In this document: positions 1 through 63,428 of the stretch, in pieces | How the letters are laid out: each line of letters opens with the position of its first letter | Position numbering within the stretch: position 1 is the stretch's first letter | DNA from: Escherichia coli | GTDB taxonomy: Bacteria > Pseudomonadota > Gammaproteobacteria > Enterobacterales > Enterobacteriaceae | Direction: 5' to 3' (one strand) | NCBI RefSeq assembly: GCF_024223415.1 | Contig: NZ_CP100504.1 | Length of the DNA stretch: 63,428 nucleotides | Position numbers and translations under genes: made by a program | The notes under the pieces: generated by a model | Database searches by the model: none | Told to the model about the DNA's origin: nothing | The model's input: the letters and a program-made list of their open reading frames with translations, nothing else

Positions 1-858
1 GTGACTGATCTTCAACAAACGTATTACCGCCAGGTAAAGAACCCGAATCCGGTGTTCACACCCCGTGAAGGTGCCGGAACGCTGAAGTTTTGCGAAAAAC
101 TGATGGAAAAGGCGGTGGGCTTCACCTCCCGTTTTGATTTCGCCATTCATGTGGCACACGCCCGTTCGCGTGGTCTGCGCCGGCGCATGCCGCCGGTACT
201 GCGTCGACGGGCCATTGATGCGCTGCTGCAGGGGCTGTGTTTCCACTATGACCCGCTGGCCAACCGCGTCCAGTGCTCCATCACCACACTGGCCATTGAG
301 TGCGGACTGGCGACGGAGTCTGCTGCCGGAAAACTCTCTATCACCCGTGCCACCCGCGCCCTGACGTTCCTCGCAGAGCTGGGCCTGATTACCTACCAGA
401 CGGAATATGACCCGCTTATCGGGTGCTACATTCCGACCGACATCACGTTCACACCGGCACTGTTTGCCGCTCTCGATGTGTCTGAGGTGGCGGTGGCAGC
501 TGCGCGCCGCAGTCGTGTGGAATGGGAAAACAGACAGCGCAAGAAGCAGGGACTGGATGCACTGGGTATGGATGAACTGATAGCGAAAGCCTGGCGTTTT
601 GTGCGTGAGCGTTTCCGCAGTTACCAGACAGAGCTTAAGTCCCGGGGAATAAAGCGTGCCCGTGCGCGTCGTGATGCGGACAGGGAACGTCAGGATATTG
701 TCACCCTGGTGAAACGGCAGCTGACGCGCGAAATCGCGGAAGGGCGCTTCACTGCTAATCGTGAGGCAGTAAAACGCGAAGTGGAGCGTCGTGTGAAGGA
801 GCGCATGATTCTGTCACGTAACCGTAATTACAGCCGGCTGGCCACAGCTTCCCCCTGA
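1..858 (+). CDS. repA1: IncFII replication initiator RepA1
   Basis: 285-aa ORF with GTG start at base 1; translation matches the RepA1 initiator of R100/R1-type plasmids; start overlaps the end of the tap leader peptide that begins at 63362. Confidence 0.9.
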
Positions 859-879
859 AAGTGACCTCCTCAGAATAAT

Positions 880-1300
880 CCGGCCCGCGCCGGAGGCATT
901 CGCACGCCTGAAGCCCGTCAGTGCACAAAAAATCAGCACCACATACAAAAAACAACCTCACCATCCACCTTCTGGAGCATCCGCTTCCCCCTGTTTTTGA
1001 TGCAAAACACCTCTCACAGACGGGGAATTTTGCTTGTCCACATTTAACTGCAAGGGACTTCCCCATAAGGTTACAACCGTTCATTCCATAAAGCGCCAGC
1101 CGACAGCCTTACAGGGTGCAATGTATCTTTTAAACACCAGTTTATATCTCCTTTAAACTACCTAATTACATTCATTTAAAAAGAAAACCTGTTCACTGCC
1201 TGTCCTGTGGACAGACAGATAGCACCTCCCACCGCAAGCGGCGGGCCCCGACCGGAGCCATTTTAGTTACAACACTCAAATACAACCACCAGGAAAACCC
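880..1300. other. oriR region (vegetative origin, approximate)
   Basis: Non-coding stretch just downstream of repA1 with a DnaA-box-like ttgtccaca (~1035) and an AT-rich tract (~1128-1190); position as in R1/R100. Boundaries are approximate. Confidence 0.35.
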
Positions 1301-1457
1301 CGGTCCAGCGCAGAACCGAAACCACAAAGCCCCTCCCTCATAACTGAAAAGCGGCCCCGCTCCGGCCCAAAGGGCCGGAACAGAGTCGCTTTTAATTATG
1401 AATGTTGTAACTAAACATCATCATCGCTGTCAGTCTTCTCGCTGGAAGTATTAAGTA

Positions 1458-1495
1458 CACGCTCGTAAGCGGCCCTGACGGCCCGCTAACGCGGA
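1458..1495. repeat. ~32-bp direct repeat, left copy, flanking the TA module
   Basis: cacgctcgtaagcggccctgacggcccgcta recurs at 2627-2670 as ctcgctcgtaagcggccctgaaggctcgctta. Confidence 0.7.
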
Positions 1496-1926
1496 GATAC
1501 GCCCCGACTTCGGGTAAACCCTCGTCGGGACCACTCCGACCGCGCACAGAAGCTCTCTCATGGCTGAAAACGGGTATGGTCTGGCAGGGCAAGGGATGGG
1601 TAAGGTGAAATCTATCAATCAGTACCGGCTTACGCCGGGCTTCGGCGGTTTTACTCCGGTATCACATGTAACCACAGCGTGCCGCCTTACATGCCGCTGG
1701 CGCGGCATAAGCATATGTTGGTGGCTGTGTCTGAAAGGTTATATACTCTGCATAAAACCTGACAACACGCAGATTGCCAGGCAAATGAGCATTATGCATC
1801 CGGTTATCGCCTGCCTGTGAAACAATATCACCGGGGCGAATATCGATACTCTGACTCGTTATACCCATGCGTGCGGCATCAAAAAACCTGCAATTGCCCT
1901 TTATTGAATGAAAGGGGGAGTCAATT

Positions 1927-2190
1927 ATGAATAGCACCACACATTACGAAAACGCCAATTTCCTGCGCGAGCTGGCCGAAAGCCTGCCTCGTATTTTTCC
2001 AGAAGGCAGTACAGACAAGTCTGCACTATTGCAACGCCTCGCTAATGAAGAACTGGCACGGGCGGAATACGACGAACAGATCCGAGCGAAAGTTGCCGCT
2101 GCTCGCGCCGATAAGCGGCCGGGAATGAGTTCCGTGCAACTGCGCCAGCAACTACAGGGACGTTATCAGGAACTGCGCAATGAGTTATGA
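1927..2190 (+). CDS. putative antitoxin partnered with ParE/RelE-family toxin
   Basis: 87-aa ORF overlapping the downstream toxin ORF by 11 nt; small, helical-looking protein; classic type II TA arrangement. Confidence 0.55.
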   Translation: MNSTTHYENANFLRELAESLPRIFPEGSTDKSALLQRLANEELARAEYDEQIRAKVAAARADKRPGMSSVQLRQQLQGRYQELRNEL

Positions 2191-2479
2191 AATAGAATGG
2201 CGACCAGGTGCGATTGAGGATATAACGGCGTTGTTTGAATATCTGGCCGAGAATGCATCTCTTTGGGATGCAAGGAACGTGACAGAGCGTCTGATCACTG
2301 CAACCGATCGTCTGGCAGATTACCCCAGGCTGTATGAAACAGATGAACGCTATGGCGAAGGGGTTCGCCGTATTAGCTTACTTGGGCAGCATGTACTTTA
2401 TGAAGTGAATGATAAGGCCCGTCGTGTCAATATCCTGGCGGTTGTAGGCCAGCGTCAGAATCCCCGATTCATTCTTTGA
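2180..2479 (+). CDS. ParE/RelE-family toxin (plasmid stabilisation)
   Basis: 99-aa ORF with a ParE/RelE-like sequence pattern, translationally coupled to the upstream small ORF. Confidence 0.7.
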   Translation: MSYEIEWRPGAIEDITALFEYLAENASLWDARNVTERLITATDRLADYPRLYETDERYGEGVRRISLLGQHVLYEVNDKARRVNILAVVGQRQNPRFIL

Positions 2480-2626
2480 GTGCCCGGCTTGATGCGGGCT
2501 TACCAGGAATCACGGTTTGGGAGCCGCCTGGAGAAATGAAATTTTCCCATGCTAAGAGTATTGAGTTGAACTAGTAGAATTGACAATTCAAAAACTGAGA
2601 ACATGAAGAAACCCTATACGTCTGTC

Positions 2627-2670
2627 ATACTCGCTCGTAAGCGGCCCTGAAGGCTCGCTTACTCGACATC
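2627..2670. repeat. ~32-bp direct repeat, right copy, flanking the TA module
   Basis: Partner of the 1458-1495 repeat; lies just downstream of the ParE/RelE toxin gene. Confidence 0.7.
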
Positions 2671-2836
2671 CGTTAGTTATAACGTCAGAAGAATTATCGA
2701 GCTTTACTCAAGATCTTCTTCGTCAATCTCCAGCCATCCACGATAAGCTGACTCTGTATCTTTCACATCGTTTTGAGTCATATCAGCATTGCGTAGAAAA
2801 TTAAAAGCTGCCGCACAAAATTGATCTTCCAGGTAT

Positions 2837-3112
2837 TTGAAATACTCCAAACCTATATCCAGCCCCAGCTGCTTTGGCGAGAGAATATCAACTGAACTGG
2901 AGTTCGTCAGAAAAATCTGCCGGGCTGAAGGTGAAACTGAGGCTGATGACGATAAATTAGTGGATGAATTTCGTCGATTAGCTGAACACCCTGATGGTTC
3001 TGATCTTATTTATTATCCAAGGGATGACCGTGAGGACAGTCATGAAGGTATCGTAAAAGAAGTGAAGGAATGGCGAGCCAAAAACGGCAAGCCGGGGTTT
3101 AAACAGGGCTGA
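2837..3112 (+). CDS. colicin/pyocin DNase-type immunity protein (Im family), orphan
   Basis: C-terminal two thirds resemble Im2/Im7/Im9 immunity proteins (HPDGSDLIYYP ... EWRAKNGKPGFKQG); N-terminus atypical; no nuclease colicin gene in the window. Confidence 0.6.
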   Translation: MKYSKPISSPSCFGERISTELEFVRKICRAEGETEADDDKLVDEFRRLAEHPDGSDLIYYPRDDREDSHEGIVKEVKEWRAKNGKPGFKQG

Positions 3113-3164
3113 GGATCTTTGCTAAAGGATTAGCTGAAAATATGGATACCAGCTGTTCACTTCC

Positions 3165-3186
3165 AGAGCGGGCTGTTGCCCGCTCT
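3165..3186. terminator. stem-loop between convergent imm and MFS genes
   Basis: Perfect inverted repeat agagcgggc-tgtt-gcccgctct lying between the imm stop (3112) and the MFS stop (3190). Confidence 0.5.
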
Positions 3187-3189
3187 GCG

Positions 3190-4422
3190 TCATGTTGCCG
3201 CCAGCGGGCGACAGATCGCCCGCAGGGCGACGGCGCTGCACAGCGGAAACAGCGCCAGCAGAAGCCAGGGATAAACCGCCTGCGGCGACGGAATGAGCGC
3301 CTGGTCAAGTAAATGACCGAGCAGTAAATTCCCGGCTAACACCGCGCACCCTCCTGCGGTGGCGAGCGCTCCGTAGTGGGCGCCCAGCGTCGACTCCTCG
3401 GCGAACAGCGGGATCAGATCCTTGGCTGCGGGCACTAACAGCATCTGGCCGAGGGTGAGCAGCGTGACAAAACCAGCCGCCGGCATTAACCGCAGCCAAC
3501 TTTCGGCGGGTGGGGCGGCGGCGAATAACGCCACGCTGGCAAAGGAAGCCGACAGCAGCAGAAAGCCCACCGGCAGGATGCGCACGGCGCCCATTCGCCG
3601 GGCGAAGCGGGCGAGAGGGAGCTGGAGGGTGATAATCAACAGCGAGGCCAGCATAAAGAGCGGCGCCAGATCCTGCTCGCGGCCGCCGGAACGTTGGATC
3701 TCCACCGGCAGAGCGAGGTAGAGTTGGTTGTAGCTCAACAGCCATGAGCTGTAGGCGAGAATAAACGCGACAAAGCGCGGCTGGCGCAAAGGCGTCCACC
3801 ATGGGACTCGTCTGCGCGTTGTTGTCGTGTGCCCGTCGGCGGGCAGACCGAAAAAGAGCACCGCCAGCGCCAGAAGAAATATTCCCGCGCCGGCGAGGGC
3901 GATATGTCGAAAGCCGATCCCGCTCAGCACGCCTCCGGCCACCGGGCCGATCACCGCTCCCAGTTCACCGCATACCGCAAACAGCGCAAACCACTCGGCG
4001 CGGCTGCGTTTCCCGTTGGCCTGGCTGTGGGTACCGGCCCGCGCCAGCAGGGCCTCTATCGACGGGGAGAACAGGGCGCCGCCGACGCCGGTCAGGCAGG
4101 CGCCAAGGATAATGGCCCACAGCGACGCCCCGCACGCCAGCAGGAGAAAACCGGCGACGCGAACGACGCAGCCGGCGAGAATGATCGCCTTAGCGCCATA
4201 GCGGTCGGCCAGCGTCCCGCCGAGGATAAACATCCCCTGTTGGGAGAAGGTACGCAGCCCGAGGATCAGGCCGATAAGTCCGCCTGAGAGCAGCATGTCG
4301 TCGCGCAGGAAGAGGGCGAGGAAAGGTACGACCGCGTAAAAGCCAATATTAAAAACGAACTGGCTTCCCAGTAACACCGGAGGCCAGAGGGTTGCCGCAG
4401 GGCGCAGGGAGAAAAGAGGCAT
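3190..4422 (-). CDS. eitD: MFS transporter, EitD-like
   Basis: Multi-pass membrane protein; likely start is the internal Met (MPLFSL) 12 nt after the upstream ATPase stop; last gene of a four-gene operon in eitABCD order. Confidence 0.55.
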   Translation of the reverse strand: MPLFSLRPAATLWPPVLLGSQFVFNIGFYAVVPFLALFLRDDMLLSGGLIGLILGLRTFSQQGMFILGGTLADRYGAKAIILAGCVVRVAGFLLLACGASLWAIILGACLTGVGGALFSPSIEALLARAGTHSQANGKRSRAEWFALFAVCGELGAVIGPVAGGVLSGIGFRHIALAGAGIFLLALAVLFFGLPADGHTTTTRRRVPWWTPLRQPRFVAFILAYSSWLLSYNQLYLALPVEIQRSGGREQDLAPLFMLASLLIITLQLPLARFARRMGAVRILPVGFLLLSASFASVALFAAAPPAESWLRLMPAAGFVTLLTLGQMLLVPAAKDLIPLFAEESTLGAHYGALATAGGCAVLAGNLLLGHLLDQALIPSPQAVYPWLLLALFPLCSAVALRAICRPLAAT

Positions 4423-4433
4423 ATCCGCCCAAC

Positions 4434-5198
4434 CTAAACGATGAAATGAATGTGCTTTTTGCCGTGGTAAGGGGAGATCTCGATTTTGGTTTTCACCCGG
4501 AAAACGTCCCACAGCAGCGCTTCGGACAAAATCTCCTCCGGCGTCCCGCTGGCGAGGATCTGCCCCTGCTGCATCACGATCAGCGAATCGCAGAACATCG
4601 CGGCATGGTTAAGATCGTGAATGGCCACAATGCTGGTTACCGGCAGCTCGCTGATCAACTGCATTAACTGCATCTGATGGTGTATATCCAGATGGTTGGT
4701 CGGCTCATCCAGCAGGATTTCGCTCGGGCTCTGCGCCAGCGCGCGGGCGATATGCACCCGCTGCCGCTCGCCGCCGGAGAGGCTTAACCATCCCTGTTCG
4801 CTTTTCTCCAGCATAGCTACCCGCTGCAGCGCGGCGGCAATCGCTTCGTCATCCTGAGCGCTCCAGTTTGAGAACGGAGAGTGGTGGGGAATGCGTCCCA
4901 GGCGCACGACGTCGCGCACCCGCATATTGGCCTCGGTCATGCCGTGTTGCTCGACGCAAGCCACGCGGCGGGCGAGCTGCTTTTTCGCCATCCGGGCGAT
5001 ATCCTGGCCGTCGAGGGTGACGCGACCTGCATCCGGGCGGCGCAGGCCCGCCAGAACGCGCAGCAGCGAGGATTTGCCGCAGCCGTTGGGCCCCAGCAGT
5101 CCGACCGTTTCGCCGCGCGGCACCCGCAGCGAGACATTATTGACGATGACCTTTTTGCCTGCCTTCCAGGTGATATTTTCAGCGCAAATACTCATCAC
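4434..5198 (-). CDS. eitC: ABC transporter ATP-binding protein (iron-siderophore type), EitC-like
   Basis: 254 aa with Walker A GPNGCGKSS, ABC signature LSGGERQR and Walker B LLDEP. Confidence 0.6.
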   Translation of the reverse strand: MMSICAENITWKAGKKVIVNNVSLRVPRGETVGLLGPNGCGKSSLLRVLAGLRRPDAGRVTLDGQDIARMAKKQLARRVACVEQHGMTEANMRVRDVVRLGRIPHHSPFSNWSAQDDEAIAAALQRVAMLEKSEQGWLSLSGGERQRVHIARALAQSPSEILLDEPTNHLDIHHQMQLMQLISELPVTSIVAIHDLNHAAMFCDSLIVMQQGQILASGTPEEILSEALLWDVFRVKTKIEISPYHGKKHIHFIV

Positions 5199-6232
5199 TT
5201 ATTCCTTGAGCGGTAGATAATCACGGCAAAGAAAGGCACCCCAACCAGGGCGGTTACTACCCCAACGGGCAGACTTTGCGGGGCAATCAGCAGGCGCGAC
5301 GCAATGTCCGCCAGTACCATCAATATCGCCCCTGCCAGCGCGCTGGCGATCAGCAACGTTCGGTGCAGCGGGCCAAAGAAGAAACGCATCACGTGCGGCA
5401 CCACCAGGCCAACAAAGCCGATTGAGCCGGCCATGCTGACGATGGTGGCGGTGATCAGCGCCGCAGTGGTGAAGAGGATCAGGCGCACGCGCGGCACAGC
5501 AATCCCCAGCGAGGCGGCGGCATCGTCGCCGAAGGTGAACGCGTCCAGCGCCCGGGCATACCACAGGCAGACCGCCAGACCCGCGAGCACCACCACGATG
5601 ACCAACTGGAATTCGGGCCAGCGGACGCCGCTGAAGCTGCCCAGCAGCCAGAACATCACATCGCGCGCCTGCTGCGCGCTGGCGGTGGTGCTGATGGTAT
5701 AGGCCGTGATGGCGTTAAATAACTGCGAGGCGGCGACGCCCGCAAGAATCGTACGCTCATTGCCGCCGCGCGCGCCGTTAGTCAGCAAGGCGACAAAGGC
5801 GAAGGCGGCGAAGGCCCCGGCAAAGGCGCCTGCCGAGAGGGAAATTGCGCCAGAGCCAAGGCCCAGCACCACGATCGACACCGCGCCGGTGGAGGCCCCG
5901 GCGGAGACGCCGAGGACGTAGGGTTCGGCGAGGGCATTCTTCAGCAAGCTTTGCAGCACGACACCGCAGATAGCGAGGCCGGCGCCGCAGCAGGCGGCGA
6001 CCAGCGCGCGGCTGAGGCGGAAATCCCAGATAACGCTCTCATAGATATGGTTGAGCGGCTCAGCGGTTAAGCCGGTTCTGTTGCTGATAGCATAAAAGAC
6101 ATTCTGCAGCGGGATGGCCAGCTCGCCAACGCTGACGCCCACAGCGATCACCAGCGCCAGCACGATCGCTGCCAGTATACACCAGCCGGTGAGCAGTATG
6201 CTGCGGCACGTCTCAATCGCGCCGACGCTCAT
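5195..6232 (-). CDS. eitB: ABC transporter permease (FecCD family), EitB-like
   Basis: 345-aa polytopic membrane protein; stop and start overlap the flanking operon genes. Confidence 0.6.
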   Translation of the reverse strand: MSVGAIETCRSILLTGWCILAAIVLALVIAVGVSVGELAIPLQNVFYAISNRTGLTAEPLNHIYESVIWDFRLSRALVAACCGAGLAICGVVLQSLLKNALAEPYVLGVSAGASTGAVSIVVLGLGSGAISLSAGAFAGAFAAFAFVALLTNGARGGNERTILAGVAASQLFNAITAYTISTTASAQQARDVMFWLLGSFSGVRWPEFQLVIVVVLAGLAVCLWYARALDAFTFGDDAAASLGIAVPRVRLILFTTAALITATIVSMAGSIGFVGLVVPHVMRFFFGPLHRTLLIASALAGAILMVLADIASRLLIAPQSLPVGVVTALVGVPFFAVIIYRSRNK

Positions 6233-7230
6233 CAGTTCAGCCCCATTTTTCTCAGCTGCTCGCCCACCTGCTCCGCGCCGTAAAGCGTGCGAATGGTCGG
6301 ATTCATCGCCTGACCGTCCATGACCACGATATGGCCTTTTTTCACCGCCTCCAGCTGGCTGACGGCGGGATCGCTTTTGAGGAATTTGATCTTCTCCTCG
6401 GCTTTATCCAGCGCCCAGCGGTTACGATCCAGGCTGGCGACCACGATCACATCCGGGTTGGCGGCAATAATGCTCTCCCAGCTCACCGTGGGCCACTCGG
6501 TTTCGGAGGTAATCGCATTATGTCCGCCCAGCACGCTGGCGATAAATCCGGAGGCGCTGTTTTTGCCGCCGACATAGGCATCGGCCGAAGGTGAGGCGCT
6601 GGAGAACCAGAAGACGAAGGAGAGATCCTTTTTGCTTTTACCAAACTCCTGGCGCAGGTCGGCTTCACGTTTTTTGAAATCGGCAATCAGCGCCTGACCA
6701 CGATCTTCGACGTTGAAAATGCGGGAAAAATCGCTAATTTCCTGATACAGCCAGGTCATATCCCACAGCTTTTGCCGGCTGCCGTACATATCGCCGGTGG
6801 CCTTTTTGGTGGCGCATACCCCCGGTGAGAGGTAGCTGTTCACGCCGACGGTGGCGAGATCTTCACGCCTGGCGACTTTGCTTTCCGGCCCCAGCAGCAG
6901 CGGCAACTGGGCGGGAACGAAATCAGGATTTTGCGCCAGCACCGATTCCAGGCTCGGAATTTCCACCGTCAAGGTTTTAATCTTCGCGTTTTGCTCAGCC
7001 AGCTGCGGTAAAACGCTGTTCGGCCAGAAGGCGCTGGCGACCACCTGCTTTTGCAGCCCGAGCAGCAGCAGAATTTCGACCGTATTTTGCCCCAGCGCGA
7101 CCACGCGCTCCGGCGGCCGGGTGAAGGTCTCCTGATAGCCGCAGTTTTCAATCGTCAGGGGGTAGGTTGTTGCCAGCGCGGAACTGACGGCGGTGAACAT
7201 CAAGCCTAACGCGCAAAGGATCTTCTTCAT
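6232..7230 (-). CDS. eitA: periplasmic substrate-binding protein, EitA-like
   Basis: 332 aa with an N-terminal signal peptide (MKKILCALGLMFTAVSSALA); first gene of the operon. Confidence 0.6.
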   Translation of the reverse strand: MKKILCALGLMFTAVSSALATTYPLTIENCGYQETFTRPPERVVALGQNTVEILLLLGLQKQVVASAFWPNSVLPQLAEQNAKIKTLTVEIPSLESVLAQNPDFVPAQLPLLLGPESKVARREDLATVGVNSYLSPGVCATKKATGDMYGSRQKLWDMTWLYQEISDFSRIFNVEDRGQALIADFKKREADLRQEFGKSKKDLSFVFWFSSASPSADAYVGGKNSASGFIASVLGGHNAITSETEWPTVSWESIIAANPDVIVVASLDRNRWALDKAEEKIKFLKSDPAVSQLEAVKKGHIVVMDGQAMNPTIRTLYGAEQVGEQLRKMGLN

Positions 7231-7283
7231 TAAACGCTATCCTTGTAAACAGGCGAGTGGATGACCAGCAAATGGGAGTAATG

Positions 7284-7304
7284 CAAATGAAACTCATTAT
7301 TATC
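7284..7304 (-). promoter_or_regulatory. Fur-box-like sequence upstream of the eit-like operon
   Basis: Minus strand reads gataataatgagtttcatt about 55 bp upstream of the binding-protein start; partial match to the Fur consensus GATAATGATAATCATTATC. Confidence 0.3.
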
Positions 7305-7382
7305 GCGGGGTTTTATACAATGCCATATTTACAGTGTCAATGTGTTCTTGCCCCCTTATTTCCAGACAGGGGTTGTATCTTA

Positions 7383-7535
7383 AGTTAATGTTACCCGCTG
7401 ACGTCGATATTCTCGCGGAGAGCGATAACCCAACGCACTGTGCGGATGGTTTTCATTGTAATGTTCGATCGCCACTGCAAGATTATGCAATGCCGTTCTT
7501 ACATTCGGTTTCGGCATGAACGCGATGTAGTCTTC
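7383..7535 (-). mobile_element. IS transposase C-terminal remnant (DDE integrase core end)
   Basis: Minus-strand frame reads ...[46 protein letters not shown], typical of the C-terminus of IS3-family-like transposases; no upstream part present. Confidence 0.45.
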
Positions 7536-7587
7536 CTTGGGGTCCGCTTGGAAAACGGAAAATATCCCACGCTAAGACTATTTTCTA

Positions 7588-7790
7588 TACAGTAACAGTT
7601 TGCTGTTTCGCTCTAACTCTCAGAATTGTTTGCCGTGTGGTTCGGAATTCCCTGGCAATAGCACTTATACTTGCCCCAGACTTAATGCGTTCGAGTACCT
7701 TCTGTTTTTGTTCTTCATTTAATACCGGTGGGCGACCAAAACGTTTTCCTGCATCCCGTGCTCTTGCTATCCCTGAATAAGTTCGTTCAA
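7588..7790 (-). pseudogene. serine recombinase (resolvase/invertase) C-terminal remnant
   Basis: Minus-strand frame reads [43 protein letters not shown]... (HTH tail of resolvase/Hin-like proteins); upstream part is in another frame and degenerate. Confidence 0.4.
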
Positions 7791-8031
7791 GTAAAAGATC
7801 TCGTTCAAATTCAGCGACCGCTGAAATCTGGTGTTCTCGGTGTTTCTGTGACTGGTGGCAATATCGCGCTCCGGGCTGGAAAACAACCCATCAAAAACGT
7901 TATTGCCAGACATTGCGAACTCACCAGGTTTGATTATTGGTACTGTTTTTTTATAAGTGCCGTGAAATAATTTCATAATAACGACACTGTATTTATTTTA
8001 TGTAATCATTGCTAATGAAATAACTTGATTA

Positions 8032-8070
8032 AGTTCCCTTTATCCAGCCTGATAGTGGATAAAGGGAACT
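8032..8070. terminator. 14-bp perfect inverted repeat downstream of parR
   Basis: agttccctttatcc-(11 nt)-ggataaagggaact just 3' of the parR stop on the minus strand; terminator or recombination-site remnant. Confidence 0.45.
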
Positions 8071-8084
8071 CAATAATAATTGAA

Positions 8085-8438
8085 TTAATTTATTAGCTTC
8101 ATCGCATTTTTTTTGGTCTCTTCATCACTTTTTTGCTCTTGTTGTGAAGAGGATTGAGTGACTATTGAAGAATTAAAATCGGCCATCTCTTTTGGAAATA
8201 GCGATCTCAATATATTCACGATATCTGAAAATGTGGTTTCTTTCGTCAGCAATTCACATAAAAGGAAAGGGGCCCTGGGATCTTGTCTGTATAAGGCCAG
8301 ACCTGCCGTCAGTGCAGCCCGGTTAAGGCGGCTGCGTTCCCCTTGCGGGATACTGTCCAGTGTATCACAAACAATTTTATCTGTTTGATTTACATCTGGA
8401 TTTAGCTTAAAGGCAATGGTTCTGCGCTTGTCCATCAT
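8085..8438 (-). CDS. parR: partition protein ParR (StbB), centromere-binding adaptor
   Basis: 117-aa product matching R1 ParR ([43 protein letters not shown]...). Confidence 0.9.
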   Translation of the reverse strand: MMDKRRTIAFKLNPDVNQTDKIVCDTLDSIPQGERSRLNRAALTAGLALYRQDPRAPFLLCELLTKETTFSDIVNILRSLFPKEMADFNSSIVTQSSSQQEQKSDEETKKNAMKLIN

Positions 8439-9400
8439 TAATTACCTATGAGATACATACCGTTAACTAAATCATATTGAGAGTTATTGGTTTTAAAAAA
8501 ACGTTCATCACGAATCTGTGTGTGTTTTTTTACTGCATCGCATATTAATTCTGCGCCACCACCTATAACCATAACATGAGTATAACCAGAAAATTCATTG
8601 AGTGTATTTAATACACGTTGCTCAAGTTTACGAAGTGCTTCATTCATTGCTTCGGTGACTATTGATATTTTGTTCTCATCATTAATTCGTTGCTTCAGAT
8701 AGTTATTATCTTTTCTGTGAATAATTATATCGTCAGCAAGATAGCTACTTCCTTTTGTTCTCGCAAGAGAAAGGGCATCTTTTACTGCAGATGTGACCAG
8801 AGATACACCAAGAGATGAGTCTCCGTATATTTTACTGATCCCCGATAATTTCCCCATTACCTGAGAAATATCTAATGTGGTGCCCCCGAGATCTATAATT
8901 AATAAAGAATCTAACTCATCCAGTTCTTGTAGAACTTCATAACCTGCCGGTATAGATTCAGGCATGACTTTTACATCTTTTATTGTGAATGTATCCCCAC
9001 CATTTAATGTAATTTTTTTCCGGAAGTTTGCTTTCTTACGCTCAATATTTTCCGTATTGGGTTGGTTATTCCTGTCGTAATACTCTGTCAGAGGAAGTGT
9101 GCAAACAATATCCACTTCGCTTACCGGCAGACCACTGGTCAGTAAGGCGTGGTGCACCGCAACGACATTAACGTCGCTGTATTGCCATGCGATATTGGTT
9201 GTGACTACAGCATCCGGGCTGATTGGATCAAATGAATACTGTTCGCTGTTCAGTGTGTAGTTAAAGACCTTTTTATCACCAAAAGAAACTGCCCACTCGC
9301 GTTTGAAGCTGTTCGGGCTAATGTGCTGTTTAATTGTTCCGTCGCTTTCCTGCCACTGTAGTTTGATGTTTGTTGAACCGTCATCAATGAATACCAACAT
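8438..9400 (-). CDS. parM: actin-like partition ATPase ParM (StbA)
   Basis: 320-aa product matching R1 ParM ([21 protein letters not shown]...). Confidence 0.9.
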
Positions 9401-9565
9401 TTATAAAACTCCTTATGGTGTTTTTTTGGTGTTTGTTTGGGTGTTTTTTGGATTTTAAGTGGGTTTATTTGTCAAGTTTACCCCATTTTAACTATCAATC
9501 AATGATTATTTGTCTTGTTTTGGTGTTTTATTGGGTTTAGTGTGGGTTGTTTTTGGGTTTTGTTT
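9401..9565. other. parC centromere and promoter region
   Basis: G/T-rich iterated short repeats (ttttggtgttt, gtttgggtgtt and similar) on both sides of a promoter-like core directly upstream of parM. Confidence 0.6.
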
Positions 9566-9910
9566 GGCGGATAACAAAAGATGTCGCCGGGCTCCTCTTT
9601 TTACTGCGCCGGCTGACGCGGCGCGGCAGGAACGCTGCCTGTGGTCAGTGTCCCGCGTCCGGCCGGGCACGGGACGGGCGCTTTTACCGCTCCCGGCTGG
9701 CGTCGGTGACAGTGTACGCCAGCCCGTCGCCCTTTTCTGATGAGCGCCCTTCAAGCCGCTTTCGCGGCATAACCTTGCCGTCAGAAAGACGACGGCTGCG
9801 GTATTCCACGGTCGGCCTGACCCGTTACCGGGCGCGGTGAACAGCCCACAGGCAGCGGGGAACGGGCGCCACAGGGGCGCCCTCCCGATGCTCCTGTGAG
9901 GATAATTCCC

Positions 9911-10837
9911 ATGCCAAACTGGTGCTCGAATCGTATGTATTTTTCTGGTGAACCGGCACAGATCGCTGAGATTAAACGACTGGCCAACGGTGCAGTCACA
10001 CCGCTTTATCGCCGCGCCACAAATGAAGGTATTCAGCTGTTTCTGGCCGGAAGTGCCGGACTTCTGCAGACCACTGAAGATGTGCGGTTTGAACCATGCC
10101 CCGGACTGACGGCTGCCGGACGTGGTGTTGTATCTCCGGAGAATATAGCGTTCACCCGCTGGCTGACACACCTGCAGAACGGTGTACTGCTGGATGAGCA
10201 AAACTGCCTGATGCTGCATGAAATCTGGCTGCAGAGCGGTACTGGACAGCGTCGCTGGGAAGGATTACCGGACGATGTCAGGGATACCATCACCGCACTT
10301 TTCACCGCAAAAAGAGGTGACTGGTGTGGCTTCTGGAGTAACGAGGATGTATCGGTGTGGTGGAACCGTCTGTGTGACAATGTACTGCCGGAAAAAAACA
10401 TGCCGTTTGACCTGCTGACGGTTCTGCCGACCCGCCTTGATGTTGAAGTGAATGGCTTCAACGGTGGTGTTCTGAACGGTGTTCCTTCTGCATATCACTG
10501 GTATACAGAACGGTATGGTGTCAAGTGGCCTTGTGGTTATGACCTGAATATCAGCAGTCAGGGGGAAAACTTCATTCAGGTGGATTTCGACACGCCGTGG
10601 TGTCAGCCGGAAAGCGACGTTATTGCAGCATTAAGCCGCCGTTTCAGCTGCACGCTGGAGCACTGGTATGCCGAACAGGGCTGTGATTTCTGTGGCTGGC
10701 AGTTGTATGAGCGCGGAGAGCTCGTTGATGTGCTGTGGGGGGAGCTGGAATGGTCTTCCCCGACAGATGACGATGAGCTGCCGGAAGTCACCGGACCTGC
10801 GTGGATAGTCGACAATGTGGCGCATTATGGCGGATGA
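9911..10837 (+). CDS. conserved leading-region protein of unknown function (DUF1281-like by recollection)
   Basis: ATG at 9911 preceded by gagga; ~308-aa Cys/Trp-rich protein; identity is from memory of IncF leading-region ORFs only. Confidence 0.55.
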
Positions 10838-11241
10838 AGTATGACGGAGACGGGCGGGCAACCGCCCGTTTCTTTTCCGGTAAAGGATGTCGCCGCAGGC
10901 TCCGCTTTACCCGGCCATGCGGGGCATGGCCTTGTGGATTTTCAGTTATGTGGCCTCAGCGTCGTGTGCGGGCTGTGCCGTGCCTCCATCGTAGCCGGGC
11001 TTCTGCGGGCGGGTTGCAAGGTAAGGTGAACCGCTGCGGTCACCCGGTCCCTCCTTCCCGTCTGCCGTGATTTTCCGGTCGTTCACCCGCTCAGATTTCG
11101 CGGTCTCACCCTCCAACTCCCGCCAGCCGTGTGCGTCAGGCTGCGGCTTCCCTTGCGCCCTTGCAACCCTGCAGGCCCGGCAAAGATGGAGGCACGGCAC
11201 CGCCCGGTGTCGCGGAATATGTGAACAACGGAGGAAATCCC

Positions 11242-11667
11242 ATGCAGTATGCGAAACCTGTCACTCTGAATGTTGAAGAGTGCGACCGTCTCTCCTTTCT
11301 GCCTTACCTGTTTGGCCAGGATTTTCTGTATGCCGAGGCATCTGTGTACGCGCTGGCGAAAAAAATGATGCCGGAATATGACGGCGGATTCTGGCACTTC
11401 ATCCGCCTGCCGGACGGTGGCGGTTACATGATGCCGGATGGCGACCGTTTCCACATGGTGAACGGTGCAAACTGGTTTGACCGTACCGTGAGTGCTGATG
11501 CCGCAGGCATCATTGTGACTTCCCTTGTGATTAACCGTCAGTTGTGGCTGTACCACGACAGCGGTGATGCAGGACTGACTCACCTGTACAGGATGCGCGA
11601 TGCGCAGTTGTGGAGCCACATCGAATTTCACCCCGAATGCAATGCGATTTACGCGGCACTGGACTGA
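11242..11667 (+). CDS. klcA: antirestriction protein KlcA/ArdB family
   Basis: 141 aa from an internal ATG with RBS ggagga; KlcA-like motifs (FLPYLFG, PDGGGYMMPD, SADAAGIIVT, AIYAALD). Confidence 0.8.
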   Translation: MQYAKPVTLNVEECDRLSFLPYLFGQDFLYAEASVYALAKKMMPEYDGGFWHFIRLPDGGGYMMPDGDRFHMVNGANWFDRTVSADAAGIIVTSLVINRQLWLYHDSGDAGLTHLYRMRDAQLWSHIEFHPECNAIYAALD

Positions 11668-11713
11668 TTAACGGACGGGGCGGCAATGCCGCCCCTGTAA
11701 AGGAGACGAGAAC

Positions 11714-12136
11714 ATGTACTGTACTGTTAAAGAAATTATCCGCGAAGTGCTGGATACAGACGTGCCGGACAGTGAATGCGTTTTTGCCGTGGTGCTGACC
11801 CGTGGGGATGTGCGCCACATAGCTCAGGACTGGAGTCTGGCAGACGATGAGCTGGAAACCGTCATGCAGCGGCTGGACGATGCCTTTGAGCATGGTGCGG
11901 ATGTCAGCGTTGTTCACGACGTTGTTCGTGAACTGATGGAAGAAAAGCGCGCCAGCCGTCATGTGACAGTCCCGGCGATGATGCTGGAAAAAGTGATGGC
12001 GCTGGCAGGCAGTGAAATGAAGCGCCTGTATGCCGTCGGAAGTGAGAACGGGGGCGACGGTGACGCATTCGTCAGGGAGGAACGCGAAGCAATGGACGTT
12101 GTGTTACAGGCGCTGGACGGGGAGACGATGTCATGA
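11714..12136 (+). CDS. hypothetical acidic leading-region protein (DUF1380-like by recollection)
   Basis: 140-aa ORF with RBS aggagacg, directly after klcA. Confidence 0.55.
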   Translation: MYCTVKEIIREVLDTDVPDSECVFAVVLTRGDVRHIAQDWSLADDELETVMQRLDDAFEHGADVSVVHDVVRELMEEKRASRHVTVPAMMLEKVMALAGSEMKRLYAVGSENGGDGDAFVREEREAMDVVLQALDGETMS

Positions 12137-12324
12137 ATATCAGCACAGAAACCCGCGAAATTCTGCGTAATTACAGGGCCGTGATTAATGCGCGGCGTCG
12201 TGAAATGGGGCAGAAACCGCTCACCACCGCGCAGATTGTTGATGAAATCTGCGATTTTGTGGCGAATCAGCAGGCGGTTTTCCTGGGCGGTCACTACATC
12301 TTACAGGGCAGCAGAAACAGGTGA
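12133..12324 (+). CDS. small hypothetical protein
   Basis: 63-aa ORF whose ATG overlaps the upstream stop (atgtcATGa), suggesting translational coupling. Confidence 0.45.
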   Translation: MNISTETREILRNYRAVINARRREMGQKPLTTAQIVDEICDFVANQQAVFLGGHYILQGSRNR

Positions 12325-12514
12325 TACAGGGGCAGGCGGTGGAGGCCGCCTGTCAGCCCGCGCGAAAACCCCTGGCAGGCTGACGCCTGCCGGAAGGGAA
12401 GCGGGCCACGCTGGCGCGTCGCCCGTTACCCTTCCCGTCTGTGATGTGTCTGACTCAGGAGTGTTTCTTTCTTATGTTATGGAACTGTTCCTGATGTTGT
12501 TGTTCCTTTATCTG

Positions 12515-13125
12515 CTGCTCTGATTCTGACTACTGCAGTGTTGTTCTGTCTGCCGGGCGCACCTTCGGCTCCCGGCTGCCTGGCGGCATCCGGTCGTCAG
12601 GCCCGACTCCGACAGGCAGCTGCTGGCGCACCCGCCAGTCTCCGCCGAACCCGCTGGCGCGGTTTCGGGCTGTCGCTACGGTCCGATGCGTGAAAACCCC
12701 GGGCTTGCAGCGACCGTTCCGGTCGCGCCGCCTCTGTCGCGCCGTGGCCTGCGCTCCAGGCATCCCGGCAAAAAGACGCCGGGATGTAAGGCGCAACGCC
12801 GTTTCGCAAACCGCGCTTCACGTCGTTGCTGCGGGTCCCTGCTCATTGCCTGCCGGGTGCCACACACCCGTATGAGTCCCTGTCGCCGGGGGCATAGACA
12901 GCCACAACCTGCCGCACTGACTGTCCAGGGTAAATGAACAGCCCACAAAATTTTTTACCCAAAACCCGGTAAAAAATTTTGCGTTCTGCCCAGGACAGGT
13001 GCGTCAGGCCGTGGCAGTGATGCCCCTTGCGGCGAAGGTTCTCAAACGGGTGAAGTTCATACCACAGGGAATACAGCAGCAGGTTCCCGCGAAACGTCAA
13101 AACTGCGGCTCCCGAAACTCAACGG
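12515..13125. repeat. leading-region ~620-bp direct repeat, copy 1 (Frpo/ssi-like)
   Basis: Near-identical by eye to 15867-16496 and 21269-21897; GC-rich with internal hairpins such as aaaattttttacc-(9 nt)-ggtaaaaaatttt. Confidence 0.85.
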
Positions 13126-13363
13126 GTGATGTTCTTTAAAAATCAGGATTTATTTCAGGCTCCGGCAATACGCATTTATGTGTTCTGTCAGTCATCCGGC
13201 TGGCAGGTAATGAGAACGCAGGAACAGAAGGAGGAAAACACCGGAGAACGTCAGACGCAGATATGAAAAAAGCAGGTCAGGGACCTGCTTAATCCACGCC
13301 GTAAGAATTGCGCAACCAATTTTGACGGCATTGTTAACCAATTTGTCATAAGGAGTTTCATTT

Positions 13364-13594
13364 ATGACGGTAAGTATTGTTTCACCTTCCGCAGCGGCTG
13401 TAAAGCCCCGCCGTCATCCCCGTTTCAGACGCGAAGACATCCCCGCGCCGGAAATTGACCCCGTGCTGAAAGCCTTCGGGCGACACATAGCCCGGAGTTT
13501 TCACCGGGGGCGTGGTGTACACATCCCCGCCATGAAAAACACGGCCTTCGGGCAGGTGCTCCGCACACTCGAACTGAAACGCGCTTTTAACTGA
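13364..13594 (+). CDS. small basic hypothetical protein
   Basis: 76-aa ORF with RBS aggag 8 nt upstream; first ORF downstream of repeat copy 1. Confidence 0.4.
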   Translation: MTVSIVSPSAAAVKPRRHPRFRREDIPAPEIDPVLKAFGRHIARSFHRGRGVHIPAMKNTAFGQVLRTLELKRAFN

Positions 13595-13645
13595 TGAGGT
13601 GAGCCGCCCCGCGAGGGGCGGCAACAGATGGAAGGAGAACATTTT

Positions 13646-15007
13646 ATGACATTAGCAGCAATCACCATGACCGCCTCGGAAGCCGCCAACCCTGTGCAGA
13701 TGTACCGCGCGACCTACTCACCGGATGACAACAAACTGCGCCTGTATGCCGCGTCACGTCTTGACCCGGAGACGTATAAAAAAGTGCATGATGCCGGTTT
13801 TCGCTGGGCACCCAAACAGGCGCTGTTTGTCGCGCCAGCCTGGACACCGGGCCGGGAAGACGTGCTCCTCTCACTTGCCGGAGAGATTGAGGATGAAGAC
13901 AGCACGCTCGCTGAACGTCAGGAAGCACGGGCGGAGCGGTTTACCGGATACAGCGGAAAGCGGGCCAGTGAATCCGCACAGGCACTTGATGAAGTGGAAA
14001 GACTGGCCGCGATGATCCCGCCCGGTCAGCCCATTCTTGTGGGGCATCACAGCGAACGCCGCGCCCGTCGTGATGCGCAGCGTATTGAAAACGGCATGAA
14101 ACGTGCCGTGATGCTCTTTGAACGTGCGGAATACTGGGAGGAGCGGGCGCGGTCGGCACTGCTTCACGCGAAGTATAAAGAACGCCCGGACGTTCGCTGG
14201 CGTCGTATCAAAAAAATCGAAGCGGATTTGCGCAAGGCTGAAAAGACCATCGCGCAGTCGCAGAAATATCTGACGATGTGGCGGGCTGAATCGCTGGATC
14301 TGAATATGGCAAAACTCATCAGCAGTCATGACCATATCAGCGCCTGTTTCCCGCTGGACAGGTATCCGCGCCCGGCAGAAAAAAGCCAGTATGAAGGAAG
14401 TCGATCGTTATGGTCGGCCCTGGATGATGACATCATCACCACGGAGCAGGCCCGCGAAATTGCGATCCGCTGTCATGAACGGCAGATTCAGCATCAACAA
14501 CGCTGGGTTAACCACTATCAGAACCGCCTGATCTATGAGCGTGCCATGCTGGACGAAAGCGGCGGCGTGGTTACCCGGACACAGGATTTTGAGCCGGGCG
14601 GACAGGTTTTCAGCCGGGGCGAGTGGCTGACCATCATCCGCGTGAACAAAAGCAACGGGGCGGTGAGTTCAGTCACAACGCCGAATTACAGTTTTCTCGG
14701 GTACAGCGGCACGATGAAAGTGACACCCGATCGCATCACGGACTACAAAGCACCATCGGCAGAAGAGGCTGCCGTCGCCAGTCAGGCCGCGAAGCGTCCG
14801 CCGGTAGTCAACTATCCGGGGGAAGGTTTCCGGGAAATGACAAAGGCGCAGTGGGCCGCCCTGCCCCGGGACTGTAAGGCCGTGCGCAGTGTGGCAGAGA
14901 CAGAAGACCACGGGGCATACCGCTACCGCCGCACAATGGACAATAATTTCCGCCTGGTGAATGTGTATATCACCGACATGAAAATCACGGAAATCCCACA
15001 GAAATAA
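13646..15007 (+). CDS. large conserved leading-region protein of unknown function (DUF3560-like by recollection)
   Basis: ~453 aa from the ATG at 13646 (RBS aggaga); immediately followed by an orphan DNA methyltransferase. Confidence 0.6.
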   Translation: MTLAAITMTASEAANPVQMYRATYSPDDNKLRLYAASRLDPETYKKVHDAGFRWAPKQALFVAPAWTPGREDVLLSLAGEIEDEDSTLAERQEARAERFTGYSGKRASESAQALDEVERLAAMIPPGQPILVGHHSERRARRDAQRIENGMKRAVMLFERAEYWEERARSALLHAKYKERPDVRWRRIKKIEADLRKAEKTIAQSQKYLTMWRAESLDLNMAKLISSHDHISACFPLDRYPRPAEKSQYEGSRSLWSALDDDIITTEQAREIAIRCHERQIQHQQRWVNHYQNRLIYERAMLDESGGVVTRTQDFEPGGQVFSRGEWLTIIRVNKSNGAVSSVTTPNYSFLGYSGTMKVTPDRITDYKAPSAEEAAVASQAAKRPPVVNYPGEGFREMTKAQWAALPRDCKAVRSVAETEDHGAYRYRRTMDNNFRLVNVYITDMKITEIPQK

Positions 15008-15053
15008 GGTATATCCCCCCGGGAAATCCCCGGGGGATGACGGAGATAATGAC

Positions 15054-15617
15054 ATGCACAGTCAGTTAAGAGAACGTATCCGGCTGATGCGCGCAAGGCT
15101 GGATAACGCCGCGCCGGTTGCTGAAATCCGGGCTGAATCTCAGCTTTTTGTGACTCCTGCCCCGGTCTGTGATCGCCTGGTGACGCTGGCGGAAATCAGC
15201 AACCGTGATCACATTCTGGAACCCTCTGCCGGCACCGGGGCCATACTGCTGGCGATTCGGGATACCGCGCCGGAGGCCATGTGTGATGCGGTGGAGATTA
15301 ACAGCGGGCTGGTCCGGTATCTGCGGGAAAATTTTAACGGTGTCAGGGTACAGTGTGGCGACTTCATGGAATGGCAGCCGGTGCAGTATTACAGCCGGAT
15401 CATTATGAATCCGCCGTTCAGTCACGGGCAGGATATCCGGCATATCCTGCGGGCTTTTTCCCTGTTGCGTCCGGGGGGCGTTCTGGTTGCCGTCTGTCTC
15501 AACGGGCCGCGCCAGCAGGAGAAGCTGTTACCGTTTTCTGACGTCCGCGAGGAGCTGCCGCGCGGCACGTTTGCTTATACCGATGTCCCGACGATGATTA
15601 TTCGTTTGCGTGCCTGA
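15054..15617 (+). CDS. orphan SAM-dependent DNA methyltransferase (amino-MTase, NPPF motif)
   Basis: 187 aa with a SAM-binding-like segment (ILEPSAGTGAILLAI) and catalytic motif IIMNPPF; no adjacent restriction endonuclease. Confidence 0.75.
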   Translation: MHSQLRERIRLMRARLDNAAPVAEIRAESQLFVTPAPVCDRLVTLAEISNRDHILEPSAGTGAILLAIRDTAPEAMCDAVEINSGLVRYLRENFNGVRVQCGDFMEWQPVQYYSRIIMNPPFSHGQDIRHILRAFSLLRPGGVLVAVCLNGPRQQEKLLPFSDVREELPRGTFAYTDVPTMIIRLRA

Positions 15618-15796
15618 TGACACAGGGCTGGCGGGAGGATAAATGCCCGTCTGTCCGCGCCGGGAAAAGACCGCGCGCCGGTGGCGCTGAAAGGGGCCGC
15701 GCTCACGCGCCGCCCCTTTCATTACGCGGACGTTCTGATGGGGGCTTCTGTCTTTTCAGACCTGTCATTTGTCTGTTACTGATGATGTTGTTGTTC

Positions 15797-15855
15797 CTGC
15801 TACTGCTACTGCTACTGCTACTGCTACTGCTACTGCTACTGCTACTGCTACTGCT
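15797..15855. repeat. hexanucleotide tandem repeat (CTGCTA)n, about 10 units
   Basis: ctgcta repeated in tandem immediately 5' of repeat copy 2; copies 1 and 3 have only a short unrepeated ctgct(g)ctc stretch at the equivalent position. Confidence 0.9.
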
Positions 15856-15866
15856 CTTCTTTTTCC

Positions 15867-16496
15867 TGCTGCTCTGATTCTGACTACTGCAGTGTTGTTC
15901 TGTCTGCCGGGCGCACCTTCGGCTCCCGGCTGCCTGGCGGCATCCGGTCGTCAGGCCCGACTCCGACAGGCAGCTGCTGGCGCACCTGCCAGTCTCCGCC
16001 GAACCCGCTGGCGCGGTTTCGGGCTGCCGCTACGGTCCGATGCGTGAAAACCCGGCTTGCAGCGACCGTTCCGGTCGCGCCGCCCCTGTCGCGCCGTGAC
16101 CTGCGCTCCAGGCATCCCGGCAAAAAGACGCCGGGATGTAAGGCGCAACGCCGTTTCGCAAACCGCGCTTCACGTCGTTGCGGCGGGTCCCTGCCCGTTG
16201 TTGTGTCCGGTGCCATTCACCTGTTTAAGCCCCTGTCGCCGGGGGCTGATACAGCCACAACCTGCCGCACTGACTGTCCAGGGTAAATGAACAGCCCACA
16301 AAATTTTTTACCCAAAACCCGGTAAAAAATTTTGCGTTCTGCCCAGGACAGGTGCGTCAGGCCGTGGCAGTGATGCCCCATGCGGCGAAGGTTCTCAAAC
16401 AGGTGATGGTGAATACCGGAGGGAACAAAGAGCAGGTCCCCGCAAAACGTCAAAACCGCGGCTCCCGAAACTCAACAGATGATGGGGGCTGAAAAC
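15867..16496. repeat. leading-region ~620-bp direct repeat, copy 2 (Frpo/ssi-like)
   Basis: Near-identical to copies 1 and 3; ends about 20 bp upstream of ssb. Confidence 0.85.
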
Positions 16497-16517
16497 ATCA
16501 ACAGAAGGAGACACATC

Positions 16518-17045
16518 ATGGCAGTTCGTGGCATTAACAAGGTCATTCTTGTCGGTCGTCTGGGAAAAGATCCGGAAGTCCGTTACATCCCAAACGGGGG
16601 CGCAGTGGCAAACCTGCAGGTGGCCACGTCAGAAAGCTGGCGCGACAAACAGACGGGGGAGATACGGGAGCAGACAGAATGGCATCGCGTGGTGCTGTTC
16701 GGCAAGCTCGCGGAAGTGGCTGGTGAGTATCTGCGCAAGGGCGCGCAGGTCTACATCGAAGGTCAGCTTCGCACCCGTAGCTGGGAGGATAACGGTATCA
16801 CCCGTTACGTCACCGAAATTCTTGTTAAGACCACGGGCACCATGCAGATGCTGGGACGTGCCGCAGGTACTCAGACTCAGCCGGAAGAGGCGCAACAGTT
16901 CAGCGGTCAGCCTCAGCCGGAATCACAGCCGGAACCGAAAAAAGGAGGCGCGAAAACGAAAGGCCGTGGACGTAAGGCCGCGCAGCCGGAGCCTCAGCAG
17001 CCGTCTGAACCCGCGTATGACTTCGATGACGACATTCCGTTCTAA
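16518..17045 (+). CDS. ssb: plasmid single-stranded DNA-binding protein
   Basis: Starts [23 protein letters not shown] (OB-fold SSB); Gln/Pro-rich tail ending DFDDDIPF; RBS aggaga. Confidence 0.9.
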
Positions 17046-17058
17046 CGAAAGACAGTGA

Positions 17059-17334
<276 letters not shown>

Positions 17335-17397
17335 GAGAGGTGCCGGACGGGAACGCGTCCGGCAGACATACAACCATCCCGGTCAAAGGAGAAATAT

Positions 17398-19354
17398 ATG
17401 TCAGTTACAGAGTCTAAGACAAAAACGGAGCGTAAATCCAGCCGTAAACCTGCAAAAACGCAGGAAACTGCACTGTCTGCCCTGCTGGCGCAGACGGAGG
17501 AAGTGAGCGTGCCGCTGGATTCACTGATTAAATCACCGCTGAATGTGCGCACGGTGCCGTATTCTGCGGAGTCCGTCAGTGAACTGGCTGATTCCATTAA
17601 GGGAGTCGGCCTGCTGCAGAATCTGGTTGTTCATGCCCTGCCAGGTGACCGTTACGGTGTCGCCGCAGGTGGTCGCCGACTGGCAGCACTCAACATGCTG
17701 GCAGAGCGTGACATCATTCAGGCTGACTGGCCTGTCCGCGTGAAAATTATTCCGCAGGAGCTGGCGACGGCTGCATCGATGACCGAGAACGGTCATCGTC
17801 GGGATATGCACCCTGCCGAACAGATTGCCGGATTCCGTGCAATGGCGCAGGAAGGCAAAACGCCTGCACAAATCGGTGATTTGCTGGGCTATTCACCCCG
17901 CCACGTTCAGCGAATGCTGAAACTGGCAGACCTTGCGCCTGTCATCCTCGATGCGCTGGCAGAAGACCGCATCACCACAGAACACTGTCAGGCGCTGGCG
18001 CTGGAGAACGACACCGCGCGTCAGGTGCAGGTGTTTGACGCTGCCTGTCAGTCGGGATGGGGCGGTAAACCGGATGTGCGGGTTATCCGCAATCTGATTA
18101 CGGAAAGTGAAGTGGCGGTGGCGGGGAACAGTAAATTCCGCTTCGTGGGGGCTGATGCTTTCTCGCCAGACGAACTGCGCACCGATTTGTTCAGCGACGA
18201 CGAGGGTGGCTATGTCGACCGCGTGGCGCTCGATGCTGCCCTGCTGGAAAAACTCCAGGCTGTCGCTGAACACCTTCGGGAAGCCGAAGGCTGGGAATGG
18301 TGCGCCGGACGCATGGAGCCTGTCGGTGAGTGTCGTGAGGATGCCGGAACCTACTGCTGTCTGCCGGAGCCGGAAGCGGTGCTGACGGAGGCGGAAGAAG
18401 AACGCCTGAACGAACTGATGACGCGTTACGACGCGCTGGAAAACCAGTGTGAGGAATCCGACCTGCTGGAAGCAGAAATGAAGCTGATGCGCTGCATGGC
18501 GAAGGTCAGGGCGTGGACGCCGGAGATGCGTGCCGGAAGCGGTGTCGTGGTGTCCTGGCGTTACGGTAATGTGTGTCCAGCGTGGTGTGCAGTTGCGCAG
18601 TGAAGATGACGCGGCTGACGACGCTGACCGCACGGAACAGGTGCAGGAGAAAGCATCAGTGGAGGAAATCAGTCTGCCGTTGCTGACGAAAATGTCCTCA
18701 GAGCGCACGCTGGCAGTCCAGGCGGCACTCATGCAGCAGCCGGACAAATCTCTGGCACTGGTGGCATGGACGCTCTGCCTGAATGTGTTTGGCAGCGGGG
18801 CGTACAGTAAACCAGCACAAATCAGCCTGGAATGTGAACATTATTCGCTGACCAGCGATGCGCCATCGGGGAAGGAAGGTGCCGCATTCATGGCGCTGAT
18901 TGCAGAAAAAGCCCGTCTTGCTGCCCTGTTACCGGAGGGATGGTCACGGGACATGACGACATTCCTTTCACTCAGTCAGGAGGTGCTGTTATCCCTGCTC
19001 AGTTTCTGCACCGCATGCAGCCTTAACGGTGTCCAGACCCGTGAGTGTGGTCACACGTCACGCAGTCCGCTTGACTCGCTGGAAACCGCTATCGGATTCC
19101 ACATGCGCGACTGGTGGCAGCCGACAAAAGCAAACTTCTTCGGACACCTGAAAAAGCCGCAGATTATCGCAGCCCTGAATGAGGCAGGACTGTCCGGTGC
19201 CGCACGGGACGCGGAGAAGATGAAGAAAGGTGATGCGGCTGAACATGCAGAGCACCATATGAAAGACAACCGCTGGGTTCCAGGCTGGATGTGTGCACCA
19301 CATCCACAGACAGATGCCACTGAACGCACCGATAACCTGGCTGATGCCGCCTGA
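17398..19354 (+). pseudogene. ParB-like nuclease domain protein, reading frame interrupted
   Basis: Two overlapping ORFs (17398-18603 and 18530-19354) in different frames; the frame switch maps to a gtgtgt dinucleotide run near 18575; joined length ~650 aa. Confidence 0.6.
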
Positions 19355-19408
19355 TGAACAACCACACCGCCCCGCCGGAGACGGGGCGGCAGCAAGGGAG
19401 ATACCGTG

Positions 19409-19843
19409 ATGAAAACTGAACTGACCCTGAATGCCCTGCAGTCCATGAACGCACAGGAATATGAAGATATCCGGGCTGCCGGAAGTGATGAACGCCGTGA
19501 GCTGACACACGCCGTGATGCGGGAACTGGATGCGCCGGACAACTGGACGATGAATGGCGAGTACGGCAGCGAGTTCGGCGGCTTTTTCCCCGTCCAGGTC
19601 CGTTTCACGCCTGCCCACGAACGTTTTCACCTGGCGTTATGTTCACCGGGCGATGTCTCTCAGGTCTGGGTGCTGGTTCTGGTGAATGCCGGTGGTGAGC
19701 CGTTTGCGGTGGTTCAGGTGCAGCGGCGGTTTGCACCGGAAGCTGTCAGCCATTCACTGGCACTGGCGGCGTCACTGGATGCGCAGGGGTACAGCGTTAA
19801 CGACATCATTCATATCCTGATGGCGGAAGGAGGTCAGGCATGA
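19409..19843 (+). CDS. psiB: plasmid SOS inhibition protein PsiB
   Basis: [40 protein letters not shown]... matches PsiB; RBS agggag. Confidence 0.9.
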
Positions 19844-20559
19844 GCGCACGTTCACAGGCACTGGTTCCTCTCAGCACAGAGCAACAGGCCGCATGGCGGG
19901 CGGTGGCGGAGACCGAAAAACGCCGCCATCAGGGTAACACGCTGGCTGAATATCCGTATGCGGGTGCGTTTTTCCGCTGTCTGAACGGAAGCCGGAGGAT
20001 ATCGCTGTCTGACCTGCGATTTTTCATGCCGTCCCTGACCGCAGAAGAACTGCACGGCAACCGTCTTCAGTGGCTGTATGCCATCGATGTGCTGATTGAA
20101 ACACAGGGCGAGGTCTGCCTCCTTCCCCTTCCCGGTGATGCAGCAGAGCGCTTGTTCCCGTCGGTGCGGTTTCGTGTCAGGGAACGCAGTCGCCATAAAT
20201 CCGCGCTGGTCATGCAGAAGTACAGCCGCCAGCAGGCGAGGGAGGCAGAGCAGAAAGCCCGTGCGTACCAGGCGCTGGTCGCTCAGGCTGAAATCGAACT
20301 GGCATTCCATTCGCCGGAAACAGTCGGAAGCTGGCATGCACGCTGGAGTGACCGGGTGGCAGAGCATGACCTGGAAACCCTGTTCTGGCAGTGGGGCGAG
20401 CGTTTTCCGTCACTGGCCGGAATGGAACGCTGGCAGTGGCAGGATATGCCGTTCTGGCAGGTTATTGCGGAAGCCAGTCTTGCAGCAAGAGAGGCCGGTC
20501 ACGCTGTCCGTGAGATGGAGCGGTGGATGGTGCCGAACAAACTCCGGGAGGCAGCGTGA
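19840..20559 (+). CDS. psiA: plasmid SOS inhibition protein PsiA
   Basis: 239-aa ORF overlapping the psiB stop; matches PsiA of F-like plasmids. Confidence 0.85.
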
Positions 20560-20739
20560 TGCGGCAACAATCACACGGATTTCCCGTGAACGGTCTGAAT
20601 GAGCGGATTATTTTCAGGGAAAGTGAGTGTGGTCAGCGTGCAGGTATATGGGCTATGATGTGCCCGGCGCTTGAGGCTTTCTGCCTCATGACGTGAAGGT
20701 GGTTTGTTGCCGTGTTGTGTGGCAGAAAGAAGATAGCCC

Positions 20740-20810
20740 CGTAGTAAGTTAATTTTCATTAACCACCACGAGGCATCCCTATGTCTAGTCCACATCAGGA
20801 TAGCCTCTTA
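20740..20810 (-). ncRNA. sok: Sok antisense RNA (approximate)
   Basis: Placed by position antisense to the mok/hok leader, from the known organisation of hok/sok loci; exact ends not determinable by eye. Confidence 0.35.
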
Positions 20811-20993
20811 CCGCGCTTTGCGCAAGGAGAAGAAGGCCATGAAACTACCACGAAGTTCCCTTGTCTGGTGTGTGTTGATCGTGTGTCTCACACTGTTGAT
20901 ATTCACTTATCTGACACGAAAATCGCTGTGCGAGATTCGTTACAGAGACGGACACAGGGAGGTGGCGGCTTTCATGGCTTACGAATCCGGTAA
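20781..20993 (+). CDS. mok: Mok (modulation of killing) overlapping reading frame
   Basis: 70-aa ORF overlapping hok in another frame, as in R1 hok/sok. Confidence 0.55.
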
Positions 20994-20997
20994 GTAG
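20839..20997 (+). CDS. hok: Hok family membrane toxin
   Basis: 52-aa product [52 protein letters not shown]. Confidence 0.85.
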
Positions 20998-21268
20998 CAA
21001 CCTGGAGGCGGGCGCAGGCCCGCCTTTTCAGGACTGATGCTGGTCTGACTACTGAAGCGCCTTTATAAAGGGGCTGCTGGTTCGCCGGTAGCCCCTTTCT
21101 CCTTGCTGATGTTGTACGGGCATGAACAACCTGACTTCAGGAAGGTCGTTTCCCTTCAGGAACGGGGATGAACGCGCGCCTGCGGCGCCCGTTCTTTTCC
21201 CCCGCCTTCTCTGGTTATGGCCTGTCAGAAATCACATCACCTTCCCTGTGATTATTCTCTTTTTCTTC

Positions 21269-21897
21269 CTGCTCTGATTCTGACTACTGCAGTGTTGTCC
21301 TGTCTGCCGGCGCACCTTCGGCTCCCGGCTGCCTGGCGGCATCCGGTCGTCAGGCCCGACTCCGACAGGCAGCTGCTGGCGCACCTGCCAGTCTCCGCCG
21401 AACCCGCTGGCGCGGTTTCGGGCTGTCGCTACGGTCCGATGCGTGAAAACCCCGGGCTTGCAGCGACCGTTCCGGTCGCGCCGCCTCTGTCGCGCCGTGG
21501 CCTGCGCTCCAGGCATCCCGGCAAAAAGACGCCGGGATGTAAGGCGCAACGCCGTTTCGCAAACCGCGCTTCACGTCGTTGCGGCGGGTCCCTGCCCGTT
21601 GTTGTGTCCGGTGCCATTCACCTGTTTAAGCCCCTGTCGCCGGGGGCTGATACAGCCACAACCTGCCGCACTGACTGTCCAGGGTAAATGAACAGCCCAC
21701 AAAATTTTTTACCCAAAACCCGGTAAAAAATTTTGCGTTCTGCCCAGGACAGGTGCGTCAGGCCGTGGCAGTGATGCCCCTTGCGGCGAAGGTTCTCAAA
21801 CAGGTGATGGTGAATACCGGAGGGAACAAAGAGCAGGTCCCCGCAAAACGTCAAAACCGCGGCTCCCGAAACTCAACAGATGATGGGGGCTGAAAAC
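21269..21897. repeat. leading-region ~620-bp direct repeat, copy 3 (Frpo/ssi-like)
   Basis: Near-identical to copies 1 and 2; ends about 20 bp upstream of the ORF at 21918. Confidence 0.85.
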
Positions 21898-21917
21898 CAG
21901 AGAGAGGAGAAAGCTGG

Positions 21918-22205
21918 ATGAGTACCCGAAATATCCACGTTAACACCGCGTCGTACACGATTCTTGTTGCCGGGAGGGAAAAAAACACCGGGGAAGAGTG
22001 GGACGTCCTGGAATTCAGCAGCCTGACTGAGCTGAAAAAATATCGCAAAAGCCACCCGGAAAAGATGGCCTTCAGCTATAGCTACGCGCTCAGCCGGGGT
22101 GTGGATACGCAGTTCCGCCATATCAACATTGCGGAAGCCGATCACTTCAAACAGTTCCTGCGTCAGATTAAGCGTGCCGGCCTCGATATCCGGGCGATCT
22201 GCTGA
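21918..22205 (+). CDS. hypothetical leading-region protein
   Basis: 95-aa ORF with RBS gaggaga; first gene downstream of repeat copy 3. Confidence 0.5.
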   Translation: MSTRNIHVNTASYTILVAGREKNTGEEWDVLEFSSLTELKKYRKSHPEKMAFSYSYALSRGVDTQFRHINIAEADHFKQFLRQIKRAGLDIRAIC

Positions 22206-22323
22206 CCGGATGTGATGAATATCCCTCCTGATTGTTGCAATCTTGTTAATGGAGATCGGGAGAGATGATATTAAGCGGAAAAATTTTTTATTAAATTTAT
22301 TCTTTCATAAAGGAGTAGCTGTT

Positions 22324-23145
22324 ATGCGATTAGCTTCCCGTTTTGGTCGGTATAATTCCATCCGTCGTGAACGTCCTTTAACGGATGATGAATTAATGCA
22401 GTTCGTGCCTTCGGTATTTTCCGGTGATAAACATGAGTCCCGGAGTGAACGTTATACGTATATTCCAACAATCAATATCATCAATAAGTTACGTGATGAA
22501 GGTTTCCAGCCATTCTTTGCCTGTCAGAGTCGGGTTCGTGATTTGGGACGCCGCGAATACAGTAAACATATGTTACGTCTTCGCAGGGAAGGGCATATTA
22601 ACGGGCAGGAAGTTCCTGAAATTATCCTGCTTAATTCACATGATGGTTCATCCAGTTATCAGATGATCCCCGGAATTTTTCGTTTTGTCTGCACAAATGG
22701 CCTGGTGTGCGGAAATAATTTTGGCGAAATCCGTGTTCCACATAAAGGTGATATTGTCGGGCAGGTTATCGAGGGAGCGTATGAAGTGCTCGGTGTCTTT
22801 GATAAGGTCACTGATAATATGGAGGCGATGAAAGAAATTCATCTTAACAGTGACGAGCAACATTTATTTGGCAGAGCTGCACTGATGGTCAGGTATGAAG
22901 ATGAAAATAAAACGCCAGTGACGCCTGAACAAATAATTACTCCCCGTCGTCGGGAAGATAAAAAGAACGATCTCTGGACAACCTGGCAGCGGGTTCAGGA
23001 GAATATGATAAAAGGTGGATTATCGGGGCGAAGTGCCTCCGGGAAAAATACCAGGACAAGAGCCATTACAGGTATTGATGGTGATATAAGAATCAACAAG
23101 GCGTTATGGGTGATTGCCGAACAGTTCAGAAAGTGGAAGTCATGA
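22324..23145 (+). CDS. DUF932-like leading-region protein
   Basis: 273 aa from the ATG at 22324 (RBS aggag); conserved partner of orf169 near oriT in F-like plasmids. Confidence 0.65.
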   Translation: MRLASRFGRYNSIRRERPLTDDELMQFVPSVFSGDKHESRSERYTYIPTINIINKLRDEGFQPFFACQSRVRDLGRREYSKHMLRLRREGHINGQEVPEIILLNSHDGSSSYQMIPGIFRFVCTNGLVCGNNFGEIRVPHKGDIVGQVIEGAYEVLGVFDKVTDNMEAMKEIHLNSDEQHLFGRAALMVRYEDENKTPVTPEQIITPRRREDKKNDLWTTWQRVQENMIKGGLSGRSASGKNTRTRAITGIDGDIRINKALWVIAEQFRKWKS

Positions 23146-23150
23146 TAATA

Positions 23151-23187
23151 TAAGTAAAGCCCCGAAAATTTTTCGGGGCTTTACTTA
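23151..23187. terminator. rho-independent-type terminator hairpin
   Basis: Perfect palindrome taagtaaagccccgaaaa-t-tttcggggctttactta starting 6 nt after the stop of the upstream gene. Confidence 0.55.
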
Positions 23188-23439
23188 TATTATCATTCTT
23201 CGGCATCGCTGTGTCGTCTGATATACCTCAATTCCATCAACCGGCTTTCCGGTTGTCTGTAAATATTGTGCCCGCGAAAAATGGTCTGGCAGGAGGCTGC
23301 GCAGTTACCGGGTATATATAAGATGGGTTCCCGCTTCGCGGGGCTTCGGCCAGTCAGCATTGTCACTCATATGATATTTTTGTGTGTGGCCTTCATGCCG
23401 CTTTTGCGGCATAACCGGTATCTGACAATGTCTGTAAGA

Positions 23440-23949
23440 TTAATTGTTCTGCACGCTGTTAATTTCCGGAAGTGATTTCTTCGTGACCGGAATCCGGATA
23501 CCTTTACTGATTTTTATCCCGGTATAAATCCGGTAAACCTCTGATGCGTAGGCAAGACGTCTCTGGTTCTGGCGTTCGGTCTTCCTGAATCCGGCATTGT
23601 ATGCACCAACGGCCTCCCAGGAGACGCCCCATTTTTTAAAGGCTATTGCCAGATAATAAGCACCGGTATAAATGTTCATGCAGGGATCTGTTGTCAGATG
23701 TTCCGGCTTAATTCCGTAGCGGGCCAGTTCGTTAAAATGCTGGGAATCTACCTGCATCAGTCCGCTGCCATATCCCGTTACCGGATTAATACCGATGGCA
23801 TTAACCCGGTAACGGGATTCTTTCCATGATATTGCTCTCAGTAAATCAGGATCTATTTTGTAATCCCGGCCTGCAAGATCAAAGCAATCAGTGGCATGGC
23901 AGATCTCATTTATAAACATCAGGCAGATGGCTAACATCCATTTTTTCAT
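23440..23949 (-). CDS. lytic transglycosylase-like protein (orf169 / gene X), SLT domain
   Basis: 169 aa from [12 protein letters not shown] with RBS gaggtgg; signal peptide; directly adjacent to oriT. Confidence 0.8.
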
Positions 23950-24364
23950 TTTTCCACCTCTGGTGACTTTATCCGTAAATAATTTAACCCACTCCACAAA
24001 AAGGCTCAACAGGTTGGTGGTTCTCACCACCAAAAGCACCACACCCCACGCAAAAACAAGTTTTTGCTGATTTACGTTTTAAATCATGTAATTAACAAAT
24101 GCTATTTATATTTAATTATTCTGAATTATTAAATAGAGAGTCGTTGGCGATCCTGTTACGACCCTATAGCGACCCTTATTAGGATCAGTACTGACAATTT
24201 TCATGAAAAACATTGATATATATTAGGGGCACCCCTAGCGCCGGATCGCATTTTTTTATAGGATAATCCTAGAGGCGCTACTAGGAGTGTCTTTCTTACT
24301 TGTAAACACTATATTCATATTTATACTGAAAAGTTCATTGCTTAATGATGAAAGGTTTTATTTT
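23950..24364. other. oriT (origin of transfer) with F-type nic site
   Basis: Minus strand reads gcaaaaacttgtttttgcgtggggtgt/ggtgcttttggtggtgagaaccacc, matching the F oriT nick region; nick falls between 24039 and 24040 on the minus strand; AT-rich region upstream of traM. Confidence 0.8.
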
Positions 24365-24748
24365 ATGGCCAGAGTAATTTTGTATATCAGTAATGATGTC
24401 TATGATAAAGTAAATGCGATAGTTGAACAGCGTCGTCAGGAGGGGGCAAGAGATAAAGATATAAGCCTTTCAGGAACTGCTTCAATGCTTCTTGAACTGG
24501 GGCTTCGCGTATATGAGGCTCAGATGGAGCGTAAAGAGTCTGCATTTAATCAGACTGAGTTTAATAAATTACTTCTTGAATGTGTTGTAAAAACACAGTC
24601 ATCAGTAGCGAAAATTTTGGGTATTGAGTCTCTAAGTCCCCATGTCTCCGGGAATCCAAAGTTTGAATATGCCAATATGGTTGAAGATATTCGTGAGAAG
24701 GTGTCATCTGAGATGGAACGATTTTTTCCAAAAAATGATGACGAATAA
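24365..24748 (+). CDS. traM: relaxosome protein TraM
   Basis: 127 aa from MARVILYISNDVYDKVNAIVEQRRQEGARDKD...; matches TraM. Confidence 0.9.
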   Translation: MARVILYISNDVYDKVNAIVEQRRQEGARDKDISLSGTASMLLELGLRVYEAQMERKESAFNQTEFNKLLLECVVKTQSSVAKILGIESLSPHVSGNPKFEYANMVEDIREKVSSEMERFFPKNDDE

Positions 24749-24809
24749 AAAAGAATTAAAAGTTGATTTACTTCAAATAACAGAGTTTTGATCTGGTTCA
24801 ATTTGATGA

Positions 24810-24910
24810 CAATTAACCACATAAAGGTTATATTAATTATGTGGTTAATGCCACGTTAAAAATTTAGTTTGAATCGCCAATGCAGGGAGTAGCACCTCCC
24901 TGCATTGACT
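24810..24910 (-). ncRNA. finP: FinP antisense RNA (approximate)
   Basis: Two inverted repeats in the traJ leader (ttaaccacat...atgtggttaa; tgcagggag-tagcac-ctccctgca) just upstream of the traJ RBS. Confidence 0.5.
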
Positions 24911-24938
24911 GTCCATAGAATCCTTTGAGGAGGTTCCT

Positions 24939-25590
24939 ATGTGTGCAATGGATCGTAGAGAAAGAGCACTCATTCGTCAATTACATTTCCCTAACGACTT
25001 AAGAGAGAACATTTCATTATTGAAATATCCCGTATGTATACGTTTTGAAGACGGTTCTTTTATAGGAACAAATCACAGCTTCGAGCGATTTATTAAATTA
25101 TCATATTGTTCATGTGATGAATGGTTTGAGCATTTGACTTTAGAATCCAAGTTACAACTATCAAGATCTGAGATGGATTCATATTTTTCAACTTATGGTG
25201 TAAGTTATATTAATAATGTTTCAATTAGTGCTATGTCATGGAGCATGGTTATCGAAACACTCAATACAAATGAAGGTTGTTTTTTCGTCTGGCGATTTAT
25301 TGAGTCAAATGACAAAAATATTTCAACATCTTTGATTTCTAAATCTAATGATGGGTTGATATTTTTTCTGGGGAATATATAGATATTGAACCCTATCTTG
25401 TAGGGTTTAGCCATTATTATTCTGCAGCAGTGACAAAAATTAGTATATCTAAATCCAAGAAGAAAACGATGAATTTTTTCAAAATGAATGGGTTTAGTTC
25501 CAGAGATCACTGGTTGGATGAAATGCTCAGGTCTGAAAAAATACTATTTCTATATGATAGAGTAAAAGGAATATTAAAAAACAAGTGTTA
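24939..25590 (+). pseudogene. traJ: transfer activator TraJ, apparent frameshift
   Basis: 147-aa ORF stops at 25382, but the +2 frame is open from 25350 to 25590; the frame change coincides with a T6 run (25363-25368); combined length ~215 aa. Confidence 0.55.
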
Positions 25591-25715
25591 ATTTATTGTG
25601 AACTTAAGGGAACCATCGGTTCCCTTTTTTGTTAATATAATTTACGTTATTTTTGTTTCTATTTTTATGGATTCGTATAATTATATTTAATTATCTAAGT
25701 GGCTGAGGAGGAGAC

Positions 25716-25943
25716 TTGAGCAGAAATATAATAAGGCCTGCTCCGGGCAATAAAGTTTTACTGGTATTGGACGATGCTACTAATCACAAGCTCTTAGGTG
25801 CCCGGGAGCGTAGCGGGAGAACAAAAACTAATGAGGTGCTAGTCAGATTACGTGATCATCTGAGCCGTTTTCCTGACTTTTATAATCCGGATGCAATAAA
25901 GGAGGGAACAGGGGAAACTGATTCGATAATTAAAGATCTTTAA
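25716..25943 (+). CDS. traY: relaxosome accessory protein TraY (short R100-type)
   Basis: 75-aa ORF with TTG start after ggaggaga; position between traJ and traA. Confidence 0.8.
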   Translation: MSRNIIRPAPGNKVLLVLDDATNHKLLGARERSGRTKTNEVLVRLRDHLSRFPDFYNPDAIKEGTGETDSIIKDL

Positions 25944-25975
25944 GTTTATTAATCTATCCACAATAGAGGTAACTT

Positions 25976-26335
25976 ATGAATGCTGTTTTAAGTGTTCAGG
26001 GTGCTTCTGCGCCCGTCAAAAAGAAGTCGTTTTTTTCTAAATTCACTCGTCTGAATATGCTTCGCCTGGCTCGCGCTGTGATCCCGGCTGCTGTTCTGAT
26101 GATGTTCTTCCCGCAACTGGCAATGGCAGCACAGGGCCAGGACCTGATGGCAAGCGGTAACACCACGGTTAAGGCGACCTTCGGTAAGGACTCCAGTGTT
26201 GTTAAATGGGTCGTTCTGGCTGAAGTTCTGGTCGGTGCTGTCATGTACATGATGACCAAAAACGTCAAGTTCCTGGCCGGTTTTGCCATCATCTCTGTAT
26301 TTATTGCTGTGGGTATGGCCGTCGTTGGCCTCTGA
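25976..26335 (+). CDS. traA: propilin TraA
   Basis: 119 aa with a long leader and hydrophobic mature pilin segment; matches F-type pilin. Confidence 0.95.
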
Positions 26336-26349
26336 CAGGAAATAAAACG

Positions 26350-26661
26350 ATGTCGGGAGACGAGAATAAACTTAAGAAATATCGTTTCCCGGAAACACTG
26401 ACCAACCAGAGCCGCTGGTTTGGCCTGCCACTGGATGAACTGATCCCCGCAGCAATCTGTGTTGGCTGGGGTATCACAACATCGAAATATCTGTTCGGTA
26501 TTGGTGCAGCTGTTCTGGTTTATTTCGGGATTAAAAAACTGAAAAAAGGGCGGGGCAGTTCCTGGTTACGTGACCTGATTTACTGGTATATGCCAACAGC
26601 CCTGCTGCGCGGTATTTTTCATAATGTTCCCGATTCGTGTTTCCGGCAGTGGATTAAATAG
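26350..26661 (+). CDS. traL: pilus assembly protein TraL
   Basis: 103-aa membrane protein in the expected position; matches TraL. Confidence 0.9.
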
Positions 26662-26682
26662 AACTGATATCAGGATTGTTAT

Positions 26683-27249
26683 ATGGAACACGGTGCCCGT
26701 TTAAGTACCAGTCGTGTAATGGCCATCGCCTTTATATTTATGTCAGTGCTTATTGTTCTCAGCCTCTCTGTTAACGTCATTCAGGGGGTGAATAACTACC
26801 GTCTTCAGAATGAGCAACGCACTGCCGTGACGCCAATGGCATTTAATGCCCCCTTTGCCGTGTCACAGAACAGTGCCGACGCCTCTTATTTACAGCAGAT
26901 GGCGCTGTCATTTATTGCCCTCCGTCTGAATGTTTCATCAGAAACCGTCGATGCCTCACATCAGGCGCTTCTGCAATATATCCGCCCGGGCGCACAGAAC
27001 CAGATGAAAGTTATTCTGGCTGAAGAAGCGAAGCGTATTAAAAACGATAACGTGAACTCAGCCTTTTTCCAGACCAGTGTTCGTGTCTGGCCTCAGTATG
27101 GCCGTGTGGAAATTCGTGGTGTGCTTAAAACCTGGATTGGTGATTCAAAACCTTTCACTGATATCAAACATTACATCCTTATTCTGAAGCGGGAAAACGG
27201 GGTGACCTGGCTGGATAATTTCGGGGAAACAGACGATGAGAAAAAATAA
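26683..27249 (+). CDS. traE: pilus assembly protein TraE
   Basis: 188 aa; position and sequence match TraE. Confidence 0.9.
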
Positions 27250-27964
27250 TACGGCAATAATATTCGGCGGCCTGTTTTTTTCCTGCAGCGTGATGGCCGC
27301 AAACGGTACGCTGGCCCCCACTGTGGTGCCAATGGTGAACGGTGGTCAGGCCAGTATTGCCATCAGCAATACCAGCCCGAATCTGTTTACCGTTCCCGGT
27401 GACCGGATTATCGCCGTGAACAGTCTGGATGGTGCCCTGACCAATAATGAGCAGACCTCCTCCGGCGGTGTGGTGGTGGCCACCGTCAACAAAAAGCCCT
27501 TTACGTTCATTCTGGAAACAGAACGTGGTCTGAATCTTTCCATTCAGGCCGTTCCCCGTGAAGGCGCGGGGCGTACCATTCAGCTGGTCAGTGACCTGCG
27601 CGGAACCGGAGAAGAAGCCGGTGCGTGGGAAACGTCCACGCCTTACGAATCCCTGCTTGTGACCATCAGCCAGGCTGTCCGTGGCGGAAAATTACCTGCA
27701 GGCTGGTATCAGGTTCCTGTGACAAAGGAAACCCTGCAGGCCCCGGCGGGGCTGTCTTCAGTGGCAGATGCCGTATGGACGGGGAATCACCTGAAGATGG
27801 TCCGCTTTGTCGTGGAAAATAAAACGCTGTCTGCCCTGAATATCCGGGAAAGTGATTTCTGGCAGCCGGGAACCCGTGCCGTGATGTTCAGCCAGCCTGC
27901 CAGCCAGTTACTGGCAGGTGCGCGCATGGATGTGTATGTCATCCGTGACGGGGAGGGCAACTGA
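27236..27964 (+). CDS. traK: T4SS secretin-like protein TraK
   Basis: 242 aa with signal peptide; matches TraK. Confidence 0.9.
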
Positions 27965-29391
27965 TGGCCAGTATCAACACCATTGTGAAACGCAAGCAGT
28001 ACTTGTGGCTGGGGATTGTGGTTGTCGGTGCAGCCTCCGCGATTGGTGGGGCACTGTATCTGTCTGATGTGGACATGTCCGGTAACGGTGAGGCGGTGGC
28101 TGAACAGGAGCCTGTACCGGATATGACCGGTGTGGTGGATACGACCTTTGATGACAAGGTGCGTCAGCATGCCACCACAGAGATGCAGGTGACGGCAGCG
28201 CAGATGCAGAAGCAGTATGAGGAAATCCGTCGTGAGCTGGATGTCCTGAACAAACAGCGCGGTGATGACCAGCGTCGTATTGAAAAGCTGGGACAGGATA
28301 ATGCTGCCCTGGCAGAGCAGGTAAAAGCCCTGGGTGCAAATCCCGTCACCGCGACCGGTGAGCCAGTACCGCAGACGCCAGCCTCACCGCCCGGCCCGGA
28401 AGGCGAACCACAGCCAGGAAACACACCCGTATCTTTCCCGCCGCAGGGCAGCGTTGCTGTTCCACCGCCGACGGCGTTTTATCCCGGGAATGGTGTCACG
28501 CCACCACCACAGGTGACGTACCAGTCTGTGCCGGTGCCTAACCGGATACAGCGTAAGGTGTTTACCCGTAATGAGGGAAAACAGGGACCATCACTGCCGT
28601 ACATTCCGTCAGGAAGTTTTGCGAAAGCCATGCTGATTGAAGGGGCGGATGCCAATGCCTCTGTCACCGGTAATGAATCCACGGTGCCGATGCAGCTGCG
28701 TATCACCGGCCTGGTGGAAATGCCGAACAGCAAGACGTATGACGCAACGGGATGTTTTGTGGGTCTGGAAGCCTGGGGGGATGTGTCCAGTGAGCGTGCC
28801 ATTGTACGCACCCGCAATATCAGCTGCCTGAAGGACGGCAAAACTATTGATATGCCGATTAAGGGGCATGTCAGCTTCCGGGGTAAAAACGGTATCAAGG
28901 GCGAAGTGGTGATGCGTAACGGCAAAATCCTCGGCTGGGCATGGGGCGCGGGATTTGTTGACGGTATCGGTCAGGGAATGGAGCGTGCCTCCCAGCCGGC
29001 TGTCGGGCTGGGTGCCACCGCTGCTTACGGGGCCGGCGATGTCCTTAAAATGGGTATCGGTGGCGGCGCATCGAAAGCCGCACAGACGCTCAGTGACTAC
29101 TACATCAAACGTGCCGAACAGTATCACCCGGTGATACCGATTGGTGCGGGCAACGAAGTGACCGTGGTGTTCCAGGACGGCTTCCAGCTGAAAACCGTGG
29201 AAGAGATGGCGCTGGAACGCACGCAGAGCAGAGCTGAAGAAGACAATCCGGAAAGTCCGGTTCCTGTTCCGCCATCGGCTGAAAGTCATCTTAACGGCTT
29301 TAATACTGACCAGATGCTGAAGCAGCTGGGCAACCTGAATCCGCAGCAGTTTATGTCCGGCAGCCAGGGAGGGGGCAACGATGGCAAATAA
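27964..29391 (+). CDS. traB: T4SS core protein TraB
   Basis: 475 aa with an N-terminal TM segment and a Pro-rich linker; matches TraB. Confidence 0.9.
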   Translation: MASINTIVKRKQYLWLGIVVVGAASAIGGALYLSDVDMSGNGEAVAEQEPVPDMTGVVDTTFDDKVRQHATTEMQVTAAQMQKQYEEIRRELDVLNKQRGDDQRRIEKLGQDNAALAEQVKALGANPVTATGEPVPQTPASPPGPEGEPQPGNTPVSFPPQGSVAVPPPTAFYPGNGVTPPPQVTYQSVPVPNRIQRKVFTRNEGKQGPSLPYIPSGSFAKAMLIEGADANASVTGNESTVPMQLRITGLVEMPNSKTYDATGCFVGLEAWGDVSSERAIVRTRNISCLKDGKTIDMPIKGHVSFRGKNGIKGEVVMRNGKILGWAWGAGFVDGIGQGMERASQPAVGLGATAAYGAGDVLKMGIGGGASKAAQTLSDYYIKRAEQYHPVIPIGAGNEVTVVFQDGFQLKTVEEMALERTQSRAEEDNPESPVPVPPSAESHLNGFNTDQMLKQLGNLNPQQFMSGSQGGGNDGK

Positions 29392-29965
29392 TATGTCACT
29401 CCGTCAGATATGCCATGCCACCCGGTATGTTGTTGTCCGGGGCCTGTGTTGGTTGTTCTGGTGTCTGAAATACGCCGTCATTCTGCCACTGGCCACAATG
29501 GCCCTGATGGCTCTGTTTGTTTTATGGAAGGACAACACCACACCGGGAAAATTACTGGTTCAGGAAATTGACTTCGTAAGACAAACAGCCCCTGCCGGGC
29601 AGTTTCCTGTAAGAGAATGTTTGCCTTCTCTGCATGATCTTCCAGGAGCAGAAGAGAAAATCTGCCGTTACCGTGCTGCTGATGCTGCAGATTATGTCAG
29701 GGAGACTGACCGGTCACTGATGCAACTGGTCACCGCATTCTGGGCAACGCTGGCACTTATGTATATGTCGTTTGCGGCAGGCACCGGGAAATATCCGGTG
29801 CGACCCGGAAAAATGAAATGTGTCCGTGTGGCAACAGCAGATGAGCGTCTGAAGGAAGTTCTTGCAGAAGACACTTCCCTGCCGGGAAAAATCAGGGAAT
29901 GCCATGTTTATTTCCCTGATGACCGAACAAACAGAAGCAACGGAGATAAAAATGAACATGCGTAA
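29381..29965 (+). CDS. traP: conjugal transfer protein TraP
   Basis: 194-aa membrane protein in the expected position. Confidence 0.85.
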   Translation: MANNMSLRQICHATRYVVVRGLCWLFWCLKYAVILPLATMALMALFVLWKDNTTPGKLLVQEIDFVRQTAPAGQFPVRECLPSLHDLPGAEEKICRYRAADAADYVRETDRSLMQLVTAFWATLALMYMSFAAGTGKYPVRPGKMKCVRVATADERLKEVLAEDTSLPGKIRECHVYFPDDRTNRSNGDKNEHA

Positions 29966-30272
29966 TATTAATGTTATTACAGCCCGCGTTGTGCCGGATA
30001 AAAACGTATCAGATGATTTTATGCATGCTGTTCTCAGTAACTGCACCACAAAAATAGTTCTTCCTGCTCCGAAGGTGTTCAGTTCTGAATCATTGCCGCA
30101 CAAATTTAATATGGCTGCTGTCGGTGTGATGAAGAAGGGAATGTCGATGAGCTTATTTTCTTCTCCGGGAAATACAGTGGTCTCCGGACATCCCTGTGCA
30201 GGGAAAACAAATCTGACAGCAGAGTTAATTTCTGCTGTTGTGGGGAGTAATAAAAAAGGAGAAGGGCAATGA
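29952..30272 (+). CDS. TrbD/TrbG-like small transfer protein
   Basis: 106-aa ORF from MNMRNINVITARVV (RBS ggag) filling the traP-traV gap; cannot tell whether it corresponds to trbD, trbG or a fusion. Confidence 0.5.
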   Translation: MNMRNINVITARVVPDKNVSDDFMHAVLSNCTTKIVLPAPKVFSSESLPHKFNMAAVGVMKKGMSMSLFSSPGNTVVSGHPCAGKTNLTAELISAVVGSNKKGEGQ

Positions 30273-30784
30273 AACAGATTTCTTTATTTATTCCTCTGCT
30301 GGGAACCTTATTACTTTCCGGCTGCGCAGGAACAAATACGGAATTTGAGTGTAACGCCACCACATCCGATACCTGTATGACGATGGAGCAGGCCAATGAG
30401 AAGGCCAAAAAACTGGAGCAGTCCTCAGAAGCAAAGCCGGTTGCGGCATCACTGCCGCGCCTGGCTGAAGGGAACTTCCGGACAATGCCGGTGCAGACCA
30501 TCACCGCGACCACTCCGTCCGGCAGCAGACCTGCGGTGACGACACTTCCGGAGCAGAAACTGCTGACACCTCGCCCGCTGTTTACTGCAGCCCGGGAAGT
30601 GAAAACGGTTGTCCCGGTCAGTTCAGTTGCGCCGGTAACGCCTCCCCGTCCGTTAAGAACGGGTGAGCAGACGGCAGCATTATGGATAGCACCATATATT
30701 GATAATCAGGATGTTTATCATCAGCCATCCAGTGTGTTTTTTGTTATTAAACCGTCTGCGTGGGGAAAACCACGTATTAATTAA
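30269..30784 (+). CDS. traV: outer-membrane lipoprotein TraV
   Basis: 171 aa with lipobox LLLSGCAG; matches TraV. Confidence 0.9.
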   Translation: MKQISLFIPLLGTLLLSGCAGTNTEFECNATTSDTCMTMEQANEKAKKLEQSSEAKPVAASLPRLAEGNFRTMPVQTITATTPSGSRPAVTTLPEQKLLTPRPLFTAAREVKTVVPVSSVAPVTPPRPLRTGEQTAALWIAPYIDNQDVYHQPSSVFFVIKPSAWGKPRIN

Positions 30785-30918
30785 CTGGCCCTGAAGTTGT
30801 ATATCAGCCGGCAATGTCGGCGGGCTTTCTGTATTCAAAATCTGCCTGTAAAACGAGTGCCCTGTGCGTGAAAAGGGATGGGCGGTAGCGTGTCAGAACA
30901 TGTCGGGAGGAATATTCC

Positions 30919-31140
30919 GTGAGTGATGAAGCCGATGAAGCATATTCAGTGACAGAACAACTGACCATGACAGGAATAAACCGGATACGCCAGAAAATAA
31001 ATGCTCATGGTATTCCTGTTTATCTCTGTGAAGCATGCGGAAATCCTATTCCGGAAGCCCGGCGGAAAATATTTCCCGGTGTGACGTTGTGCGTTGAATG
31101 TCAGGCGTATCAGGAAAGGCAGAGGAAACACTATGCATAA
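30919..31140 (+). CDS. traR: TraR (DksA/TraR C4 zinc-finger family)
   Basis: 73 aa with CEACGNPIPEARRKIFPGVTLCVECQ zinc-finger motif. Confidence 0.9.
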   Translation: MSDEADEAYSVTEQLTMTGINRIRQKINAHGIPVYLCEACGNPIPEARRKIFPGVTLCVECQAYQERQRKHYA

Positions 31141-31609
31141 ATCAGAAAATGAAAAAATAGATTTTATTATGGATGAGCATGAGCGGATATTCAGAAAACA
31201 GGGTTCTTTGTGTATGGCACTGGGTAAGGGCTTTTTAGTTATAGCTATTCTTTGTGGTGTTGCCACATTCTGTGTTTCTGGCCTGTATCTGAAATCCCTG
31301 TGCCTGTCTGTTGCCTGCTGTTGTGGGGTATTCAGTCGTATTTTTAATTATTACAGCGTACCGGAGGAATCACGCATGGTACTCAGTCGTCAGGAATTAC
31401 TCCGGCTTATGCTTCTGACTGAAGACGTACCGGATGTGAGACAGGAACTGCTTAACCGTTTGTTGTCCGGTAAAAAACTGACTGGTCGGGATGAACAGGA
31501 TATCCGGCGTCTCTGGCAGGAGAAAGTGGATGCAATGCAGGAGTCTGCCACCCGTCAGCGTGAACAGGATACTATTCGGAAGTTTACTGAAGGGATATTC
31601 AGTGATTAA
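31133..31609 (+). CDS. hypothetical membrane protein (cargo between traR and traC)
   Basis: ~158 aa from MHKSENEK (RBS gaggaaa), overlapping the traR stop; one hydrophobic segment; visibly AT-rich. Confidence 0.5.
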   Translation: MHKSENEKIDFIMDEHERIFRKQGSLCMALGKGFLVIAILCGVATFCVSGLYLKSLCLSVACCCGVFSRIFNYYSVPEESRMVLSRQELLRLMLLTEDVPDVRQELLNRLLSGKKLTGRDEQDIRRLWQEKVDAMQESATRQREQDTIRKFTEGIFSD

Positions 31610-31632
31610 TATACAAGCGGAGATAATAAAGA

Positions 31633-31848
31633 ATGCATACCTTTATTTTTCTTGTGCTGATAAAAAATATTAACGGTGGCGGAAGCTGGAATATTACACC
31701 CATGCCAAATACGGACGTATGCGTGCAGGTTCTTCGGACAATCGAGTCACACGGAGGCAGGGGATTTGGAAATACAGGGGAATGTATTGAAGTTAAAACA
31801 AATAAACCTTTGAACAACGTGATGGATACACTGAATGGGGGGCAATGA
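31633..31848 (+). CDS. small hypothetical protein
   Basis: 71-aa ORF with RBS ggag; hydrophobic N-terminus; AT-rich. Confidence 0.4.
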   Translation: MHTFIFLVLIKNINGGGSWNITPMPNTDVCVQVLRTIESHGGRGFGNTGECIEVKTNKPLNNVMDTLNGGQ

Positions 31849-31875
31849 GTGCTTACTGCTTCAAAGGAAAATGAA

Positions 31876-32238
31876 ATGAAGTCGATATATTTAGAATCTG
31901 TTCTGGCTTTTATATTTGTTGGCGTTATGGCTATGTTGATATGTGGTCTTTTTTACAATGACTACCTTGAGCAACAACCTGCAACACCAGAACAACTGAG
32001 AGAGATTACACAGGATATCCCCTGTGCAGCAGAAGCATTTAAGGAAGCTATTAAGTCTGACACATCTGATTATCAGCCTGAACCTTTAAGTCTTGGTAAG
32101 GCAAAAAAGCTTGCATCAGCGTGTAGAGAAAGAAACGAAATGGCAGAGGTGAAACGGGTAAGAGAAAATGAGCGCAATAAGATTCGCGAAAAACAAATTC
32201 AGGCATTAAATGATGCTCATTCAGTAAAGGAACGTTAA
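31876..32238 (+). CDS. hypothetical membrane-anchored protein
   Basis: ~120 aa from MKSIYLESVLAFIFVGVMAMLICG (RBS aaagga); charged C-terminal region; AT-rich. Confidence 0.45.
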   Translation: MKSIYLESVLAFIFVGVMAMLICGLFYNDYLEQQPATPEQLREITQDIPCAAEAFKEAIKSDTSDYQPEPLSLGKAKKLASACRERNEMAEVKRVRENERNKIREKQIQALNDAHSVKER

Positions 32239-32363
32239 TCCTGGTTTCCTGTTAAAAGCCTCCATCTCTTATTTGTGCTGTGGTTTCAGGAATGGCACTG
32301 CGTGATATATCCACGGCCACAGACTGATATTTTCCTTTTTTAAACGCACTAAGGAATACGCAT

Positions 32364-34994
32364 ATGAGTAATAACCCACTTGAGGCCGTCACTCAGGCGG
32401 TTAACTCCCTCGTCACAGCACTGAAACTGCCTGACGAATCAGCAAAGGCCAATGAAGTGCTGGGCGAAATGAGCTTCCCGCAGTTCAGCCGTCTGCTGCC
32501 GTACCGTGATTACAACCAGGAATCCGGTCTGTTCATGAATGACACCACGATGGGCTTTATGCTGGAAGCCATTCCCATCAATGGGGCGAATAAGTCCATT
32601 GTGGAGGCACTCGATCACATGCTGCGCACCAAACTGCCGCGCGATATTCCGTTGTGTATCAATCTGATGTCCAGTCAGCTGGTTGGTGACAGGATTGAAT
32701 ACGGGCTGCGTGAGTTCTCCTGGTCAGGTGAACAGGCTGAACGGTTTAACGCCATTACCCGGGCCTATTATATGAAAGCGGCAGCGACACAGTTTCCGCT
32801 GCCGGAGGGGATGAATCTGGCCCTGACCCTGCGCCATTACCGGGTGTTTATCTCGTACTGTTCTCCTTCGAAGAAAAAAAGCCGGGCCGACATTCTGGAA
32901 ATGGAAAACCTGGTGAAAATCATCCGGGCGTCGTTACAGGGGGCCAGTATCACCACACAGACGGTGGATGCACAGGCCTTTATCGATATTGTCGGGGAGA
33001 TGATTAACCATAACCCGGACTCCCTGTACCCGAAAAAACGTCAGCTGGACCCGTATTCTGATCTGAATTATCAGTGTGTGGAGGACAGTTTTGATCTGAA
33101 AGTCCGGGCTGATTACCTGACGCTGGGCCTGCGTGAGAACGGCAGGAACAGCACGGCCCGCATCCTGAATTTCCATCTGGCCCGTAACCCGGAAATCGCC
33201 TTCCTGTGGAACATGGCCGACAACTACAGCAACCTGCTGAACCCGGAACTGTCCATCTCCTGTCCGTTCATCCTGACGCTGACTCTGGTGGTGGAAGACC
33301 AGGTGAAAACCCACAGCGAAGCCAACCTGAAGTACATGGACCTGGAGAAAAAGTCGAAGACCTCCTATGCCAAATGGTTTCCGTCCGTGGAGAAAGAGGC
33401 GAAGGAGTGGGGGGAACTGCGTCAGCGGCTGGGCTCCGGTCAGTCCTCCGTGGTGTCCTACTTCCTCAACATCACAGCATTCTGCAAGGACAATAATGAA
33501 ACGGCGCTGAAAGTGGAGCAGGACATCCTGAACAGCTTTCGTAAAAACGGTTTTGAGCTGATTTCACCGCGCTTTAACCACATGCGCAATTTCCTGACCT
33601 GCCTGCCCTTTATGGCCGGGAAAGGGCTGTTTAAACAGCTGAAAGAGGCCGGAGTGGTTCAGCGCGCAGAGAGCTTTAATGTGGCCAACCTGATGCCGTT
33701 AGTGGCGGATAACCCCCTGACACCGGCAGGTCTGCTGGCACCCACCTACCGTAACCAGCTGGCGTTTATCGATATTTTCTTCCGGGGGATGAATAACACC
33801 AATTACAACATGGCGGTCTGTGGCACCTCCGGGGCCGGTAAAACCGGGCTGATACAGCCACTTATCCGCAGCGTGCTGGACTCCGGGGGCTTTGCCGTGG
33901 TGTTCGACATGGGGGATGGCTACAAGTCCCTGTGTGAGAACATGGGGGGCGTATATCTGGACGGTGAAACCCTGCGCTTTAACCCGTTTGCGAACATCAC
34001 CGATATTGACCAGTCAGCGGAGCGTGTCCGCGACCAGCTGTCGGTGATGGCCAGCCCCAACGGTAACCTGGATGAAGTGCATGAAGGTCTGCTGCTGCAG
34101 GCGGTCAGGGCATCATGGCTGGCCAAAGAGAACAGGGCTCGTATTGATGACGTGGTGGATTTCCTGAAAAACGCCAGTGACAGCGAGCAGTATGCCGGGT
34201 CACCGACTATCCGCAGCCGTCTGGACGAAATGATTGTGCTGCTTGACCAGTACACTGCCAACGGCACTTACGGCCAGTATTTTAACTCTGATGAGCCGTC
34301 CCTGCGGGATGATGCAAAAATGGTGGTGCTGGAGCTGGGCGGACTGGAAGACCGTCCGTCACTGCTGGTTGCGGTGATGTTCTCCCTGATTATCTACATC
34401 GAGAACAGGATGTACCGCACGCCGCGTAACCTCAAGAAACTGAACGTTATTGATGAAGGCTGGCGTCTGCTGGACTTCAAAAATCACAAGGTCGGTGAAT
34501 TTATTGAGAAAGGCTACCGTACGGCCCGCCGTCATACCGGTGCCTATATCACCATCACACAGAACATCGTCGACTTTGACTCTGACAAGGCCTCCAGTGC
34601 TGCCCGCGCGGCATGGGGTAACTCCTCCTACAAAATTATCCTCAGACAGAGTGCGAAGGAGTTCGCGAAATACAACCAGCTGTATCCGGACCAGTTCCAG
34701 CCACTGCAGCGCGACATGATTGGTAAGTTTGGTGCGGCCAAAGACCAGTGGTTCAGTTCCTTCCTGCTGCAGGTGGAAAACCATTCCTCCTGGCACCGCC
34801 TGTTTGTGGACCCGTTAAGCCGCGCCATGTACAGCTCTGACGGCCCGGATTTTGAGTTTGTGCAGCAGAAACGTAAAGAGGGGCTGAGTATTCATGAGGC
34901 GGTGTGGCAGCTGGCGTGGAAGAAGTCAGGGCCGGAGATGGCTTCGCTGGAAGCCTGGCTGGAAGAACATGAGAAATACAGGAGTGTTGCATGA
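32364..34994 (+). CDS. traC: T4SS ATPase TraC (VirB4-like)
   Basis: 876 aa with Walker A GTSGAGKT; matches TraC. Confidence 0.95.
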   Translation: MSNNPLEAVTQAVNSLVTALKLPDESAKANEVLGEMSFPQFSRLLPYRDYNQESGLFMNDTTMGFMLEAIPINGANKSIVEALDHMLRTKLPRDIPLCINLMSSQLVGDRIEYGLREFSWSGEQAERFNAITRAYYMKAAATQFPLPEGMNLALTLRHYRVFISYCSPSKKKSRADILEMENLVKIIRASLQGASITTQTVDAQAFIDIVGEMINHNPDSLYPKKRQLDPYSDLNYQCVEDSFDLKVRADYLTLGLRENGRNSTARILNFHLARNPEIAFLWNMADNYSNLLNPELSISCPFILTLTLVVEDQVKTHSEANLKYMDLEKKSKTSYAKWFPSVEKEAKEWGELRQRLGSGQSSVVSYFLNITAFCKDNNETALKVEQDILNSFRKNGFELISPRFNHMRNFLTCLPFMAGKGLFKQLKEAGVVQRAESFNVANLMPLVADNPLTPAGLLAPTYRNQLAFIDIFFRGMNNTNYNMAVCGTSGAGKTGLIQPLIRSVLDSGGFAVVFDMGDGYKSLCENMGGVYLDGETLRFNPFANITDIDQSAERVRDQLSVMASPNGNLDEVHEGLLLQAVRASWLAKENRARIDDVVDFLKNASDSEQYAGSPTIRSRLDEMIVLLDQYTANGTYGQYFNSDEPSLRDDAKMVVLELGGLEDRPSLLVAVMFSLIIYIENRMYRTPRNLKKLNVIDEGWRLLDFKNHKVGEFIEKGYRTARRHTGAYITITQNIVDFDSDKASSAARAAWGNSSYKIILRQSAKEFAKYNQLYPDQFQPLQRDMIGKFGAAKDQWFSSFLLQVENHSSWHRLFVDPLSRAMYSSDGPDFEFVQQKRKEGLSIHEAVWQLAWKKSGPEMASLEAWLEEHEKYRSVA

Positions 34995-35377
34995 CCATAA
35001 CGCAAAAAACGACTGACGTTACAGCCCCCCGACGCAGCCACTGGTGGTGGACGGTGCCGGGATACCTGGCAATGGTGTTACTGAACGCAGCCATCAGTTA
35101 CGGCATTGTCAGACTGAACGCACCGGTGACTGCCGCCTTCAACATGAAACAGACCGTGGATGCGTTTTTTGACAGCGCCAGTCAGAAACAACTGTCAGAA
35201 GCACAGTCAAAAGCCCTTTCAGCGCGTTTTAACACGGCACTGGAAGCCAGCCTGCAGGCGTGGCAGCAGAAACACCACGCGGTCATTCTGGTGTCGCCTG
35301 CTGTGGTACAGGGGGCACCGGATATCACCCGGGAAATCCAGCAGGATATTGCCCGGCGAATGAGGGCGGAGCCATGA
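34991..35377 (+). CDS. trbI: TrbI
   Basis: 128-aa membrane protein coupled to traC and traW by overlapping stop and start codons. Confidence 0.85.
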   Translation: MTITQKTTDVTAPRRSHWWWTVPGYLAMVLLNAAISYGIVRLNAPVTAAFNMKQTVDAFFDSASQKQLSEAQSKALSARFNTALEASLQAWQQKHHAVILVSPAVVQGAPDITREIQQDIARRMRAEP

Positions 35378-36006
35378 GATGCCGGGGGCTGATTGCCCTG
35401 CTTATATGGGGGCAGAGTGTGGCCGCCGCCGATCTTGGTACCTGGGGCGATCTGTGGCCGGTAAAGGAGCCGGACATGCTGACGGTGATCATGCAGCGCC
35501 TGACGGCACTGGAGCAGTCCGGTGAGATGGGCCGGAAAATGGATGCCTTTAAGGAGCGGGTGATCCGTAACAGCCTGCGGCCCCCTGCCGTGCCCGGTAT
35601 CGGACGCACAGAGAAATACGGCAGCCGGTTGTTTGACCCGTCCGTCAGACTGGCTGCGGATATCCGGGATAACGAAGGGCGGGTGTTTGCCCGTCAGGGT
35701 GAAGTGATGAATCCGCTGCAGTATGTTCCTTTTAACCAGACGCTGTATTTCATCAATGGCGATGATCCGGCGCAGGTGGCCTGGATGAAACGCCAGACGC
35801 CGCCCACACTGGAGAGCAAAATTATCCTCGTGCAGGGCAGTATCCCGGAGACGCAGAAGTCTCTGGACAGCCGTGTTTACTTTGACCAGAACGGTGTGCT
35901 CTGCCAGCGCCTCGGCATTGATCAGGTCCCGGCACGGGTGAGCGCCGTTCCCGGCGATCGCTTCCTGAAGGTGGAATTTATTCCGGCAGAGGAGGGCAGA
36001 AAATGA
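35374..36006 (+). CDS. traW: pilus assembly protein TraW
   Basis: 210 aa from MRCRGLIALLIWGQSVAAA (signal peptide); ATG overlaps the trbI stop. Confidence 0.9.
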   Translation: MRCRGLIALLIWGQSVAAADLGTWGDLWPVKEPDMLTVIMQRLTALEQSGEMGRKMDAFKERVIRNSLRPPAVPGIGRTEKYGSRLFDPSVRLAADIRDNEGRVFARQGEVMNPLQYVPFNQTLYFINGDDPAQVAWMKRQTPPTLESKIILVQGSIPETQKSLDSRVYFDQNGVLCQRLGIDQVPARVSAVPGDRFLKVEFIPAEEGRK

Positions 36007-36995
36007 AGCGAAGCCTGTGGCTGCTGATGTTATTCCTTCTCGCCGGTCATGTCCCTGCAGCGTCTGCGGATTCTGCCTGTGAGGGGCGTTTTGTAAACCC
36101 GATCACGGATATCTGCTGGAGCTGTATTTTCCCGCTCTCGCTGGGCAGTATCAAAGTCAGTCAGGGTAAGGTCCCCGACACGGCGAACCCGTCGATGCCC
36201 ATTCAGATTTGTCCGGCACCGCCGCCGCTGTTCAGGCGTATCGGGCTGGCCATTGGTTACTGGGAGCCGATGGCGCTGACGGACGTCACCCGGTCACCGG
36301 GATGCATGGTTAACCTGGGCTTCAGCCTGCCGGCTTTTGGTAAAACGGCACAGGGAACGGCGAAAAAGGATGAGAAGCAGGTGAACGGGGCGTTCTATCA
36401 CGTTCACTGGTACAAATACCCGCTGACGTACTGGCTGAACATCATCACATCGCTGGGCTGTCTGGAAGGTGGTGACCTGGATATCGCTTATCTTTCTGAA
36501 ATAGACCCCACCTGGACGGACAGCAGCCTGACCACCATTCTCAATCCGGAAGCTGTCATCTTTGCCAATCCGATAGCACAGGGGGCCTGTGCAGCAGATG
36601 CCATTGCCAGCGCCTTTAATATGCCTCTCGATGTTCTGTTCTGGTGTGCCGGTTCGCAGGGCAGTATGTACCCGTTCAATGGCTGGGTGAGTAATGAGTC
36701 CAGTCCGTTGCAGTCCTCCCTGCTGGTCAGTGAACGCATGGCGTTCAAGCTGCACCGTCAGGGCATGATTATGGAAACCATCGGGAAAAATAACGCCGTC
36801 TGTAATGAATATCCGTCCCCAATCCTGCCCAAAGAACGCTGGCGTTACCAGATGGTGAATATGTACCCGGACAGCGGACAGTGCCACCCGTTCGGGCGCA
36901 GTGTGATGCGCTGGGAGACGGGAAAAAATCCGCCCAACACAAAGAAAAACTTTGGCTACCTGATGTGGCGTAAACGTAACTGTGTATTTCTGTAA
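36003..36995 (+). CDS. traU: TraU
   Basis: 330 aa with signal peptide; Cys-rich; matches TraU. Confidence 0.9.
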   Translation: MKRSLWLLMLFLLAGHVPAASADSACEGRFVNPITDICWSCIFPLSLGSIKVSQGKVPDTANPSMPIQICPAPPPLFRRIGLAIGYWEPMALTDVTRSPGCMVNLGFSLPAFGKTAQGTAKKDEKQVNGAFYHVHWYKYPLTYWLNIITSLGCLEGGDLDIAYLSEIDPTWTDSSLTTILNPEAVIFANPIAQGACAADAIASAFNMPLDVLFWCAGSQGSMYPFNGWVSNESSPLQSSLLVSERMAFKLHRQGMIMETIGKNNAVCNEYPSPILPKERWRYQMVNMYPDSGQCHPFGRSVMRWETGKNPPNTKKNFGYLMWRKRNCVFL

Positions 36996-37021
36996 CTTAA
37001 ACAAAAAGAGGAATATTTTAA

Positions 37022-37330
37022 ATGGAAAAGAAATTAAGCAGTAAATACATTCATATGTATATGAGTATATCCCGAGTGTTCATTCGTTTGACAGGCAATG
37101 TATTAAAACTGTTTCCTTTTGCTATGGTGATATTCCCTGTGGTGTGGTTTTATCTTTGCCCTGAACATATTATCTCAGACATTGTTAACGACTGGCAGGA
37201 TGCAGATACACTGGAAAAAATACTGCTTGTCAAACTGTATCTGAAGACGGTTCTTATTCTGACAGTGGTAAGCGTTGTTGTCTTGTATCTTTCGTCAGAT
37301 AAGTTTATGCCTGTTAAACGCAGGAAATGA
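37022..37330 (+). CDS. small hypothetical membrane protein (cargo between traU and trbC)
   Basis: 102 aa with two hydrophobic segments; visibly AT-rich compared with flanking tra genes. Confidence 0.45.
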   Translation: MEKKLSSKYIHMYMSISRVFIRLTGNVLKLFPFAMVIFPVVWFYLCPEHIISDIVNDWQDADTLEKILLVKLYLKTVLILTVVSVVVLYLSSDKFMPVKRRK

Positions 37331-37392
37331 GTCTGGTGGTTCTCATAAATATAACTGTGTGTGCATGTGTACAATATAAGTAAAGGTGCGTT

Positions 37393-37914
37393 ATGGGATT
37401 TTTCTCGTTTTTACGAAAGATAAGTAATAAAGAAAAAGGGGTGGTTATCTATGAGAAGCAGTGGTTCTCACTGCTGGAAAAGGTGAGTGCTTTTGATGAG
37501 GTCAGACAATGGGCTGAAAGTAATGGCGGAGCATATTATCCTATGCTGGAGTGTCGTCGGCTTACAGACAGTGAAAATGTCAGGAAATCAGAGGATATAC
37601 TGAACCGACTGGAGTTTATTGACAGAAGATTTCGGGAATTCATCAGCATTATGTCTGAACATATTAATAATGATAAAACTAAATCCATGTGGGAGAGGGA
37701 ATTGTCTGAATATCCACCGGAAAAAATATACCAGGTCCAGAGAGAGGGAGAACATCTGTCATTAAAAAATTATGGTGATGATATTACTCTGAACAGAGAT
37801 ACCGCCGTGGCTACGGTGCAGATTACTGTCAGCAGAAAATGCATTACTCAGGAAGAAATGGATGAATTATATGCATTGTCTGAGAGACTGAAAGAAAAGT
37901 GCGCCGGTAATTAA
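37393..37914 (+). CDS. hypothetical protein (cargo between traU and trbC)
   Basis: 173-aa soluble-looking ORF with RBS aaaggtg; no recognisable motif; AT-rich. Confidence 0.5.
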   Translation: MGFFSFLRKISNKEKGVVIYEKQWFSLLEKVSAFDEVRQWAESNGGAYYPMLECRRLTDSENVRKSEDILNRLEFIDRRFREFISIMSEHINNDKTKSMWERELSEYPPEKIYQVQREGEHLSLKNYGDDITLNRDTAVATVQITVSRKCITQEEMDELYALSERLKEKCAGN

Positions 37915-37940
37915 ATTATATCACTGTGCCGGGAGATGAT

Positions 37941-38579
37941 ATGAGCCGGAAAATATTTGAACTTTTTGCCCTGACAGCAGGACTGTTTATTTCTGCCCAC
38001 GCTTCGGAAAATGTGAATACACCCGAAAACCGCCAGTTCCTGAAGCAGCAGGAAACACTGAGTCAGCAGTTACGTGAAAAACCGGACACACAGCTGCAGG
38101 CATGGGCAGAACAGCAGGTCAGGGCGAATCCCCTTCAGCATTCCGATAACCAGTTTCTCGATGAACTGGTCCGTAAACAGCAGGCTGCTCAGAAGGATAA
38201 ACCACAGCAGGGTGCCCTGTATTTTGTGTCGTTTTCCATACCCGAAGAGGGGCTGAAACGGATGCTGGGCGAAACCCGGCACTACGGTATTCCGGCCACA
38301 CTGCGGGGCATGGTGAACAACGACCTGAAGGCTACGGCTGAAGCCGTGTTGTCCCTGGTGAAGAACGGGGCAACCGATGGTGTTCAGATTGACCCGACGC
38401 TGTTTTCACAGTACGGCATTCGCAGCGTTCCGGCCCTGGTGGTGTTCTGCAGACAGGGGCACGACATCATCCGGGGAAACCTGCGTGTCAGACAGGCACT
38501 GGAGAAAGTGGCCAGCGCGGGGGACTGCCGGCAGGTGGCTCAGGGACTGCTGGACGGCACCGGGGATAAATCGCAATAA
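37941..38579 (+). CDS. trbC: TrbC
   Basis: ~212 aa from MSRKIFELFALTAGLFISAHA (signal peptide; RBS gggaga); matches TrbC. Confidence 0.9.
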   Translation: MSRKIFELFALTAGLFISAHASENVNTPENRQFLKQQETLSQQLREKPDTQLQAWAEQQVRANPLQHSDNQFLDELVRKQQAAQKDKPQQGALYFVSFSIPEEGLKRMLGETRHYGIPATLRGMVNNDLKATAEAVLSLVKNGATDGVQIDPTLFSQYGIRSVPALVVFCRQGHDIIRGNLRVRQALEKVASAGDCRQVAQGLLDGTGDKSQ

Positions 38580-38626
38580 GTTTACCTGCAGGCTATTACC
38601 GGATTGACCCGGACATCCGTGCACTG

Positions 38627-38947
38627 GTGTCCGCGATGAACGTGCATGGATTTCGCACATATGCGTCCTGTCAGGGGCATGGCTTCCCTGTTACGAAACT
38701 GCCGCCTTATATCGCCTTTTCCTGTCCGGTAAAAATGGCTGCCCTTCTGGAGCAGCGACTGCGGCAGGATGCTGAATCAGCAATACCACGTCTGACATGG
38801 GGATGGTCGGTGAAGGGGACTTTTAACAGTGATTTTCAGCTTTGCTTCCGGCTTCAGCCTGAAAGCCCTCATCACTGGTATCACCGGTACTGTCGCCGCT
38901 CACTGCGTGCAGACTTCAGGACGCTGGTCCGCTTACTGAATCCGTAA
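38627..38947 (+). CDS. hypothetical Cys/His/Trp-rich protein
   Basis: 106-aa ORF (GTG at 38627 or ATG at 38636) between trbC and traN; function unknown. Confidence 0.4.
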   Translation: MSAMNVHGFRTYASCQGHGFPVTKLPPYIAFSCPVKMAALLEQRLRQDAESAIPRLTWGWSVKGTFNSDFQLCFRLQPESPHHWYHRYCRRSLRADFRTLVRLLNP

Positions 38948-38971
38948 ATCTGTTCCCGTAAGGAGGCATTG

Positions 38972-39394
38972 ATGGCGCTGACAAAGAAGCAGCGGGAAAA
39001 ACTGCGTATGAAATTCGGCGGTCGTTGTGCGTACTGCGGCTGTGAACTGCCGGAAAAAGGCTGGCATGCCGACCATGTTCAGGCGGTGCTCCGCAAGTCA
39101 GAGCAGTGCATGAAGGCTGCAGAAAAGCGCATTTTCAGGCTGAAATCCACCGGTGATGTTTTCAGACCGGAGGCCGACTGTCCGGAAAACCTCGTCCCGG
39201 CCTGTGCGCCGTGCAACCTGCTGAAAACAACATATTCGCTGGAGATGTTCAGAACGCAGGTGTCCCTGCAGGTTGAACGGGGGCGAAGAAGCAGCGTGAA
39301 TTTCAGGACCGCAGAACGGTTCGGGCTGATTCAGGTGGTGAACAAACCAGTCGTGTTCTGGTTTGAGCAATATCAGAGGGAGAGTGAGGTATGA
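38972..39394 (+). CDS. HNH endonuclease
   Basis: 140 aa with CAYCGC...WHADHV...PACAPCN (HNH fold with paired Cys motifs); RBS aggagg. Confidence 0.75.
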   Translation: MALTKKQREKLRMKFGGRCAYCGCELPEKGWHADHVQAVLRKSEQCMKAAEKRIFRLKSTGDVFRPEADCPENLVPACAPCNLLKTTYSLEMFRTQVSLQVERGRRSSVNFRTAERFGLIQVVNKPVVFWFEQYQRESEV

Positions 39395-41241
39395 AACGTC
39401 TTCTGCCATTGCTGCTGGGGCTGGCAGTCAGTGTGGCACAGGCTGACAGCAACAGTGATTACCGGGCGGGTTCTGATTTTGCCCGTCAGATTCAGGGGCA
39501 GGGTACAGGCAGTATTCAGAATTTTAATCCGCAGGAAAGCATTCCCGGCTATAACGCGAATACGGACGAGACAAAATATTACGGTGGAGTGACTGCCGGC
39601 GGGGATGGCGGCCTGAAAAATGACGGCACCACGGAATGGGCGACCGGTGAAACCGGAAAAACTATCACAGAGTCATTCATGAACAAGCCGAAAGACATTC
39701 TTTCACCGGATGCGCCGTTTATCCAGACCGGCAGGGATGTGGTGAACCGGGCTGACAGCATTGTGGGAAACACCGGGCAGCAGTGCAGTGCGCAGGAGAT
39801 AAACCGCAGTGAATTCACAAACTATACCTGTGAGCGGGACACGATGGTGGAGGAGTACTGCACACGGACTGCCAGTATCACCGGGGACTGGAAATACACG
39901 GATGAATATCGTGAGGTGACGATACCGCACTCACAGTTCCAGTTCAGTATGAACGGGCTGAAACTGGTGTTCAGTGTCACGGCTCCGGTAACCGGTACAG
40001 TGGAAAGTGCATCATTGTCTGTATACGCCGCTTTTTTCTTCCTGAATTCTCGTTATACCTTCATGAATTCGACGTTCAATGTTGGCCTGGTAAACGGGCA
40101 GTCGGGTACTTTCCCCTTGTCCGGGGCGACAGGTTTGCAGGTGACACAGGGGCAGGTTCTGACCGGTAGTGGCTGTACTGCAAACGGTAATTGCCTCCCG
40201 CACGGGAACGGTGACAGGAAAGTCTATGAATCGCTTGTCAGTGGTGCTTCCACCTTTACGCTGAAACTCAGGATGAAGGTCCGTGATAAAGAATGGGTTC
40301 CCCGGGGGGAGTGGGTGGAGAGTTGTCCGTTTAATAAAGCGGATGGCGTGCTGAAAGGCACTGAGTGTTCAGAGCCGGGGGGTACGAAAACGGGTGTGAT
40401 GGAAGGTAAACCCTGGAGCATCACACAGGCATGCTGGGCATACCGGGATAAATATGTCACACAGTCCGCAGATAACGGCACCTGTCAGAAATATGTCGAT
40501 AATCCGGCCTGTACGCTGGCCTCACGTCAGTGCGCGTTTTATTCCGATGAGGGAAGCTGTCTGCATGAGTATGCCACGTACTCCTGCGAGTCCAGAACAT
40601 CAGGAAAAGTGATGGTCTGTGGTGGTGATGTCTTCTGCCTTGACGGTGAATGCGATAAGGCACAGAGCGGAAAAAGCAGTGATTTTGGTGAGGCTGTATC
40701 ACAGCTGGCTGCGCTTGCCGCCGCAGGTAAGGATGTCGCCGCCCTGAATGGTGTGGATGTCAGGGCTTTCACGGGCGAGGCGAAATTCTGCCGTAAGGCC
40801 GCAGCCGGCTTCAGTAACTGCTGTAAGGATGGTGGCTGGGGTCAGGATGTGGGGCTGGCGAAGTGTAACAGTGAAGAAAAGGCGCTGGGAAAGGCAAAGG
40901 ACAACAAACTGACGGTGAGTGTTGGCGAGTTCTGTTCGAAAAAGGTACTCGGTGTCTGCCTGCAGAAAAAGCGCAGCTACTGCCAGTTTGATTCGAAACT
41001 GGCGCAGATAGTCCAGCAGCAGGGGCGTAACGGGCAGCTGCGTATCGGGTTTGGCAGCGCCAAAAGTCCTGACTGCCGTGGAATAACCGTGGATGAACTA
41101 CAGCGTATTAAGTTCGACCAGCTGGACTTCACTAACTTCTACGAAGACCTGATGAATAACCAGAAAATCCCGGACAGTGGCGTTCTGACGCAGAAAGTGA
41201 AAGAGCAGATTGCTGACCAGCTGAAGCAGGCAGGACAATAA
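39391..41241 (+). CDS. traN: mating-pair stabilisation protein TraN
   Basis: 616 aa, Cys-rich with signal peptide; matches TraN. Confidence 0.95.
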   Translation: MKRLLPLLLGLAVSVAQADSNSDYRAGSDFARQIQGQGTGSIQNFNPQESIPGYNANTDETKYYGGVTAGGDGGLKNDGTTEWATGETGKTITESFMNKPKDILSPDAPFIQTGRDVVNRADSIVGNTGQQCSAQEINRSEFTNYTCERDTMVEEYCTRTASITGDWKYTDEYREVTIPHSQFQFSMNGLKLVFSVTAPVTGTVESASLSVYAAFFFLNSRYTFMNSTFNVGLVNGQSGTFPLSGATGLQVTQGQVLTGSGCTANGNCLPHGNGDRKVYESLVSGASTFTLKLRMKVRDKEWVPRGEWVESCPFNKADGVLKGTECSEPGGTKTGVMEGKPWSITQACWAYRDKYVTQSADNGTCQKYVDNPACTLASRQCAFYSDEGSCLHEYATYSCESRTSGKVMVCGGDVFCLDGECDKAQSGKSSDFGEAVSQLAALAAAGKDVAALNGVDVRAFTGEAKFCRKAAAGFSNCCKDGGWGQDVGLAKCNSEEKALGKAKDNKLTVSVGEFCSKKVLGVCLQKKRSYCQFDSKLAQIVQQQGRNGQLRIGFGSAKSPDCRGITVDELQRIKFDQLDFTNFYEDLMNNQKIPDSGVLTQKVKEQIADQLKQAGQ

Positions 41242-41264
41242 GGTATGGAAAATAACCGGGGGAA

Positions 41265-41513
41265 ATGATGAAGGTCATATTCACGTCGAACCGTTTTATT
41301 GATTTTCTTATCCGGCTTTTGATTACAGCGATTGTCATTTCCCCGGTAATTATCTGGTCGTGGGATACGGTAAAAGAAACCACGGCAGACGGGATGCCTG
41401 CCGCTGCTTTCGTTATCCTTTACTCCGGTGTGCTCCTGTTTATTCTGTATTTTTGTTTTTCTGCCCTGACCTGCAGAAAACCGATGAAAGAAAAAATGAT
41501 GAAAGGAATGAAG
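41265..41513 (+). CDS. trbE: TrbE (small membrane protein), frame runs into traF without a stop
   Basis: MMKVIFTSNRFIDFLIRLLITAIVISPVIIW... two TM segments; RBS ggggga; no stop codon before the TraF start in the same frame. Confidence 0.6.
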
Positions 41514-42257
41514 ATGAATAAAGCATTACTGCCACTGTTACTCTGCTGCTTTATTTTTCCGGCGTCAGGGAAAGATGCAGGCTGGCAGTGGTATAACGAG
41601 AAAATAAATCCGAAGGAAAAAGAAAATAAACCTGTACCTGCAGCCCCCCGTCAGGAGCCGGATATTATGCAGAAACTGGCCGCGCTGCAGACGGCAACAA
41701 AGCGGGCGCTGTACGAAGCCATTCTGTATCCCGGCGTGGATAATTTTGTGAAATATTTCCGGCTGCAGAATTACTGGACTCAGCAGGCCGGGCTTTTCAC
41801 CATGAGTGCTAAAAAAGCTATGCTGGCACATCCCGAACTGGACTATAACCTGCAGTACAGCCATTACAACGGCACGGTCCGGAACCAGCTGGCGGCAGAC
41901 CAGGCGCAGCAGCGACAGGCCATTGCGAAACTGGCTGAACACTACGGCATCATGTTTTTTTACCGGGGGCAGGACCCCATCGACGGGCAACTGGCGCAGG
42001 TCATTAATGGCTTCCGGGATACCTATGGTCTGAGTGTTATTCCCGTTTCCGTGGATGGCGTGATTAATCCGCTGTTGCCGGATTCCCGGACTGACCAGGG
42101 GCAGGCGCAGCGCCTCGGCGTGAAATATTTCCCGGCCATGATGCTGGTAGACCCGAAACAGGGCAGTGTTCGCCCGTTATCATACGGCTTTATTTCGCAG
42201 GATGACCTGGCAAAACAATTCCTGAACGTTTCTGAAGACTTTAAACCGAATTTTTAA
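41514..42257 (+). CDS. traF: pilus assembly protein TraF (thioredoxin-like fold)
   Basis: 247 aa from MNKALLPLLLCCFIFPASG (signal peptide) with RBS aaagga upstream; matches TraF. Confidence 0.85.
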   Translation: MNKALLPLLLCCFIFPASGKDAGWQWYNEKINPKEKENKPVPAAPRQEPDIMQKLAALQTATKRALYEAILYPGVDNFVKYFRLQNYWTQQAGLFTMSAKKAMLAHPELDYNLQYSHYNGTVRNQLAADQAQQRQAIAKLAEHYGIMFFYRGQDPIDGQLAQVINGFRDTYGLSVIPVSVDGVINPLLPDSRTDQGQAQRLGVKYFPAMMLVDPKQGSVRPLSYGFISQDDLAKQFLNVSEDFKPNF

Positions 42258-42377
42258 AGAGGTCATTTAAATGAATTTTATTTCTTTATGGCCTTTATTG
42301 CTGGCCCAGGTGACAGTCATGTCACTGACAGTGATTTTCCTTGCTGCTGACAGGCGTTTTTTTCATGGGACTGTTTT

Positions 42378-42632
42378 GTGGTTTGTACCCTGTCCATGAT
42401 GATGGCGGAAGGTATTGTTATTATGAAATATGAATTGTGGCATATCCCTCCTGCCCTGCTGGGTCTGGCAGGAGTGTTGTCATGGTTGCTGCTGCTACTC
42501 CATACAGGATATTTTTCAGGCATATCAGAAGGAGTGCATAAGCGTTTGTGGCTCGCTGTTGCCGCAGTGTTTTCTGGTGCGGGAATGATTATATTCTACT
42601 GGTTGCTCCATGCATTGCATCAGAAAACATAA
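42378..42632 (+). CDS. TrbA-like membrane protein (tentative)
   Basis: 84-aa hydrophobic ORF in the traF-traQ interval where F carries trbA and antisense artA; a minus-strand ORF (42589-42807) may correspond to artA. Confidence 0.35.
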   Translation: MVCTLSMMMAEGIVIMKYELWHIPPALLGLAGVLSWLLLLLHTGYFSGISEGVHKRLWLAVAAVFSGAGMIIFYWLLHALHQKT

Positions 42633-42863
42633 TAAAATAACGAATAGTTAATGCGAGAATAAGACACATCCAGAGAATAAATATTATAAGTGCGAGTTTT
42701 GCTCTTCTTATTCGTAACGCGGACAAGTAATTTATTACAGAGAGGAGCATCCAGAGTTCAATGCATATTATTATTAATATAAAAACAGAGAGCGTGATAA
42801 TTAACATAACTGTGTCTGATTGATGAAATCAGCAATATACTGAATAATAATGGTGTTTTAAAT

Positions 42864-43145
42864 ATGAGAAAATATAAATTCTCTTTACCCCGGCTTGATA
42901 TTACGGGTATGTGGGTATTTTCCCTGGGTGTCTGGTTTCATATCGTCGCCCGTCTTGTTCACAGCAAACCCGGGATGGCTTTTTTTCTGGCGGAGCTTAT
43001 TGCGGCTATTCTCGTGCTGTTCGGTGCATACCAGGTGCTGGATGCATGGATTGCCCGGGTCAGCCGGGAAGAGCGTGAGGCGCTGGAAGCCAGGCAACAG
43101 GCCATGATGGAAGAGCAGCTGGAGGGCGGACATGTCTCTCACTAA
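42864..43145 (+). CDS. traQ: pilin chaperone TraQ
   Basis: 93-aa membrane protein; matches TraQ. Confidence 0.85.
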   Translation: MRKYKFSLPRLDITGMWVFSLGVWFHIVARLVHSKPGMAFFLAELIAAILVLFGAYQVLDAWIARVSREEREALEARQQAMMEEQLEGGHVSH

Positions 43146-43686
43146 ATTACTGCCGGTTATTCTGTTGATGATGGCCACCGGGGTGCAGGCCTCCACCCGG
43201 GATGAAATTGAACGACTCTGGAATCCGCAGGGTATGGCTGCGCAGCCTGCACAACCGGCAGCAGACACGCCAGCCAGGACAGACAAGACAGAAAAGCCGG
43301 CTCCCCGCTGGTTCCGCCTCAGCAACGGCAGGCAGGTTAACCTGGCCGACTGGAAGGTGGTGCTGTTTATGCAGGGGCATTGCCCTTACTGTCACCAGTT
43401 TGACCCGGTACTGAAGCAGCTGGCACAGCAGTACGGCTTTTCCGTTTTTCCCTACACCCTGGATGGTCAGGGGGATACCGCCTTTCCGGAAGCATTACCG
43501 GTGCCACCGGACGTGATGCAGACCTTCTTCCCGAATATTCCGGTGGCCACACCGACCACCTTCCTGGTCAACGTCAACACACTTGAGGCATTACCGCTTT
43601 TACAGGGGGCAACGGATGCCGCCGGTTTTATGGCGCGGATGGATACCGTTCTGCAGATGTACGGAGGGAAAAAAGGTGCGAAATAA
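43132..43686 (+). CDS. trbB: TrbB (periplasmic thioredoxin-like disulfide isomerase)
   Basis: 184 aa with signal peptide and CPYC active-site motif. Confidence 0.9.
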   Translation: MSLTKLLPVILLMMATGVQASTRDEIERLWNPQGMAAQPAQPAADTPARTDKTEKPAPRWFRLSNGRQVNLADWKVVLFMQGHCPYCHQFDPVLKQLAQQYGFSVFPYTLDGQGDTAFPEALPVPPDVMQTFFPNIPVATPTTFLVNVNTLEALPLLQGATDAAGFMARMDTVLQMYGGKKGAK

Positions 43687-43990
43687 GCAGGTGGTGTTAC
43701 TCATTGCCGGAATATCCGGCATCGCGACGGGAATAATCGTCAGCCTGAATATCCCCTTTATCCGTCAGGGACTTTTTTATCCCGCCAGCCCTGTAGAAAT
43801 TGTCGTTTCGCTGTGTCTTACCTTTTCTGTTTCTGTTGTGTTTTTTGTGGGGGCAATTGTGGGATGGATTTTGGTGTCTGAAATATATTACAGCCGCATG
43901 ACCGGTCTGAATGAATCATCAGTAATATCAGAGGAAACTTATAATGACAGAAAACAAAAAGAATCAGGAATTCAAAATAAGAAAAATTAG
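43679..43990 (+). CDS. trbJ: TrbJ-like membrane protein
   Basis: ~103 aa from a GTG overlapping the trbB stop; two TM segments; position matches trbJ. Confidence 0.5.
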   Translation, partial: RNKQVVLLIAGISGIATGIIVSLNIPFIRQGLFYPASPVEIVVSLCLTFSVSVVFFVGAIVGWILVSEIYYSRMTGLNESSVISEETYNDRKQKESGIQNKKN

Positions 43991-44336
43991 ACGGAATATT
44001 GAGTATAGTTTCAGAGGTTCTGACAGATATTTTGATTTGTTTTTTGTTTTCCTTGTTGCCGGAATTGTTTTATGGGCAGTTATGCACGTTATTTTCGATG
44101 TCTGTATTGATTCGTGGATGGCCGACCCGAAATTACTTAATTTCCAGTATATGTGGAATGTTCTGATGAAAGTCATTCCGTTTACGTTATGGGCGCTGGC
44201 AGCAGGGTTTCTTGTTACATTTTTTCTGTCCCCAATGTGCGAATTAATATTAGGAAATATCGGGATATTCCTGCTGAAATGTCGTATGCGCCGGGAGAAC
44301 AAATTAAGGGAGGTCAAGAATGATGCCACGCATTAA
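43944..44336 (+). CDS. trbF: TrbF
   Basis: 130-aa membrane protein in the expected position. Confidence 0.75.
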   Translation: MTENKKNQEFKIRKIRRNIEYSFRGSDRYFDLFFVFLVAGIVLWAVMHVIFDVCIDSWMADPKLLNFQYMWNVLMKVIPFTLWALAAGFLVTFFLSPMCELILGNIGIFLLKCRMRRENKLREVKNDATH

Positions 44337-45696
44337 ACCTCTTCTGGTTCTTTGTGCCGCTTTACTGACGGTCACACCCGCAGCGTCAGCGGATGTGAAC
44401 AGCGACATGAATCAGTTCTTTAACAAGCTGGGCTTCGCCTCCAATACCACACAGCCGGGCGTCTGGCAGGGGCAGGCCGCCGGGTATGCCTATGGTGGCT
44501 CCCTGTATGCCCGCACCCAGGTCAAAAATATCCAGCTGATTTCCATGACGCTGCCGGATATCAATGCCGGATGTGGCGGCATCGACGCCTATCTCGGCTC
44601 GTTCAGTTTTATTAATGGCGAGCAGTTGCAGCGTTTTGTTAAGCAGATTATGAGCAATGCTGCCGGTTACTTTTTTGACCTTGCCCTGCAGACAACGGTG
44701 CCGGAAATAAAAACCGCAAAAGACTTCGTACAGAAAATGGCAAGCGACATTAACAGTATGAACCTCAGTTCCTGCCAGGCTGCACAGGGGATTATCGGCG
44801 GGCTTTTCCCCCGGACGCAGGTGTCCCAGCAGAAAGTCTGTCAGGACATTGCCGGTGAGAGCAATATTTTTGCTGACTGGGCGGCTTCCCGGCAGGGATG
44901 TACCGTTGGCGGGAAATCTGACAGCGTCAGGGATAAAGCCAGCGACAAGGATAAGGAGCGGGTGACCAAAAACATCAACATCATGTGGAATGCTCTTTCC
45001 AAAAACAGAATGTTTGACGGCAACAAAGAGCTGAAAGAGTTTGTGATGACGCTGACCGGCTCACTGGTGTTTGGTCCCAACGGCGAAATCACACCGCTGT
45101 CGGCCAGAACCACTGACCGCTCAATTATCCGGGCCATGATGGAAGGCGGCACAGCAAAAATTTATCACTGCAACGATTCTGATAAATGCCTGAAAGTAGT
45201 GGCAGACACACCGGTGACCATCAGCCGGGATAATGCACTGAAGTCTCAGATTACTAAACTTCTGGCCAGCATTCAGAATAAGGCGGTCAGTGACACATCT
45301 CTGGATGACAAGGAAAAAGGCTTTATTTCCAGTACCACTATCCCCGTCTTCAAATACCTGGTTGACCCGCAGATGCTCGGTGTTTCCAACAGTATGATTT
45401 ACCAGCTGACGGACTATATCGGTTACGACATCCTGCTGCAGTACATTCAGGAGCTGATACAGCAGGCCCGGGCGATGGTGGCCACAGGAAATTATGACGA
45501 AGCAGTTATCGAACATATTAACGACAACATGAATGATGCCACCCGGCAGATTGCGGCGTTTCAGTCACAGGTGCAGGTACAGCAGGATGCGCTGCTGGTT
45601 GTCGATCGTCAGATGAGCTACATGCGTCAGCAGCTTTCCGCCCGCATGCTCAGTCGTTACCAGAACAACTATCACTTCGGAGGGAGCACGCTGTGA
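44320..45696 (+). CDS. traH: pilus assembly protein TraH
   Basis: 458 aa with signal peptide; matches TraH. Confidence 0.95.
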   Translation: MMPRIKPLLVLCAALLTVTPAASADVNSDMNQFFNKLGFASNTTQPGVWQGQAAGYAYGGSLYARTQVKNIQLISMTLPDINAGCGGIDAYLGSFSFINGEQLQRFVKQIMSNAAGYFFDLALQTTVPEIKTAKDFVQKMASDINSMNLSSCQAAQGIIGGLFPRTQVSQQKVCQDIAGESNIFADWAASRQGCTVGGKSDSVRDKASDKDKERVTKNINIMWNALSKNRMFDGNKELKEFVMTLTGSLVFGPNGEITPLSARTTDRSIIRAMMEGGTAKIYHCNDSDKCLKVVADTPVTISRDNALKSQITKLLASIQNKAVSDTSLDDKEKGFISSTTIPVFKYLVDPQMLGVSNSMIYQLTDYIGYDILLQYIQELIQQARAMVATGNYDEAVIEHINDNMNDATRQIAAFQSQVQVQQDALLVVDRQMSYMRQQLSARMLSRYQNNYHFGGSTL

Positions 45697-48515
45697 ATGA
45701 AGTTTATGTGATTGCCGGTGGTGAGTGGTTGCGGAATAACCTGAATGCCATTGCCGCCTTTATGGGAACCAGAACGTGGGATTCCATTGAAAAAATTGCG
45801 CTCACATTGTCTGTTCTCGCGGTGGCCGTAATGTGGGTACAGCGGCACAACGTGATGGATTTGCTGGGCTGGGTGGCCGTGTTTGTGCTTATCAGCCTGC
45901 TGGTTAATGTCCGTACATCGGTGCAGATTATTGATAACAGTGACCTGGTCAAAGTTCACCGGGTGGATAATGTGCCGGTCGGACTGGCGATGCCACTTTC
46001 ACTGACGACCCGTATCGGGCATGCAATGGTGGCCAGTTACGAGATGATCTTCACGCAACCGGACAGTGTCACCTACAGCAAAACGGGGATGCTGTTTGGC
46101 GCAGAACTGGTATCAAAAAGCACCGACTTTTTGTCCCGTAATCCGGAAATCGCCAATCTTTTCCAGGATTATGTGCAGAACTGCGTGATGGGGGATATTT
46201 ACCTGAACCACAAATATACGCTGGAGGAGCTGATGGCCTCCGCTGATCCCTACACGCTGATTTTTTCCCGCCCCAGCCCGCTGCGGGGCGTTTATGACAG
46301 CAATAATAATTTCGTAACCTGTAAGGACGCTTCGGTTTCGCTGAAAGACAAGCTGAATCTGGACACACAGAGTGGCGGAAAAACCTGGCATTATTATGCC
46401 CAGCAGCTATTTGGCGGACGCCCTGATCCTAACCTGCTGTTCAGTACGCTGATTGGCGACAGTTACAGTTACTTCTATGGCTCAAGTAAATCAGCCAGCC
46501 AGATCATCCGCCAGAATGTCACCATCAATGCGCTGAAGGAGGGGATCACCAGTTATGCCGCACGTAATGGTGATTCGGCCAGCCTGGTGAATCTGGCCAC
46601 CACGTCATCGATGGAGAAACAACGTCTGGCACATGTATCAATCGGTCATGTGGCGATGCGGACACTGCCCATGACGCAGACCATCCTGACGGGGATCGCC
46701 ATCGGTATTTTCCCGCTCCTGGTACTGGCGGCTGTATTCAACAAACTGACGCTGTCCGTCCTGAAAGGCTATGTGTTTGCCCTGATGTGGTTGCAGTCAT
46801 GGCCAATGTTGTACGCCATTCTGAACAGCGCCATGACATTTTATGCAAAGCAGAATGGTGCACCGGTGGTGCTCTCGGAAATTTCACAGATACAGCTGAA
46901 ATACTCCGATCTGGCTTCCACTGCCGGGTATCTTTCCATGATGATCCCGCCATTATCCTGGATGATGGTCAGGGGGCTCGGGGCAGGATTTTCCAGTGTG
47001 TACAGCCATTTCGCTTCCTCTGCTATCAGCCCGACCGCCAGTGCAGCAGGCAGTGTGGTTGACGGTAATTACTCCTACGGCAACATGCAGACGGAGAACG
47101 TGAACGGCTTCAGCTGGAGCACCAACAGCACCACGTCGTTTGGTCAGATGATGTACCAGACCGGCAGTGGCGCAACTGCCACACAGACCCGTGACGGTAA
47201 TATGGTGATGGATGCAAGCGGAGCGATGTCCCGGTTACCGGTCGGCATCAATGCAACGCGTCAGATTGCGGCGGCACAACAGGAAATGGCCCGGGAAGCA
47301 TCGAACAGAGCAGAAAGTGCCCTGCATGGGTTCAGCAGCAGTATTGCCAGTGCCTGGAACACGCTCAGTCAGTTTGGTTCTAACCGGGGGAGCAGTGATT
47401 CTGTCACCGGTGGTGCTGACAGTACGATGAGTGCACAGGACTCCATGATGGCCAGCCGTATGCGCAGTGCAGTGGAAAGCTATGCGAAGGCGCATAATAT
47501 CAGTAATGAGCAGGCGACTCAGGAACTGGCATCCAGAAGTACGAGAGCTTCTGCCGGGATGTATGGAGATGCTCATGCTGAATGGGGGGTTAAACCTGGA
47601 ATTCTTGGTGTTGGTGGCGGCTTAGGTGTTAAAGGTGGTGGTCGCGCTGGTATTGATTGGGAAGATAATGATGCGCATACGGCAAGTAGTAATACTCAGT
47701 CGAGCCATAATGCTCGTCATGATATCGATGCCAGAGCTACACAAGACTTTAAAGAGGCCAGCGATTACTTTACCAGTCGCAAGGTCAGTGAGTCCGGCAG
47801 CCATACTGACAATAATGCTGATTCCCGTGTGGATCAGTTGTCTGCAGCCCTGAATTCAGCGAAGCAGAGTTACGACCAGTTCACGACGAATATGACCCGC
47901 AGCCATGAATATGCTGAAATGGCATCCCGTACTGAAAGCATGAGTGGGCAGATGAGTGAAGACCTGTCGCAACAGTTTGCACAGTATGTGATGAAACACG
48001 CGCCGCAGGATGCCGAAGCTATTCTGACAAACACCAGTTCACCGGAGATTGCAGAACGCCGTCGGGCTATGGCGTGGTCTTTTGTTCAGGAACAGGTGCA
48101 GCCTGGTGTTGATAATGCCTGGCGTGAATCCCGTGGGGACATCGGTAAAGGAATGGAGAGCGTACCTTCGGGTGGTGGCAGCCAGGATATTATTGCTGAT
48201 CATCAGGGGCATCAGGCCATTATTGAGCAAAGAACGCAGGACAGTAATATCCGTAATGATGTAAAACATCAGGTTGATAATATGGTCACAGAATACCGAG
48301 GCAATATCGGAGATACTCAGAGCAGCATACGTGGCGAAGAAAATATTGTAGGAAGACAGTATTCTGAACTACAAAATCACCATAAAACAGAGGCATTATC
48401 TCAGAATAATAAATATAATGAAGAAAAATCGGGTCAGGAAAGAATGCCCGGGGCTGACAGTCCACAGGAACTGATGAAAAGAGCAAAGGAGTATCAGGAT
48501 AAGCACAAGCAATAA
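45693..48515 (+). CDS. traG: TraG (pilus assembly, mating-pair stabilisation, entry-exclusion target)
   Basis: 940 aa with N-terminal polytopic domain and large periplasmic C-terminal domain. Confidence 0.95.
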   Translation: MNEVYVIAGGEWLRNNLNAIAAFMGTRTWDSIEKIALTLSVLAVAVMWVQRHNVMDLLGWVAVFVLISLLVNVRTSVQIIDNSDLVKVHRVDNVPVGLAMPLSLTTRIGHAMVASYEMIFTQPDSVTYSKTGMLFGAELVSKSTDFLSRNPEIANLFQDYVQNCVMGDIYLNHKYTLEELMASADPYTLIFSRPSPLRGVYDSNNNFVTCKDASVSLKDKLNLDTQSGGKTWHYYAQQLFGGRPDPNLLFSTLIGDSYSYFYGSSKSASQIIRQNVTINALKEGITSYAARNGDSASLVNLATTSSMEKQRLAHVSIGHVAMRTLPMTQTILTGIAIGIFPLLVLAAVFNKLTLSVLKGYVFALMWLQSWPMLYAILNSAMTFYAKQNGAPVVLSEISQIQLKYSDLASTAGYLSMMIPPLSWMMVRGLGAGFSSVYSHFASSAISPTASAAGSVVDGNYSYGNMQTENVNGFSWSTNSTTSFGQMMYQTGSGATATQTRDGNMVMDASGAMSRLPVGINATRQIAAAQQEMAREASNRAESALHGFSSSIASAWNTLSQFGSNRGSSDSVTGGADSTMSAQDSMMASRMRSAVESYAKAHNISNEQATQELASRSTRASAGMYGDAHAEWGVKPGILGVGGGLGVKGGGRAGIDWEDNDAHTASSNTQSSHNARHDIDARATQDFKEASDYFTSRKVSESGSHTDNNADSRVDQLSAALNSAKQSYDQFTTNMTRSHEYAEMASRTESMSGQMSEDLSQQFAQYVMKHAPQDAEAILTNTSSPEIAERRRAMAWSFVQEQVQPGVDNAWRESRGDIGKGMESVPSGGGSQDIIADHQGHQAIIEQRTQDSNIRNDVKHQVDNMVTEYRGNIGDTQSSIRGEENIVGRQYSELQNHHKTEALSQNNKYNEEKSGQERMPGADSPQELMKRAKEYQDKHKQ

Positions 48516-48535
48516 TATTGTATGGGGAGATGATA

Positions 48536-49015
48536 ATGAGATGTTTAACCCATATTGCTCTGGTAACGGTGATACAGTTTATCGCCTGTTATCTGGCTGG
48601 TTGGGGGAATGCCGAAACAATTTTTATGCTGTTCTTCATAGTACTATGGCAGGGACTGTTTATATGGTTGTTCTCTCAAATACGAAAAAAACGGAATGTG
48701 TCGGATGAGTTTAAGTTTAGTAAAGGCGTTTGGTATATAACGATGCCAGTATCTTCCTTACTCTCTCCATTATTAAGCCTGATGGTTTTTATCATTGGTA
48801 CACTATACGAATTAAGGCGAGTTAGTGGTTGTGTAAGTGTAAGAGAATGGATGCAATCTCAGGTAAATGAACAAACTAATGAAGATTTGCATCTGGATTT
48901 TGATAATATGGATTTTCATCGTACTAATCCTGCAACAGGGTTACCTATGTCAGGTATTGGTGTGGATATCGGTGGTAATTCATATGGTTATAGTTCAAAA
49001 CGATATGATGAGTGA
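48536..49015 (+). CDS. traS: entry exclusion protein TraS
   Basis: ~159-aa hydrophobic inner-membrane protein between traG and traT; AT-rich as is typical for traS. Confidence 0.75.
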   Translation: MRCLTHIALVTVIQFIACYLAGWGNAETIFMLFFIVLWQGLFIWLFSQIRKKRNVSDEFKFSKGVWYITMPVSSLLSPLLSLMVFIIGTLYELRRVSGCVSVREWMQSQVNEQTNEDLHLDFDNMDFHRTNPATGLPMSGIGVDIGGNSYGYSSKRYDE

Positions 49016-49063
49016 ATCTTAATTTGTATATTATGACGTTTTATTCAATATGAAGGAACATTG

Positions 49064-49795
49064 ATGAAAATGAAAAAATTGATGATGGTTGCACTGGTCA
49101 GTTCCACTCTGGCCCTTTCAGGGTGTGGTGCGATGAGCACAGCAATCAAGAAGCGTAACCTTGAGGTGAAGACTCAGATGAGTGAGACCATCTGGCTTGA
49201 ACCCGCCAGCGAACGCACGGTATTTCTGCAGATCAAAAACACGTCTGATAAAGACATGAGTGGGCTGCAGGGTAAAATTGCTGATGCTGTGAAAGCAAAA
49301 GGATATCAGGTGGTGACTTCTCCGGATAAAGCCTACTACTGGATTCAGGCGAATGTGCTGAAGGCCGATAAGATGGATCTGCGGGAGTCTCAGGGATGGC
49401 TGAACCGTGGTTATGAAGGCGCAGCTGTTGGTGCAGCGTTAGGTGCCGGTATTACCGGCTATAACTCAAATTCTGCCGGTGCCACACTCGGTGTAGGCCT
49501 TGCTGCTGGTCTGGTGGGTATGGCTGCAGATGCGATGGTGGAAGATGTGAACTATACCATGATCACGGATGTGCAGATTGCAGAGCGTACTAAGGCAACG
49601 GTGACAACGGATAATGTTGCCGCCCTGCGTCAGGGCACATCAGGTGCGAAAATTCAGACCAGTACTGAAACGGGTAACCAGCATAAATACCAGACCCGTG
49701 TGGTCTCAAATGCGAACAAGGTTAACCTGAAATTTGAAGAGGCGAAGCCTGTTCTCGAAGACCAGCTGGCCAAATCAATCGCAAATATTCTCTGA
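49064..49795 (+). CDS. traT: surface exclusion lipoprotein TraT
   Basis: 243 aa from [26 protein letters not shown] (lipobox); matches TraT. Confidence 0.95.
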
Positions 49796-49805
49796 ACCTC
49801 GTCAG

Positions 49806-49830
49806 GAGGCTGATCTGACCGGCCTCCTTG
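49806..49830. terminator. hairpin downstream of traT
   Basis: aggaggc-(loop)-gcctcct inverted repeat 10 nt after the traT stop. Confidence 0.4.
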
Positions 49831-49910
49831 CTGACGCCTCGCGTTGCTCGTTGTCCAACCCCGGGATGTAACAAAATAAATTTTGTCATCTCCCGGCGTT
49901 TCCGAAATAA
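49831..49910. repeat. ~80-bp conserved intergenic motif, copy A
   Basis: ctgacgcctcgcgttgctcgttgtccaaccccgg ... tcccggcgtttccgaaataaa; arms shared with 61554-61640 and partly with 62207-62250. Confidence 0.8.
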
Positions 49911-49997
49911 ATATGAAAACACTGAGCGGTTGTGCAAATTCTTTGTGCGACCGTGAAGTGTTGCCGGCGAAGCCGGGATCTTCCGGAGAAAGTCATT

Positions 49998-50735
49998 ATG
50001 ACATCAGACAATATCGCTGAATATGTTGGTGAGAATAATCAATTTACTGAGAAGCCTGTAACTGAATACCCCCCGGTGATACAGGATAATACAGTGACGA
50101 CTAAAGATTATCTGTACAGCAATAATATTGATACTGACCTTTTAGTGGTTATCGGAGGGCTTATTGTTATATTGTTTCTCATGATGCTTATCATGTACTT
50201 TATTAATTCTCTCAGGCATAAGGAATTAACTGAAATACTGACAAAAATATCTTTTCCTGAAAAATCCGGGAGCAATTCGCTTAAACCGGAAGCGGTCAGC
50301 TGTAATTTGTTGTCCCTGTGTGTGCTGGCACCGGTATTCTGTACACCCAGAAAGCTGGCAGAAGTCTCCAGGGAGATCATCGTGGCGAGTGCGCAGGAAA
50401 TTGCATGGACGCCGGGGAGCAGTCGTATTGATGGCCACCAGGCGGAGAATATCACCTGGGCGATTTCATCGCAGTCTCCTGCCGATAAGTATGATCTCAT
50501 CAATAAAACGTCCCGTGTTTCTCCTGACAGTGGCCGTTTTTATGAACCGGACACAGTTCTGGATCACCGTGAACGGGTACGCCTTTTTATTCAGATCCAG
50601 TTTCCGCATGGGAGTGACTGGTCTGAAGTATTGCGCCTGACTGACATTGTTACAGAGAAGGTCTCTTCCGGCAGGACTGCAGGCGGGTATCACCACCGGC
50701 ATACAGGGTACACCTGGTCTGTTTCTGTGAATTAA
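49998..50735 (+). CDS. hypothetical single-pass membrane protein (cargo between traT and traD)
   Basis: ~245 aa from MTSDNIAEY; one TM helix ([22 protein letters not shown]); AT-rich; preceded by motif copy A. Confidence 0.55.
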
Positions 50736-50785
50736 CCCCACATCATCCTTTTCTGCCCTGTTCCAGATTTTCCCGGAGTTTCATC

Positions 50786-52777
50786 ATGAGTTTTAACGCA
50801 AAGGATATGACCCAGGGCGGTCAGATTGCGTCCATGCGTATCCGCATGTTCAGCCAGATCGCCAATATCATGCTTTACTGCCTGTTTATTTTTTTCTGGA
50901 TACTCGTTGGTCTGATTTTATGGGTAAAAATAAGCTGGCAGACGTTTGTGAACGGCTGTATTTACTGGTGGTGTACCACGCTGGAAGGCATGCGGGATTT
51001 AATCAAGTCCCAGCCAGTATATGAGATTCAGTATTACGGCAAAACCTTCCGGATGAACTCTGCCCAGGTACTGCATGATAAATATATGATCTGGTGCGGT
51101 GAGCAGCTATGGTCCGCATTCGTTCTGGCGTCTGTCGTGGCCCTGGTTATTTGCCTGATCACCTTCTTTGTTGTCTCCTGGATTCTGGGGCGTCAGGGTA
51201 AACAACAGAGCGAAAATGAAGTCACAGGTGGTCGTCAGCTGACAGACAATCCGAAAGACGTTGCCCGGATGCTGAAAAAAGACGGCAAGGACTCCGATAT
51301 CCGGATTGGCGACCTGCCGATTATCCGGGATTCCGAAATCCAGAACTTCTGTCTGCACGGCACGGTCGGGGCCGGTAAGTCGGAGGTTATCCGTCGTCTG
51401 GCCAACTACGCCCGTCAGCGCGGTGATATGGTGGTGATTTATGACCGTTCAGGGGAATTTGTTAAAAGTTACTATGATCCCTCCATCGATAAAATCCTGA
51501 ATCCGCTGGATGCCCGCTGTGCCGCATGGGATTTGTGGAAGGAGTGTCTGACACAGCCGGATTTTGATAATACCGCAAATACTCTGATCCCTATGGGTAC
51601 AAAAGAGGACCCGTTCTGGCAGGGTTCAGGACGTACCATTTTTGCGGAAGCGGCGTACCTGATGCGTAATGACCCCAACCGCAGCTACAGCAAACTGGTG
51701 GACACACTGCTTTCCATCAAAATCGAAAAACTGCGTACCTTCCTGCGTAATTCTCCGGCGGCCAACCTGGTGGAAGAGAAAATTGAGAAAACGGCGATTT
51801 CCATCCGTGCTGTGCTGACCAACTACGTGAAAGCCATCCGTTACCTGCAGGGGATTGAGCATAACGGTGAGCCCTTCACCATACGTGACTGGATGCGTGG
51901 TGTCCGGGAAGATCAGAAAAACGGCTGGCTGTTTATTTCGTCGAACGCCGACACCCATGCCTCCCTGAAGCCGGTGATCTCCATGTGGCTGTCCATTGCC
52001 ATTCGTGGTCTGCTGGCAATGGGAGAAAACCGTAACCGTCGTGTGTGGTTTTTCTGTGATGAGTTACCCACGTTACACAAACTGCCGGACCTGGTGGAGA
52101 TCCTGCCGGAAGCCCGTAAGTTCGGTGGCTGTTATGTGTTTGGTATCCAGTCCTATGCCCAGCTGGAAGATATCTACGGTGAGAAAGCGGCGGCCACGCT
52201 GTTTGACGTCATGAACACCCGTGCTTTTTTCCGTTCCCCGAGCCATAAGATTGCAGAGTTCGCTGCCGGTGAGATTGGTGAGAAAGAGCACCTGAAAGCC
52301 AGCGAGCAGTATTCCTACGGTGCTGACCCGGTACGTGACGGGGTATCGACCGGTAAGGATATGGAGCGTCAGACGCTGGTCAGTTATTCCGACATTCAGT
52401 CTCTGCCGGATCTGACCTGCTATGTCACTCTGCCCGGACCGTATCCGGCAGTAAAACTCTCCCTGAAATATCAGGCACGACCGAAGGTCGCTCCGGAGTT
52501 TATTCCGCGTGACATCAACCCGGAAATGGAGAACCGTCTGAGTGCCGTACTTGCCGCAAGGGAAGCAGAAGGTCGTCAGATGGCCAGCCTCTTTGAACCG
52601 GAGGTTGCCTCCGGAGAAGATGTGACTCAGGCTGAACAGCCACAACAGCCACAACAGCCACAACAGCCACAACAGCCACAACAGCCACAACAGCCGGTGT
52701 CTCCTGCCATCAACGATAAGAAGTCAGATTCAGGTGTGAATGTTCCGGCAGGGGGATCGAGCAGGAGCTGGAAATGA
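50786..52777 (+). CDS. traD: type IV coupling protein TraD
   Basis: 663 aa with N-terminal TM segments, Walker A GTVGAGKS and a C-terminal QPQ repeat tail. Confidence 0.95.
52637..52690. repeat. 9-bp tandem repeat (cagccacaa)n inside traD
   Basis: About six tandem units encoding the (QPQ)n tract in the TraD C-terminal tail. Confidence 0.9.
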
Positions 52778-52974
52778 AACCGGAAGAAGAGATGGAACAG
52801 CAACTGCCACCCGGGATCAGTGAATCCGGTGAAGTGGTGGATATGGCCGCTTATGAGGCATGGCAACAGGAAAATCATCCGGACATCCAGCAGCAGATGC
52901 AGCGTCGTGAAGAGGTGAACATTAATGTGCACCGGGAGCGTGGGGAGGATGTTGAGCCGGGAGATGATTTCTGA
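52774..52974 (+). CDS. small acidic hypothetical protein between traD and traI
   Basis: 66-aa ORF overlapping the traD stop and ending exactly at the traI start. Confidence 0.45.
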
Positions 52975-55900
52975 TGATGAGTATCGCGCAGGTCAGATCG
53001 GCCGGAAGTGCCGGTAACTATTATACCGACAAGGATAATTACTATGTACTGGGCAGCATGGGAGAACGCTGGGCCGGCAGGGGGGCTGAACAGCTGGGAC
53101 TGCAGGGCAGTGTCGATAAGGATGTTTTTACCCGTCTTCTGGAGGGAAGGCTGCCGGACGGAGCGGATCTAAGCCGCATGCAGGATGGCAGTAATAAGCA
53201 TCGTCCCGGCTACGACCTGACCTTCTCCGCCCCCAAAAGTGTCTCCATGATGGCCATGCTCGGGGGGGACAAACGTCTTATTGAAGCACATAACCAGGCC
53301 GTGGACTTTGCTGTTCGTCAGGTGGAGGCGCTGGCCTCCACACGGGTGATGACGGACGGACAGTCAGAAACGGTACTGACCGGTAATCTGGTGATGGCAC
53401 TGTTTAACCACGACACCAGTCGCGATCAGGAACCACAGTTACATACGCATGCGGTGGTGGCTAATGTCACGCAGCATAACGGTGAGTGGAAGACACTGAG
53501 CAGTGACAAAGTGGGGAAAACGGGGTTCATTGAGAATGTGTACGCTAATCAGATTGCCTTTGGCAGGCTCTACCGGGAAAAACTGAAAGAGCAGGTTGAG
53601 GCGCTGGGCTATGAAACCGAAGTGGTGGGTAAGCACGGTATGTGGGAGATGCCGGGCGTACCGGTGGAGGCCTTTTCCGGACGCTCACAGACTATCCGGG
53701 AGGCCGTCGGGGAAGATGCCTCGCTGAAATCCCGGGATGTGGCGGCACTGGATACGCGAAAATCCAAACAGCACGTCGATCCTGAAGTCAGAATGGCTGA
53801 ATGGATGCAGACGCTGAAGGAAACCGGGTTCGACATCCGGGCATATCGTGACGCGGTGGATCAGCGTGCGGAGACCCGCACGCAGGCGCCCGGGGCTGTT
53901 TCACAGGAGGGGCCGGATGTGCAGCAGGCGGTGACACAGGCGATTGCCGGATTAAGTGAACGAAAAATGCAGTTTACGTACACGGACGTGCTGGCCAGAA
54001 CGGTCGGTATACTGCCGCCGGAAAATGGTGTGATTGAACGGGCACGCGCCGGTATCGATGAGGCCATCAGTCGTGAGCAGCTTATCCCCCTCGACCGTGA
54101 GAAGGGGCTGTTCACATCAGGAATTCATGTGCTCGATGAGCTGTCCGTCCGGGCACTCAGTCGTGACATCATGAAACAGAACCGGGTGACCGTACATCTG
54201 GAGAAAAGTGTCCCCCGGACGGCTGGTTACAGCGATGCGGTCAGTGTTCTGGCACAGGACCGTCCGTCGCTGGCCATTGTGTCCGGGCAGGGCGGTGCAG
54301 CCGGGCAGCGTGAGCGGGTGGCTGAACTGGTCATGATGGCCCGGGAGCAGGGGCGGGAGGTGCAGATTATCGCCGCTGACCGTCGCTCGCAGATGAACCT
54401 GAAGCAGGATGAACGGCTGTCCGGTGAGCTGATAACCGGACGTCGTCAGCTGCAGGAGGGCATGGCCTTCACGCCGGGCAGTACTGTTATCGTCGACCAG
54501 GGCGAAAAACTCTCCCTGAAAGAGACGTTAACCCTGCTGGACGGTGCCGCACGTCATAACGTACAGGTCCTGATAACCGACAGCGGGCAGCGAACCGGTA
54601 CAGGCAGTGCACTGATGGCCATGAAGGATGCCGGGGTGAACACGTATCGCTGGCAGGGCGGAGAACAGCGACCGGCCACCATCATCAGTGAACCGGACCG
54701 GAATGTCCGCTATGACCGGCTGGCCGGAGATTTTGCGGCCAGCGTGAAAGCCGGAGAAGAGAGCGTGGCACAGGTCAGCGGGGTACGGGAACAGGCCATA
54801 CTGACACAGGCCATTCGCAGTGAGCTGAAAACACAGGGCGTGCTCGGACACCCGGAGGTGACCATGACGGCACTGTCACCGGTCTGGCTGGACAGCCGGA
54901 GCCGTTATCTGCGGGATATGTACCGACCGGGGATGGTGATGGAGCAGTGGAACCCGGAGACACGCAGTCATGACCGCTATGTTATCGACCGGGTGACGGC
55001 GCAGAGTCACAGCCTGACCCTGCGGGATGCGCAGGGCGAAACGCAGGTGGTGCGTATTTCCTCCCTGGACAGCAGCTGGTCGCTGTTCCGGCCGGAAAAA
55101 ATGCCGGTGGCAGACGGCGAGCGACTGAGGGTGACAGGGAAAATTCCCGGACTCCGCGTCTCCGGCGGTGACCGCCTGCAGGTGGCATCCGTCAGTGAAG
55201 ATGCGATGACGGTTGTTGTGCCGGGGCGGGCTGAACCGGCCACCCTGCCTGTGGCTGATTCACCGTTCACGGCACTGAAGCTGGAGAACGGCTGGGTGGA
55301 AACGCCCGGGCATTCCGTCAGCGACAGTGCGAAGGTTTTTGCCTCCGTCACACAGATGGCAATGGACAACGCCACCCTGAACGGTCTGGCCCGCAGTGGT
55401 CGTGATGTCCGGCTGTATTCTTCACTGGATGAAACCCGTACTGCGGAAAAACTTGCCCGCCATCCCTCCTTTACGGTGGTTTCTGAGCAGATAAAGGCGC
55501 GTGCCGGTGAGACATTGCTGGAAACCGCTATCAGTCTGCAGAAAGCCGGGCTTCACACGCCGGCACAGCAGGCTATTCATCTGGCCCTTCCTGTGCTGGA
55601 AAGTAAAAACCTGGCCTTCAGCATGGTGGACCTGCTGACAGAGGCGAAGTCGTTTGCTGCAGAAGGAACCAGTTTTACTGAACTGGGAGGGGAAATCAAT
55701 GCGCAGATAAAACGCGGTGATTTACTGTATGTGGATGTGGCAAAAGGCTATGGCACAGGCCTGCTGGTTTCCCGTGCGTCGTATGAGGCAGAAAAGAGCA
55801 TTCTTCGCCATATTCTCGAAGGTAAGGAGGCGGTCACGCCGCTGATGGAGAGAGTACCTGGCGAACTCATGGAGAAACTGACATCAGGACAGCGTGCCGC

Positions 55901-58244
55901 CACCCGCATGATACTGGAAACGTCCGACCGTTTCACGGTGGTGCAGGGCTATGCCGGTGTGGGTAAGACCACACAGTTCCGGGCGGTGATGTCAGCCGTG
56001 AACATGCTGCCGGAGAGTGAGCGTCCCCGTGTCGTTGGGCTGGGTCCCACGCACCGCGCGGTCGGGGAGATGCGCAGCGCCGGCGTGGATGCACAGACAC
56101 TGGCGTCCTTTCTGCATGACACGCAGCTGCAGCAGCGCAGCGGAGAAACGCCGGATTTCAGCAACACGCTGTTCCTGCTCGATGAGAGCTCAATGGTGGG
56201 CAATACCGACATGGCACGGGCATACGCCCTGATTGCGGCCGGTGGCGGTCGTGCTGTGGCCAGCGGTGACACGGACCAGCTGCAGGCCATCGCGCCCGGT
56301 CAGCCTTTCCGTCTCCAGCAGACGCGCAGTGCTGCCGATGTGGTCATCATGAAGGAGATTGTGCGTCAGACGCCGGAACTGCGGGAGGCGGTATACAGCC
56401 TGATTAACCGGGATGTGGAAAGGGCACTGTCCGGGCTTGAGAGTGTGAAACCGTCTCAGGTTCCCCGTCAGGAGGGCGCATGGGCACCGGAGCACTCCGT
56501 GACGGAGTTCAGTCACAGCCAGGAAGCGAAACTGGCAGAAGCGCAGCAGAAGGCGATGCTGAAAGGCGAGGCTTTCCCGGATATCCCCATGACACTGTAT
56601 GAAGCCATTGTCCGCGACTATACCGGCAGGACACCGGAAGCACGGGAGCAGACGCTGATTGTCACACACCTGAATGAGGACCGGCGCGTACTGAACAGCA
56701 TGATTCATGATGCACGGGAAAAGGCCGGTGAGCTGGGCAAAGAGCAGGTCATGGTGCCTGTCCTGAACACAGCGAATATACGTGACGGAGAACTGCGTCG
56801 TCTCTCCACCTGGGAGAATAACCCGGATGCCCTTGCCCTGGTGGATAGTGTGTATCACCGGATTGCCGGTATCAGCAAGGATGACGGGCTGATAACCCTG
56901 GAGGATGCGGAAGGTAACACGCGGCTGATTTCGCCCCGGGAGGCGGTGGCTGAAGGCGTCACACTGTACACCCCGGACACCATCCGGGTGGGAACCGGTG
57001 ACCGGATGCGCTTCACGAAGAGTGACCGGGAGCGCGGTTATGTGGCCAACAGCGTCTGGACGGTGACAGCGGTTTCCGGTGACAGTGTCACGCTGTCGGA
57101 CGGACAGCAGACCCGGGTGATTCGCCCCGGTCAGGAGCGGGCAGAGCAACATATTGACCTGGCTTATGCCATCACCGCCCACGGTGCGCAGGGGGCAAGT
57201 GAAACCTTTGCCATCGCGCTTGAAGGCACGGAAGGTAACCGGAAACTGATGGCAGGCTTTGAGTCAGCTTATGTAGCCCTGTCGCGTATGAAGCAGCATG
57301 TGCAGGTGTACACCGATAACCGTCAGGGCTGGACGGATGCCATCAACAATGCCGTACAGAAAGGAACTGCCCACGATGTGTTTGAACCGAAACCGGACCG
57401 GGAGGTCATGAATGCAGAGCGGCTGTTCAGTACGGCGCGGGAGCTGCGGGACGTGGCGGCAGGCCGTGCCGTTCTTCGTCAGGCGGGACTTGCCGGGGGA
57501 GACAGTCCTGCACGGTTTATTGCTCCGGGACGTAAATATCCGCAACCGTATGTGGCACTGCCGGCTTTTGACCGTAACGGCAGGTCCGCCGGTATCTGGC
57601 TGAACCCGCTGACCACGGATGACGGAAACGGGCTGCGGGGATTCAGCGGTGAAGGCCGGGTGAAAGGCAGCGGGGATGCACAGTTTGTGGCCCTGCAGGG
57701 CAGCCGTAACGGAGAGAGCCTGCTGGCTGATAATATGCAGGATGGTGTCCGGATTGCCCGTGATAATCCTGACAGCGGTGTGGTGGTGAGAATCGCCGGT
57801 GAAGGCCGTCCGTGGAATCCCGGTGCCATCACCGGTGGTCGCGTGTGGGGGGATATCCCGGACAACAGCGTCCAGCCGGGGGCCGGAAATGGTGAACCGG
57901 TTACAGCTGAAGTGCTGGCACAGCGGCAGGCTGAAGAGGCCATCCGCCGTGAAACGGAACGTCGCGCAGATGAAATTGTCCGTAAAATGGCAGAGAACAA
58001 ACCTGACCTGCCGGATGGCAGAACAGAGCAGGCTGTCAGGGAGATTGCCGGGCAGGAGCGTGACCGGGCTGCCATAACTGAACGGGAAGCCGCGCTGCCG
58101 GAGAGTGTGCTGCGTGAATCACAACGGGAGCGGGAAGCGGTCCGGGAGGTTGCCCGGGAAAATCTGCTGCAGGAGCGTCTGCAGCAGATGGAGCGGGATA
58201 TGGTCCGTGACCTGCAGAAAGAGAAAACCCTGGGCGGAGACTGA
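52974..58244 (+). CDS. traI: relaxase/helicase TraI
   Basis: 1756 aa starting [27 protein letters not shown] (relaxase domain) followed by helicase motifs. Confidence 0.95.
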   Translation: MMSIAQVRSAGSAGNYYTDKDNYYVLGSMGERWAGRGAEQLGLQGSVDKDVFTRLLEGRLPDGADLSRMQDGSNKHRPGYDLTFSAPKSVSMMAMLGGDKRLIEAHNQAVDFAVRQVEALASTRVMTDGQSETVLTGNLVMALFNHDTSRDQEPQLHTHAVVANVTQHNGEWKTLSSDKVGKTGFIENVYANQIAFGRLYREKLKEQVEALGYETEVVGKHGMWEMPGVPVEAFSGRSQTIREAVGEDASLKSRDVAALDTRKSKQHVDPEVRMAEWMQTLKETGFDIRAYRDAVDQRAETRTQAPGAVSQEGPDVQQAVTQAIAGLSERKMQFTYTDVLARTVGILPPENGVIERARAGIDEAISREQLIPLDREKGLFTSGIHVLDELSVRALSRDIMKQNRVTVHLEKSVPRTAGYSDAVSVLAQDRPSLAIVSGQGGAAGQRERVAELVMMAREQGREVQIIAADRRSQMNLKQDERLSGELITGRRQLQEGMAFTPGSTVIVDQGEKLSLKETLTLLDGAARHNVQVLITDSGQRTGTGSALMAMKDAGVNTYRWQGGEQRPATIISEPDRNVRYDRLAGDFAASVKAGEESVAQVSGVREQAILTQAIRSELKTQGVLGHPEVTMTALSPVWLDSRSRYLRDMYRPGMVMEQWNPETRSHDRYVIDRVTAQSHSLTLRDAQGETQVVRISSLDSSWSLFRPEKMPVADGERLRVTGKIPGLRVSGGDRLQVASVSEDAMTVVVPGRAEPATLPVADSPFTALKLENGWVETPGHSVSDSAKVFASVTQMAMDNATLNGLARSGRDVRLYSSLDETRTAEKLARHPSFTVVSEQIKARAGETLLETAISLQKAGLHTPAQQAIHLALPVLESKNLAFSMVDLLTEAKSFAAEGTSFTELGGEINAQIKRGDLLYVDVAKGYGTGLLVSRASYEAEKSILRHILEGKEAVTPLMERVPGELMEKLTSGQRAATRMILETSDRFTVVQGYAGVGKTTQFRAVMSAVNMLPESERPRVVGLGPTHRAVGEMRSAGVDAQTLASFLHDTQLQQRSGETPDFSNTLFLLDESSMVGNTDMARAYALIAAGGGRAVASGDTDQLQAIAPGQPFRLQQTRSAADVVIMKEIVRQTPELREAVYSLINRDVERALSGLESVKPSQVPRQEGAWAPEHSVTEFSHSQEAKLAEAQQKAMLKGEAFPDIPMTLYEAIVRDYTGRTPEAREQTLIVTHLNEDRRVLNSMIHDAREKAGELGKEQVMVPVLNTANIRDGELRRLSTWENNPDALALVDSVYHRIAGISKDDGLITLEDAEGNTRLISPREAVAEGVTLYTPDTIRVGTGDRMRFTKSDRERGYVANSVWTVTAVSGDSVTLSDGQQTRVIRPGQERAEQHIDLAYAITAHGAQGASETFAIALEGTEGNRKLMAGFESAYVALSRMKQHVQVYTDNRQGWTDAINNAVQKGTAHDVFEPKPDREVMNAERLFSTARELRDVAAGRAVLRQAGLAGGDSPARFIAPGRKYPQPYVALPAFDRNGRSAGIWLNPLTTDDGNGLRGFSGEGRVKGSGDAQFVALQGSRNGESLLADNMQDGVRIARDNPDSGVVVRIAGEGRPWNPGAITGGRVWGDIPDNSVQPGAGNGEPVTAEVLAQRQAEEAIRRETERRADEIVRKMAENKPDLPDGRTEQAVREIAGQERDRAAITEREAALPESVLRESQREREAVREVARENLLQERLQQMERDMVRDLQKEKTLGGD

Positions 58245-58263
58245 TACAGGAAGACAAACACTG

Positions 58264-59010
58264 ATGACAACGGATAACACGAATACGACACGTAACGATT
58301 CACTGGCTGCACGGACCGATACCTGGTTGCAGTCGTTTCTGGTCTGGTCACCCGGACAGCGGGATATCATCAAAACGGTGGCACTGGTGCTGATGGTACT
58401 GGACCACATCAATCTGATATTCCAGCTGAAGCAGGAATGGATGTTTCTGGCCGGGCGAGGAGCCTTTCCGCTGTTTGCCCTGGTGTGGGGGCTGAATCTG
58501 TCCCGTCATGCGCATATCCGGCAACCGGCCATTAACCGGCTGTGGGGATGGGGAATTATTGCCCAGTTCGCATATTATCTGGCCGGCTTTCCCTGGTATG
58601 AGGGGAATATCCTGTTTGCCTTTGCAGTGGCGGCACAGGTGCTGACGTGGTGTGAAACGCGCAGTGGGTGGCGTACGGCAGCGGCCATTCTTCTGATGGC
58701 CCTGTGGGGGCCCTTGTCCGGCACCAGTTACGGCATTGCCGGGCTGCTGATGCTGGCAGTCAGCCACCGGCTGTACCGGGCGGAAGACAGAGCGGAACGT
58801 CTGGCGCTGGTCGCCTGCCTGCTGGCTGTTATTCCGGCGCTTAACCTTGCCACCAGTGATGCAGCGGCGGTGGCCGGTCTTGTGATGACGGTGCTGACCG
58901 TTGGTCTGGTGTCGTGTGCAGGAAAATCATTACCCCGTTTCTGGCCCGGGGATTTTTTCCCGGTATTCTACGCCTGTCATCTGGCTGTGCTGGGCGTTCT
59001 GGCGCCGTGA
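58264..59010 (+). CDS. traX: pilin N-acetylase TraX
   Basis: 248-aa polytopic membrane protein from MTTDNTNTTRN; last tra gene before finO. Confidence 0.85.
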   Translation: MTTDNTNTTRNDSLAARTDTWLQSFLVWSPGQRDIIKTVALVLMVLDHINLIFQLKQEWMFLAGRGAFPLFALVWGLNLSRHAHIRQPAINRLWGWGIIAQFAYYLAGFPWYEGNILFAFAVAAQVLTWCETRSGWRTAAAILLMALWGPLSGTSYGIAGLLMLAVSHRLYRAEDRAERLALVACLLAVIPALNLATSDAAAVAGLVMTVLTVGLVSCAGKSLPRFWPGDFFPVFYACHLAVLGVLAP

Positions 59011-59064
59011 CGGGTGTGGTATCTTTGACCGTAACAGGATGATTCGTCAGAGGCAGAACACAGC

Positions 59065-59625
59065 ATGACAGAGCAGAAGCGACCGGTACTGACACTGAAG
59101 CGGAAAACGGAAGGGGAGACGCCTGTCCGCAGCCGGAAAACCATCATCAATGTCACCACGCCACCAAAGTGGAAGGTGAAAAAGCAGAAGCTGGCCGAGA
59201 AAGCAGCCCGGGAAGCAGAGCTGGCGGCAAAAAAAGCGCAGGCCAGACAGGCACTGTCCATTTATCTGAACCTGCCCACGCTGGATGAGGCCGTGAATAC
59301 CCTGAAACCCTGGTGGCCGGGATTGTTTGACGGTGACACGCCCCGGCTTCTGGCCTGCGGTATCCGGGACGTGTTACTGGAAGACGTGGCGCAGCGGAAT
59401 ATCCCGCTCTCGCATAAAAAACTGCGCAGGGCGCTGAAGGCCATCACCCGTTCAGAAAGCTATCTGTGTGCCATGAAAGCCGGTGCCTGCCGGTATGACA
59501 CGGAAGGGTATGTGACGGAGCATATTTCTCAGGAGGAGGAAGCGTATGCGGCAGCGCGTCTGGATAAAATCCGCCGCCAGAACCGGATAAAGGCAGAACT
59601 TCAGGCCGTGCTTGATGAGAAATAA
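59065..59625 (+). CDS. finO: fertility inhibition protein FinO (intact)
   Basis: 186 aa starting [14 protein letters not shown]...; matches FinO; uninterrupted. Confidence 0.9.
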
Positions 59626-59755
59626 AAAAGCCTCCGTCAGAGAGAGGAGGCAGGGAAATAAGGCTTAAAGGAAATAACTTCCGTACCCAAAAGGAAATCG
59701 GTCCACTGAATTATTTAACACCATAATGCTGACGGGTTAAAGAGGAGTGATAAAG

Positions 59756-59968
59756 ATGAATGGATTCAGAAACAGTTCACGGAACGGTCAGGTCTGGCGC
59801 TGGCAGCGTGCCGGAAGCCGGGCCGTTATTCTGGAGGTCAGTGGACGCTGGATGGAAGCGGCAGAAGCATGGCGACGGGCTGCCGGTGTTGCACCCCGGA
59901 CAGACTGGCAGCAGTTTGCCCGAAAAAGGGCTGAACAATGCCACCGACGCTGCCGGGGAAGGGTGTAA
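59756..59968 (+). CDS. small Arg/Trp-rich hypothetical protein
   Basis: 70-aa ORF with strong RBS agaggag 8 nt upstream. Confidence 0.45.
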   Translation: MNGFRNSSRNGQVWRWQRAGSRAVILEVSGRWMEAAEAWRRAAGVAPRTDWQQFARKRAEQCHRRCRGRV

Positions 59969-60212
59969 CGAAAAAGCAGCCTTCATTACTCCAGGGATTC
60001 AGAAGGCTGAATAATGCATGAGATTTGCTTTTTTTAATATCCGGTCGGGCAGTATGACCGGACAGTTCTGAGTAGCACAGAGTTTTTTCCGTATTAAGTC
60101 GTGATTTTATATTTTGTGATTAATTTCGCAAAATAAGGTGTTATTCAGTGTGTGCTGCGATATTCAGGATTACCTGAAATACAGGTGCCATTTATCTGAT
60201 ATGGAGAATAAT

Positions 60213-60674
60213 ATGAGGAAATATATTCCACTGGTATTATTTATCTTTTCATGGCCGGTATTGTGTGCAGATATTCATGGACGGGTTGTTCGTGTACTGG
60301 ACGGTGATACCATCGAGGTCATGGACTCACGGAAGGCAGTGCGGATCAGGCTGGTAAATATTGATGCACCGGAAAAGAAACAGGATTATGGCCGGTGGTC
60401 AACGGACATGATGAAATCACTGGTTGCAGGAAAAACGGTTACCGTCACATATTTTCAGCGAGATCGTTATGGTCGTATTCTCGGGCAGGTTTATGCACCA
60501 GACGGAATGAATGTTAATCAGTTTATGGTCCGGGCCGGGGCTGCCTGGGTATATGAGCAGTACAACACAGATCCCGTGCTGCCTGTCCTTCAGAACGAAG
60601 CCAGACAACAAAAACGTGGGCTCTGGTCAGATGCTGATCCGGTTCCCCCCTGGATATGGAGACACCGTAAATAA
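60213..60674 (+). CDS. nuc: secreted thermonuclease (staphylococcal nuclease homologue)
   Basis: 153 aa from MRKYIPLVLFIFSWPVLCA (signal peptide); SNase-like motifs (VLDGDTIEV, RLVNIDAPE); RBS ggaga. Confidence 0.75.
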   Translation: MRKYIPLVLFIFSWPVLCADIHGRVVRVLDGDTIEVMDSRKAVRIRLVNIDAPEKKQDYGRWSTDMMKSLVAGKTVTVTYFQRDRYGRILGQVYAPDGMNVNQFMVRAGAAWVYEQYNTDPVLPVLQNEARQQKRGLWSDADPVPPWIWRHRK

Positions 60675-60719
60675 AGCGATGGCAATCTTATCATTCATCT
60701 GTTCTCAGCGGGAATAAAA

Positions 60720-60929
60720 ATGGCGAAAACAAAACAGGAATGGCTGTATCAGTTACGGCGATGTTCATCAGTCAATACGCTGGAAAAAATTATTCATAAA
60801 AACAGAGACAGTTTATTAAACAGTGAACGTGAATCATTTAATTCAGCAGCAGACCACCGGTTAGCGGAATTAATCACCGGAAAGTTATATGACAGGATAC
60901 CAAAAGAGATATGGAAATATGTAAGGTAA
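60720..60929 (+). CDS. small hypothetical protein
   Basis: 69-aa ORF 37 bp upstream of the DUF2726-like gene. Confidence 0.4.
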   Translation: MAKTKQEWLYQLRRCSSVNTLEKIIHKNRDSLLNSERESFNSAADHRLAELITGKLYDRIPKEIWKYVR

Positions 60930-60966
60930 TAATTCAACATAATTAATTTCCAGGAACAGATAAATA

Positions 60967-61557
60967 ATGAAGTTGATTATTTTTATTCTCATTGTTCTGA
61001 TTATTGCAGCGTTACTTATCCGGATTATCCTCAGAAGTGTAAATCAGCATTCTCCTTTGCTGATGCAGTTACATGCGGCAGGTATACGGACCGGTGATGC
61101 AGAGCGAATACTGTCCGGCGGTGAATACTGGCAACGTCAGAAGACGCTGCTGACAGAAAGGGAAGTCAGTTTTATGAAAGGACTGTTCAGAATTGTGGAT
61201 ATGAAGCGGTGGTATCTGTGTCCGCAGGTACGGGTCGCGGATATCGTCCAGCTGAACGGGAATATCCGGCCACGATCACGCCAGTGGTGGCAGTTATTCA
61301 GGATGGTGTCTCAGTGGCATGTTGATGTGGTTATCGTTGAGCGGCGTTCGTTCAGTATTGTTGCAGCAGTAGAGCTGGATGATGCCAGCCATTTACGACC
61401 GGAACGCAGACGCCGGGATATTCTTCTGGAAGAGGTTCTGAGGCAGGCTGGTATTCCGTTGCTCAGAAGCCACGATGCCAGAAAACTGCTGCAGATGACC
61501 GGAGAATGGCTGAATACAACAGGGGCTGATCAGCAGTCCCCGGAACATCGTAGCTGA
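60967..61557 (+). CDS. membrane-anchored DUF2726-like protein (predicted nuclease-related fold)
   Basis: 196 aa with an N-terminal TM helix (MKLIIFILIVLIIAALLIRIIL) and acidic and basic residues spaced like a PD-(D/E)xK-type motif (HVDVVIVERR...VELDD); family call from memory. Confidence 0.55.
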   Translation: MKLIIFILIVLIIAALLIRIILRSVNQHSPLLMQLHAAGIRTGDAERILSGGEYWQRQKTLLTEREVSFMKGLFRIVDMKRWYLCPQVRVADIVQLNGNIRPRSRQWWQLFRMVSQWHVDVVIVERRSFSIVAAVELDDASHLRPERRRRDILLEEVLRQAGIPLLRSHDARKLLQMTGEWLNTTGADQQSPEHRS

Positions 61558-61640
61558 CGCCTTCGCGTTGCTCAGTTGTCCAACCCCGGAAACGGGAAAA
61601 AGCAAGTTTTCCCCGCTCCCGGCGTTTCCGTAATAAAAAA
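61554..61640. repeat. ~80-bp conserved intergenic motif, copy B
   Basis: ctgacgccttcgcgttgctcagttgtccaaccccgg ... ctcccggcgtttccgtaataaaaaacgggaaatgg; begins at the DUF2726-like stop codon. Confidence 0.8.
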
Positions 61641-61711
61641 CGGGAAATGGTGGTCACAGAATAAATTCCGGAACTACCTGTACCCAAACTTTATATAATA
61701 AAGGTGAATAT

Positions 61712-62161
61712 ATGGAATATGATGATGTATCAGAATTGATGATTAAGCGTGAACACAATATTCTTATTGTTGGGAATTCTGCCTCCCACATTGATAAGTT
61801 TTTTAAGGAGTATTCTATACCAAGTTCTAAATATTATGATTTCACTCAGATTAACAGTGATTCAGATGTAGAGAGAAATGAGAATGCTGTCTCTTTTATC
61901 AGGGATGCAATGAATAGTGAAGAGCTCACAATCATTTTTAATTGCGTTGGGTGGCCTGATTTAGGTGGTGGATCAGCAGTATCACTGTTTGCAATGATGG
62001 CCAGAAAATTTGGTAAACAACTTATTGTCGCTGTAAGTGAAAAGTATGCCATCAAATTAAAAGACAACTTTGATATTATTGGGATGTTGTCATATGGTAA
62101 AGAAAATTTTATTGCCATGAGTCATACGAAAAGCGAGTTAACTGGAGGGAAACGTCGGTAA
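61712..62161 (+). CDS. hypothetical protein with a Gly-rich (GGGS) loop
   Basis: 149-aa ORF with RBS aaaggtga; pattern of hydrophobic strands (ILIVGN, TIIFNCVGWPDLGGGSAVS, QLIVAV) suggests a Rossmann-like fold; AT-rich. Confidence 0.5.
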   Translation: MEYDDVSELMIKREHNILIVGNSASHIDKFFKEYSIPSSKYYDFTQINSDSDVERNENAVSFIRDAMNSEELTIIFNCVGWPDLGGGSAVSLFAMMARKFGKQLIVAVSEKYAIKLKDNFDIIGMLSYGKENFIAMSHTKSELTGGKRR

Positions 62162-62206
62162 CGGATTAAAAATAGATGTAAATAAAAAGCATACTTATTG
62201 GCTGGA

Positions 62207-62250
62207 GTGACGCCTTCGTGCTTCGGTAGTAAAAAACGGGAAATGAAGGT
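62207..62250. repeat. partial copy C of the conserved intergenic motif
   Basis: tgacgccttcgtgcttcggtagtaaaaaacgggaaatgaagg shares both ends with copy B but lacks the central part; lies upstream of srnB. Confidence 0.6.
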
Positions 62251-62375
62251 AATAGTCAGCAACAGGGAATGTGGTATTATCGCGGCGGGTGTCTGAGCCT
62301 TTCTGGTTCAGGCAAGACGCAGGTACCAGAAATGCGAAGACCCCACTTGTTAATCCATTAACTCGTGAGGTCTGC

Positions 62376-62582
62376 ATGAAGTACTTGAACACTACTGATT
62401 GTAGCCTCTTCCTTGCAGAGAGGTCAAAGTTTATGACGAAATATGCCCTTATCGGGTTGCTCGCCGTGTGCGCCACGGTGTTGTGTTTTTCACTGATATT
62501 CAGGGAACGGTTATGTGAACTGAATATTCACAGGGGAAATACAGTGGTGCAGGTAACTCTGGCCTACGAAGCACGGAAGTAA
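62376..62582 (+). CDS. srnB: SrnB (Hok/Gef-family membrane toxin locus)
   Basis: 68-aa ORF MKYLNTTDCSLFLAERSKFMTKYALIGLLAVCATVLCFSLIFRERLCELNIHRGNTVVQVTLAYEARK; Hok-like core starts at MTKYAL; a GC-rich fold-back region follows. Confidence 0.8.
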   Translation: MKYLNTTDCSLFLAERSKFMTKYALIGLLAVCATVLCFSLIFRERLCELNIHRGNTVVQVTLAYEARK

Positions 62583-62865
62583 GCTGCCGGGCGGGGACGG
62601 AAGTCCCCGCTTTCCGGGAGTGTGAGGTATTTCAGGGGCAGACACCCTACACGTCAGAAACCGCCGGTCCCGCCCGGGGCCGGCACACAGGTTAAGGCAT
62701 TTCCTGTTTTTCAGCCATTTCGCAACAAAATTCACACTAAACGACAGTAATCCCCGTTGATTTGTGCGCCAACACAGATCGTCGTCACAATTCTCAAGTC
62801 GCTGATTTCAAAAAACTGTAGTATCCTCTGCGAAACGATCCCTGTTTGAGTATTGAGGAGGCGGG

Positions 62866-63126
62866 ATGTCGCAGATCGAAAATGCAGTAACTTCCTCACC
62901 GAAACGCATTTACAGAAAAGGTAATCCGTTAACCGGAGCCGAGAAACAACGTATATCTGTTTCCCGGAAAAAGGGGACACATAAAGCGATTAATGTTTTC
63001 ATCCAGAGTGAACTCAAAGATGATTTGACACAGCTTTGTAAAGATTCGGGCTTAACTCAAAAAGAAATGATAGAGCACTGGATTTTGAAAGAAAAAGCTG
63101 CGATGGATAATGCGAATAGAAGGTAA
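62866..63126 (+). CDS. repA2: replication regulator RepA2 (CopB)
   Basis: 86 aa starting MSQIENAVTSS..., CopB-like; sits upstream of the copA/tap/repA1 control region. Confidence 0.8.
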   Translation: MSQIENAVTSSPKRIYRKGNPLTGAEKQRISVSRKKGTHKAINVFIQSELKDDLTQLCKDSGLTQKEMIEHWILKEKAAMDNANRR

Positions 63127-63169
63127 CTAAGTTACTTTCTTGAACATTTGAATTGCGGATGCTAGATTA

Positions 63170-63265
63170 CTGATCGTTTAAGGAATTTTGTGGCTGGCCA
63201 CGCCGTAAGGTGGCAGGGAACTGGTTCTGATGTGGATTTACAGGAGCCAGAAAAGTGAAAACCCC
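63170..63265 (-). ncRNA. copA: CopA antisense RNA (approximate)
   Basis: Stem-loop-rich region between repA2 and tap; placed by analogy with R1/R100 copy-number control; ends not determinable by eye. Confidence 0.4.
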
Positions 63266-63361
63266 GATAATCTTCAGCAAGTTTGGCGACTAAGAGAAGA
63301 TTAACGGGGCCATCTAAAAACCGTATAGCCAACAATTCAGCTATGCGGGGAGTATAGTTAT

Positions 63362-63428
63362 ATGCCCGGAAAAGTTCAAGACTTCTTTCTGTGCTCACTC
63401 CTTCTGCGCATTGTAAGTGCAGGATGGT
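63362..63428 (+). CDS. tap: RepA leader peptide Tap (RepA6), 5' part; continues on bases 1-6
   Basis: [22 protein letters not shown] encoded to the window end; joining to bases 1-6 gives ...WCD-stop, with the repA1 GTG overlapping (translational coupling). Confidence 0.8.

Follow-up and report, generated by a model that had tools for sequence, protein, structure and literature searches.

An in-frame 9-nucleotide repeat of variable copy number in the traD gene of an IncFII plasmid from Escherichia coli

The traD gene and its repeat array

The stretch of DNA analyzed in this study (hereafter the window; 63,428 nucleotides of the E. coli contig NZ_CP100504.1) looks like a complete F-like plasmid of the IncFII type. 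In addition to the IncFII repA gene, full-length profile matches were obtained in it for traB, traC, traU, traN, traH, traG, traX and finO, and the RNAs FinP, traJ 5′ UTR, CopA and sok were found with Rfam. The features which are discussed below, including the genes traT, traD and traI in this order, are compiled in Table 1. That the gene between traT and traI encodes the TraD coupling protein of an F-like system had already been stated in a preliminary description of the sequence, and this assignment is well supported. The product of the open reading frame (ORF) reached 1529.7 bits with the NCBIfam model of F-type TraD (PRK13700, NF010254; cut-off 1221) and 836.6 bits with TIGR02759 (cut-off 521.35). 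It contains the Pfam domains TraD_N (residues 32-128), TrwB_AAD_bind (residues 172-561) and TraG-D_C, and both its Walker A motif (GTVGAGKS, from residue 192) and the Walker B residues D425-E426 (in FFCDELP, from residue 422) are invariant in an alignment of 31 sequences. Curated models, domains and Walker motifs as well as the position within the operon place the protein among the F-type coupling proteins. As written in the window, however, it is a frameshifted copy of traD.

Table 1. Features of the window that are referred to in the text (positions count from the first nucleotide of the window).
Feature	Position	Strand	Remarks
IncFII repA	1-858
Antisense RNA family AS-pc01	13267-13369	-	pHK01-derived
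Leading-region element, three copies	12506-13131, 15859-16484, 21252-21897		about 630 bp
Second perfect array	15797-15855		CTGCTA x 9.8, 100% match; leading region
ParB/RepB/Spo0J-like gene	17398-19354		leading region; split into ORFs of 401 aa and 274 aa
Antisense RNA family AS-traG	46412-46497	-	pHK01-derived
traT	49061-49795
ORF between traT and traD	49932-50735		267 aa
traD as read in the window	50786-52777	+	663 aa: TraD_N membrane domain, TrwB-type ATPase, Gln/Pro tract; ends ...AGGSSRSWK*
Tandem array, Gln/Pro tract	52635-52695	+	six CAGCCACAA at 52637-52690, terminal CAGCCG
G5 homopolymer	52751-52755	+	one-base deletion shifting the traD frame, by comparison with relatives
Detached TraD tail ORF	52774-52974	+	66 aa, coding part 52774-52971; TraD profile positions 670-735 of 735, E 1.9e-32
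Last eight TraD codons, DVEPGDDF	52948-52971	+	match F TraD D710-F717, the peptide that binds the TraM tetramerisation domain (PMC3159463, PMC7555446)
traI	52974-58244
Antisense RNA family AS-traI	55823-55899	-	pHK01-derived
Antisense RNA family AS-pc02	59865-60048	-	pHK01-derived

No plasmid identical to the window was present in PLSDB, where the nearest backbones were pHK01/pKP04CTXM-like and pGZM7d-like. The four pHK01-derived antisense RNA families, all of which scored above their Rfam gathering scores, fit a pHK01-like backbone. From position 1 to 22 kb, the window is too divergent from pKP04CTXM for a comparison of indels. In this leading region, the ParB/RepB/Spo0J-like gene encodes 652 aa in pKP04CTXM, whereas in the window its frame changes near 18572-18576, which splits it in two. 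As the exact 401-aa product also occurs on another contig (GCA_900482235.1), this split may be a real allele. The three leading-region elements, which are probably single-strand promoter/ssi-type repeats, share 93-98% identity with the pKP04CTXM copies. The ORF situated between traT and traD has neither an NCBIfam nor a Pfam match, and relatives are annotated with a hypothetical protein of 245-259 aa in this interval. In F/ColV-type relatives (L022, L023, H128, H134, H147, H157, H170 and H173-H182) a vapBC toxin-antitoxin pair is located between traD and traI, which is absent from the window.

Close to the 3′ end of the traD ORF, six perfect head-to-tail units could be read directly from the window, exactly where the preliminary description had placed about six units of 9 bp. 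For the whole array, Tandem Repeats Finder yielded a period of 9 and 6.8 copies with 100% matches, zero indels and a score of 122, the extra 0.8 copy consisting of AA on the 5′ side and of the partial unit on the 3′ side of the six full units. An 18-mer of two units matched the window five times, always inside the array, compared to 0.00 matches expected from 100 dinucleotide-preserving shuffles, and identical head-to-tail units are therefore present far above chance. The array is in frame with traD. Its product QPQQP...QQP comprises 20 residues, corresponding to residues 618-637 of the repaired TraD (see below), which confirms the earlier claim that the repeat encodes the Gln/Pro tract of the C-terminal extension of TraD. 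All six full units use CCA for proline, and only the terminal partial unit contains CCG. The repeat is thus real and had been identified correctly in outline, yet it is already known from related plasmids. Two minus-strand ORFs which cross the array (52073-52690 and 52627-52932) were rejected as coding sequences, since they are the mere complement of the repeat and their length would change with the array.

One part of the preliminary description, the idea that the repeat region contacts TraM, had to be abandoned. In F, the contact is made by the extreme C-terminus of TraD, D710-F717, and in R1 the last 38 TraD residues are necessary and sufficient for it (PMC7555446, PMC3159463, PMC3338209). 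The tract is located 85 residues upstream of the corresponding octapeptide DVEPGDDF. In an AlphaFold2 model based on the 31-sequence alignment, a helix at residues 579-603 is predicted with confidence, as are the membrane and ATPase portions. Residues 604-674 exhibit a pLDDT below 50 and no secondary structure, and short helices follow at residues 687-711. The tract is accordingly placed by this model in a linker that is predicted to be disordered, a low pLDDT indicating disorder only indirectly. Among 31 TraD representatives, including those from Klebsiella, Serratia and Edwardsiella, the segment between the conserved motifs LFEP and GG.EQEL measures 41-110 aa, cannot be aligned and is rich in A, P, T, S and Q. 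When the C-terminal 169 residues were searched against PDB chains of at least 20 residues, nothing relevant was obtained, the only match being a Q/P-rich stretch of a herpesvirus tegument protein (E 1.9).

A shortened G run downstream of the array

The homopolymer of five G residues lies 56 nt 3′ of the array and is a G6 run in relatives with an intact traD. In the window, the TraD ORF stops early, and the last 66 TraD residues (MKPEEEM...EPGDDF) form a separate ORF, the ATG of which overlaps the premature TGA (AAATGAAAC). The TraM-binding tail is therefore not continuous with the ATPase body, as the G5 run puts it into another frame, and the Gln/Pro tract is, as written, unconnected to this tail. 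Compared to pGZM7d, the G5 run represents the sole uncompensated single-base indel across 38.5-63.4 kb of the window. The addition of one G restores a TraD of 729 aa with the same six units. This exact protein is found in GCA_040351145.1, whose traD differs from that of the window by one substitution and the G.

Over 8,580 bp, a short-read contig from the Logan assembly of ERR1156339 differs from the window solely by a G6 run. The G5 run of the window can thus be put down either to an error in homopolymer sequencing or to a recent, private mutation. An exact look-up of the truncated 663-aa TraD gave no matching record. G5 runs are also present in a few other records, of which L002, L006, L010 and L020 contain a visibly fragmented traI, and for L019 neither traD nor traI is listed in PLSDB. 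This suggests that the G5 run in those records is probably a homopolymer error. For the window itself we consider a genuine deletion possible, albeit rather doubtful.

If the deletion is real, self-transfer of the plasmid should drop strongly, as judged from published truncations: TraD1-576 complements a traD mutant of pOX38 at only about 1e-5, and the loss of the last nine TraD residues or a mutation of F717 also impairs transfer (PMC3338209). In this case, the ATGA overlap of stop and start codon might possibly allow the production of a free 66-residue tail peptide, which would compete for TraM. The feature of this plasmid that could matter for transfer is the one-base deletion and not the repeat, and the deletion needs to be confirmed before the plasmid is labelled conjugative.

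Unit number among relatives and the role of the tract

The preliminary description had assumed that the unit number is likely variable and had proposed a comparison across related plasmids as a check. This expectation was borne out. Direct counts of the full units in fetched relatives ranged from 1 to 40 (Table 2), although some of these counts could be wrong in public long-read assemblies, and the database match spans varied by exact multiples of 9 nt. Variation of this kind has also been compared in print before (PMC3245843, PMC6052338, PMC7311658).

Table 2. Full repeat units counted directly in the window and in relatives.
Units	Records	Remarks
1	L022, L023	F/ColV type, QPQQP; complete traD of L022 encodes 717 aa
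3	L016, L033, L034
5	L035
6	window, L017, L026
7	L013, L029-L032
8	L004, L028
9	L003
10	L019
13	L001
25	L024
33	L018
40	L015	intact 831-aa TraD by annotation

Counts derived from match spans, which are approximate and overshoot by one unit in the divergent F/ColV lineage, amounted to about 1-25 units (median 8) in an even sample of 58 PLSDB plasmids and to 3-40 units (median 14) among the best 60 complete-genome E. coli matches. The number of units also differed among otherwise near-identical sequences, as is characteristic of a variable-number tandem repeat: 36 plasmids of equal flank score contained 9-15 units, and eight contigs with an identical 940-aa TraG contained 3, 5, 7 or 8 units. This indicates that the turnover of the array outpaces point substitution. 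The match span of the one-unit F-type allele, in turn, was the same in all records sampled from its lineage. Repeats usually exhibit threshold behaviour, and the stability of this allele fits with it.

Two variants of the unit could be distinguished, one with CCA (A) and one with CCG (G), which occur in homogeneous blocks (A35G5 in L015, A29G4 in L018 and A2G1 in L016). This arrangement fits with local duplication and deletion of neighbouring units. In all three of these records the CCA units are located 5′ and the CCG units 3′. The single, ancestral-looking unit of the F-type alleles is of the CCG type.

In our view the array is very probably an in-frame 9-nt minisatellite of IncFII traD, the QQP tract of which lies in a disordered linker, gains and loses whole units and acts as a tolerant spacer. 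The linker would connect the hexameric ATPase body, whose end is near residue 603, with the short acidic tail by which TraD docks on oriT-bound TraM. As its units do not differ in their DNA sequence, the array would be able to gain and lose whole units; we infer replication slippage or an unequal exchange between plasmid copies as likely routes, and the steps of exactly one unit and the blocks of unit variants would support slippage indirectly. Each change would be a multiple of 3 nt and would thereby keep the frame and alter the length of the linker alone. With a weak constraint on this length, the array could drift over a wide range. The allele of the window would then combine six units with a separate one-base deletion in the G run further downstream, by which the TraM-binding tail would be uncoupled. 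The best-supported reading of the linker is that of a flexible spacer under weak constraint as to its exact length, which keeps the TraM-binding tail attached to the hexameric ATPase. A tolerant spacer of near-neutral length is suggested by the variability of the array together with the predicted disorder, and a flexible spacer is in keeping with the model of Wong et al., in which avidity and flexibility underlie the TraM-TraD interaction.

Alternatively, the length of the tract could be under diversifying selection, and the array would then be no neutral spacer but a locus of the contingency type by which function is modulated. Such an adjustment might affect how far the six TraD tails reach towards TraM-oriT complexes or how avidly they bind them, or the susceptibility to TraD-dependent RNA phages (R17/MS2). 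The very wide range of 1-40 units and their quick turnover on identical backbones would be in line with this idea, as would the reliance of TraM-TraD binding on flexibility and on weak tail contacts that act through avidity. Lang et al. (2011, PMC3245843) moreover suggested that the heterogeneity of the TraD C-terminus may underlie differences between F and R1, and that phage resistance may drive the diversification of type IV coupling proteins (T4CPs). Long alleles do stay in frame and are annotated as intact, but as a 9-nt unit never switches the gene off, their survival needs no selection. Furthermore, neither the length nor the sequence of the linker is constrained within the TraD family, and the database match tables showed no association of the unit number with the host or the source. 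We therefore regard selection on the tract length as unlikely. It likewise appears quite improbable that the length is non-neutral in the sense that the reach of the tail would tune relaxosome capture, self-transfer versus mobilisation, or RNA-phage sensitivity. If this were the case, IncF plasmids would carry a rapidly evolving "rheostat" of conjugation. No published functional test of the traD tract length was found in the literature searched.

It was also considered whether the six units could be a collapsed or mis-assembled longer array. The array often coincides with assembly breakpoints, as seen from 100 N in metagenome scaffolds, from a short-read contig starting inside it and from a cluster of 4,849 "partial" TraD sequences whose representative ends immediately before it. 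An artefact is nonetheless very unlikely for the window, since the array of 61 nt is shorter than ordinary reads, its units are perfect, its junctions with the flanking sequences are normal, and the six-unit allele is present in two independent records, L017 and L026, the latter with a product that matches the repaired 729-aa TraD exactly. Finally, a cis-acting nucleic-acid element (antisense RNA, promoter, terminator or structured DNA) which merely overlaps traD can practically be dismissed, as the presence of antisense RNAs within neighbouring tra genes (AS-traI and AS-traG elsewhere in the window; Rfam) and of minus-strand ORFs across the array is set against the absence of any Rfam family at the locus, promoter-like and terminator-like sites at chance level, a repeat strand that folds worse than shuffled sequence (z +1.48) and a range of 1-40 copies which a fixed function would not tolerate.

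For the tract as a tolerant spacer, which it probably is, the practical value of the array is larger than its biological novelty. As a hypervariable marker and one of the fastest-changing sites of IncF backbones, it can discriminate near-identical resistance plasmids; in plasmid phylogenies that are based on SNPs or indels it is best masked. The array was observed as a systematic breakpoint of assemblies (loci L005, L007-L009, L012, L014 and L025; protein cluster P0017), with short-read contigs that start inside it. Through this breakage of short-read assemblies, public databases contain thousands of entries called as "partial TraD" or as an orphan ORF of 66 aa; in the public collection, the index of the orphan tail ORF alone comprises 3,392 blocks.

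Comparison with known systems

With phase-variable contingency loci, the traD array shares a slippage-prone coding repeat and a high allelic diversity. These loci, however, switch genes on and off, whereas the 9-nt unit of traD never shifts the frame. Being a multiple of 3 nt, the unit cannot make the array an on/off switch, and the alleles with 1-40 units are indeed all in frame. The nearby G run of traD could shift the frame, but with 6 nt it is short for a phase-variable locus.

The membrane anchor and the ATPase and all-alpha domains of TraD are common to TrwB of R388 and to VirD4 (Pfam TrwB_AAD_bind, T4SS-DNA_transf). According to Lang et al. (2011, PMC3245843), the F-type C-terminal extension, which measures about 150-200 residues and in TraD contains both the Gln/Pro tract and the tail that binds TraM, is missing from these two proteins.

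A copy-number-variable repeat of 6 bp (GCTACT) has been described in yddA of IncFII F33 plasmids (PMC6052338). The second perfect array of the window, which lies within a poly-Leu ORF of 86 aa, corresponds to this repeat and is located on the same plasmid backbone as the traD array. The two arrays differ in gene, the yddA repeat belonging to the leading region, as well as in unit length and encoded sequence, and the yddA repeat has no known link to TraD.

The traD repeat itself has been reported for closely related plasmids. In a 2018 mSphere paper, the "No. of 9-bp repeats in traD" (CAACAGCCG) was listed, next to the 6-bp yddA repeat, among the few differences between F33:A-:B- plasmids that are only 3-8 nucleotides apart (PMC6052338). 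For plasmids from S. Enteritidis isolates that are close relatives, a study in Frontiers in Microbiology from 2020 gave 2, 6, 7 and 14 copies of the QPQ repeat of 9 bases (PMC7311658). The F33:A-:B- plasmids and the hybrid virulence plasmids of S. Enteritidis contain the same 9-bp unit of traD in a variable copy number. They use CCG units, whereas the full units of the window are of the CCA type.

At the protein level, the tract corresponds to the variable "QQP motif" of TraD, of which F has 5 residues and R1 has 23, and the role of its length was called "under investigation" by Lang et al. (2011, PMC3245843), who speculated that it may contribute to plasmid-specific behaviour and to phage resistance. 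Both the Gln/Pro tract and the variation of its copy number are thus already in print, and the locus adds little new biology. The tract of the window agrees with the motif of F and R1 in gene, in its position in the C-terminal extension and in the Gln-Gln-Pro periodicity. With 20 residues it is one unit shorter than that of R1; otherwise nothing essential differs, and the array represents one more allele of this motif.

Follow-up and report, generated by a model that had tools for sequence, protein, structure and literature searches.

The small acidic ORF between traD and traI of an Escherichia coli plasmid is very probably a frameshift-detached TraD tail

Results

A small acidic ORF at the traD-traI junction

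We analysed a 63,428-nucleotide stretch of Escherichia coli DNA (contig NZ_CP100504.1 of assembly GCF_024223415.1; hereafter the window), which appears to be an entire IncFII plasmid of ~63.4 kb, linearised at repA. A sequence-only reading of this stretch had drawn attention to a 66-aa, strongly acidic ORF lying between traD and traI. The ORF is present as described. It occupies 52774..52974 on the + strand with an ATG start (as seen from the ORF list and the sequence), and contains 18 Asp and Glu residues against 5 Lys and Arg (pI 4.15, net charge about -13). The overlaps reported at its two ends could also be read directly from the sequence: its ATG (52774-52776) overlaps the TGA (52775-52777) of the 663-aa TraD ORF as ATGA, and its own TGA (52972-52974) overlaps the traI ATG (52974-52976) as TGATG. 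Dozens of similarly sized ORFs occur in the ORF list of the window, and the length of the 66-aa ORF, being common by chance, carries no weight by itself.

The features of the locus are given below.

50786..52777, + strand: truncated traD frame, 663 aa, with the last six codons (SSRSWK) and the stop out of frame (Pfam, NF010254, TIGR02759)
52635..52695, + strand: perfect 9-bp tandem repeat AACAGCCAC, 6.8 copies, encoding (QQP)n of the TraD C-terminal domain (TRF)
52751..52755, + strand: G5 homopolymer, the site of a 1-bp deletion, with G6 in relatives (regular-expression search, alignment to relatives, G insertion)
52763..52767, + strand: AGGAG, Shine-Dalgarno-like, 6 nt upstream of the ATG at 52774; fortuitous, within traD codons for EQEL (read from the sequence)
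52774..52974, + strand: the reported 66-aa ORF, the TraD C-terminus cut off from its gene (all 66 residues as in F TraD 652-717; NF010254 670-735)
52927..52971, + strand: C15 discrimination motif, encoding the final 15 residues, which match F TraD 703-717 throughout (sequence; function from PMC7555446, PMC3159463, PMC10939261)
52948-52971, + strand: TraM-binding tail by literature, the last eight residues DVEPGDDF (sequence identity to F TraD; PMC7555446, PMC3159463)
52974..58244, + strand: traI relaxase/helicase, intact, 1756 aa, its ATG overlapping the tail TGA (TGATG) as in relatives (ORF list; pF374-3, pSCU-105-1 and pGZM7d junctions)

At the traD-tail locus we found no signals of separate expression: the Rfam search gave nothing, and promoters and terminators were matched no better than by chance. 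Elsewhere in the window, Rfam identified the following RNAs, the first four being antisense RNAs of the pHK01 type.

13267-13369, - strand: AS-pc01
46412-46497, - strand: AS-traG
55823-55899, - strand: AS-traI
59865-60048, - strand: AS-pc02
24839-24945: FinP/traJ 5'UTR
63253-63344, - strand: CopA
20665-20841 and 62287-62443: two copies of sok

Two further ORFs of the window were also observed. One (49932-50735) lies between traT and traD, where relatives annotate a 245-aa 'hypothetical protein' that has no Pfam match. The other, of 141 aa (38969-39394), is directly upstream of traN; at the corresponding place pGZM7d has an annotated protein with an HNH endonuclease signature motif, an accessory insertion within the tra operon.

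The ORF matches the C-terminal end of TraD

When we searched the 66-aa ORF against protein families, it matched the C-terminal positions 670-735 of NCBIfam NF010254, the 735-position model of F-type TraD (E=1.9e-32). Positions 1-666 of this model were matched by the 663-aa ORF upstream (1529.7 bits), which also matched TIGR02759. The Pfam domains TraD_N, TrwB_AAD_bind and TraG-D_C were all found in the 663-aa ORF. The Pfam search returned no family for the 66-aa ORF; the TraD domains of Pfam do not reach into the tail, and it was NCBIfam that placed it. A sequence search of PDB chains of 20 residues or more gave only chance-level matches (E=1.3). Against F-plasmid TraD, the ORF was identical to residues 652-717 at all 66 positions (E=3e-44), and its C-terminus carries the acidic tail motif DVEPGDDF with its aromatic end. 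It is this homology to the TraD C-terminus that makes the ORF non-random.

Since the 663-aa and 66-aa ORFs match adjoining parts of NF010254, they are two pieces of one gene. Three-frame translation indicated that the tail frame is open already 5' of the ATG at 52774, and the TraD frame, instead of joining the N-terminal membrane domain to the C-terminal tail without interruption, is broken at the G5 run (52751-52755). These comparisons make it almost certain that the 66-aa ORF is a TraD tail detached by a frameshift and not a gene of its own, a judgement on the identity of the ORF that is kept separate from the question of error or mutation. As written, the locus reads as a split or pseudogenised traD.

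One missing G splits the traD frame

We aligned the locus at base level with the three closest plasmids, pbAPEC5202, pF374-3 and pSCU-105-1. The window reads GGCAGGGGGATC, with five G residues at 52751-52755, where all three relatives have six; this is a single gap, and the flanks are identical. When one G was inserted in silico, a continuous TraD of 729 aa was obtained, 96.2% identical to F TraD from end to end, and ending at the traI start. At the annotated junctions of pF374-3, pSCU-105-1 and pGZM7d, a single traD CDS likewise ends at the traI start (in F, it ends at a vapBC insert). The end of the 66-aa ORF at the traI start, overlap included, is therefore the normal traD-traI junction.

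The split arises as follows. F-like traD is normally a single open frame that reaches the traI start codon. With the run of six G residues now five, the traD frame shifts, picks up six wrong codons and stops at 52775-52777. The original frame, which has its next Met codon at 52774, stays open as far as the usual traD stop, and an ORF finder reports this part as a separate small acidic ORF. The homology, the exact 1-bp site, the full-length TraD on addition of a G, and the rarity and scatter of the split form (see below) are demonstrated; the biological meaning of the split is the step that we infer.

The neighbouring AACAGCCAC repeat varies from 0 to 18 copies across relatives, and the window has fewer than pbAPEC5202, pF374-3 or pSCU-105-1.

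The split allele is rare and scattered

The G6 31-mer was found in 3,542 PLSDB plasmids, and the G5 30-mer in 40, as well as in 9 of 5,426 complete E. coli genomes. The 5' 1,815 bp of the window traD is 100% identical to that of pbAPEC5202 and 99.95% identical to that of pF374-3, both of which are G6. Over the same 1,815 bp, identity between the window and the G5 records is 95.4-99.1%, and these records represent many different backgrounds. As the G5 alleles sit on unrelated backgrounds and the nearest relatives are G6, the G5 of the window is a private event or an error, and not an inherited architecture. PGAP/RefSeq labels the G5 allele as a 'traD, frameshifted' pseudogene in pE2855-5 and p1RM8082, and in pAR-0427-1 two products are annotated instead, a truncated TraD and the 66-aa hypothetical protein WP_001408788.1.

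The exact 66-aa product was present on at least 1,000 contigs, and we considered whether this abundance was the sign of a circulating frameshift allele. We rejected this, since 8 of the 10 loci checked for context were G6, the product standing alone there because the scaffold has a 100-N gap in the QQP repeat or because traD is truncated. The other two loci were G5, with a fragmented traI.

In metagenome scaffolds, the 100-N gaps fall in the AACAGCCAC/QQP repeat. The WP_001408788.1 cluster has 797 members, TraD tail fragments from 47 to 94 aa that are named 'hypothetical protein', 'traD domain protein' or 'TraD, partial'; this cluster is annotation noise from contig breaks in the QQP repeat and not a protein family. 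We also observed that CP050214.1, a 6.6-Mb record, has only the traD tail and a 327-aa traI fragment (positions 3896-5184 of excerpt L025), with prophage-like genes (DicB, YdfE) on one side and a fimbrial usher on the other. This looks like a relic of an F-like element.

The ORF is not a gene of its own, nor trbH

The small ORF had been suggested to be a remnant, or a small regulator or chaperone coupled to relaxase translation, at the place where F carries the larger trbH. An independent small gene of this kind would agree with the position of the ORF and its tight stop/start overlaps, which resemble those of an operon member, and with the presence in F of an extra ORF, trbH, at the equivalent junction. 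However, the sequence is 100% identical to the TraD C-terminus and has no Pfam family of its own. The standalone form is found in ~1% of plasmids, whose backgrounds are unrelated and whose assemblies are for the most part rich in errors, and most database calls of the 66-aa product are 100-N gaps or truncated traD genes with G6 intact. BLASTP of the ORF against the 239-aa trbH ORF of F gave no similarity (E=14, a two-residue match). Relatives having an intact full-length traD together with a separate extra copy of the ORF were not seen, and neither was a standalone ORF conserved across diverged plasmids with a selection signature of its own. Together, these observations effectively refute an independent regulator, chaperone or trbH remnant. 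The word remnant is right only in that the ORF is a remnant of traD itself (F TraD 652-717, 66/66), and not of trbH or of a gene of its own; nothing was found in support of a regulator or a chaperone.

Conservation in relatives had been proposed as the check, with its absence as the refutation. The sequence is indeed highly conserved, but inside a continuous traD (3,542 G6 records); the standalone ORF is rare and sporadic (40 G5 records), being neither conserved in relatives nor inherited by a lineage. Lack of conservation is thus a misleading test here, as the sequence is conserved as a part of traD.

That F carries the larger trbH at this junction was borne out, as a 239-aa + strand ORF exactly fills the 0.7-kb traD-traI insert of F. 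The traD-traI gap of F is 716 bp and holds vapBC and trbH, whereas the window lacks such an insert and its tail overlaps the traI start. In the F plasmid (NC_002483.1; positions 3735-4454 of excerpt L007), the trbH ORF is antisense to an annotated vapC/vapB toxin-antitoxin pair, and it may be a spurious ORF opposite this toxin-antitoxin module. Only 8% of MOBF12 plasmids have a detectable trbH (PMC5102898). A vapBC/antitoxin insert at the same traD-traI junction was also observed in p1RM8082 and pP63.

Sequencing artefact or real deletion

G/C homopolymers are classic sites of indel errors, and the missing base lies in one. The frameshift could be a sequencing or assembly artefact, with a plasmid that is truly G6, makes a normal 729-aa TraD, and has the small ORF only in its deposited sequence. 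This is consistent with the observation that 11 of 13 sampled G5 PLSDB plasmids have more frameshifts in traD and/or in the first 650 codons of traI, and that traI is in fragments as well in the two G5 contigs reached through the protein collection. Among 241 million metagenome records, there was a single contig with the G5 30-mer, at 1.5x coverage, a count that comes without a G6 denominator. The nearest relatives, identical in the 5' part of traD, being G6, points the same way. The error-laden G5 plasmids and the lone 1.5x metagenome contig suggest that the site is an error hotspot.

The window itself argues on the other side. In comparison with pGZM7d, the G-run was the sole place in ~33 kb of tra sequence with an isolated 1-bp indel in a coding region, all the other tra ORFs of the window are full length, and all nine comparable G/C runs of six or more agree in length with the relative. 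Furthermore, pE2855-5 and pAR-0427-1, records from RefSeq complete genomes, are clean apart from the G5 frameshift. The clean window argues against a generally noisy assembly, and a real mutation is possible. Weighing both sides, we place the two at roughly even chances, with the artefact slightly ahead and a real deletion at just short of even. If the base was lost by artefact, the plasmid makes a normal 729-aa TraD, and nothing is left to explain.

Possible separate translation or recoding of the tail

We further considered what a real G5 allele might express. Both pieces could be made, a tail-less 663-aa TraD and a free 66-aa peptide, the latter by termination-reinitiation at the ATGA with help from the AGGAG; such a peptide might keep ribosomes flowing into traI, and might occupy the TraD-binding groove of TraM. 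The AGGAG (52763-52767) has a 6-nt spacer to the ATG at 52774, which overlaps the TGA at 52775-52777, the peptide would carry the complete TraM-binding tail (PMC7555446), and the window is otherwise clean. However, the Shine-Dalgarno-like sequence and the ATG are traD codons in every F-like traD and so no evidence of start-site selection, and there is no lineage including the window along which the split form has been passed down. The isolated tail peptide binds TraM only in a manner described as 'extremely weak in solution' (PMC3159463), and a free tail would be unable to couple the relaxosome to TraD. Expression of both pieces from a real mutation therefore seems unlikely.

A more elaborate version would be a natural split coupling protein, in which tail-less TraD has relaxed specificity, self-transfer is much lower and foreign plasmids are mobilised, while the reinitiated 66-aa peptide occupies TraM and preserves coupling into traI, the G6 run serving as a slippage-prone on/off switch. 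We regard this as quite improbable.

Alternatively, some full-length TraD could be restored from G5 if ribosomes slipped by -1 at a low level, or if transcription slipped on the G-run. The GGG GGA context, as read from the sequence, would permit re-pairing of tRNA-Gly in the -1 frame. Against this, there is no canonical X XXY YYZ heptamer, the base before the run being A, and the RNA fold downstream of the G-run was no better than that of shuffled controls (z=0.19). The run of 5 nt is also short for transcriptional slippage, and the G5 allele is not conserved. Recoding is accordingly very improbable.

Discussion

Predicted effects of a real deletion

In F TraD, the tail residues Asp710-Phe717 insert into a groove of the TraM tetramerisation domain, and this contact couples the oriT-bound relaxosome to the secretion channel (PMC7555446, PMC3159463). 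The C15 motif stimulates cognate transfer by 10^4-10^5-fold; deletion of the last 15 residues lowers transfer, with residual transfer remaining, and delta-C15 TraD gains recruitment and transfer of the heterologous pKM101 oriT substrate (PMC10939261). C-terminal truncations of TraD also appear in Sastre et al. 1998, in so far as that work is cited in PMC10939261.

If the deletion is real, TraD would keep its membrane and ATPase domains, and would lose the acidic tail by which it docks to TraM at oriT. The 663-aa product, lacking ~72 native C-terminal residues, should behave like the published truncations. From these, self-transfer would be expected to fall roughly 10^4-10^5-fold without being abolished, and the exclusion of foreign substrates would be relaxed. 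A real deletion would in this way bear on estimates of the mobility of the plasmid, with lower self-transfer and a more promiscuous substrate recruitment being predicted.

Meaning for annotation

The pattern is already known. It is of a kind ordinary for pseudogenes or sequencing errors, and annotation pipelines flag it as it is; the 66-aa ORF implies no new biology. It does call for caution in annotation. The 66-aa 'hypothetical protein' WP_001408788.1 is a TraD fragment that arises from a frameshift, from a scaffold gap in the QQP repeat, or from truncation.

Comparison with known systems

With F trbH, the ORF has in common only the map position between traD and traI. The sequences are unrelated, and the trbH of F lies in a 0.7-kb insert, antisense to the vapBC pair, while the window has no insert.

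With F-plasmid TraD, the resemblance is complete over the tail, at 66 of 66 residues, and the position directly upstream of traI, the acidic, reportedly unstructured character and the ...EDVEPGDDF end are common to both. In the window, the tail differs in being detached by a 1-bp deletion (G6 to G5), and in starting at an internal Met codon.

The frameshifted traD genes of RefSeq (pE2855-5, p1RM8082 and pAR-0427-1) have a G5 allele and a 66-aa product identical to those of the window. Their traD backgrounds differ, however, with 95.4-97% identity to the window in the 5' part, and their events are therefore independent of that of the window, with no shared ancestry.

The last comparison is with the engineered TraD truncations, delta-C15 and the 148-residue delta-CTD (PMC10939261). 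The window differs from these in that its loss of ~72 residues is intermediate and that six foreign residues are added; if the frameshift is real, its 663-aa product would, like both of them, be without the C15 motif.

Follow-up and report, generated by a model that had tools for sequence, protein, structure and literature searches.

The distal backbone of the R100/R1-type IncFII plasmids has the order finO - yigA - yigB - rmoA - DUF2726 gene - hok/srnB - repA2, where yigA, yigB and rmoA are the R100 gene names and the DUF2726 gene is probably yihA. The stretch of DNA analysed here (the window, 63,428 nucleotides from Escherichia coli) carries the same genes in the same order, but adds a gene for a 149-aa mini P-loop protein, whose allele in the window is shortened by a premature stop (TAT to TAA) relative to alleles of 154-157 aa. 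The same four genes have been reported after finO in pEntH10407. At the DNA level the block is 98-99.9% identical to many E. coli and Shigella plasmids with the same gene order, and the identical block with identical gene calls is annotated in RefSeq plasmids. The finO-distal block is an ordinary annotated part of the backbone of R100-type F-like resistance plasmids and as such is already known. Its features are the following.

59756-59968, plus strand: yigA-type gene of 70 aa, borderline ANR-like, the first gene after finO
59865-60048, minus strand: antisense RNA AS-pc02 (Rfam RF02876)
60213-60674, plus strand: yigB-type SNase gene, 153-aa precursor (Pfam SNase)
60720-60929, plus strand: rmoA, 69 aa (NCBIfam Hha)
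60967-61557, plus strand: DUF2726 gene, 196 aa (Pfam PF10881)
61626-61659, no strand: 34-nt direct repeat, upstream copy (repeat search and pairwise alignment)
61712-62161, plus strand: mini P-loop orphan gene, 149 aa (fold comparison)
62222-62255, no strand: 34-nt direct repeat, downstream copy (repeat search and pairwise alignment)

The block makes up the variable accessory zone that separates the RepFIIA replicon (hok/sok, repA2/copB, CopA) from the traI-traX-finO end of the transfer region. This is seen from its flanks, which are TraI, TraX and FinO (363 bits) on one side and Hok, RepA2 and the Rfam families sok and CopA on the other. All five ORFs described here by the initial annotation are present on the plus strand and are real genes judging from their conserved homologues and dN/dS, since conservation at the protein level in homologues with differing DNA makes them more than chance ORFs. 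Two of them, the 70-aa and 69-aa ORFs, had been left as unknown, whereas they match the ANR family (a borderline match) and the Hha family. The proposed HMM and structure searches of the small ORFs found the ANR-like protein, RmoA and the mini P-loop fold. Given that the small ORFs would be regulators of H-NS circuits, the block does not look like a two-nuclease unit, and our preferred reading, with a probability of roughly 0.7, is that it is a mosaic of separately acquired genes and not one machine. The roles of the single genes that are part of this reading, as well as their localisation, topology and substrates, are drawn from sequence features.

The GC content changes from gene to gene (61% in the 70-aa ORF, 48% in the SNase gene, 37% in rmoA, 50% in the DUF2726 gene and 35% in the 149-aa gene), and this together with the direct repeats and the separability of the modules points to a mosaic origin. 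The modules are separate in pEntH10407, pS88, pECO-fce and one Salmonella IncF plasmid. Only yigA and yigB are reported for pS88, without DUF2726, and in pECO-fce the SNase gene is present with Hha and DUF2726 both absent. The Salmonella IncF plasmid has a PIN gene where the SNase, Hha and DUF2726 modules would stand, and an Edwardsiella plasmid and pE2528C1_95 have DUF2726 without the SNase gene.

There is also a tendency of these genes to stay together. The SNase, Hha and DUF2726 genes are contiguous in at least 2206 plasmids, compared to 2467 plasmids when the SNase gene is counted by itself and 2433 when DUF2726 is, and the SNase and DUF2726 genes are found together in about 90% of E. coli-type plasmids. 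Linkage this tight could mean a functional operon, which would count against a mosaic. The gaps are short (45 nt between the SNase and Hha genes, 37 nt between Hha and DUF2726) and no terminator is predicted between these genes. Since the promoter scan (7 sites, 6.9 expected) and the terminator scan (6 against 4.0) of the block did no better than on shuffled sequence, operon structure was judged from gene spacing alone.

The last gene of the block fits an inserted cassette, being AT-rich and flanked by direct repeats. The 34-nt repeats that bracket it have 82% identity at a spacing of 596 nt, and TGACGCCTTCG also recurs at about 61555 and 62209. The gene is found in only 643 plasmid records (382 when at least 80% coverage is required) compared to about 3400 for the nuclease genes. 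Fold comparison gives the 149-aa protein a three-layer alpha/beta P-loop fold, but its sequence departs from the Walker A consensus GxxxxGK[ST], with G21-NSASHIDK in place of the G-xTGSGKS of distant relatives, and from the Walker B consensus hhhhD/E, with IIFN77 in place of LILD. Given the loss of the GK[ST] of Walker A and the Asp of Walker B, this clade is probably not an NTPase. The gene diverges fast, with pairwise dN/dS of 0.25-0.64 (including the comparison to the 98%-identical Shigella plasmid), and a search for positive selection on it found relaxed values that were never above 1. Within the mosaic the protein would be an ATPase-dead mini P-loop protein, with at most a binding or adaptor role.

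The 70-aa protein contains 15 Arg (21%) and 5 Trp (7%) and has a pI of 11.9. It matches the NCBIfam profile NF033650 (ANR_neg_reg) at 27 bits (E 2.9e-6), which is below the curated cut-off of 32, while the Shigella allele (97% identical, two residues different) scores 33.1 bits and is named as ANR family in RefSeq. Diverged homologues in the same position score 29 and 23.5 bits against this profile. Homologues with 34-47% identity follow finO in pECO-fce and in Salmonella F-like plasmids, and the pattern E-G-AA-AW-AP-W-FA-RA-C is kept among them. We regard the protein as a putative, borderline member of the ANR (AraC negative regulator) family. Its ORF has a dN/dS of 0.31 against the 98%-identical Shigella plasmid and a Shine-Dalgarno sequence, AGGAG, 10 nt upstream of the ATG. 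An alternative GTG start at 59747 (73 aa) was dropped in favour of the ATG at 59756. Published ANR members bind AraC-type activators and H-NS (PMC5570504, PMC4983702), and the ANR literature that we searched makes no mention of finO-linked or conjugative-plasmid members. Speaking against the ANR role in our reading are the score of the window's allele below the NCBIfam cut-off and the lack of an AraC-type partner gene nearby, as none is present in 58000-63428.

On the opposite strand, AS-pc02 is a described plasmid small RNA that is cis-antisense to yigA. It matches the Rfam family RF02876, 'Antisense to pHK01_099', over its full length (1-185) with 202 bits (gathering score 40, E 1.5e-53), covers 104 nt at the 3' end of the ANR-like gene in antisense and extends 80 nt past it.

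The rmoA gene is said to have been first described by Nieto et al. in 1998. The 69-aa protein of the window matches the NCBIfam Hha profile NF008191 over residues 4-69 with 95.7 bits (cut-off 90), and both ends of its ORF match the published R100 rmoA PCR primers, CGAAAACAAAACAGGAATGG and TTACCTTACATATTTCCATATC. Going by these matches the ORF is RmoA, a predicted H-NS co-regulator of the Hha/YmoA family. The SAADHRLAEL segment is intact, and with a profile offset of 3 the RmoA residue D45 is position 48 of Hha, where PMC4519777 describes D48 as a conserved Asp required for H-NS binding. YigA and RmoA could then both be small protein-binding regulators, which act through H-NS or partner activators to tune the silencing of plasmid and host genes, including those for transfer.

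The next gene, which had been described as encoding a secreted thermonuclease, has a complete SNase catalytic set, and its N-terminus resembles a signal peptide, as does that of a diverged allele. YigB matches Pfam SNase (PF00565) with an E-value of 9.8e-31 over model positions 1-107 of 107, and the PDB thermonuclease with an E-value of 2.7e-14 over residues 25-141. The residues D21, R35, D40, E43, Y85 and R87 of the S. aureus nuclease correspond to D32, R46, D51, E54, Y86 and R88 of YigB, in agreement with the HMMER alignment to the PDB thermonuclease. Compared to S. aureus nuclease A, the Ca2+-binding and catalytic D21, D40, E43, R35 and R87 are kept, but the identity is only about 30% and YigB is missing the omega loop (44-49) and has Ala for T41 and Trp for Y113. 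The domain looks catalytically competent from these residues. YigB falls short of the NCBIfam equivalog cut-offs for both EcnA and NucI.

By sequence rules only, the N-terminus of YigB (MRKYIPLVLFIFSWPVLCA followed by DIHG) is arranged like a signal peptide, in n-, h- and c-regions (residues 1-19, 60213-60269). MRK would form the basic n-region, the hydrophobic core spans 14 residues, and the residue at -1 is a small one (LCA before D). An 84%-identical allele has the same layout, MKKYIPVVLFVFSCQVFSA followed by D, and the dN/dS between the two is 0.17. The Shine-Dalgarno sequence is GGAG, 8 nt upstream of the ATG. A GTG start at 60138 (178 aa) was also considered and dropped, as the ATG at 60213 has this GGAG, exposes the signal peptide and is the RefSeq call. 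Because the host is Gram-negative the likely destination is the periplasm. YigB would then be a Sec-exported, Ca2+-dependent and non-specific nuclease that attacks DNA and RNA either in the periplasm or on the cell surface, and on F-like plasmids it may correspond to the periplasmic endonucleases that other conjugative plasmids encode. Conjugative ssDNA should be out of reach of a nuclease in the periplasm, being delivered by way of the type IV secretion channel, and the targets of YigB are possibly extracellular or transforming DNA instead of conjugatively delivered DNA.

An alternative that we hold only as tentative is that the exported SNase is cargo that benefits the host, with no role in plasmid biology. 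It could serve in the scavenging of extracellular DNA, in the remodelling of biofilms or mating aggregates, or in the escape from neutrophil DNA traps by pathogenic E. coli and Shigella, and staphylococcal Nuc has such roles. The SNase gene is present in 3466 plasmid records and is widespread on plasmids of clinical and animal E. coli, Shigella and Klebsiella, as might be expected for a gene of this kind. A gene named yigB is up anaerobically on the Shigella virulence plasmid pWR501 (log2 fold change 2.56), and transcription of a gene named yigB was measured on pS88, where the equivalence to the SNase of the window is by name only in both cases. However, there is no evident route for the SNase past the periplasm, and its recurrent pairing with DUF2726 as well as its fixed position adjoining the replicon suggest a backbone gene.

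That the following gene encodes a TM-anchored DUF2726-like protein with a PD-(D/E)xK-like motif, as had been proposed, is borne out by its match to Pfam PF10881 (E 1.8e-21, with a weaker REase_MTES_1575 match besides), by an N-terminal hydrophobic helix at about residues 3-20 (mean Kyte-Doolittle 3.4) and by the Vsr/DUF559-like PD-(D/E)xK fold of its endonuclease domain (about residues 60-186). The fold was seen in the fold comparison alone, as a sequence search of the PDB gave nothing meaningful (best E 0.15). The motif is D120...E136-x-D-D-x-x-H142, and D92, D120, E136, D139 and H142 are invariant in seven lineages with 41-73% identity. By analogy these acidic and His residues would form the active site, and the nuclease domain looks catalytically competent.

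The membrane anchor is present in every F-like lineage examined. Among 17 orthologues there are 0-1 K/R before the anchor and mostly 3-5 after it, and the bias is strong only family-wide, being weak in the protein of the window itself (1 before, 2 after). By sequence rules only, this distribution puts the nuclease domain on the predicted cytoplasmic side and not in the envelope. Of the two nucleases predicted by the initial annotation to be targeted to the envelope, the SNase would keep that assignment through its signal-peptide-like N-terminus, while the DUF2726 domain would lose it. As part of the mosaic, the DUF2726 protein would be an endonuclease tethered to the inner membrane that cuts or nicks DNA at its cytoplasmic face. 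Across F-like plasmids no other element of the zone is as conserved as this gene, with homologues in at least 5000 of 72,556 plasmid records and a position shared across the F-like plasmids of E. coli, Salmonella, Klebsiella, Enterobacter and Edwardsiella (diverse contexts of the DUF2726 and nuclease genes were drawn from tblastn against the plasmid collection). In the literature searched, no protein of the DUF2726 family has a reported function, and a review of conjugation makes no mention of nuc, rmoA or Hha.

This conservation could be read as the mark of a transfer enzyme, with the other genes as cargo. The DUF2726 protein would then be a membrane-tethered nickase beside the type IV secretion system, on the cytoplasmic face, that processes plasmid DNA in conjugation, for example by resolving or trimming the transferred strand or by acting on recipient or donor DNA at the mating junction. 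Consistent with this, all six F-like lineages examined keep the gene at the distal end of the transfer region. In pE2528C1_95 it is placed within the operon, with traI and traX as its neighbours and an overlap of 4 nt. Of the 5000 best-matching plasmids at least 4139 are typed as conjugative, the dN/dS is very low (0.06 against the 98%-identical Shigella plasmid), and the structural neighbours of the domain, Vsr and the homing endonuclease I-Bth0305I, are site-specific or nicking enzymes. However, to our knowledge the essential F transfer genes as defined by genetics do not include this gene, and conjugative F-like plasmids such as pS88 and pECO-fce lack it. Additionally, DUF2726 genes are reported on IncX4 and IncI2 backbones, whose transfer systems are unrelated to F. 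A role in transfer seems doubtful to us.

The initial annotation had joined the exported SNase and the anchored DUF2726 nuclease into an envelope barrier that destroys incoming DNA (from foreign plasmids, phage or transformation) in an exclusion or defence function, which we now find unlikely. Both nuclease domains are intact and under purifying selection, and their co-occurrence in E. coli-type plasmids would fit such a barrier, although it may be clonal linkage, with only two independent arrangements seen. In F-like plasmids of Klebsiella, Enterobacter and Salmonella, a PLD-type nuclease with a signal peptide replaces the SNase beside DUF2726 and repA2, which looks like a non-orthologous replacement of one function and gives some support to the nuclease theme. 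Against a barrier, the DUF2726 domain is predicted to be cytoplasmic, and either gene occurs without the other (the SNase gene in pS88 and pECO-fce, DUF2726 in the Edwardsiella plasmid and pE2528C1_95). The free periplasm is bypassed by DNA delivered in conjugation and by that of most phages, and E. coli lacks natural competence. The genes for exclusion in the canonical F system are TraS and TraT, and the window encodes TraT (49061-49795, 546 bits) and an ORF in the position of TraS (48518-49015) upstream, while none of the five block proteins has homology to either. PADLOC-DB 2.0 gave no defence system among the block proteins, where the only match, at domain level, was between the SNase and the candidate model 'SNc+LTD' (E 4e-15) and the remaining four proteins were without a match at E-values up to 0.1. 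A search of PHROGs with the block proteins returned generic nuclease or unknown families only. Elsewhere the DUF2726 domain is fused to abortive-infection N-terminal domains (PMC3710099), which is a further point in favour of defence.

Beside DUF2726 an exported nuclease of one fold or the other recurs, which hints at a common function and also speaks against a mosaic. A more specific proposal built on it, which we rate as very unlikely, is that the DUF2726 endonuclease and an exported nuclease (SNase or PLD) are a conserved backbone function of F-type plasmids that destroys nucleic acid on the route opened by the plasmid. Its targets may be the ssDNA or ssRNA of pilus-specific phages in the periplasm, or the DNA of competitor plasmids at the inner membrane. 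If true, it would amount to an undescribed form of envelope immunity that is carried by plasmids and differs from exclusion by TraS/TraT. Of all observations, only the recurrence of exported nucleases with two unrelated folds beside DUF2726 makes the question worth pursuing. Otherwise, what we describe is routine backbone annotation of a very common family of resistance and virulence plasmids and changes little. The exported SNase, the anchored DUF2726 endonuclease and the mini P-loop protein are nevertheless widespread and without a reported function. Since F-like plasmids are major carriers of resistance genes in Enterobacteriaceae, any role in plasmid competition, phage resistance or transfer would be of practical relevance.

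Under the mosaic reading each gene is best compared to its own relatives. The ANR family (Aar of enteroaggregative E. coli, Rnr) is similar to the 70-aa protein in size and basic charge, with a profile match over 49 of 54 HMM positions, but the gene of the window has no adjacent AraC/XylS regulator and has its own antisense RNA. RmoA shares the H-NS-contact segment with the Hha/YmoA family (E. coli Hha, R100 RmoA, R27 Hha) and is plasmid-borne like the hha genes of R27 and IncX; in R27, IncX and the loci L006-L008, however, hha stands beside a plasmid H-NS gene, which rmoA of the window does not adjoin. The closest parallels to YigB in setting are the PLD periplasmic endonucleases of the pKM101 Nuc/NucT type, which are likewise small, exported, non-specific nucleases on a conjugative plasmid backbone, but their fold and chemistry are unrelated (HKD motif compared to Ca2+ SNase) and the window has no PLD gene. 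RP4 ParB is another plasmid SNase homologue, but is tied to a multimer-resolution locus, a link that YigB does not have. The 149-aa protein shares fold and length with an unnamed family of minimal P-loop NTPases of conjugative elements (profile E-values of 1e-14 to 1e-4), whose members are Walker-intact and are encoded beside plasmid topoisomerase III, Hha or H-NS, or in pilus or type IV secretion operons. Finally, the DUF2726 protein belongs with the Vsr, DUF559 and I-Bth0305I branch of nucleases, to which it adds the N-terminal membrane anchor and a linker of about 40 residues.

Over its final 10 kb the window covers the distal part of an F-type transfer region and continues into a RepFIIA replicon; the five ORFs considered here come after FinO. 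All five were recovered where the initial annotation had placed them.

Features from the transfer region to the replicon (window coordinates)
Upstream genes, in order: TraG, TraS-position ORF, TraT, TraD, TraI (52974-58244), TraX, FinO
59065-59625, FinO (NCBIfam, 363 bits)
59756-59968, plus strand, 70-aa ANR-like protein (yigA)
59865-60048, minus strand, AS-pc02 RNA (Rfam RF02876, "antisense to pHK01_099"), full-length match, 202 bits (gathering score 40), E 1.5e-53
60213-60674, plus strand, 153-aa SNase-family thermonuclease (yigB)
60720-60929, plus strand, 69-aa Hha-family protein (rmoA)
60967-61557, plus strand, 196-aa DUF2726 protein
61626-61659 and 62222-62255, 34-nt direct repeat flanking the 149-aa gene
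61712-62161, plus strand, 149-aa protein (putative mini P-loop gene)
62287-62443, plus strand, sok (Rfam, 93.5 bits), part of a hok/sok-type locus downstream of the five ORFs
62376-62582, mok/hok reading frames, the Hok-family ORF ending at 62582
62866-63126, repA2/copB (137 bits)
63253-63344, minus strand, CopA RNA (Rfam)

The sok match lies on the strand of the mok/hok frames, not antisense to them, which probably reflects the construction of that Rfam family.

The locus belongs to a plasmid backbone that is already known and has been sequenced and annotated many times. In a megablast search of 72,556 plasmid records at least 5000 matched 59626-62300, the best of them being IncFII plasmids of E. 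coli and Shigella that are 98-99.9% identical along the whole segment and in which RefSeq annotates the same five genes. The ORFs are genuine genes and not chance frames, as seen from their dN/dS values and the conservation of their homologues. Compared to a Shigella plasmid, dN/dS is 0.06 for DUF2726, 0.31 for the 70-aa ORF and 0.12 for finO, and the SNase and 69-aa proteins are identical. The SNase gives 0.17 against an 84%-identical allele, and for the 149-aa ORF pairwise values are 0.25-0.64, its 59 close homologues showing a clear pattern of conservation.

Two of the ORFs had been listed as unknown, but profile searches relate both to regulator families, the 70-aa one by a borderline match. 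The 69-aa protein scores 95.7 bits on the NCBIfam Hha model (cut-off 90) and both published R100 rmoA PCR primers match the ends of its ORF, which identifies it by sequence as RmoA, the Hha-family protein of R100. The primer paper credits Nieto et al. 1998 for the rmoA sequence and its effect on conjugation. RmoA retains the SAADHRLAEL segment, including the Asp equivalent to the one that Hha requires to bind H-NS (PMC4519777). The 70-aa protein (15 Arg, 5 Trp, pI 11.9) aligns to 49 of 54 positions of the NCBIfam ANR (AraC negative regulator) model with 27 bits, under the cut-off of 32, while a Shigella allele differing by 2 residues reaches 33.1 bits and is named ANR in RefSeq. In pECO-fce and in F-like plasmids of Salmonella, the place directly after finO is likewise taken by homologues, at 34-47% identity. 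AraC-type activators and H-NS are bound by published ANR members (PMC5570504, PMC4983702), and the ANR literature searched makes no mention of members on conjugative plasmids. Older plasmid annotations call the post-finO genes yigA ("conserved hypothetical") and yigB ("putative nuclease"). Given its full-length Rfam match, AS-pc02, a described plasmid small RNA, overlaps the ANR-like gene and covers its last 104 nt.

The 153-aa protein matches Pfam SNase (E 9.8e-31) and solved thermonuclease structures (E about 3e-14). The positions that bind Ca2+ or act in catalysis in S. aureus nuclease A are all kept in the alignment: D21, R35, D40, E43 and R87 correspond to D32, R46, D51, E54 and R88. T41, which binds Ca2+ through its backbone, is replaced by Ala, and the 44-49 loop is absent. 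The N-terminus (MRK, a 14-residue hydrophobic core, then LCA before a D at the predicted cleavage point) is arranged like a Sec signal peptide with no lipobox, an arrangement also seen in a diverged SNase allele, and we infer that the protein would be exported. Its gene occurs in 3466 plasmid records.

The 196-aa protein matches Pfam DUF2726 (E 1.8e-21), which a survey of PD-(D/E)xK enzymes put in a Vsr/DUF559-like branch; the literature searched reports no function for any DUF2726 protein. The AlphaFold model, for which 17 orthologues were used, is moderately good, with a pLDDT of 66 overall and of 70-89 for the core. The PD-(D/E)xK-like motif noticed initially is sound, since seven F-like lineages, 41-73% identical, share D92, H118, D120, E136, D139 and H142 without exception. 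An N-terminal hydrophobic helix is kept in all seven, but the proposed targeting to the envelope has to be qualified in view of the charges flanking it. In the 17 orthologues there are 0-1 Lys/Arg before the helix and 1-5 (mostly 3-5) in the 15 residues after. By the positive-inside rule the positively charged flank is the cytoplasmic side, which probably places the nuclease domain against the inner membrane from within the cytoplasm and not in the periplasm.

Across F-type plasmids the DUF2726 gene is an almost universal neighbour of the distal tra genes. At least 5000 plasmid records match the domain by tblastn, and among the matches listed about 1700 are Klebsiella plasmids at 60-64% identity. 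F-like plasmids of Klebsiella (IncFII(K)), Enterobacter, Salmonella and Edwardsiella have it where the window does, past the transfer region and before the replicon; in the Edwardsiella plasmid (L018 4824-5390) it lies after a finO-like ORF and ahead of the replication gene. In E. coli pE2528C1_95 (L019 4827-5393) it is part of the transfer operon, with traI on one side and traX, which it overlaps by 4 nt, on the other. None of the DUF2726 loci examined in these plasmids has an SNase. Instead, the loci of Klebsiella and Enterobacter, like one Salmonella locus out of three, encode a 181-184-aa PLD-family protein that adjoins repA2 near DUF2726.

PLD-family genes (NucT/pKM101 Nuc-like)
L009 (Enterobacter), 8023-8577
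L014 (Salmonella), 6729-7274
L017 (Klebsiella pIT-01C22), 2572-3123
L020 (Klebsiella pJX2-1), 5868-6419

The two translated (L009 and L014) have a clear signal peptide, an HKD-type motif and weak NCBIfam matches to nuclease NucT, and PLD for SNase looks like a non-orthologous replacement of an exported nuclease. The best evidence for a nuclease theme is this recurrence beside DUF2726 of an exported nuclease of two unrelated folds, SNase in E. coli IncFII and PLD in sister plasmids. The recurrence amounts to only two independent arrangements, and in the Edwardsiella plasmid and pE2528C1_95 DUF2726 has no annotated nuclease of this kind close by. The initial annotation had gone further and read the nucleases as a DNA-degrading barrier or exclusion function against incoming DNA, a reading that we consider unlikely and to which the results give no direct support.

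A roughly 102-aa acidic hypothetical protein was also seen near DUF2726, with no counterpart in the window. Its gene directly follows DUF2726 and overlaps its stop codon in the Klebsiella plasmids (L017 2160-2468; L020 5456-5764), and is further downstream, past a 180-aa gene, in Enterobacter (L009 7369-7677); so placed, it could be the nuclease's partner or its inhibitor. Separately, pJX2-1 carries a CBASS-type defence pair, patatin-like phospholipase and DncV-like cGAMP synthase genes (L020 9316-10402), some 1 kb downstream from the gene for the replication initiator.

We conclude that the five-gene block is a mosaic accessory zone. GC runs 61, 48, 37, 50 and 35% across the genes in order, and content differs among plasmids.

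Genes between finO and repA2
pEntH10407: the first four of the five, with the 149-aa gene and hok absent
pS88: only yigA and yigB
pECO-fce: ANR-like gene, SNase, 72-aa mini P-loop fragment, full mini P-loop gene; no Hha or DUF2726
Salmonella IncF plasmid: PIN-domain gene in place of SNase, Hha and DUF2726

The PIN-domain gene (L016 1276-1953), a further recurring nuclease-fold gene, is also found in the post-finO zone of Klebsiella pIT-01C22 (L017 161-763). Pointing the other way, SNase, rmoA and DUF2726 travel as a unit in the E. coli lineage, being contiguous in at least 2206 records versus 2467 for the SNase gene alone and 2433 for DUF2726 alone. The gaps are 45 nt (SNase-rmoA) and 37 nt (rmoA-DUF2726), and the three may form one transcript.

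Searches of Pfam, NCBIfam, PADLOC and PHROGs gave no match to the 149-aa ORF, and its close relatives with a named source are from E. coli or Shigella, mostly on plasmid contigs. Among 1.84 billion representative proteins, a profile search picked out about 15 full-length but distant relatives at 20-31% identity. These have canonical Walker A (G-x-TGSGKS) and Walker B (hhhLD) motifs where the window protein has G-NSASHIDK and IIFN, which identifies it as a predicted minimal P-loop fold with its nucleotide-binding motifs lost. The Walker-intact relatives, an unnamed family of roughly 150 aa, are all on conjugative elements, some just upstream of plasmid topoisomerase III and close to Hha and H-NS genes.

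Walker-intact relatives
L003, 5001-5456, inside a thin-pilus operon between pilQ-like and pilR-like genes
L004, 699-1139
L005, 6001-6456, flanked by TrbC/VirB2 and VirB3/4 genes of a VirB-type secretion operon
L006, 958-1446, upstream of topoisomerase III, Hha and H-NS adjoining
L007 and L008, 6001-6480, upstream of topoisomerase III, H-NS adjoining

The window allele is shortened by a TAT-to-TAA change relative to 154-157-aa alleles, and the gene is in 643 plasmid records only. Direct repeats bracket this AT-rich gene (35% GC), which suggests that it was acquired as a cassette, inserted between DUF2726 and hok/sok; TGACGCCTTCG also recurs at about 61555 and 62209. In pECO-fce a 72-aa ORF (L015 3630-3848), a fragment of a second mini P-loop paralogue, lies just upstream of the full-length copy, showing that the family duplicates and decays in this zone.

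Against this already known backbone the new points are modest: the orphan ORF as a degenerate mini P-loop protein, a DUF2726 domain that is probably cytoplasmic, and the conservation of DUF2726 across F-like lineages with SNase and PLD interchanging beside it.

Follow-up and report, generated by a model that had tools for sequence, protein, structure and literature searches.

The region analysed here (the window) is a 63,428-nt stretch of an Escherichia coli contig (NZ_CP100504.1), and the replicon that hosts ORF149 is an IncF conjugative plasmid. At its right-hand end the genes follow in the order traI, traX, finO, SNase, Hha-like, yihA, ORF149, hok/sok, repA2/copB and the CopA RNA (Table 1). 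The hok/sok locus and CopA, which lie immediately 3′ of ORF149, are ordinary IncF backbone. A gene for a plasmid topoisomerase III (topB) is absent from the window plasmid.

Table 1. Features of the ORF149 locus and of related loci. Positions are those of the window unless another replicon is named.
Feature	Position	Strand	Remarks
SNase-type thermonuclease gene	60138–60674		secreted
Hha-like gene	60720–60929		
yihA	60967–61557		DUF2726
Upstream flanking motif, long form	61555–61659	+	TGACGCCTTCG from the yihA stop codon; predicted stem-loops ~61584–61645; 34-nt repeat last
Shine–Dalgarno AAGGTG	61701–61706	+	5 nt before the ATG; read from the sequence; same Met start in homologues
ORF149 CDS	61712–62161	+	149 aa plus stop, ATG start; from the ORF list; annotated CDS in CP059926.1 and others
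Walker A position, G21–D28	61772–61795	+	GNSASHID (ILIVGNSASHID); alignments A2 and A3, hhalign
Walker B position, T73–W81	61928–61954	+	TIIFNCVGW, against TLILDxVEF; alignments; modelled strand 73–77
P82–S91, PDLGGGSAVS	61955–61984	+	loop of variable sequence plus start of a helix, following the Walker B strand; unconserved in alleles and relatives
Downstream flanking motif, short form	62208–62255	+	lacks the long hairpin; TGACGCCTTCG 62208–62218; 34-nt repeat 62222–62255
hok/sok type I toxin–antitoxin locus	62287–62582		sok Rfam match 62287–62443, 93.5 bits; hok end 62582
sok-promoter-like site	62398–62427	−	
repA2/copB	62866–63126		
CopA antisense RNA	63253–63344	−	upstream of IncFII repA; Rfam, 99.7 bits
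Same stop-codon motif, other plasmids	L021 2881–2980; L025 1281–1380		
Type A alleles	window, L020, L022–L024		
Type B alleles	L021, L025		~54% aa identity to type A
Type C alleles	P0043, P0044, P0061		~60% aa identity to type A
Truncated form	L004 (NZ_CP022227.3) ~2380–2560		equals window 61949 onward
IncX3 420-aa ATPase	L031 (NZ_MK033578.1) 23823–25085		
Relatives directly upstream of topB	P0083 (L009), P0087 (L010, L011), P0094 (L012–L014), IncX5 Serratia plasmid (L019)		
Relative upstream of topB	P0077 (L007)		106-nt gap
Relative with intervening ORF	P0082 (L008)		31-aa ORF between gene and topB
Relative with topB further downstream	P0092 (L015, L016)		topB two genes downstream
Relatives inside virB operons	P0076, P0096		between virB2 and virB3/4
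Relative in an IncI-like pil operon	P0072		
Relative adjoining trbM			one relative

The initial annotation had described an AT-rich reading frame of 149 codons, bracketed by copies of an intergenic motif, and this much was borne out. The frame is present with exactly the sequence quoted; its GC content is 0.35 (0.32 at third codon positions), compared with 0.46 in the surrounding kilobase and 0.5–0.6 in the tra region; and the bracketing is accounted for by the two copies of TGACGCCTTCG and a pair of 34-nt repeats described below. ORF149 is a real protein-coding gene and no chance reading frame, since it bears a CDS annotation at the finO–hok locus of many IncF plasmids, is widely carried and shows dN/dS values of 0.25–0.56. 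Wherever it is annotated, across hundreds of plasmids, the label is ‘hypothetical protein’. A promoter scan found no sigma-70-like promoter directly 5′ of the gene, and a TATAAT at 61694–61699 was ruled out as its promoter on account of lying too near the ATG. The same scan, whose total was not above chance, returned a sigma-70-like match (TTGATA-17-TATGGT, 62070–62098, plus strand) within the 3′ part of ORF149 and facing hok.

Exact TGACGCCTTCG sites occur at 61555 and 62208 only. The 34-nt direct repeat has its copies at 61626–61659 and 62222–62255, which are 82% identical, and AAAAAACGGGAAATG gives three matches at two or fewer mismatches, against 0.2 expected, with exact occurrences at 61635 and 62231. 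In the window, the motif TGACGCCTTCG(CG) starts precisely at the TGA that ends yihA; in two other plasmids (L021 and L025) it starts in the same way at the TGA of the type B paralogue, and in each case a conserved hairpin comes next. The TGACGCCTTCG module is thus a 3′-end unit common to different genes, and it probably serves as a recombination substrate for the gain and loss of cassettes. Folding of the upstream motif gave a z-score of only −1.8, and an Rfam search of the flanks assigned the motif to no RNA family, the only matches being sok, CopA and a weak PK-repZ (26.2 bits, below the gathering score of 44). One plasmid without ORF149 (L002) carries a single, hybrid copy of the repeat, and another (L003) lacks both ORF149 and hok; on these grounds ORF149 is read as a cassette gained and lost through recombination between the repeats. 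We infer that the gene is dispensable and is swapped as a cassette between direct repeats.

An 801-bp query around ORF149 matched 4755 plasmids in PLSDB, the full region being covered in only 374 and the flanks alone in the rest. At the protein level, tblastn found ORF149 or a remnant of it in 799 PLSDB plasmids, 441 of them with a copy near full length. The gene or a remnant was likewise present in 615 of 5426 complete E. coli genomes, where 633 of the 637 places were plasmid-borne. The finO–hok locus holds at least three deep ORF149 lineages, which we call types A, B and C. Comparison of types A and B by the Nei–Gojobori method gave dS of 1.1–1.6 with dN/dS of 0.25–0.35, and among close alleles dN/dS was 0.26–0.56. 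ORF149 is thus under purifying, somewhat relaxed selection.

Recombination has occurred between these paralogues and alleles, as is evident from clean mosaics with differing crossover points: P0039 joins type B residues 1–75 to type A from residue 76 to the end, P0030 has type B residues 1–50 followed by type A, and P0035 is type A with a type C tail. In one plasmid (L020, NZ_CP128920.1), the interval from the SNase gene to hok contains two paralogues one after the other (1949–2938), with a frameshifted type B copy (1949–2348), then TGACGCCTTCG, then an intact type A copy (2501–2938). The window allele, at 149 aa, is 5–8 codons shorter than most alleles (154–157 aa). It ends (62146–62161) in GGKRR and a stop codon, as in CP059926.1, whereas most close alleles run on as GGKRRYRIKN; the early stop results from a nonsense change, and the tail in which it falls is poorly conserved and modelled with low confidence. 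The common truncated form retains only nucleotides 238–449 of the ORF and starts at an IS1 terminal inverted repeat. The numerous truncated copies seem to go back to a single IS1 event, in a plasmid lineage that has been successful.

Direct searches with the ORF149 protein were uninformative as to family. There was no match in Pfam or among the PADLOC families, PHROGs gave a best E of 0.11, the best NCBIfam model (DNA polymerase III delta′, E=0.024) was a chance match, and word-indexed searches returned E. coli plasmid alleles only. Relatives emerged when a profile built from IncF alleles alone (A1) was run against a library of 1.84e9 representative proteins, which gave about 15 full-length matches with E from 9e-15 to about 5e-4, of 140–165 aa except for one of 281 aa with an N-terminal extension. 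Among the matches with an intact Walker A motif were P0072 (E=9e-15), P0076 (1e-10) and P0077 (8e-10). Comparison of A1 with a profile of intact relatives only (A4) by hhalign gave a probability of 99.5% (E=3.9e-22) over 128 columns. The sole PDB match of the IncF-only profile, TraI 381–569 (2l8b), was not significant (E=0.73), and no second family member was detected in the window when its six-frame ORFs were all searched with an HMM.

In most of the relatives the first strand leads into an intact Walker A motif, ILVxGxTGxGKS/T, and most have a Walker B-like hhhhD followed by xVEF. ORF149 is 25–30% identical to them and retains the NxLIVG strand, SKYYDF and ARKxGKxLIV. In alignments A2 and A3 it has the attributes by which we define the family: a length of 140–170 aa, the motifs NxL[IV]xG, SKY[YF]DF, ExT[IL]I[LF][DN]xV and ARKxGK[RQ]LIV, and residence on a conjugative plasmid. 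The relatives, which we refer to as the mini P-loop family, reach the gathering score of no Pfam or NCBIfam model. Intact members match many P-loop models in these collections through the P-loop only and far under the curated cut-offs, and their PADLOC matches are also through the P-loop only. We found nothing on ORF149 or on this family in the literature on IncI2, IncF and IncX plasmids or on pseudo-ATPases. The P-loop superfamily itself is of course known; the mini P-loop family is undescribed in Pfam, NCBIfam, PADLOC, PHROGs or the papers found.

Structure prediction is consistent with this assignment. AlphaFold2 modelled ORF149 with moderate confidence from the shallow alignment A1 (pLDDT 71.6, pTM 0.71), and the intact relative P0077 from the broader alignment A3 with pLDDT 92.5 and pTM 0.87; the order of secondary-structure elements is the same in both models. 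ORF149 is predicted to form a three-layer alpha/beta/alpha domain with a central parallel sheet, as expected of the P-loop superfamily, and it is homologous to bona fide P-loop proteins. Foldseek matches point to KaiC-like proteins, FlaH and RecA, and a profile search of the PDB matched Walker A and, separately, the stretch of ABC ATPases such as EcfA that runs from Walker B to the H-loop (E ~0.005). An ABC ATPase proper is not indicated, as about 45 residues separate the Walker positions and there is no LSGGQ-like motif; weak matches to PF00005, via the P-loop, came from 5 of 20 members. In structural terms the mini P-loop family amounts to a minimal ASCE (RecA/ABC-like) P-loop domain without signature motif or accessory subdomains.

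These results settle the remaining suggestions of the initial annotation, which had tentatively proposed a small nucleotide- or ligand-binding domain, such as one of SLOG, LOG or TIR-like fold. The hydrophobic segments that it took for strands do form strands in the AlphaFold2 model (residues 17–21, 73–77 and 103–109), and the nucleotide-binding-type alpha/beta three-layer fold stood up to the remote-homology and structural comparison that had been advised; the relatives so found are P-loop proteins (hhalign 99.5%) and not SLOG, LOG or TIR proteins, and the binding of a ligand has probably been lost with the Walker residues. PDLGGGSAVS, put forward as a glycine-rich binding loop, varies even between close alleles, which have GGGS, GTKS, GAKS, GRES, GEGS or NNES at this place. 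The family's true nucleotide-binding element is the Walker A P-loop after the first strand (ILVxGxTGxGKS). Judged by a Rossmann-like fold with a conserved PGGxGTxxE-type motif and a Pfam match, ORF149 is no SLOG/LOG (lysine-decarboxylase-like) protein; nor is it a TIR domain, judged by a flavodoxin-like fold with a conserved catalytic Glu and a Pfam or PADLOC match. A role in defence fared no better, with no PADLOC family matched and the neighbouring genes being those of plasmid maintenance and transfer.

ORF149 differs from its relatives at the catalytic positions. Of the Walker A pattern GxxGxGK[ST] only the first Gly survives, the two later Gly, the Lys and the Ser/Thr all being replaced. 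At Walker B, N77 takes the place of the Asp, and G80 that of the Glu three residues later. Neither GxxxxGK[ST] nor hhhhD with its acidic residue is therefore present in ORF149, and no allele at the IncF locus has GK[ST]. The replacements are fixed in the IncF lineages A, B and C, whose divergence has reached dS above 1, and the degenerate motifs G[ND]SAS and IIFNCxGWxDL are kept within the IncF clade. Because all lineages share and conserve the degenerate versions, loss of the Walker residues predates the split of the IncF lineages, and selection has continued since. With Walker A, the Walker B Asp and the Glu replaced, canonical NTP binding and hydrolysis by ORF149 are excluded on sequence grounds, and ORF149 has probably lost both activities.

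Other branches of the family are also degenerate. P0079 has GDEDSNKK at Walker A; P0082, which carries a 140-aa N-terminal extension, and P0090 lack GK[ST] and have Asn at Walker B; and the IncI2 protein YfdA (L017, 4971–5489) keeps GESGTGKS and has Asn at Walker B. Judging by these alignments, the Walker motifs have decayed independently in these other branches (in YfdA, at Walker B), which suggests that hydrolysis is not essential to the role of the mini P-loop family.

Every relative on a readable contig lies in a conjugative-transfer cluster. Many are directly 5′ of a plasmid topoisomerase III gene (Toprim plus Topoisom_bac), often with a 4-nt ATGA/GTGA overlap, and Hha or H-NS then follows (Table 1). 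By tblastn, the mini P-loop family occurs in 1003 PLSDB plasmids (IncX-like, IncI2 and IncF). The IncI2 copy lies between the T4CP gene and pilN, overlapping pilN, and is labelled ‘YfdA’ or mis-named ‘sigma-54-interacting regulator’. Some IncF plasmids have a copy between traU and trbC, labelled ‘ATP-binding protein’; a 150-aa ORF beside this copy was considered as a second family member and proved to be unrelated. The IncX-like neighbourhoods contain SNase, Hha/H-NS, DUF2726 and hok, which is the same gene set as in the finO–repA block of IncF. Identity is 53% between the SNases of IncF and IncX3 (L031, 25168–25662) and 57% between the Hha-like protein of IncF and the Hha of IncX5 (L019, 7959–8168). 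The IncF finO–repA block and the IncX SNase–ATPase–TopB–Hha/H-NS block appear to be of common origin, although IncF has no topB.

The nearest points of comparison are YfdA (WP_015387353.1) of the IncI2 plasmid pHN1122-1, QML17722.1 from the traU–trbC interval of the IncF plasmid pRHB19-C10_2, and WP_050886235.1, encoded upstream of topB on the IncX5 plasmid of Serratia. ORF149 resembles these proteins in size, in the order of its elements and in the motifs NxLVxG, SKY[YF]DF and ARKxGK[RQ]LIV. It differs in that most relatives keep Walker A, and most keep the Walker B Asp and the Glu of VEF, and in lying beyond finO next to hok, whereas the relatives are in transfer operons or beside topB. Set against the cores of RecA, KaiC, FlaH, DnaB and ABC proteins (T7 gp4, 1cr0; FlaH, 4yds; RadA, 8rxc; KaiC; EcfA, 4hlu), members of the mini P-loop family are short, at about 150 aa, and lack the oligomerisation and helical subdomains as well as LSGGQ. 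To the non-catalytic RecA-fold adaptors (Shu subunits, XRCC2 and other RAD51 paralogues, and Elp4/5/6) the likeness is one of analogy only, no specific sequence relationship having been found.

A further comparison is afforded by the IncX3 plasmid pHNYX644, in which HTU75_RS00155, a protein of 420 aa, occupies the slot SNase–[ATPase]–topB–hns that the mini P-loop gene fills elsewhere. Membership of the mini P-loop family was rejected, as this is a classical AAA ATPase (PF00004, E=1.5e-13) whose likeness to the family is limited to the 75 columns from Walker A to Walker B (hhalign 86%). The AAA gene in the IncX3 slot looks like a non-orthologous replacement, and the arrangement hints at a plasmid Topo III that works with an ATPase partner. 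In the published IncX3 deletion study the AAA gene upstream of topB was not among the deletions, hence that work is silent on its function (PMC11880322).

Taken together, it is very likely that ORF149 is a real gene encoding a dead P-loop homologue. What the protein now does is less certain. On balance we favour the reading that it is a selectively maintained pseudo-NTPase, acting non-catalytically as a binding or adaptor protein, although the adaptor mechanism taken by itself, which is drawn from analogy, is tentative. On this view ORF149 would be a non-catalytic subunit with a binding, adaptor or regulatory task, much like RecA-fold proteins of the Shu, XRCC2 and Elp4–6 type, and its partner would probably be of the sort that the ATP-competent relatives contact. 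To judge from where those relatives lie, the partner may come from the conjugative DNA-processing and transfer apparatus, a type IA topoisomerase (Topo III) being the first candidate, followed by the T4SS or coupling protein; as IncF has no plasmid topB, it would be the host Topo III or a Tra protein. Given that the window plasmid has neither topB nor an intact paralogue, the partner of ORF149 is a matter of conjecture. That same deficit counts against our preferred explanation, as do the absence of ORF149 from most IncF plasmids that share its flanks, the truncation of about half of the copies, the existence of frameshifted copies, a dN/dS (0.3–0.5) which is relaxed for a functional gene, and the no more than moderate confidence of the ORF149 model. 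The main rival, that ORF149 is a decaying remnant of an SNase–ATPase–TopB–Hha module which has lost topB and its catalytic site and is drifting towards loss, draws on similar observations: every catalytic motif is gone, the gene is missing from more than 90% of flank-sharing IncF plasmids, IS1 has cut short many copies, a frameshift has disrupted one tandem copy, dN/dS is above that usual for core genes, and identity to the relatives is 25–30% when that of the neighbouring SNase and Hha is 53–57%. However, the reading frame has stayed open and dN/dS lies near 0.3 between lineages with dS above 1, which implies purifying selection long after the P-loop was lost; the clade motifs G[ND]SAS and NCxGWxDL are conserved; and the common truncation represents one IS1 event rather than many independent losses. 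We consider simple decay unlikely.

Other readings have less to commend them. It would be a long shot that the mini P-loop family is an accessory ATPase of plasmid Topo III or of conjugative DNA processing, and the ORF149 lineage a dead derivative of it with a new role. That role could be to modulate host Topo III or to act as a dominant-negative inhibitor of competing IncX or IncI2 ATPases; were the dominant-negative version true, it would amount to a new kind of fertility inhibition. RecA/ABC-like ATPases build their active sites at subunit interfaces, and a dead subunit might on that account poison the oligomers of co-resident IncX, IncI2 or IncF relatives, or titrate their partner, so lowering the transfer of competitors in a manner akin to fertility inhibition. 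Other plasmid groups with E. coli hosts in common do carry intact members within their transfer operons, ORF149 adjoins the finO region, and its alleles are diverse and mosaic. Nevertheless, such interference is highly improbable, as dN/dS is below 1 with no sign of an arms race and 25–30% identity to the putative targets makes hetero-oligomers doubtful. There is a very slight chance that ORF149 has a non-canonical nucleotide site, for example in the NCxGWxDLG segment or around K102. The fold is retained, a new conserved motif stands where the gamma-phosphate or catalytic pocket would be, and IncI2 YfdA, with its Walker A and a Walker B Asn, raises the possibility that binding without hydrolysis is the family mode. 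In every P-loop NTPase, however, the P-loop Lys and Ser/Thr supply most of the phosphate contacts, and in ORF149 these have become Ile and Asp. The chance is next to negligible that ORF149 is a SLOG, LOG or TIR-type ligand-binding domain working through its GGGS loop, perhaps as a toxic or phage-defence effector. The alpha/beta three-layer fold and the position of this AT-rich cassette beside the hok toxin locus would suit that proposal, but the loop is unconserved, Pfam, NCBIfam and PADLOC lend no support, and the homologues are P-loop proteins in transfer operons and not in defence islands.

In E. coli, resistance and virulence genes are carried chiefly by IncF plasmids, whose backbones still include many genes annotated as ‘hypothetical’. 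ORF149 has moved from having no family to membership of a defined, previously undescribed mini P-loop family which is present on about 1000 PLSDB plasmids, is embedded in conjugative-transfer operons and is repeatedly coupled to plasmid topoisomerase III. If only a decaying remnant, ORF149 would still record the common ancestry of the IncF finO–repA and IncX SNase–ATPase–TopB–Hha/H-NS blocks. If the link between the ATPase and Topo III is functional, it would point to an unrecognised auxiliary step in the processing of conjugative DNA or in the establishment of plasmids, and ORF149 would be a natural dead variant, useful for separating binding from hydrolysis. The recurrent coupling of a mini-ATPase with Topo III thus gives plasmid biologists a testable lead.
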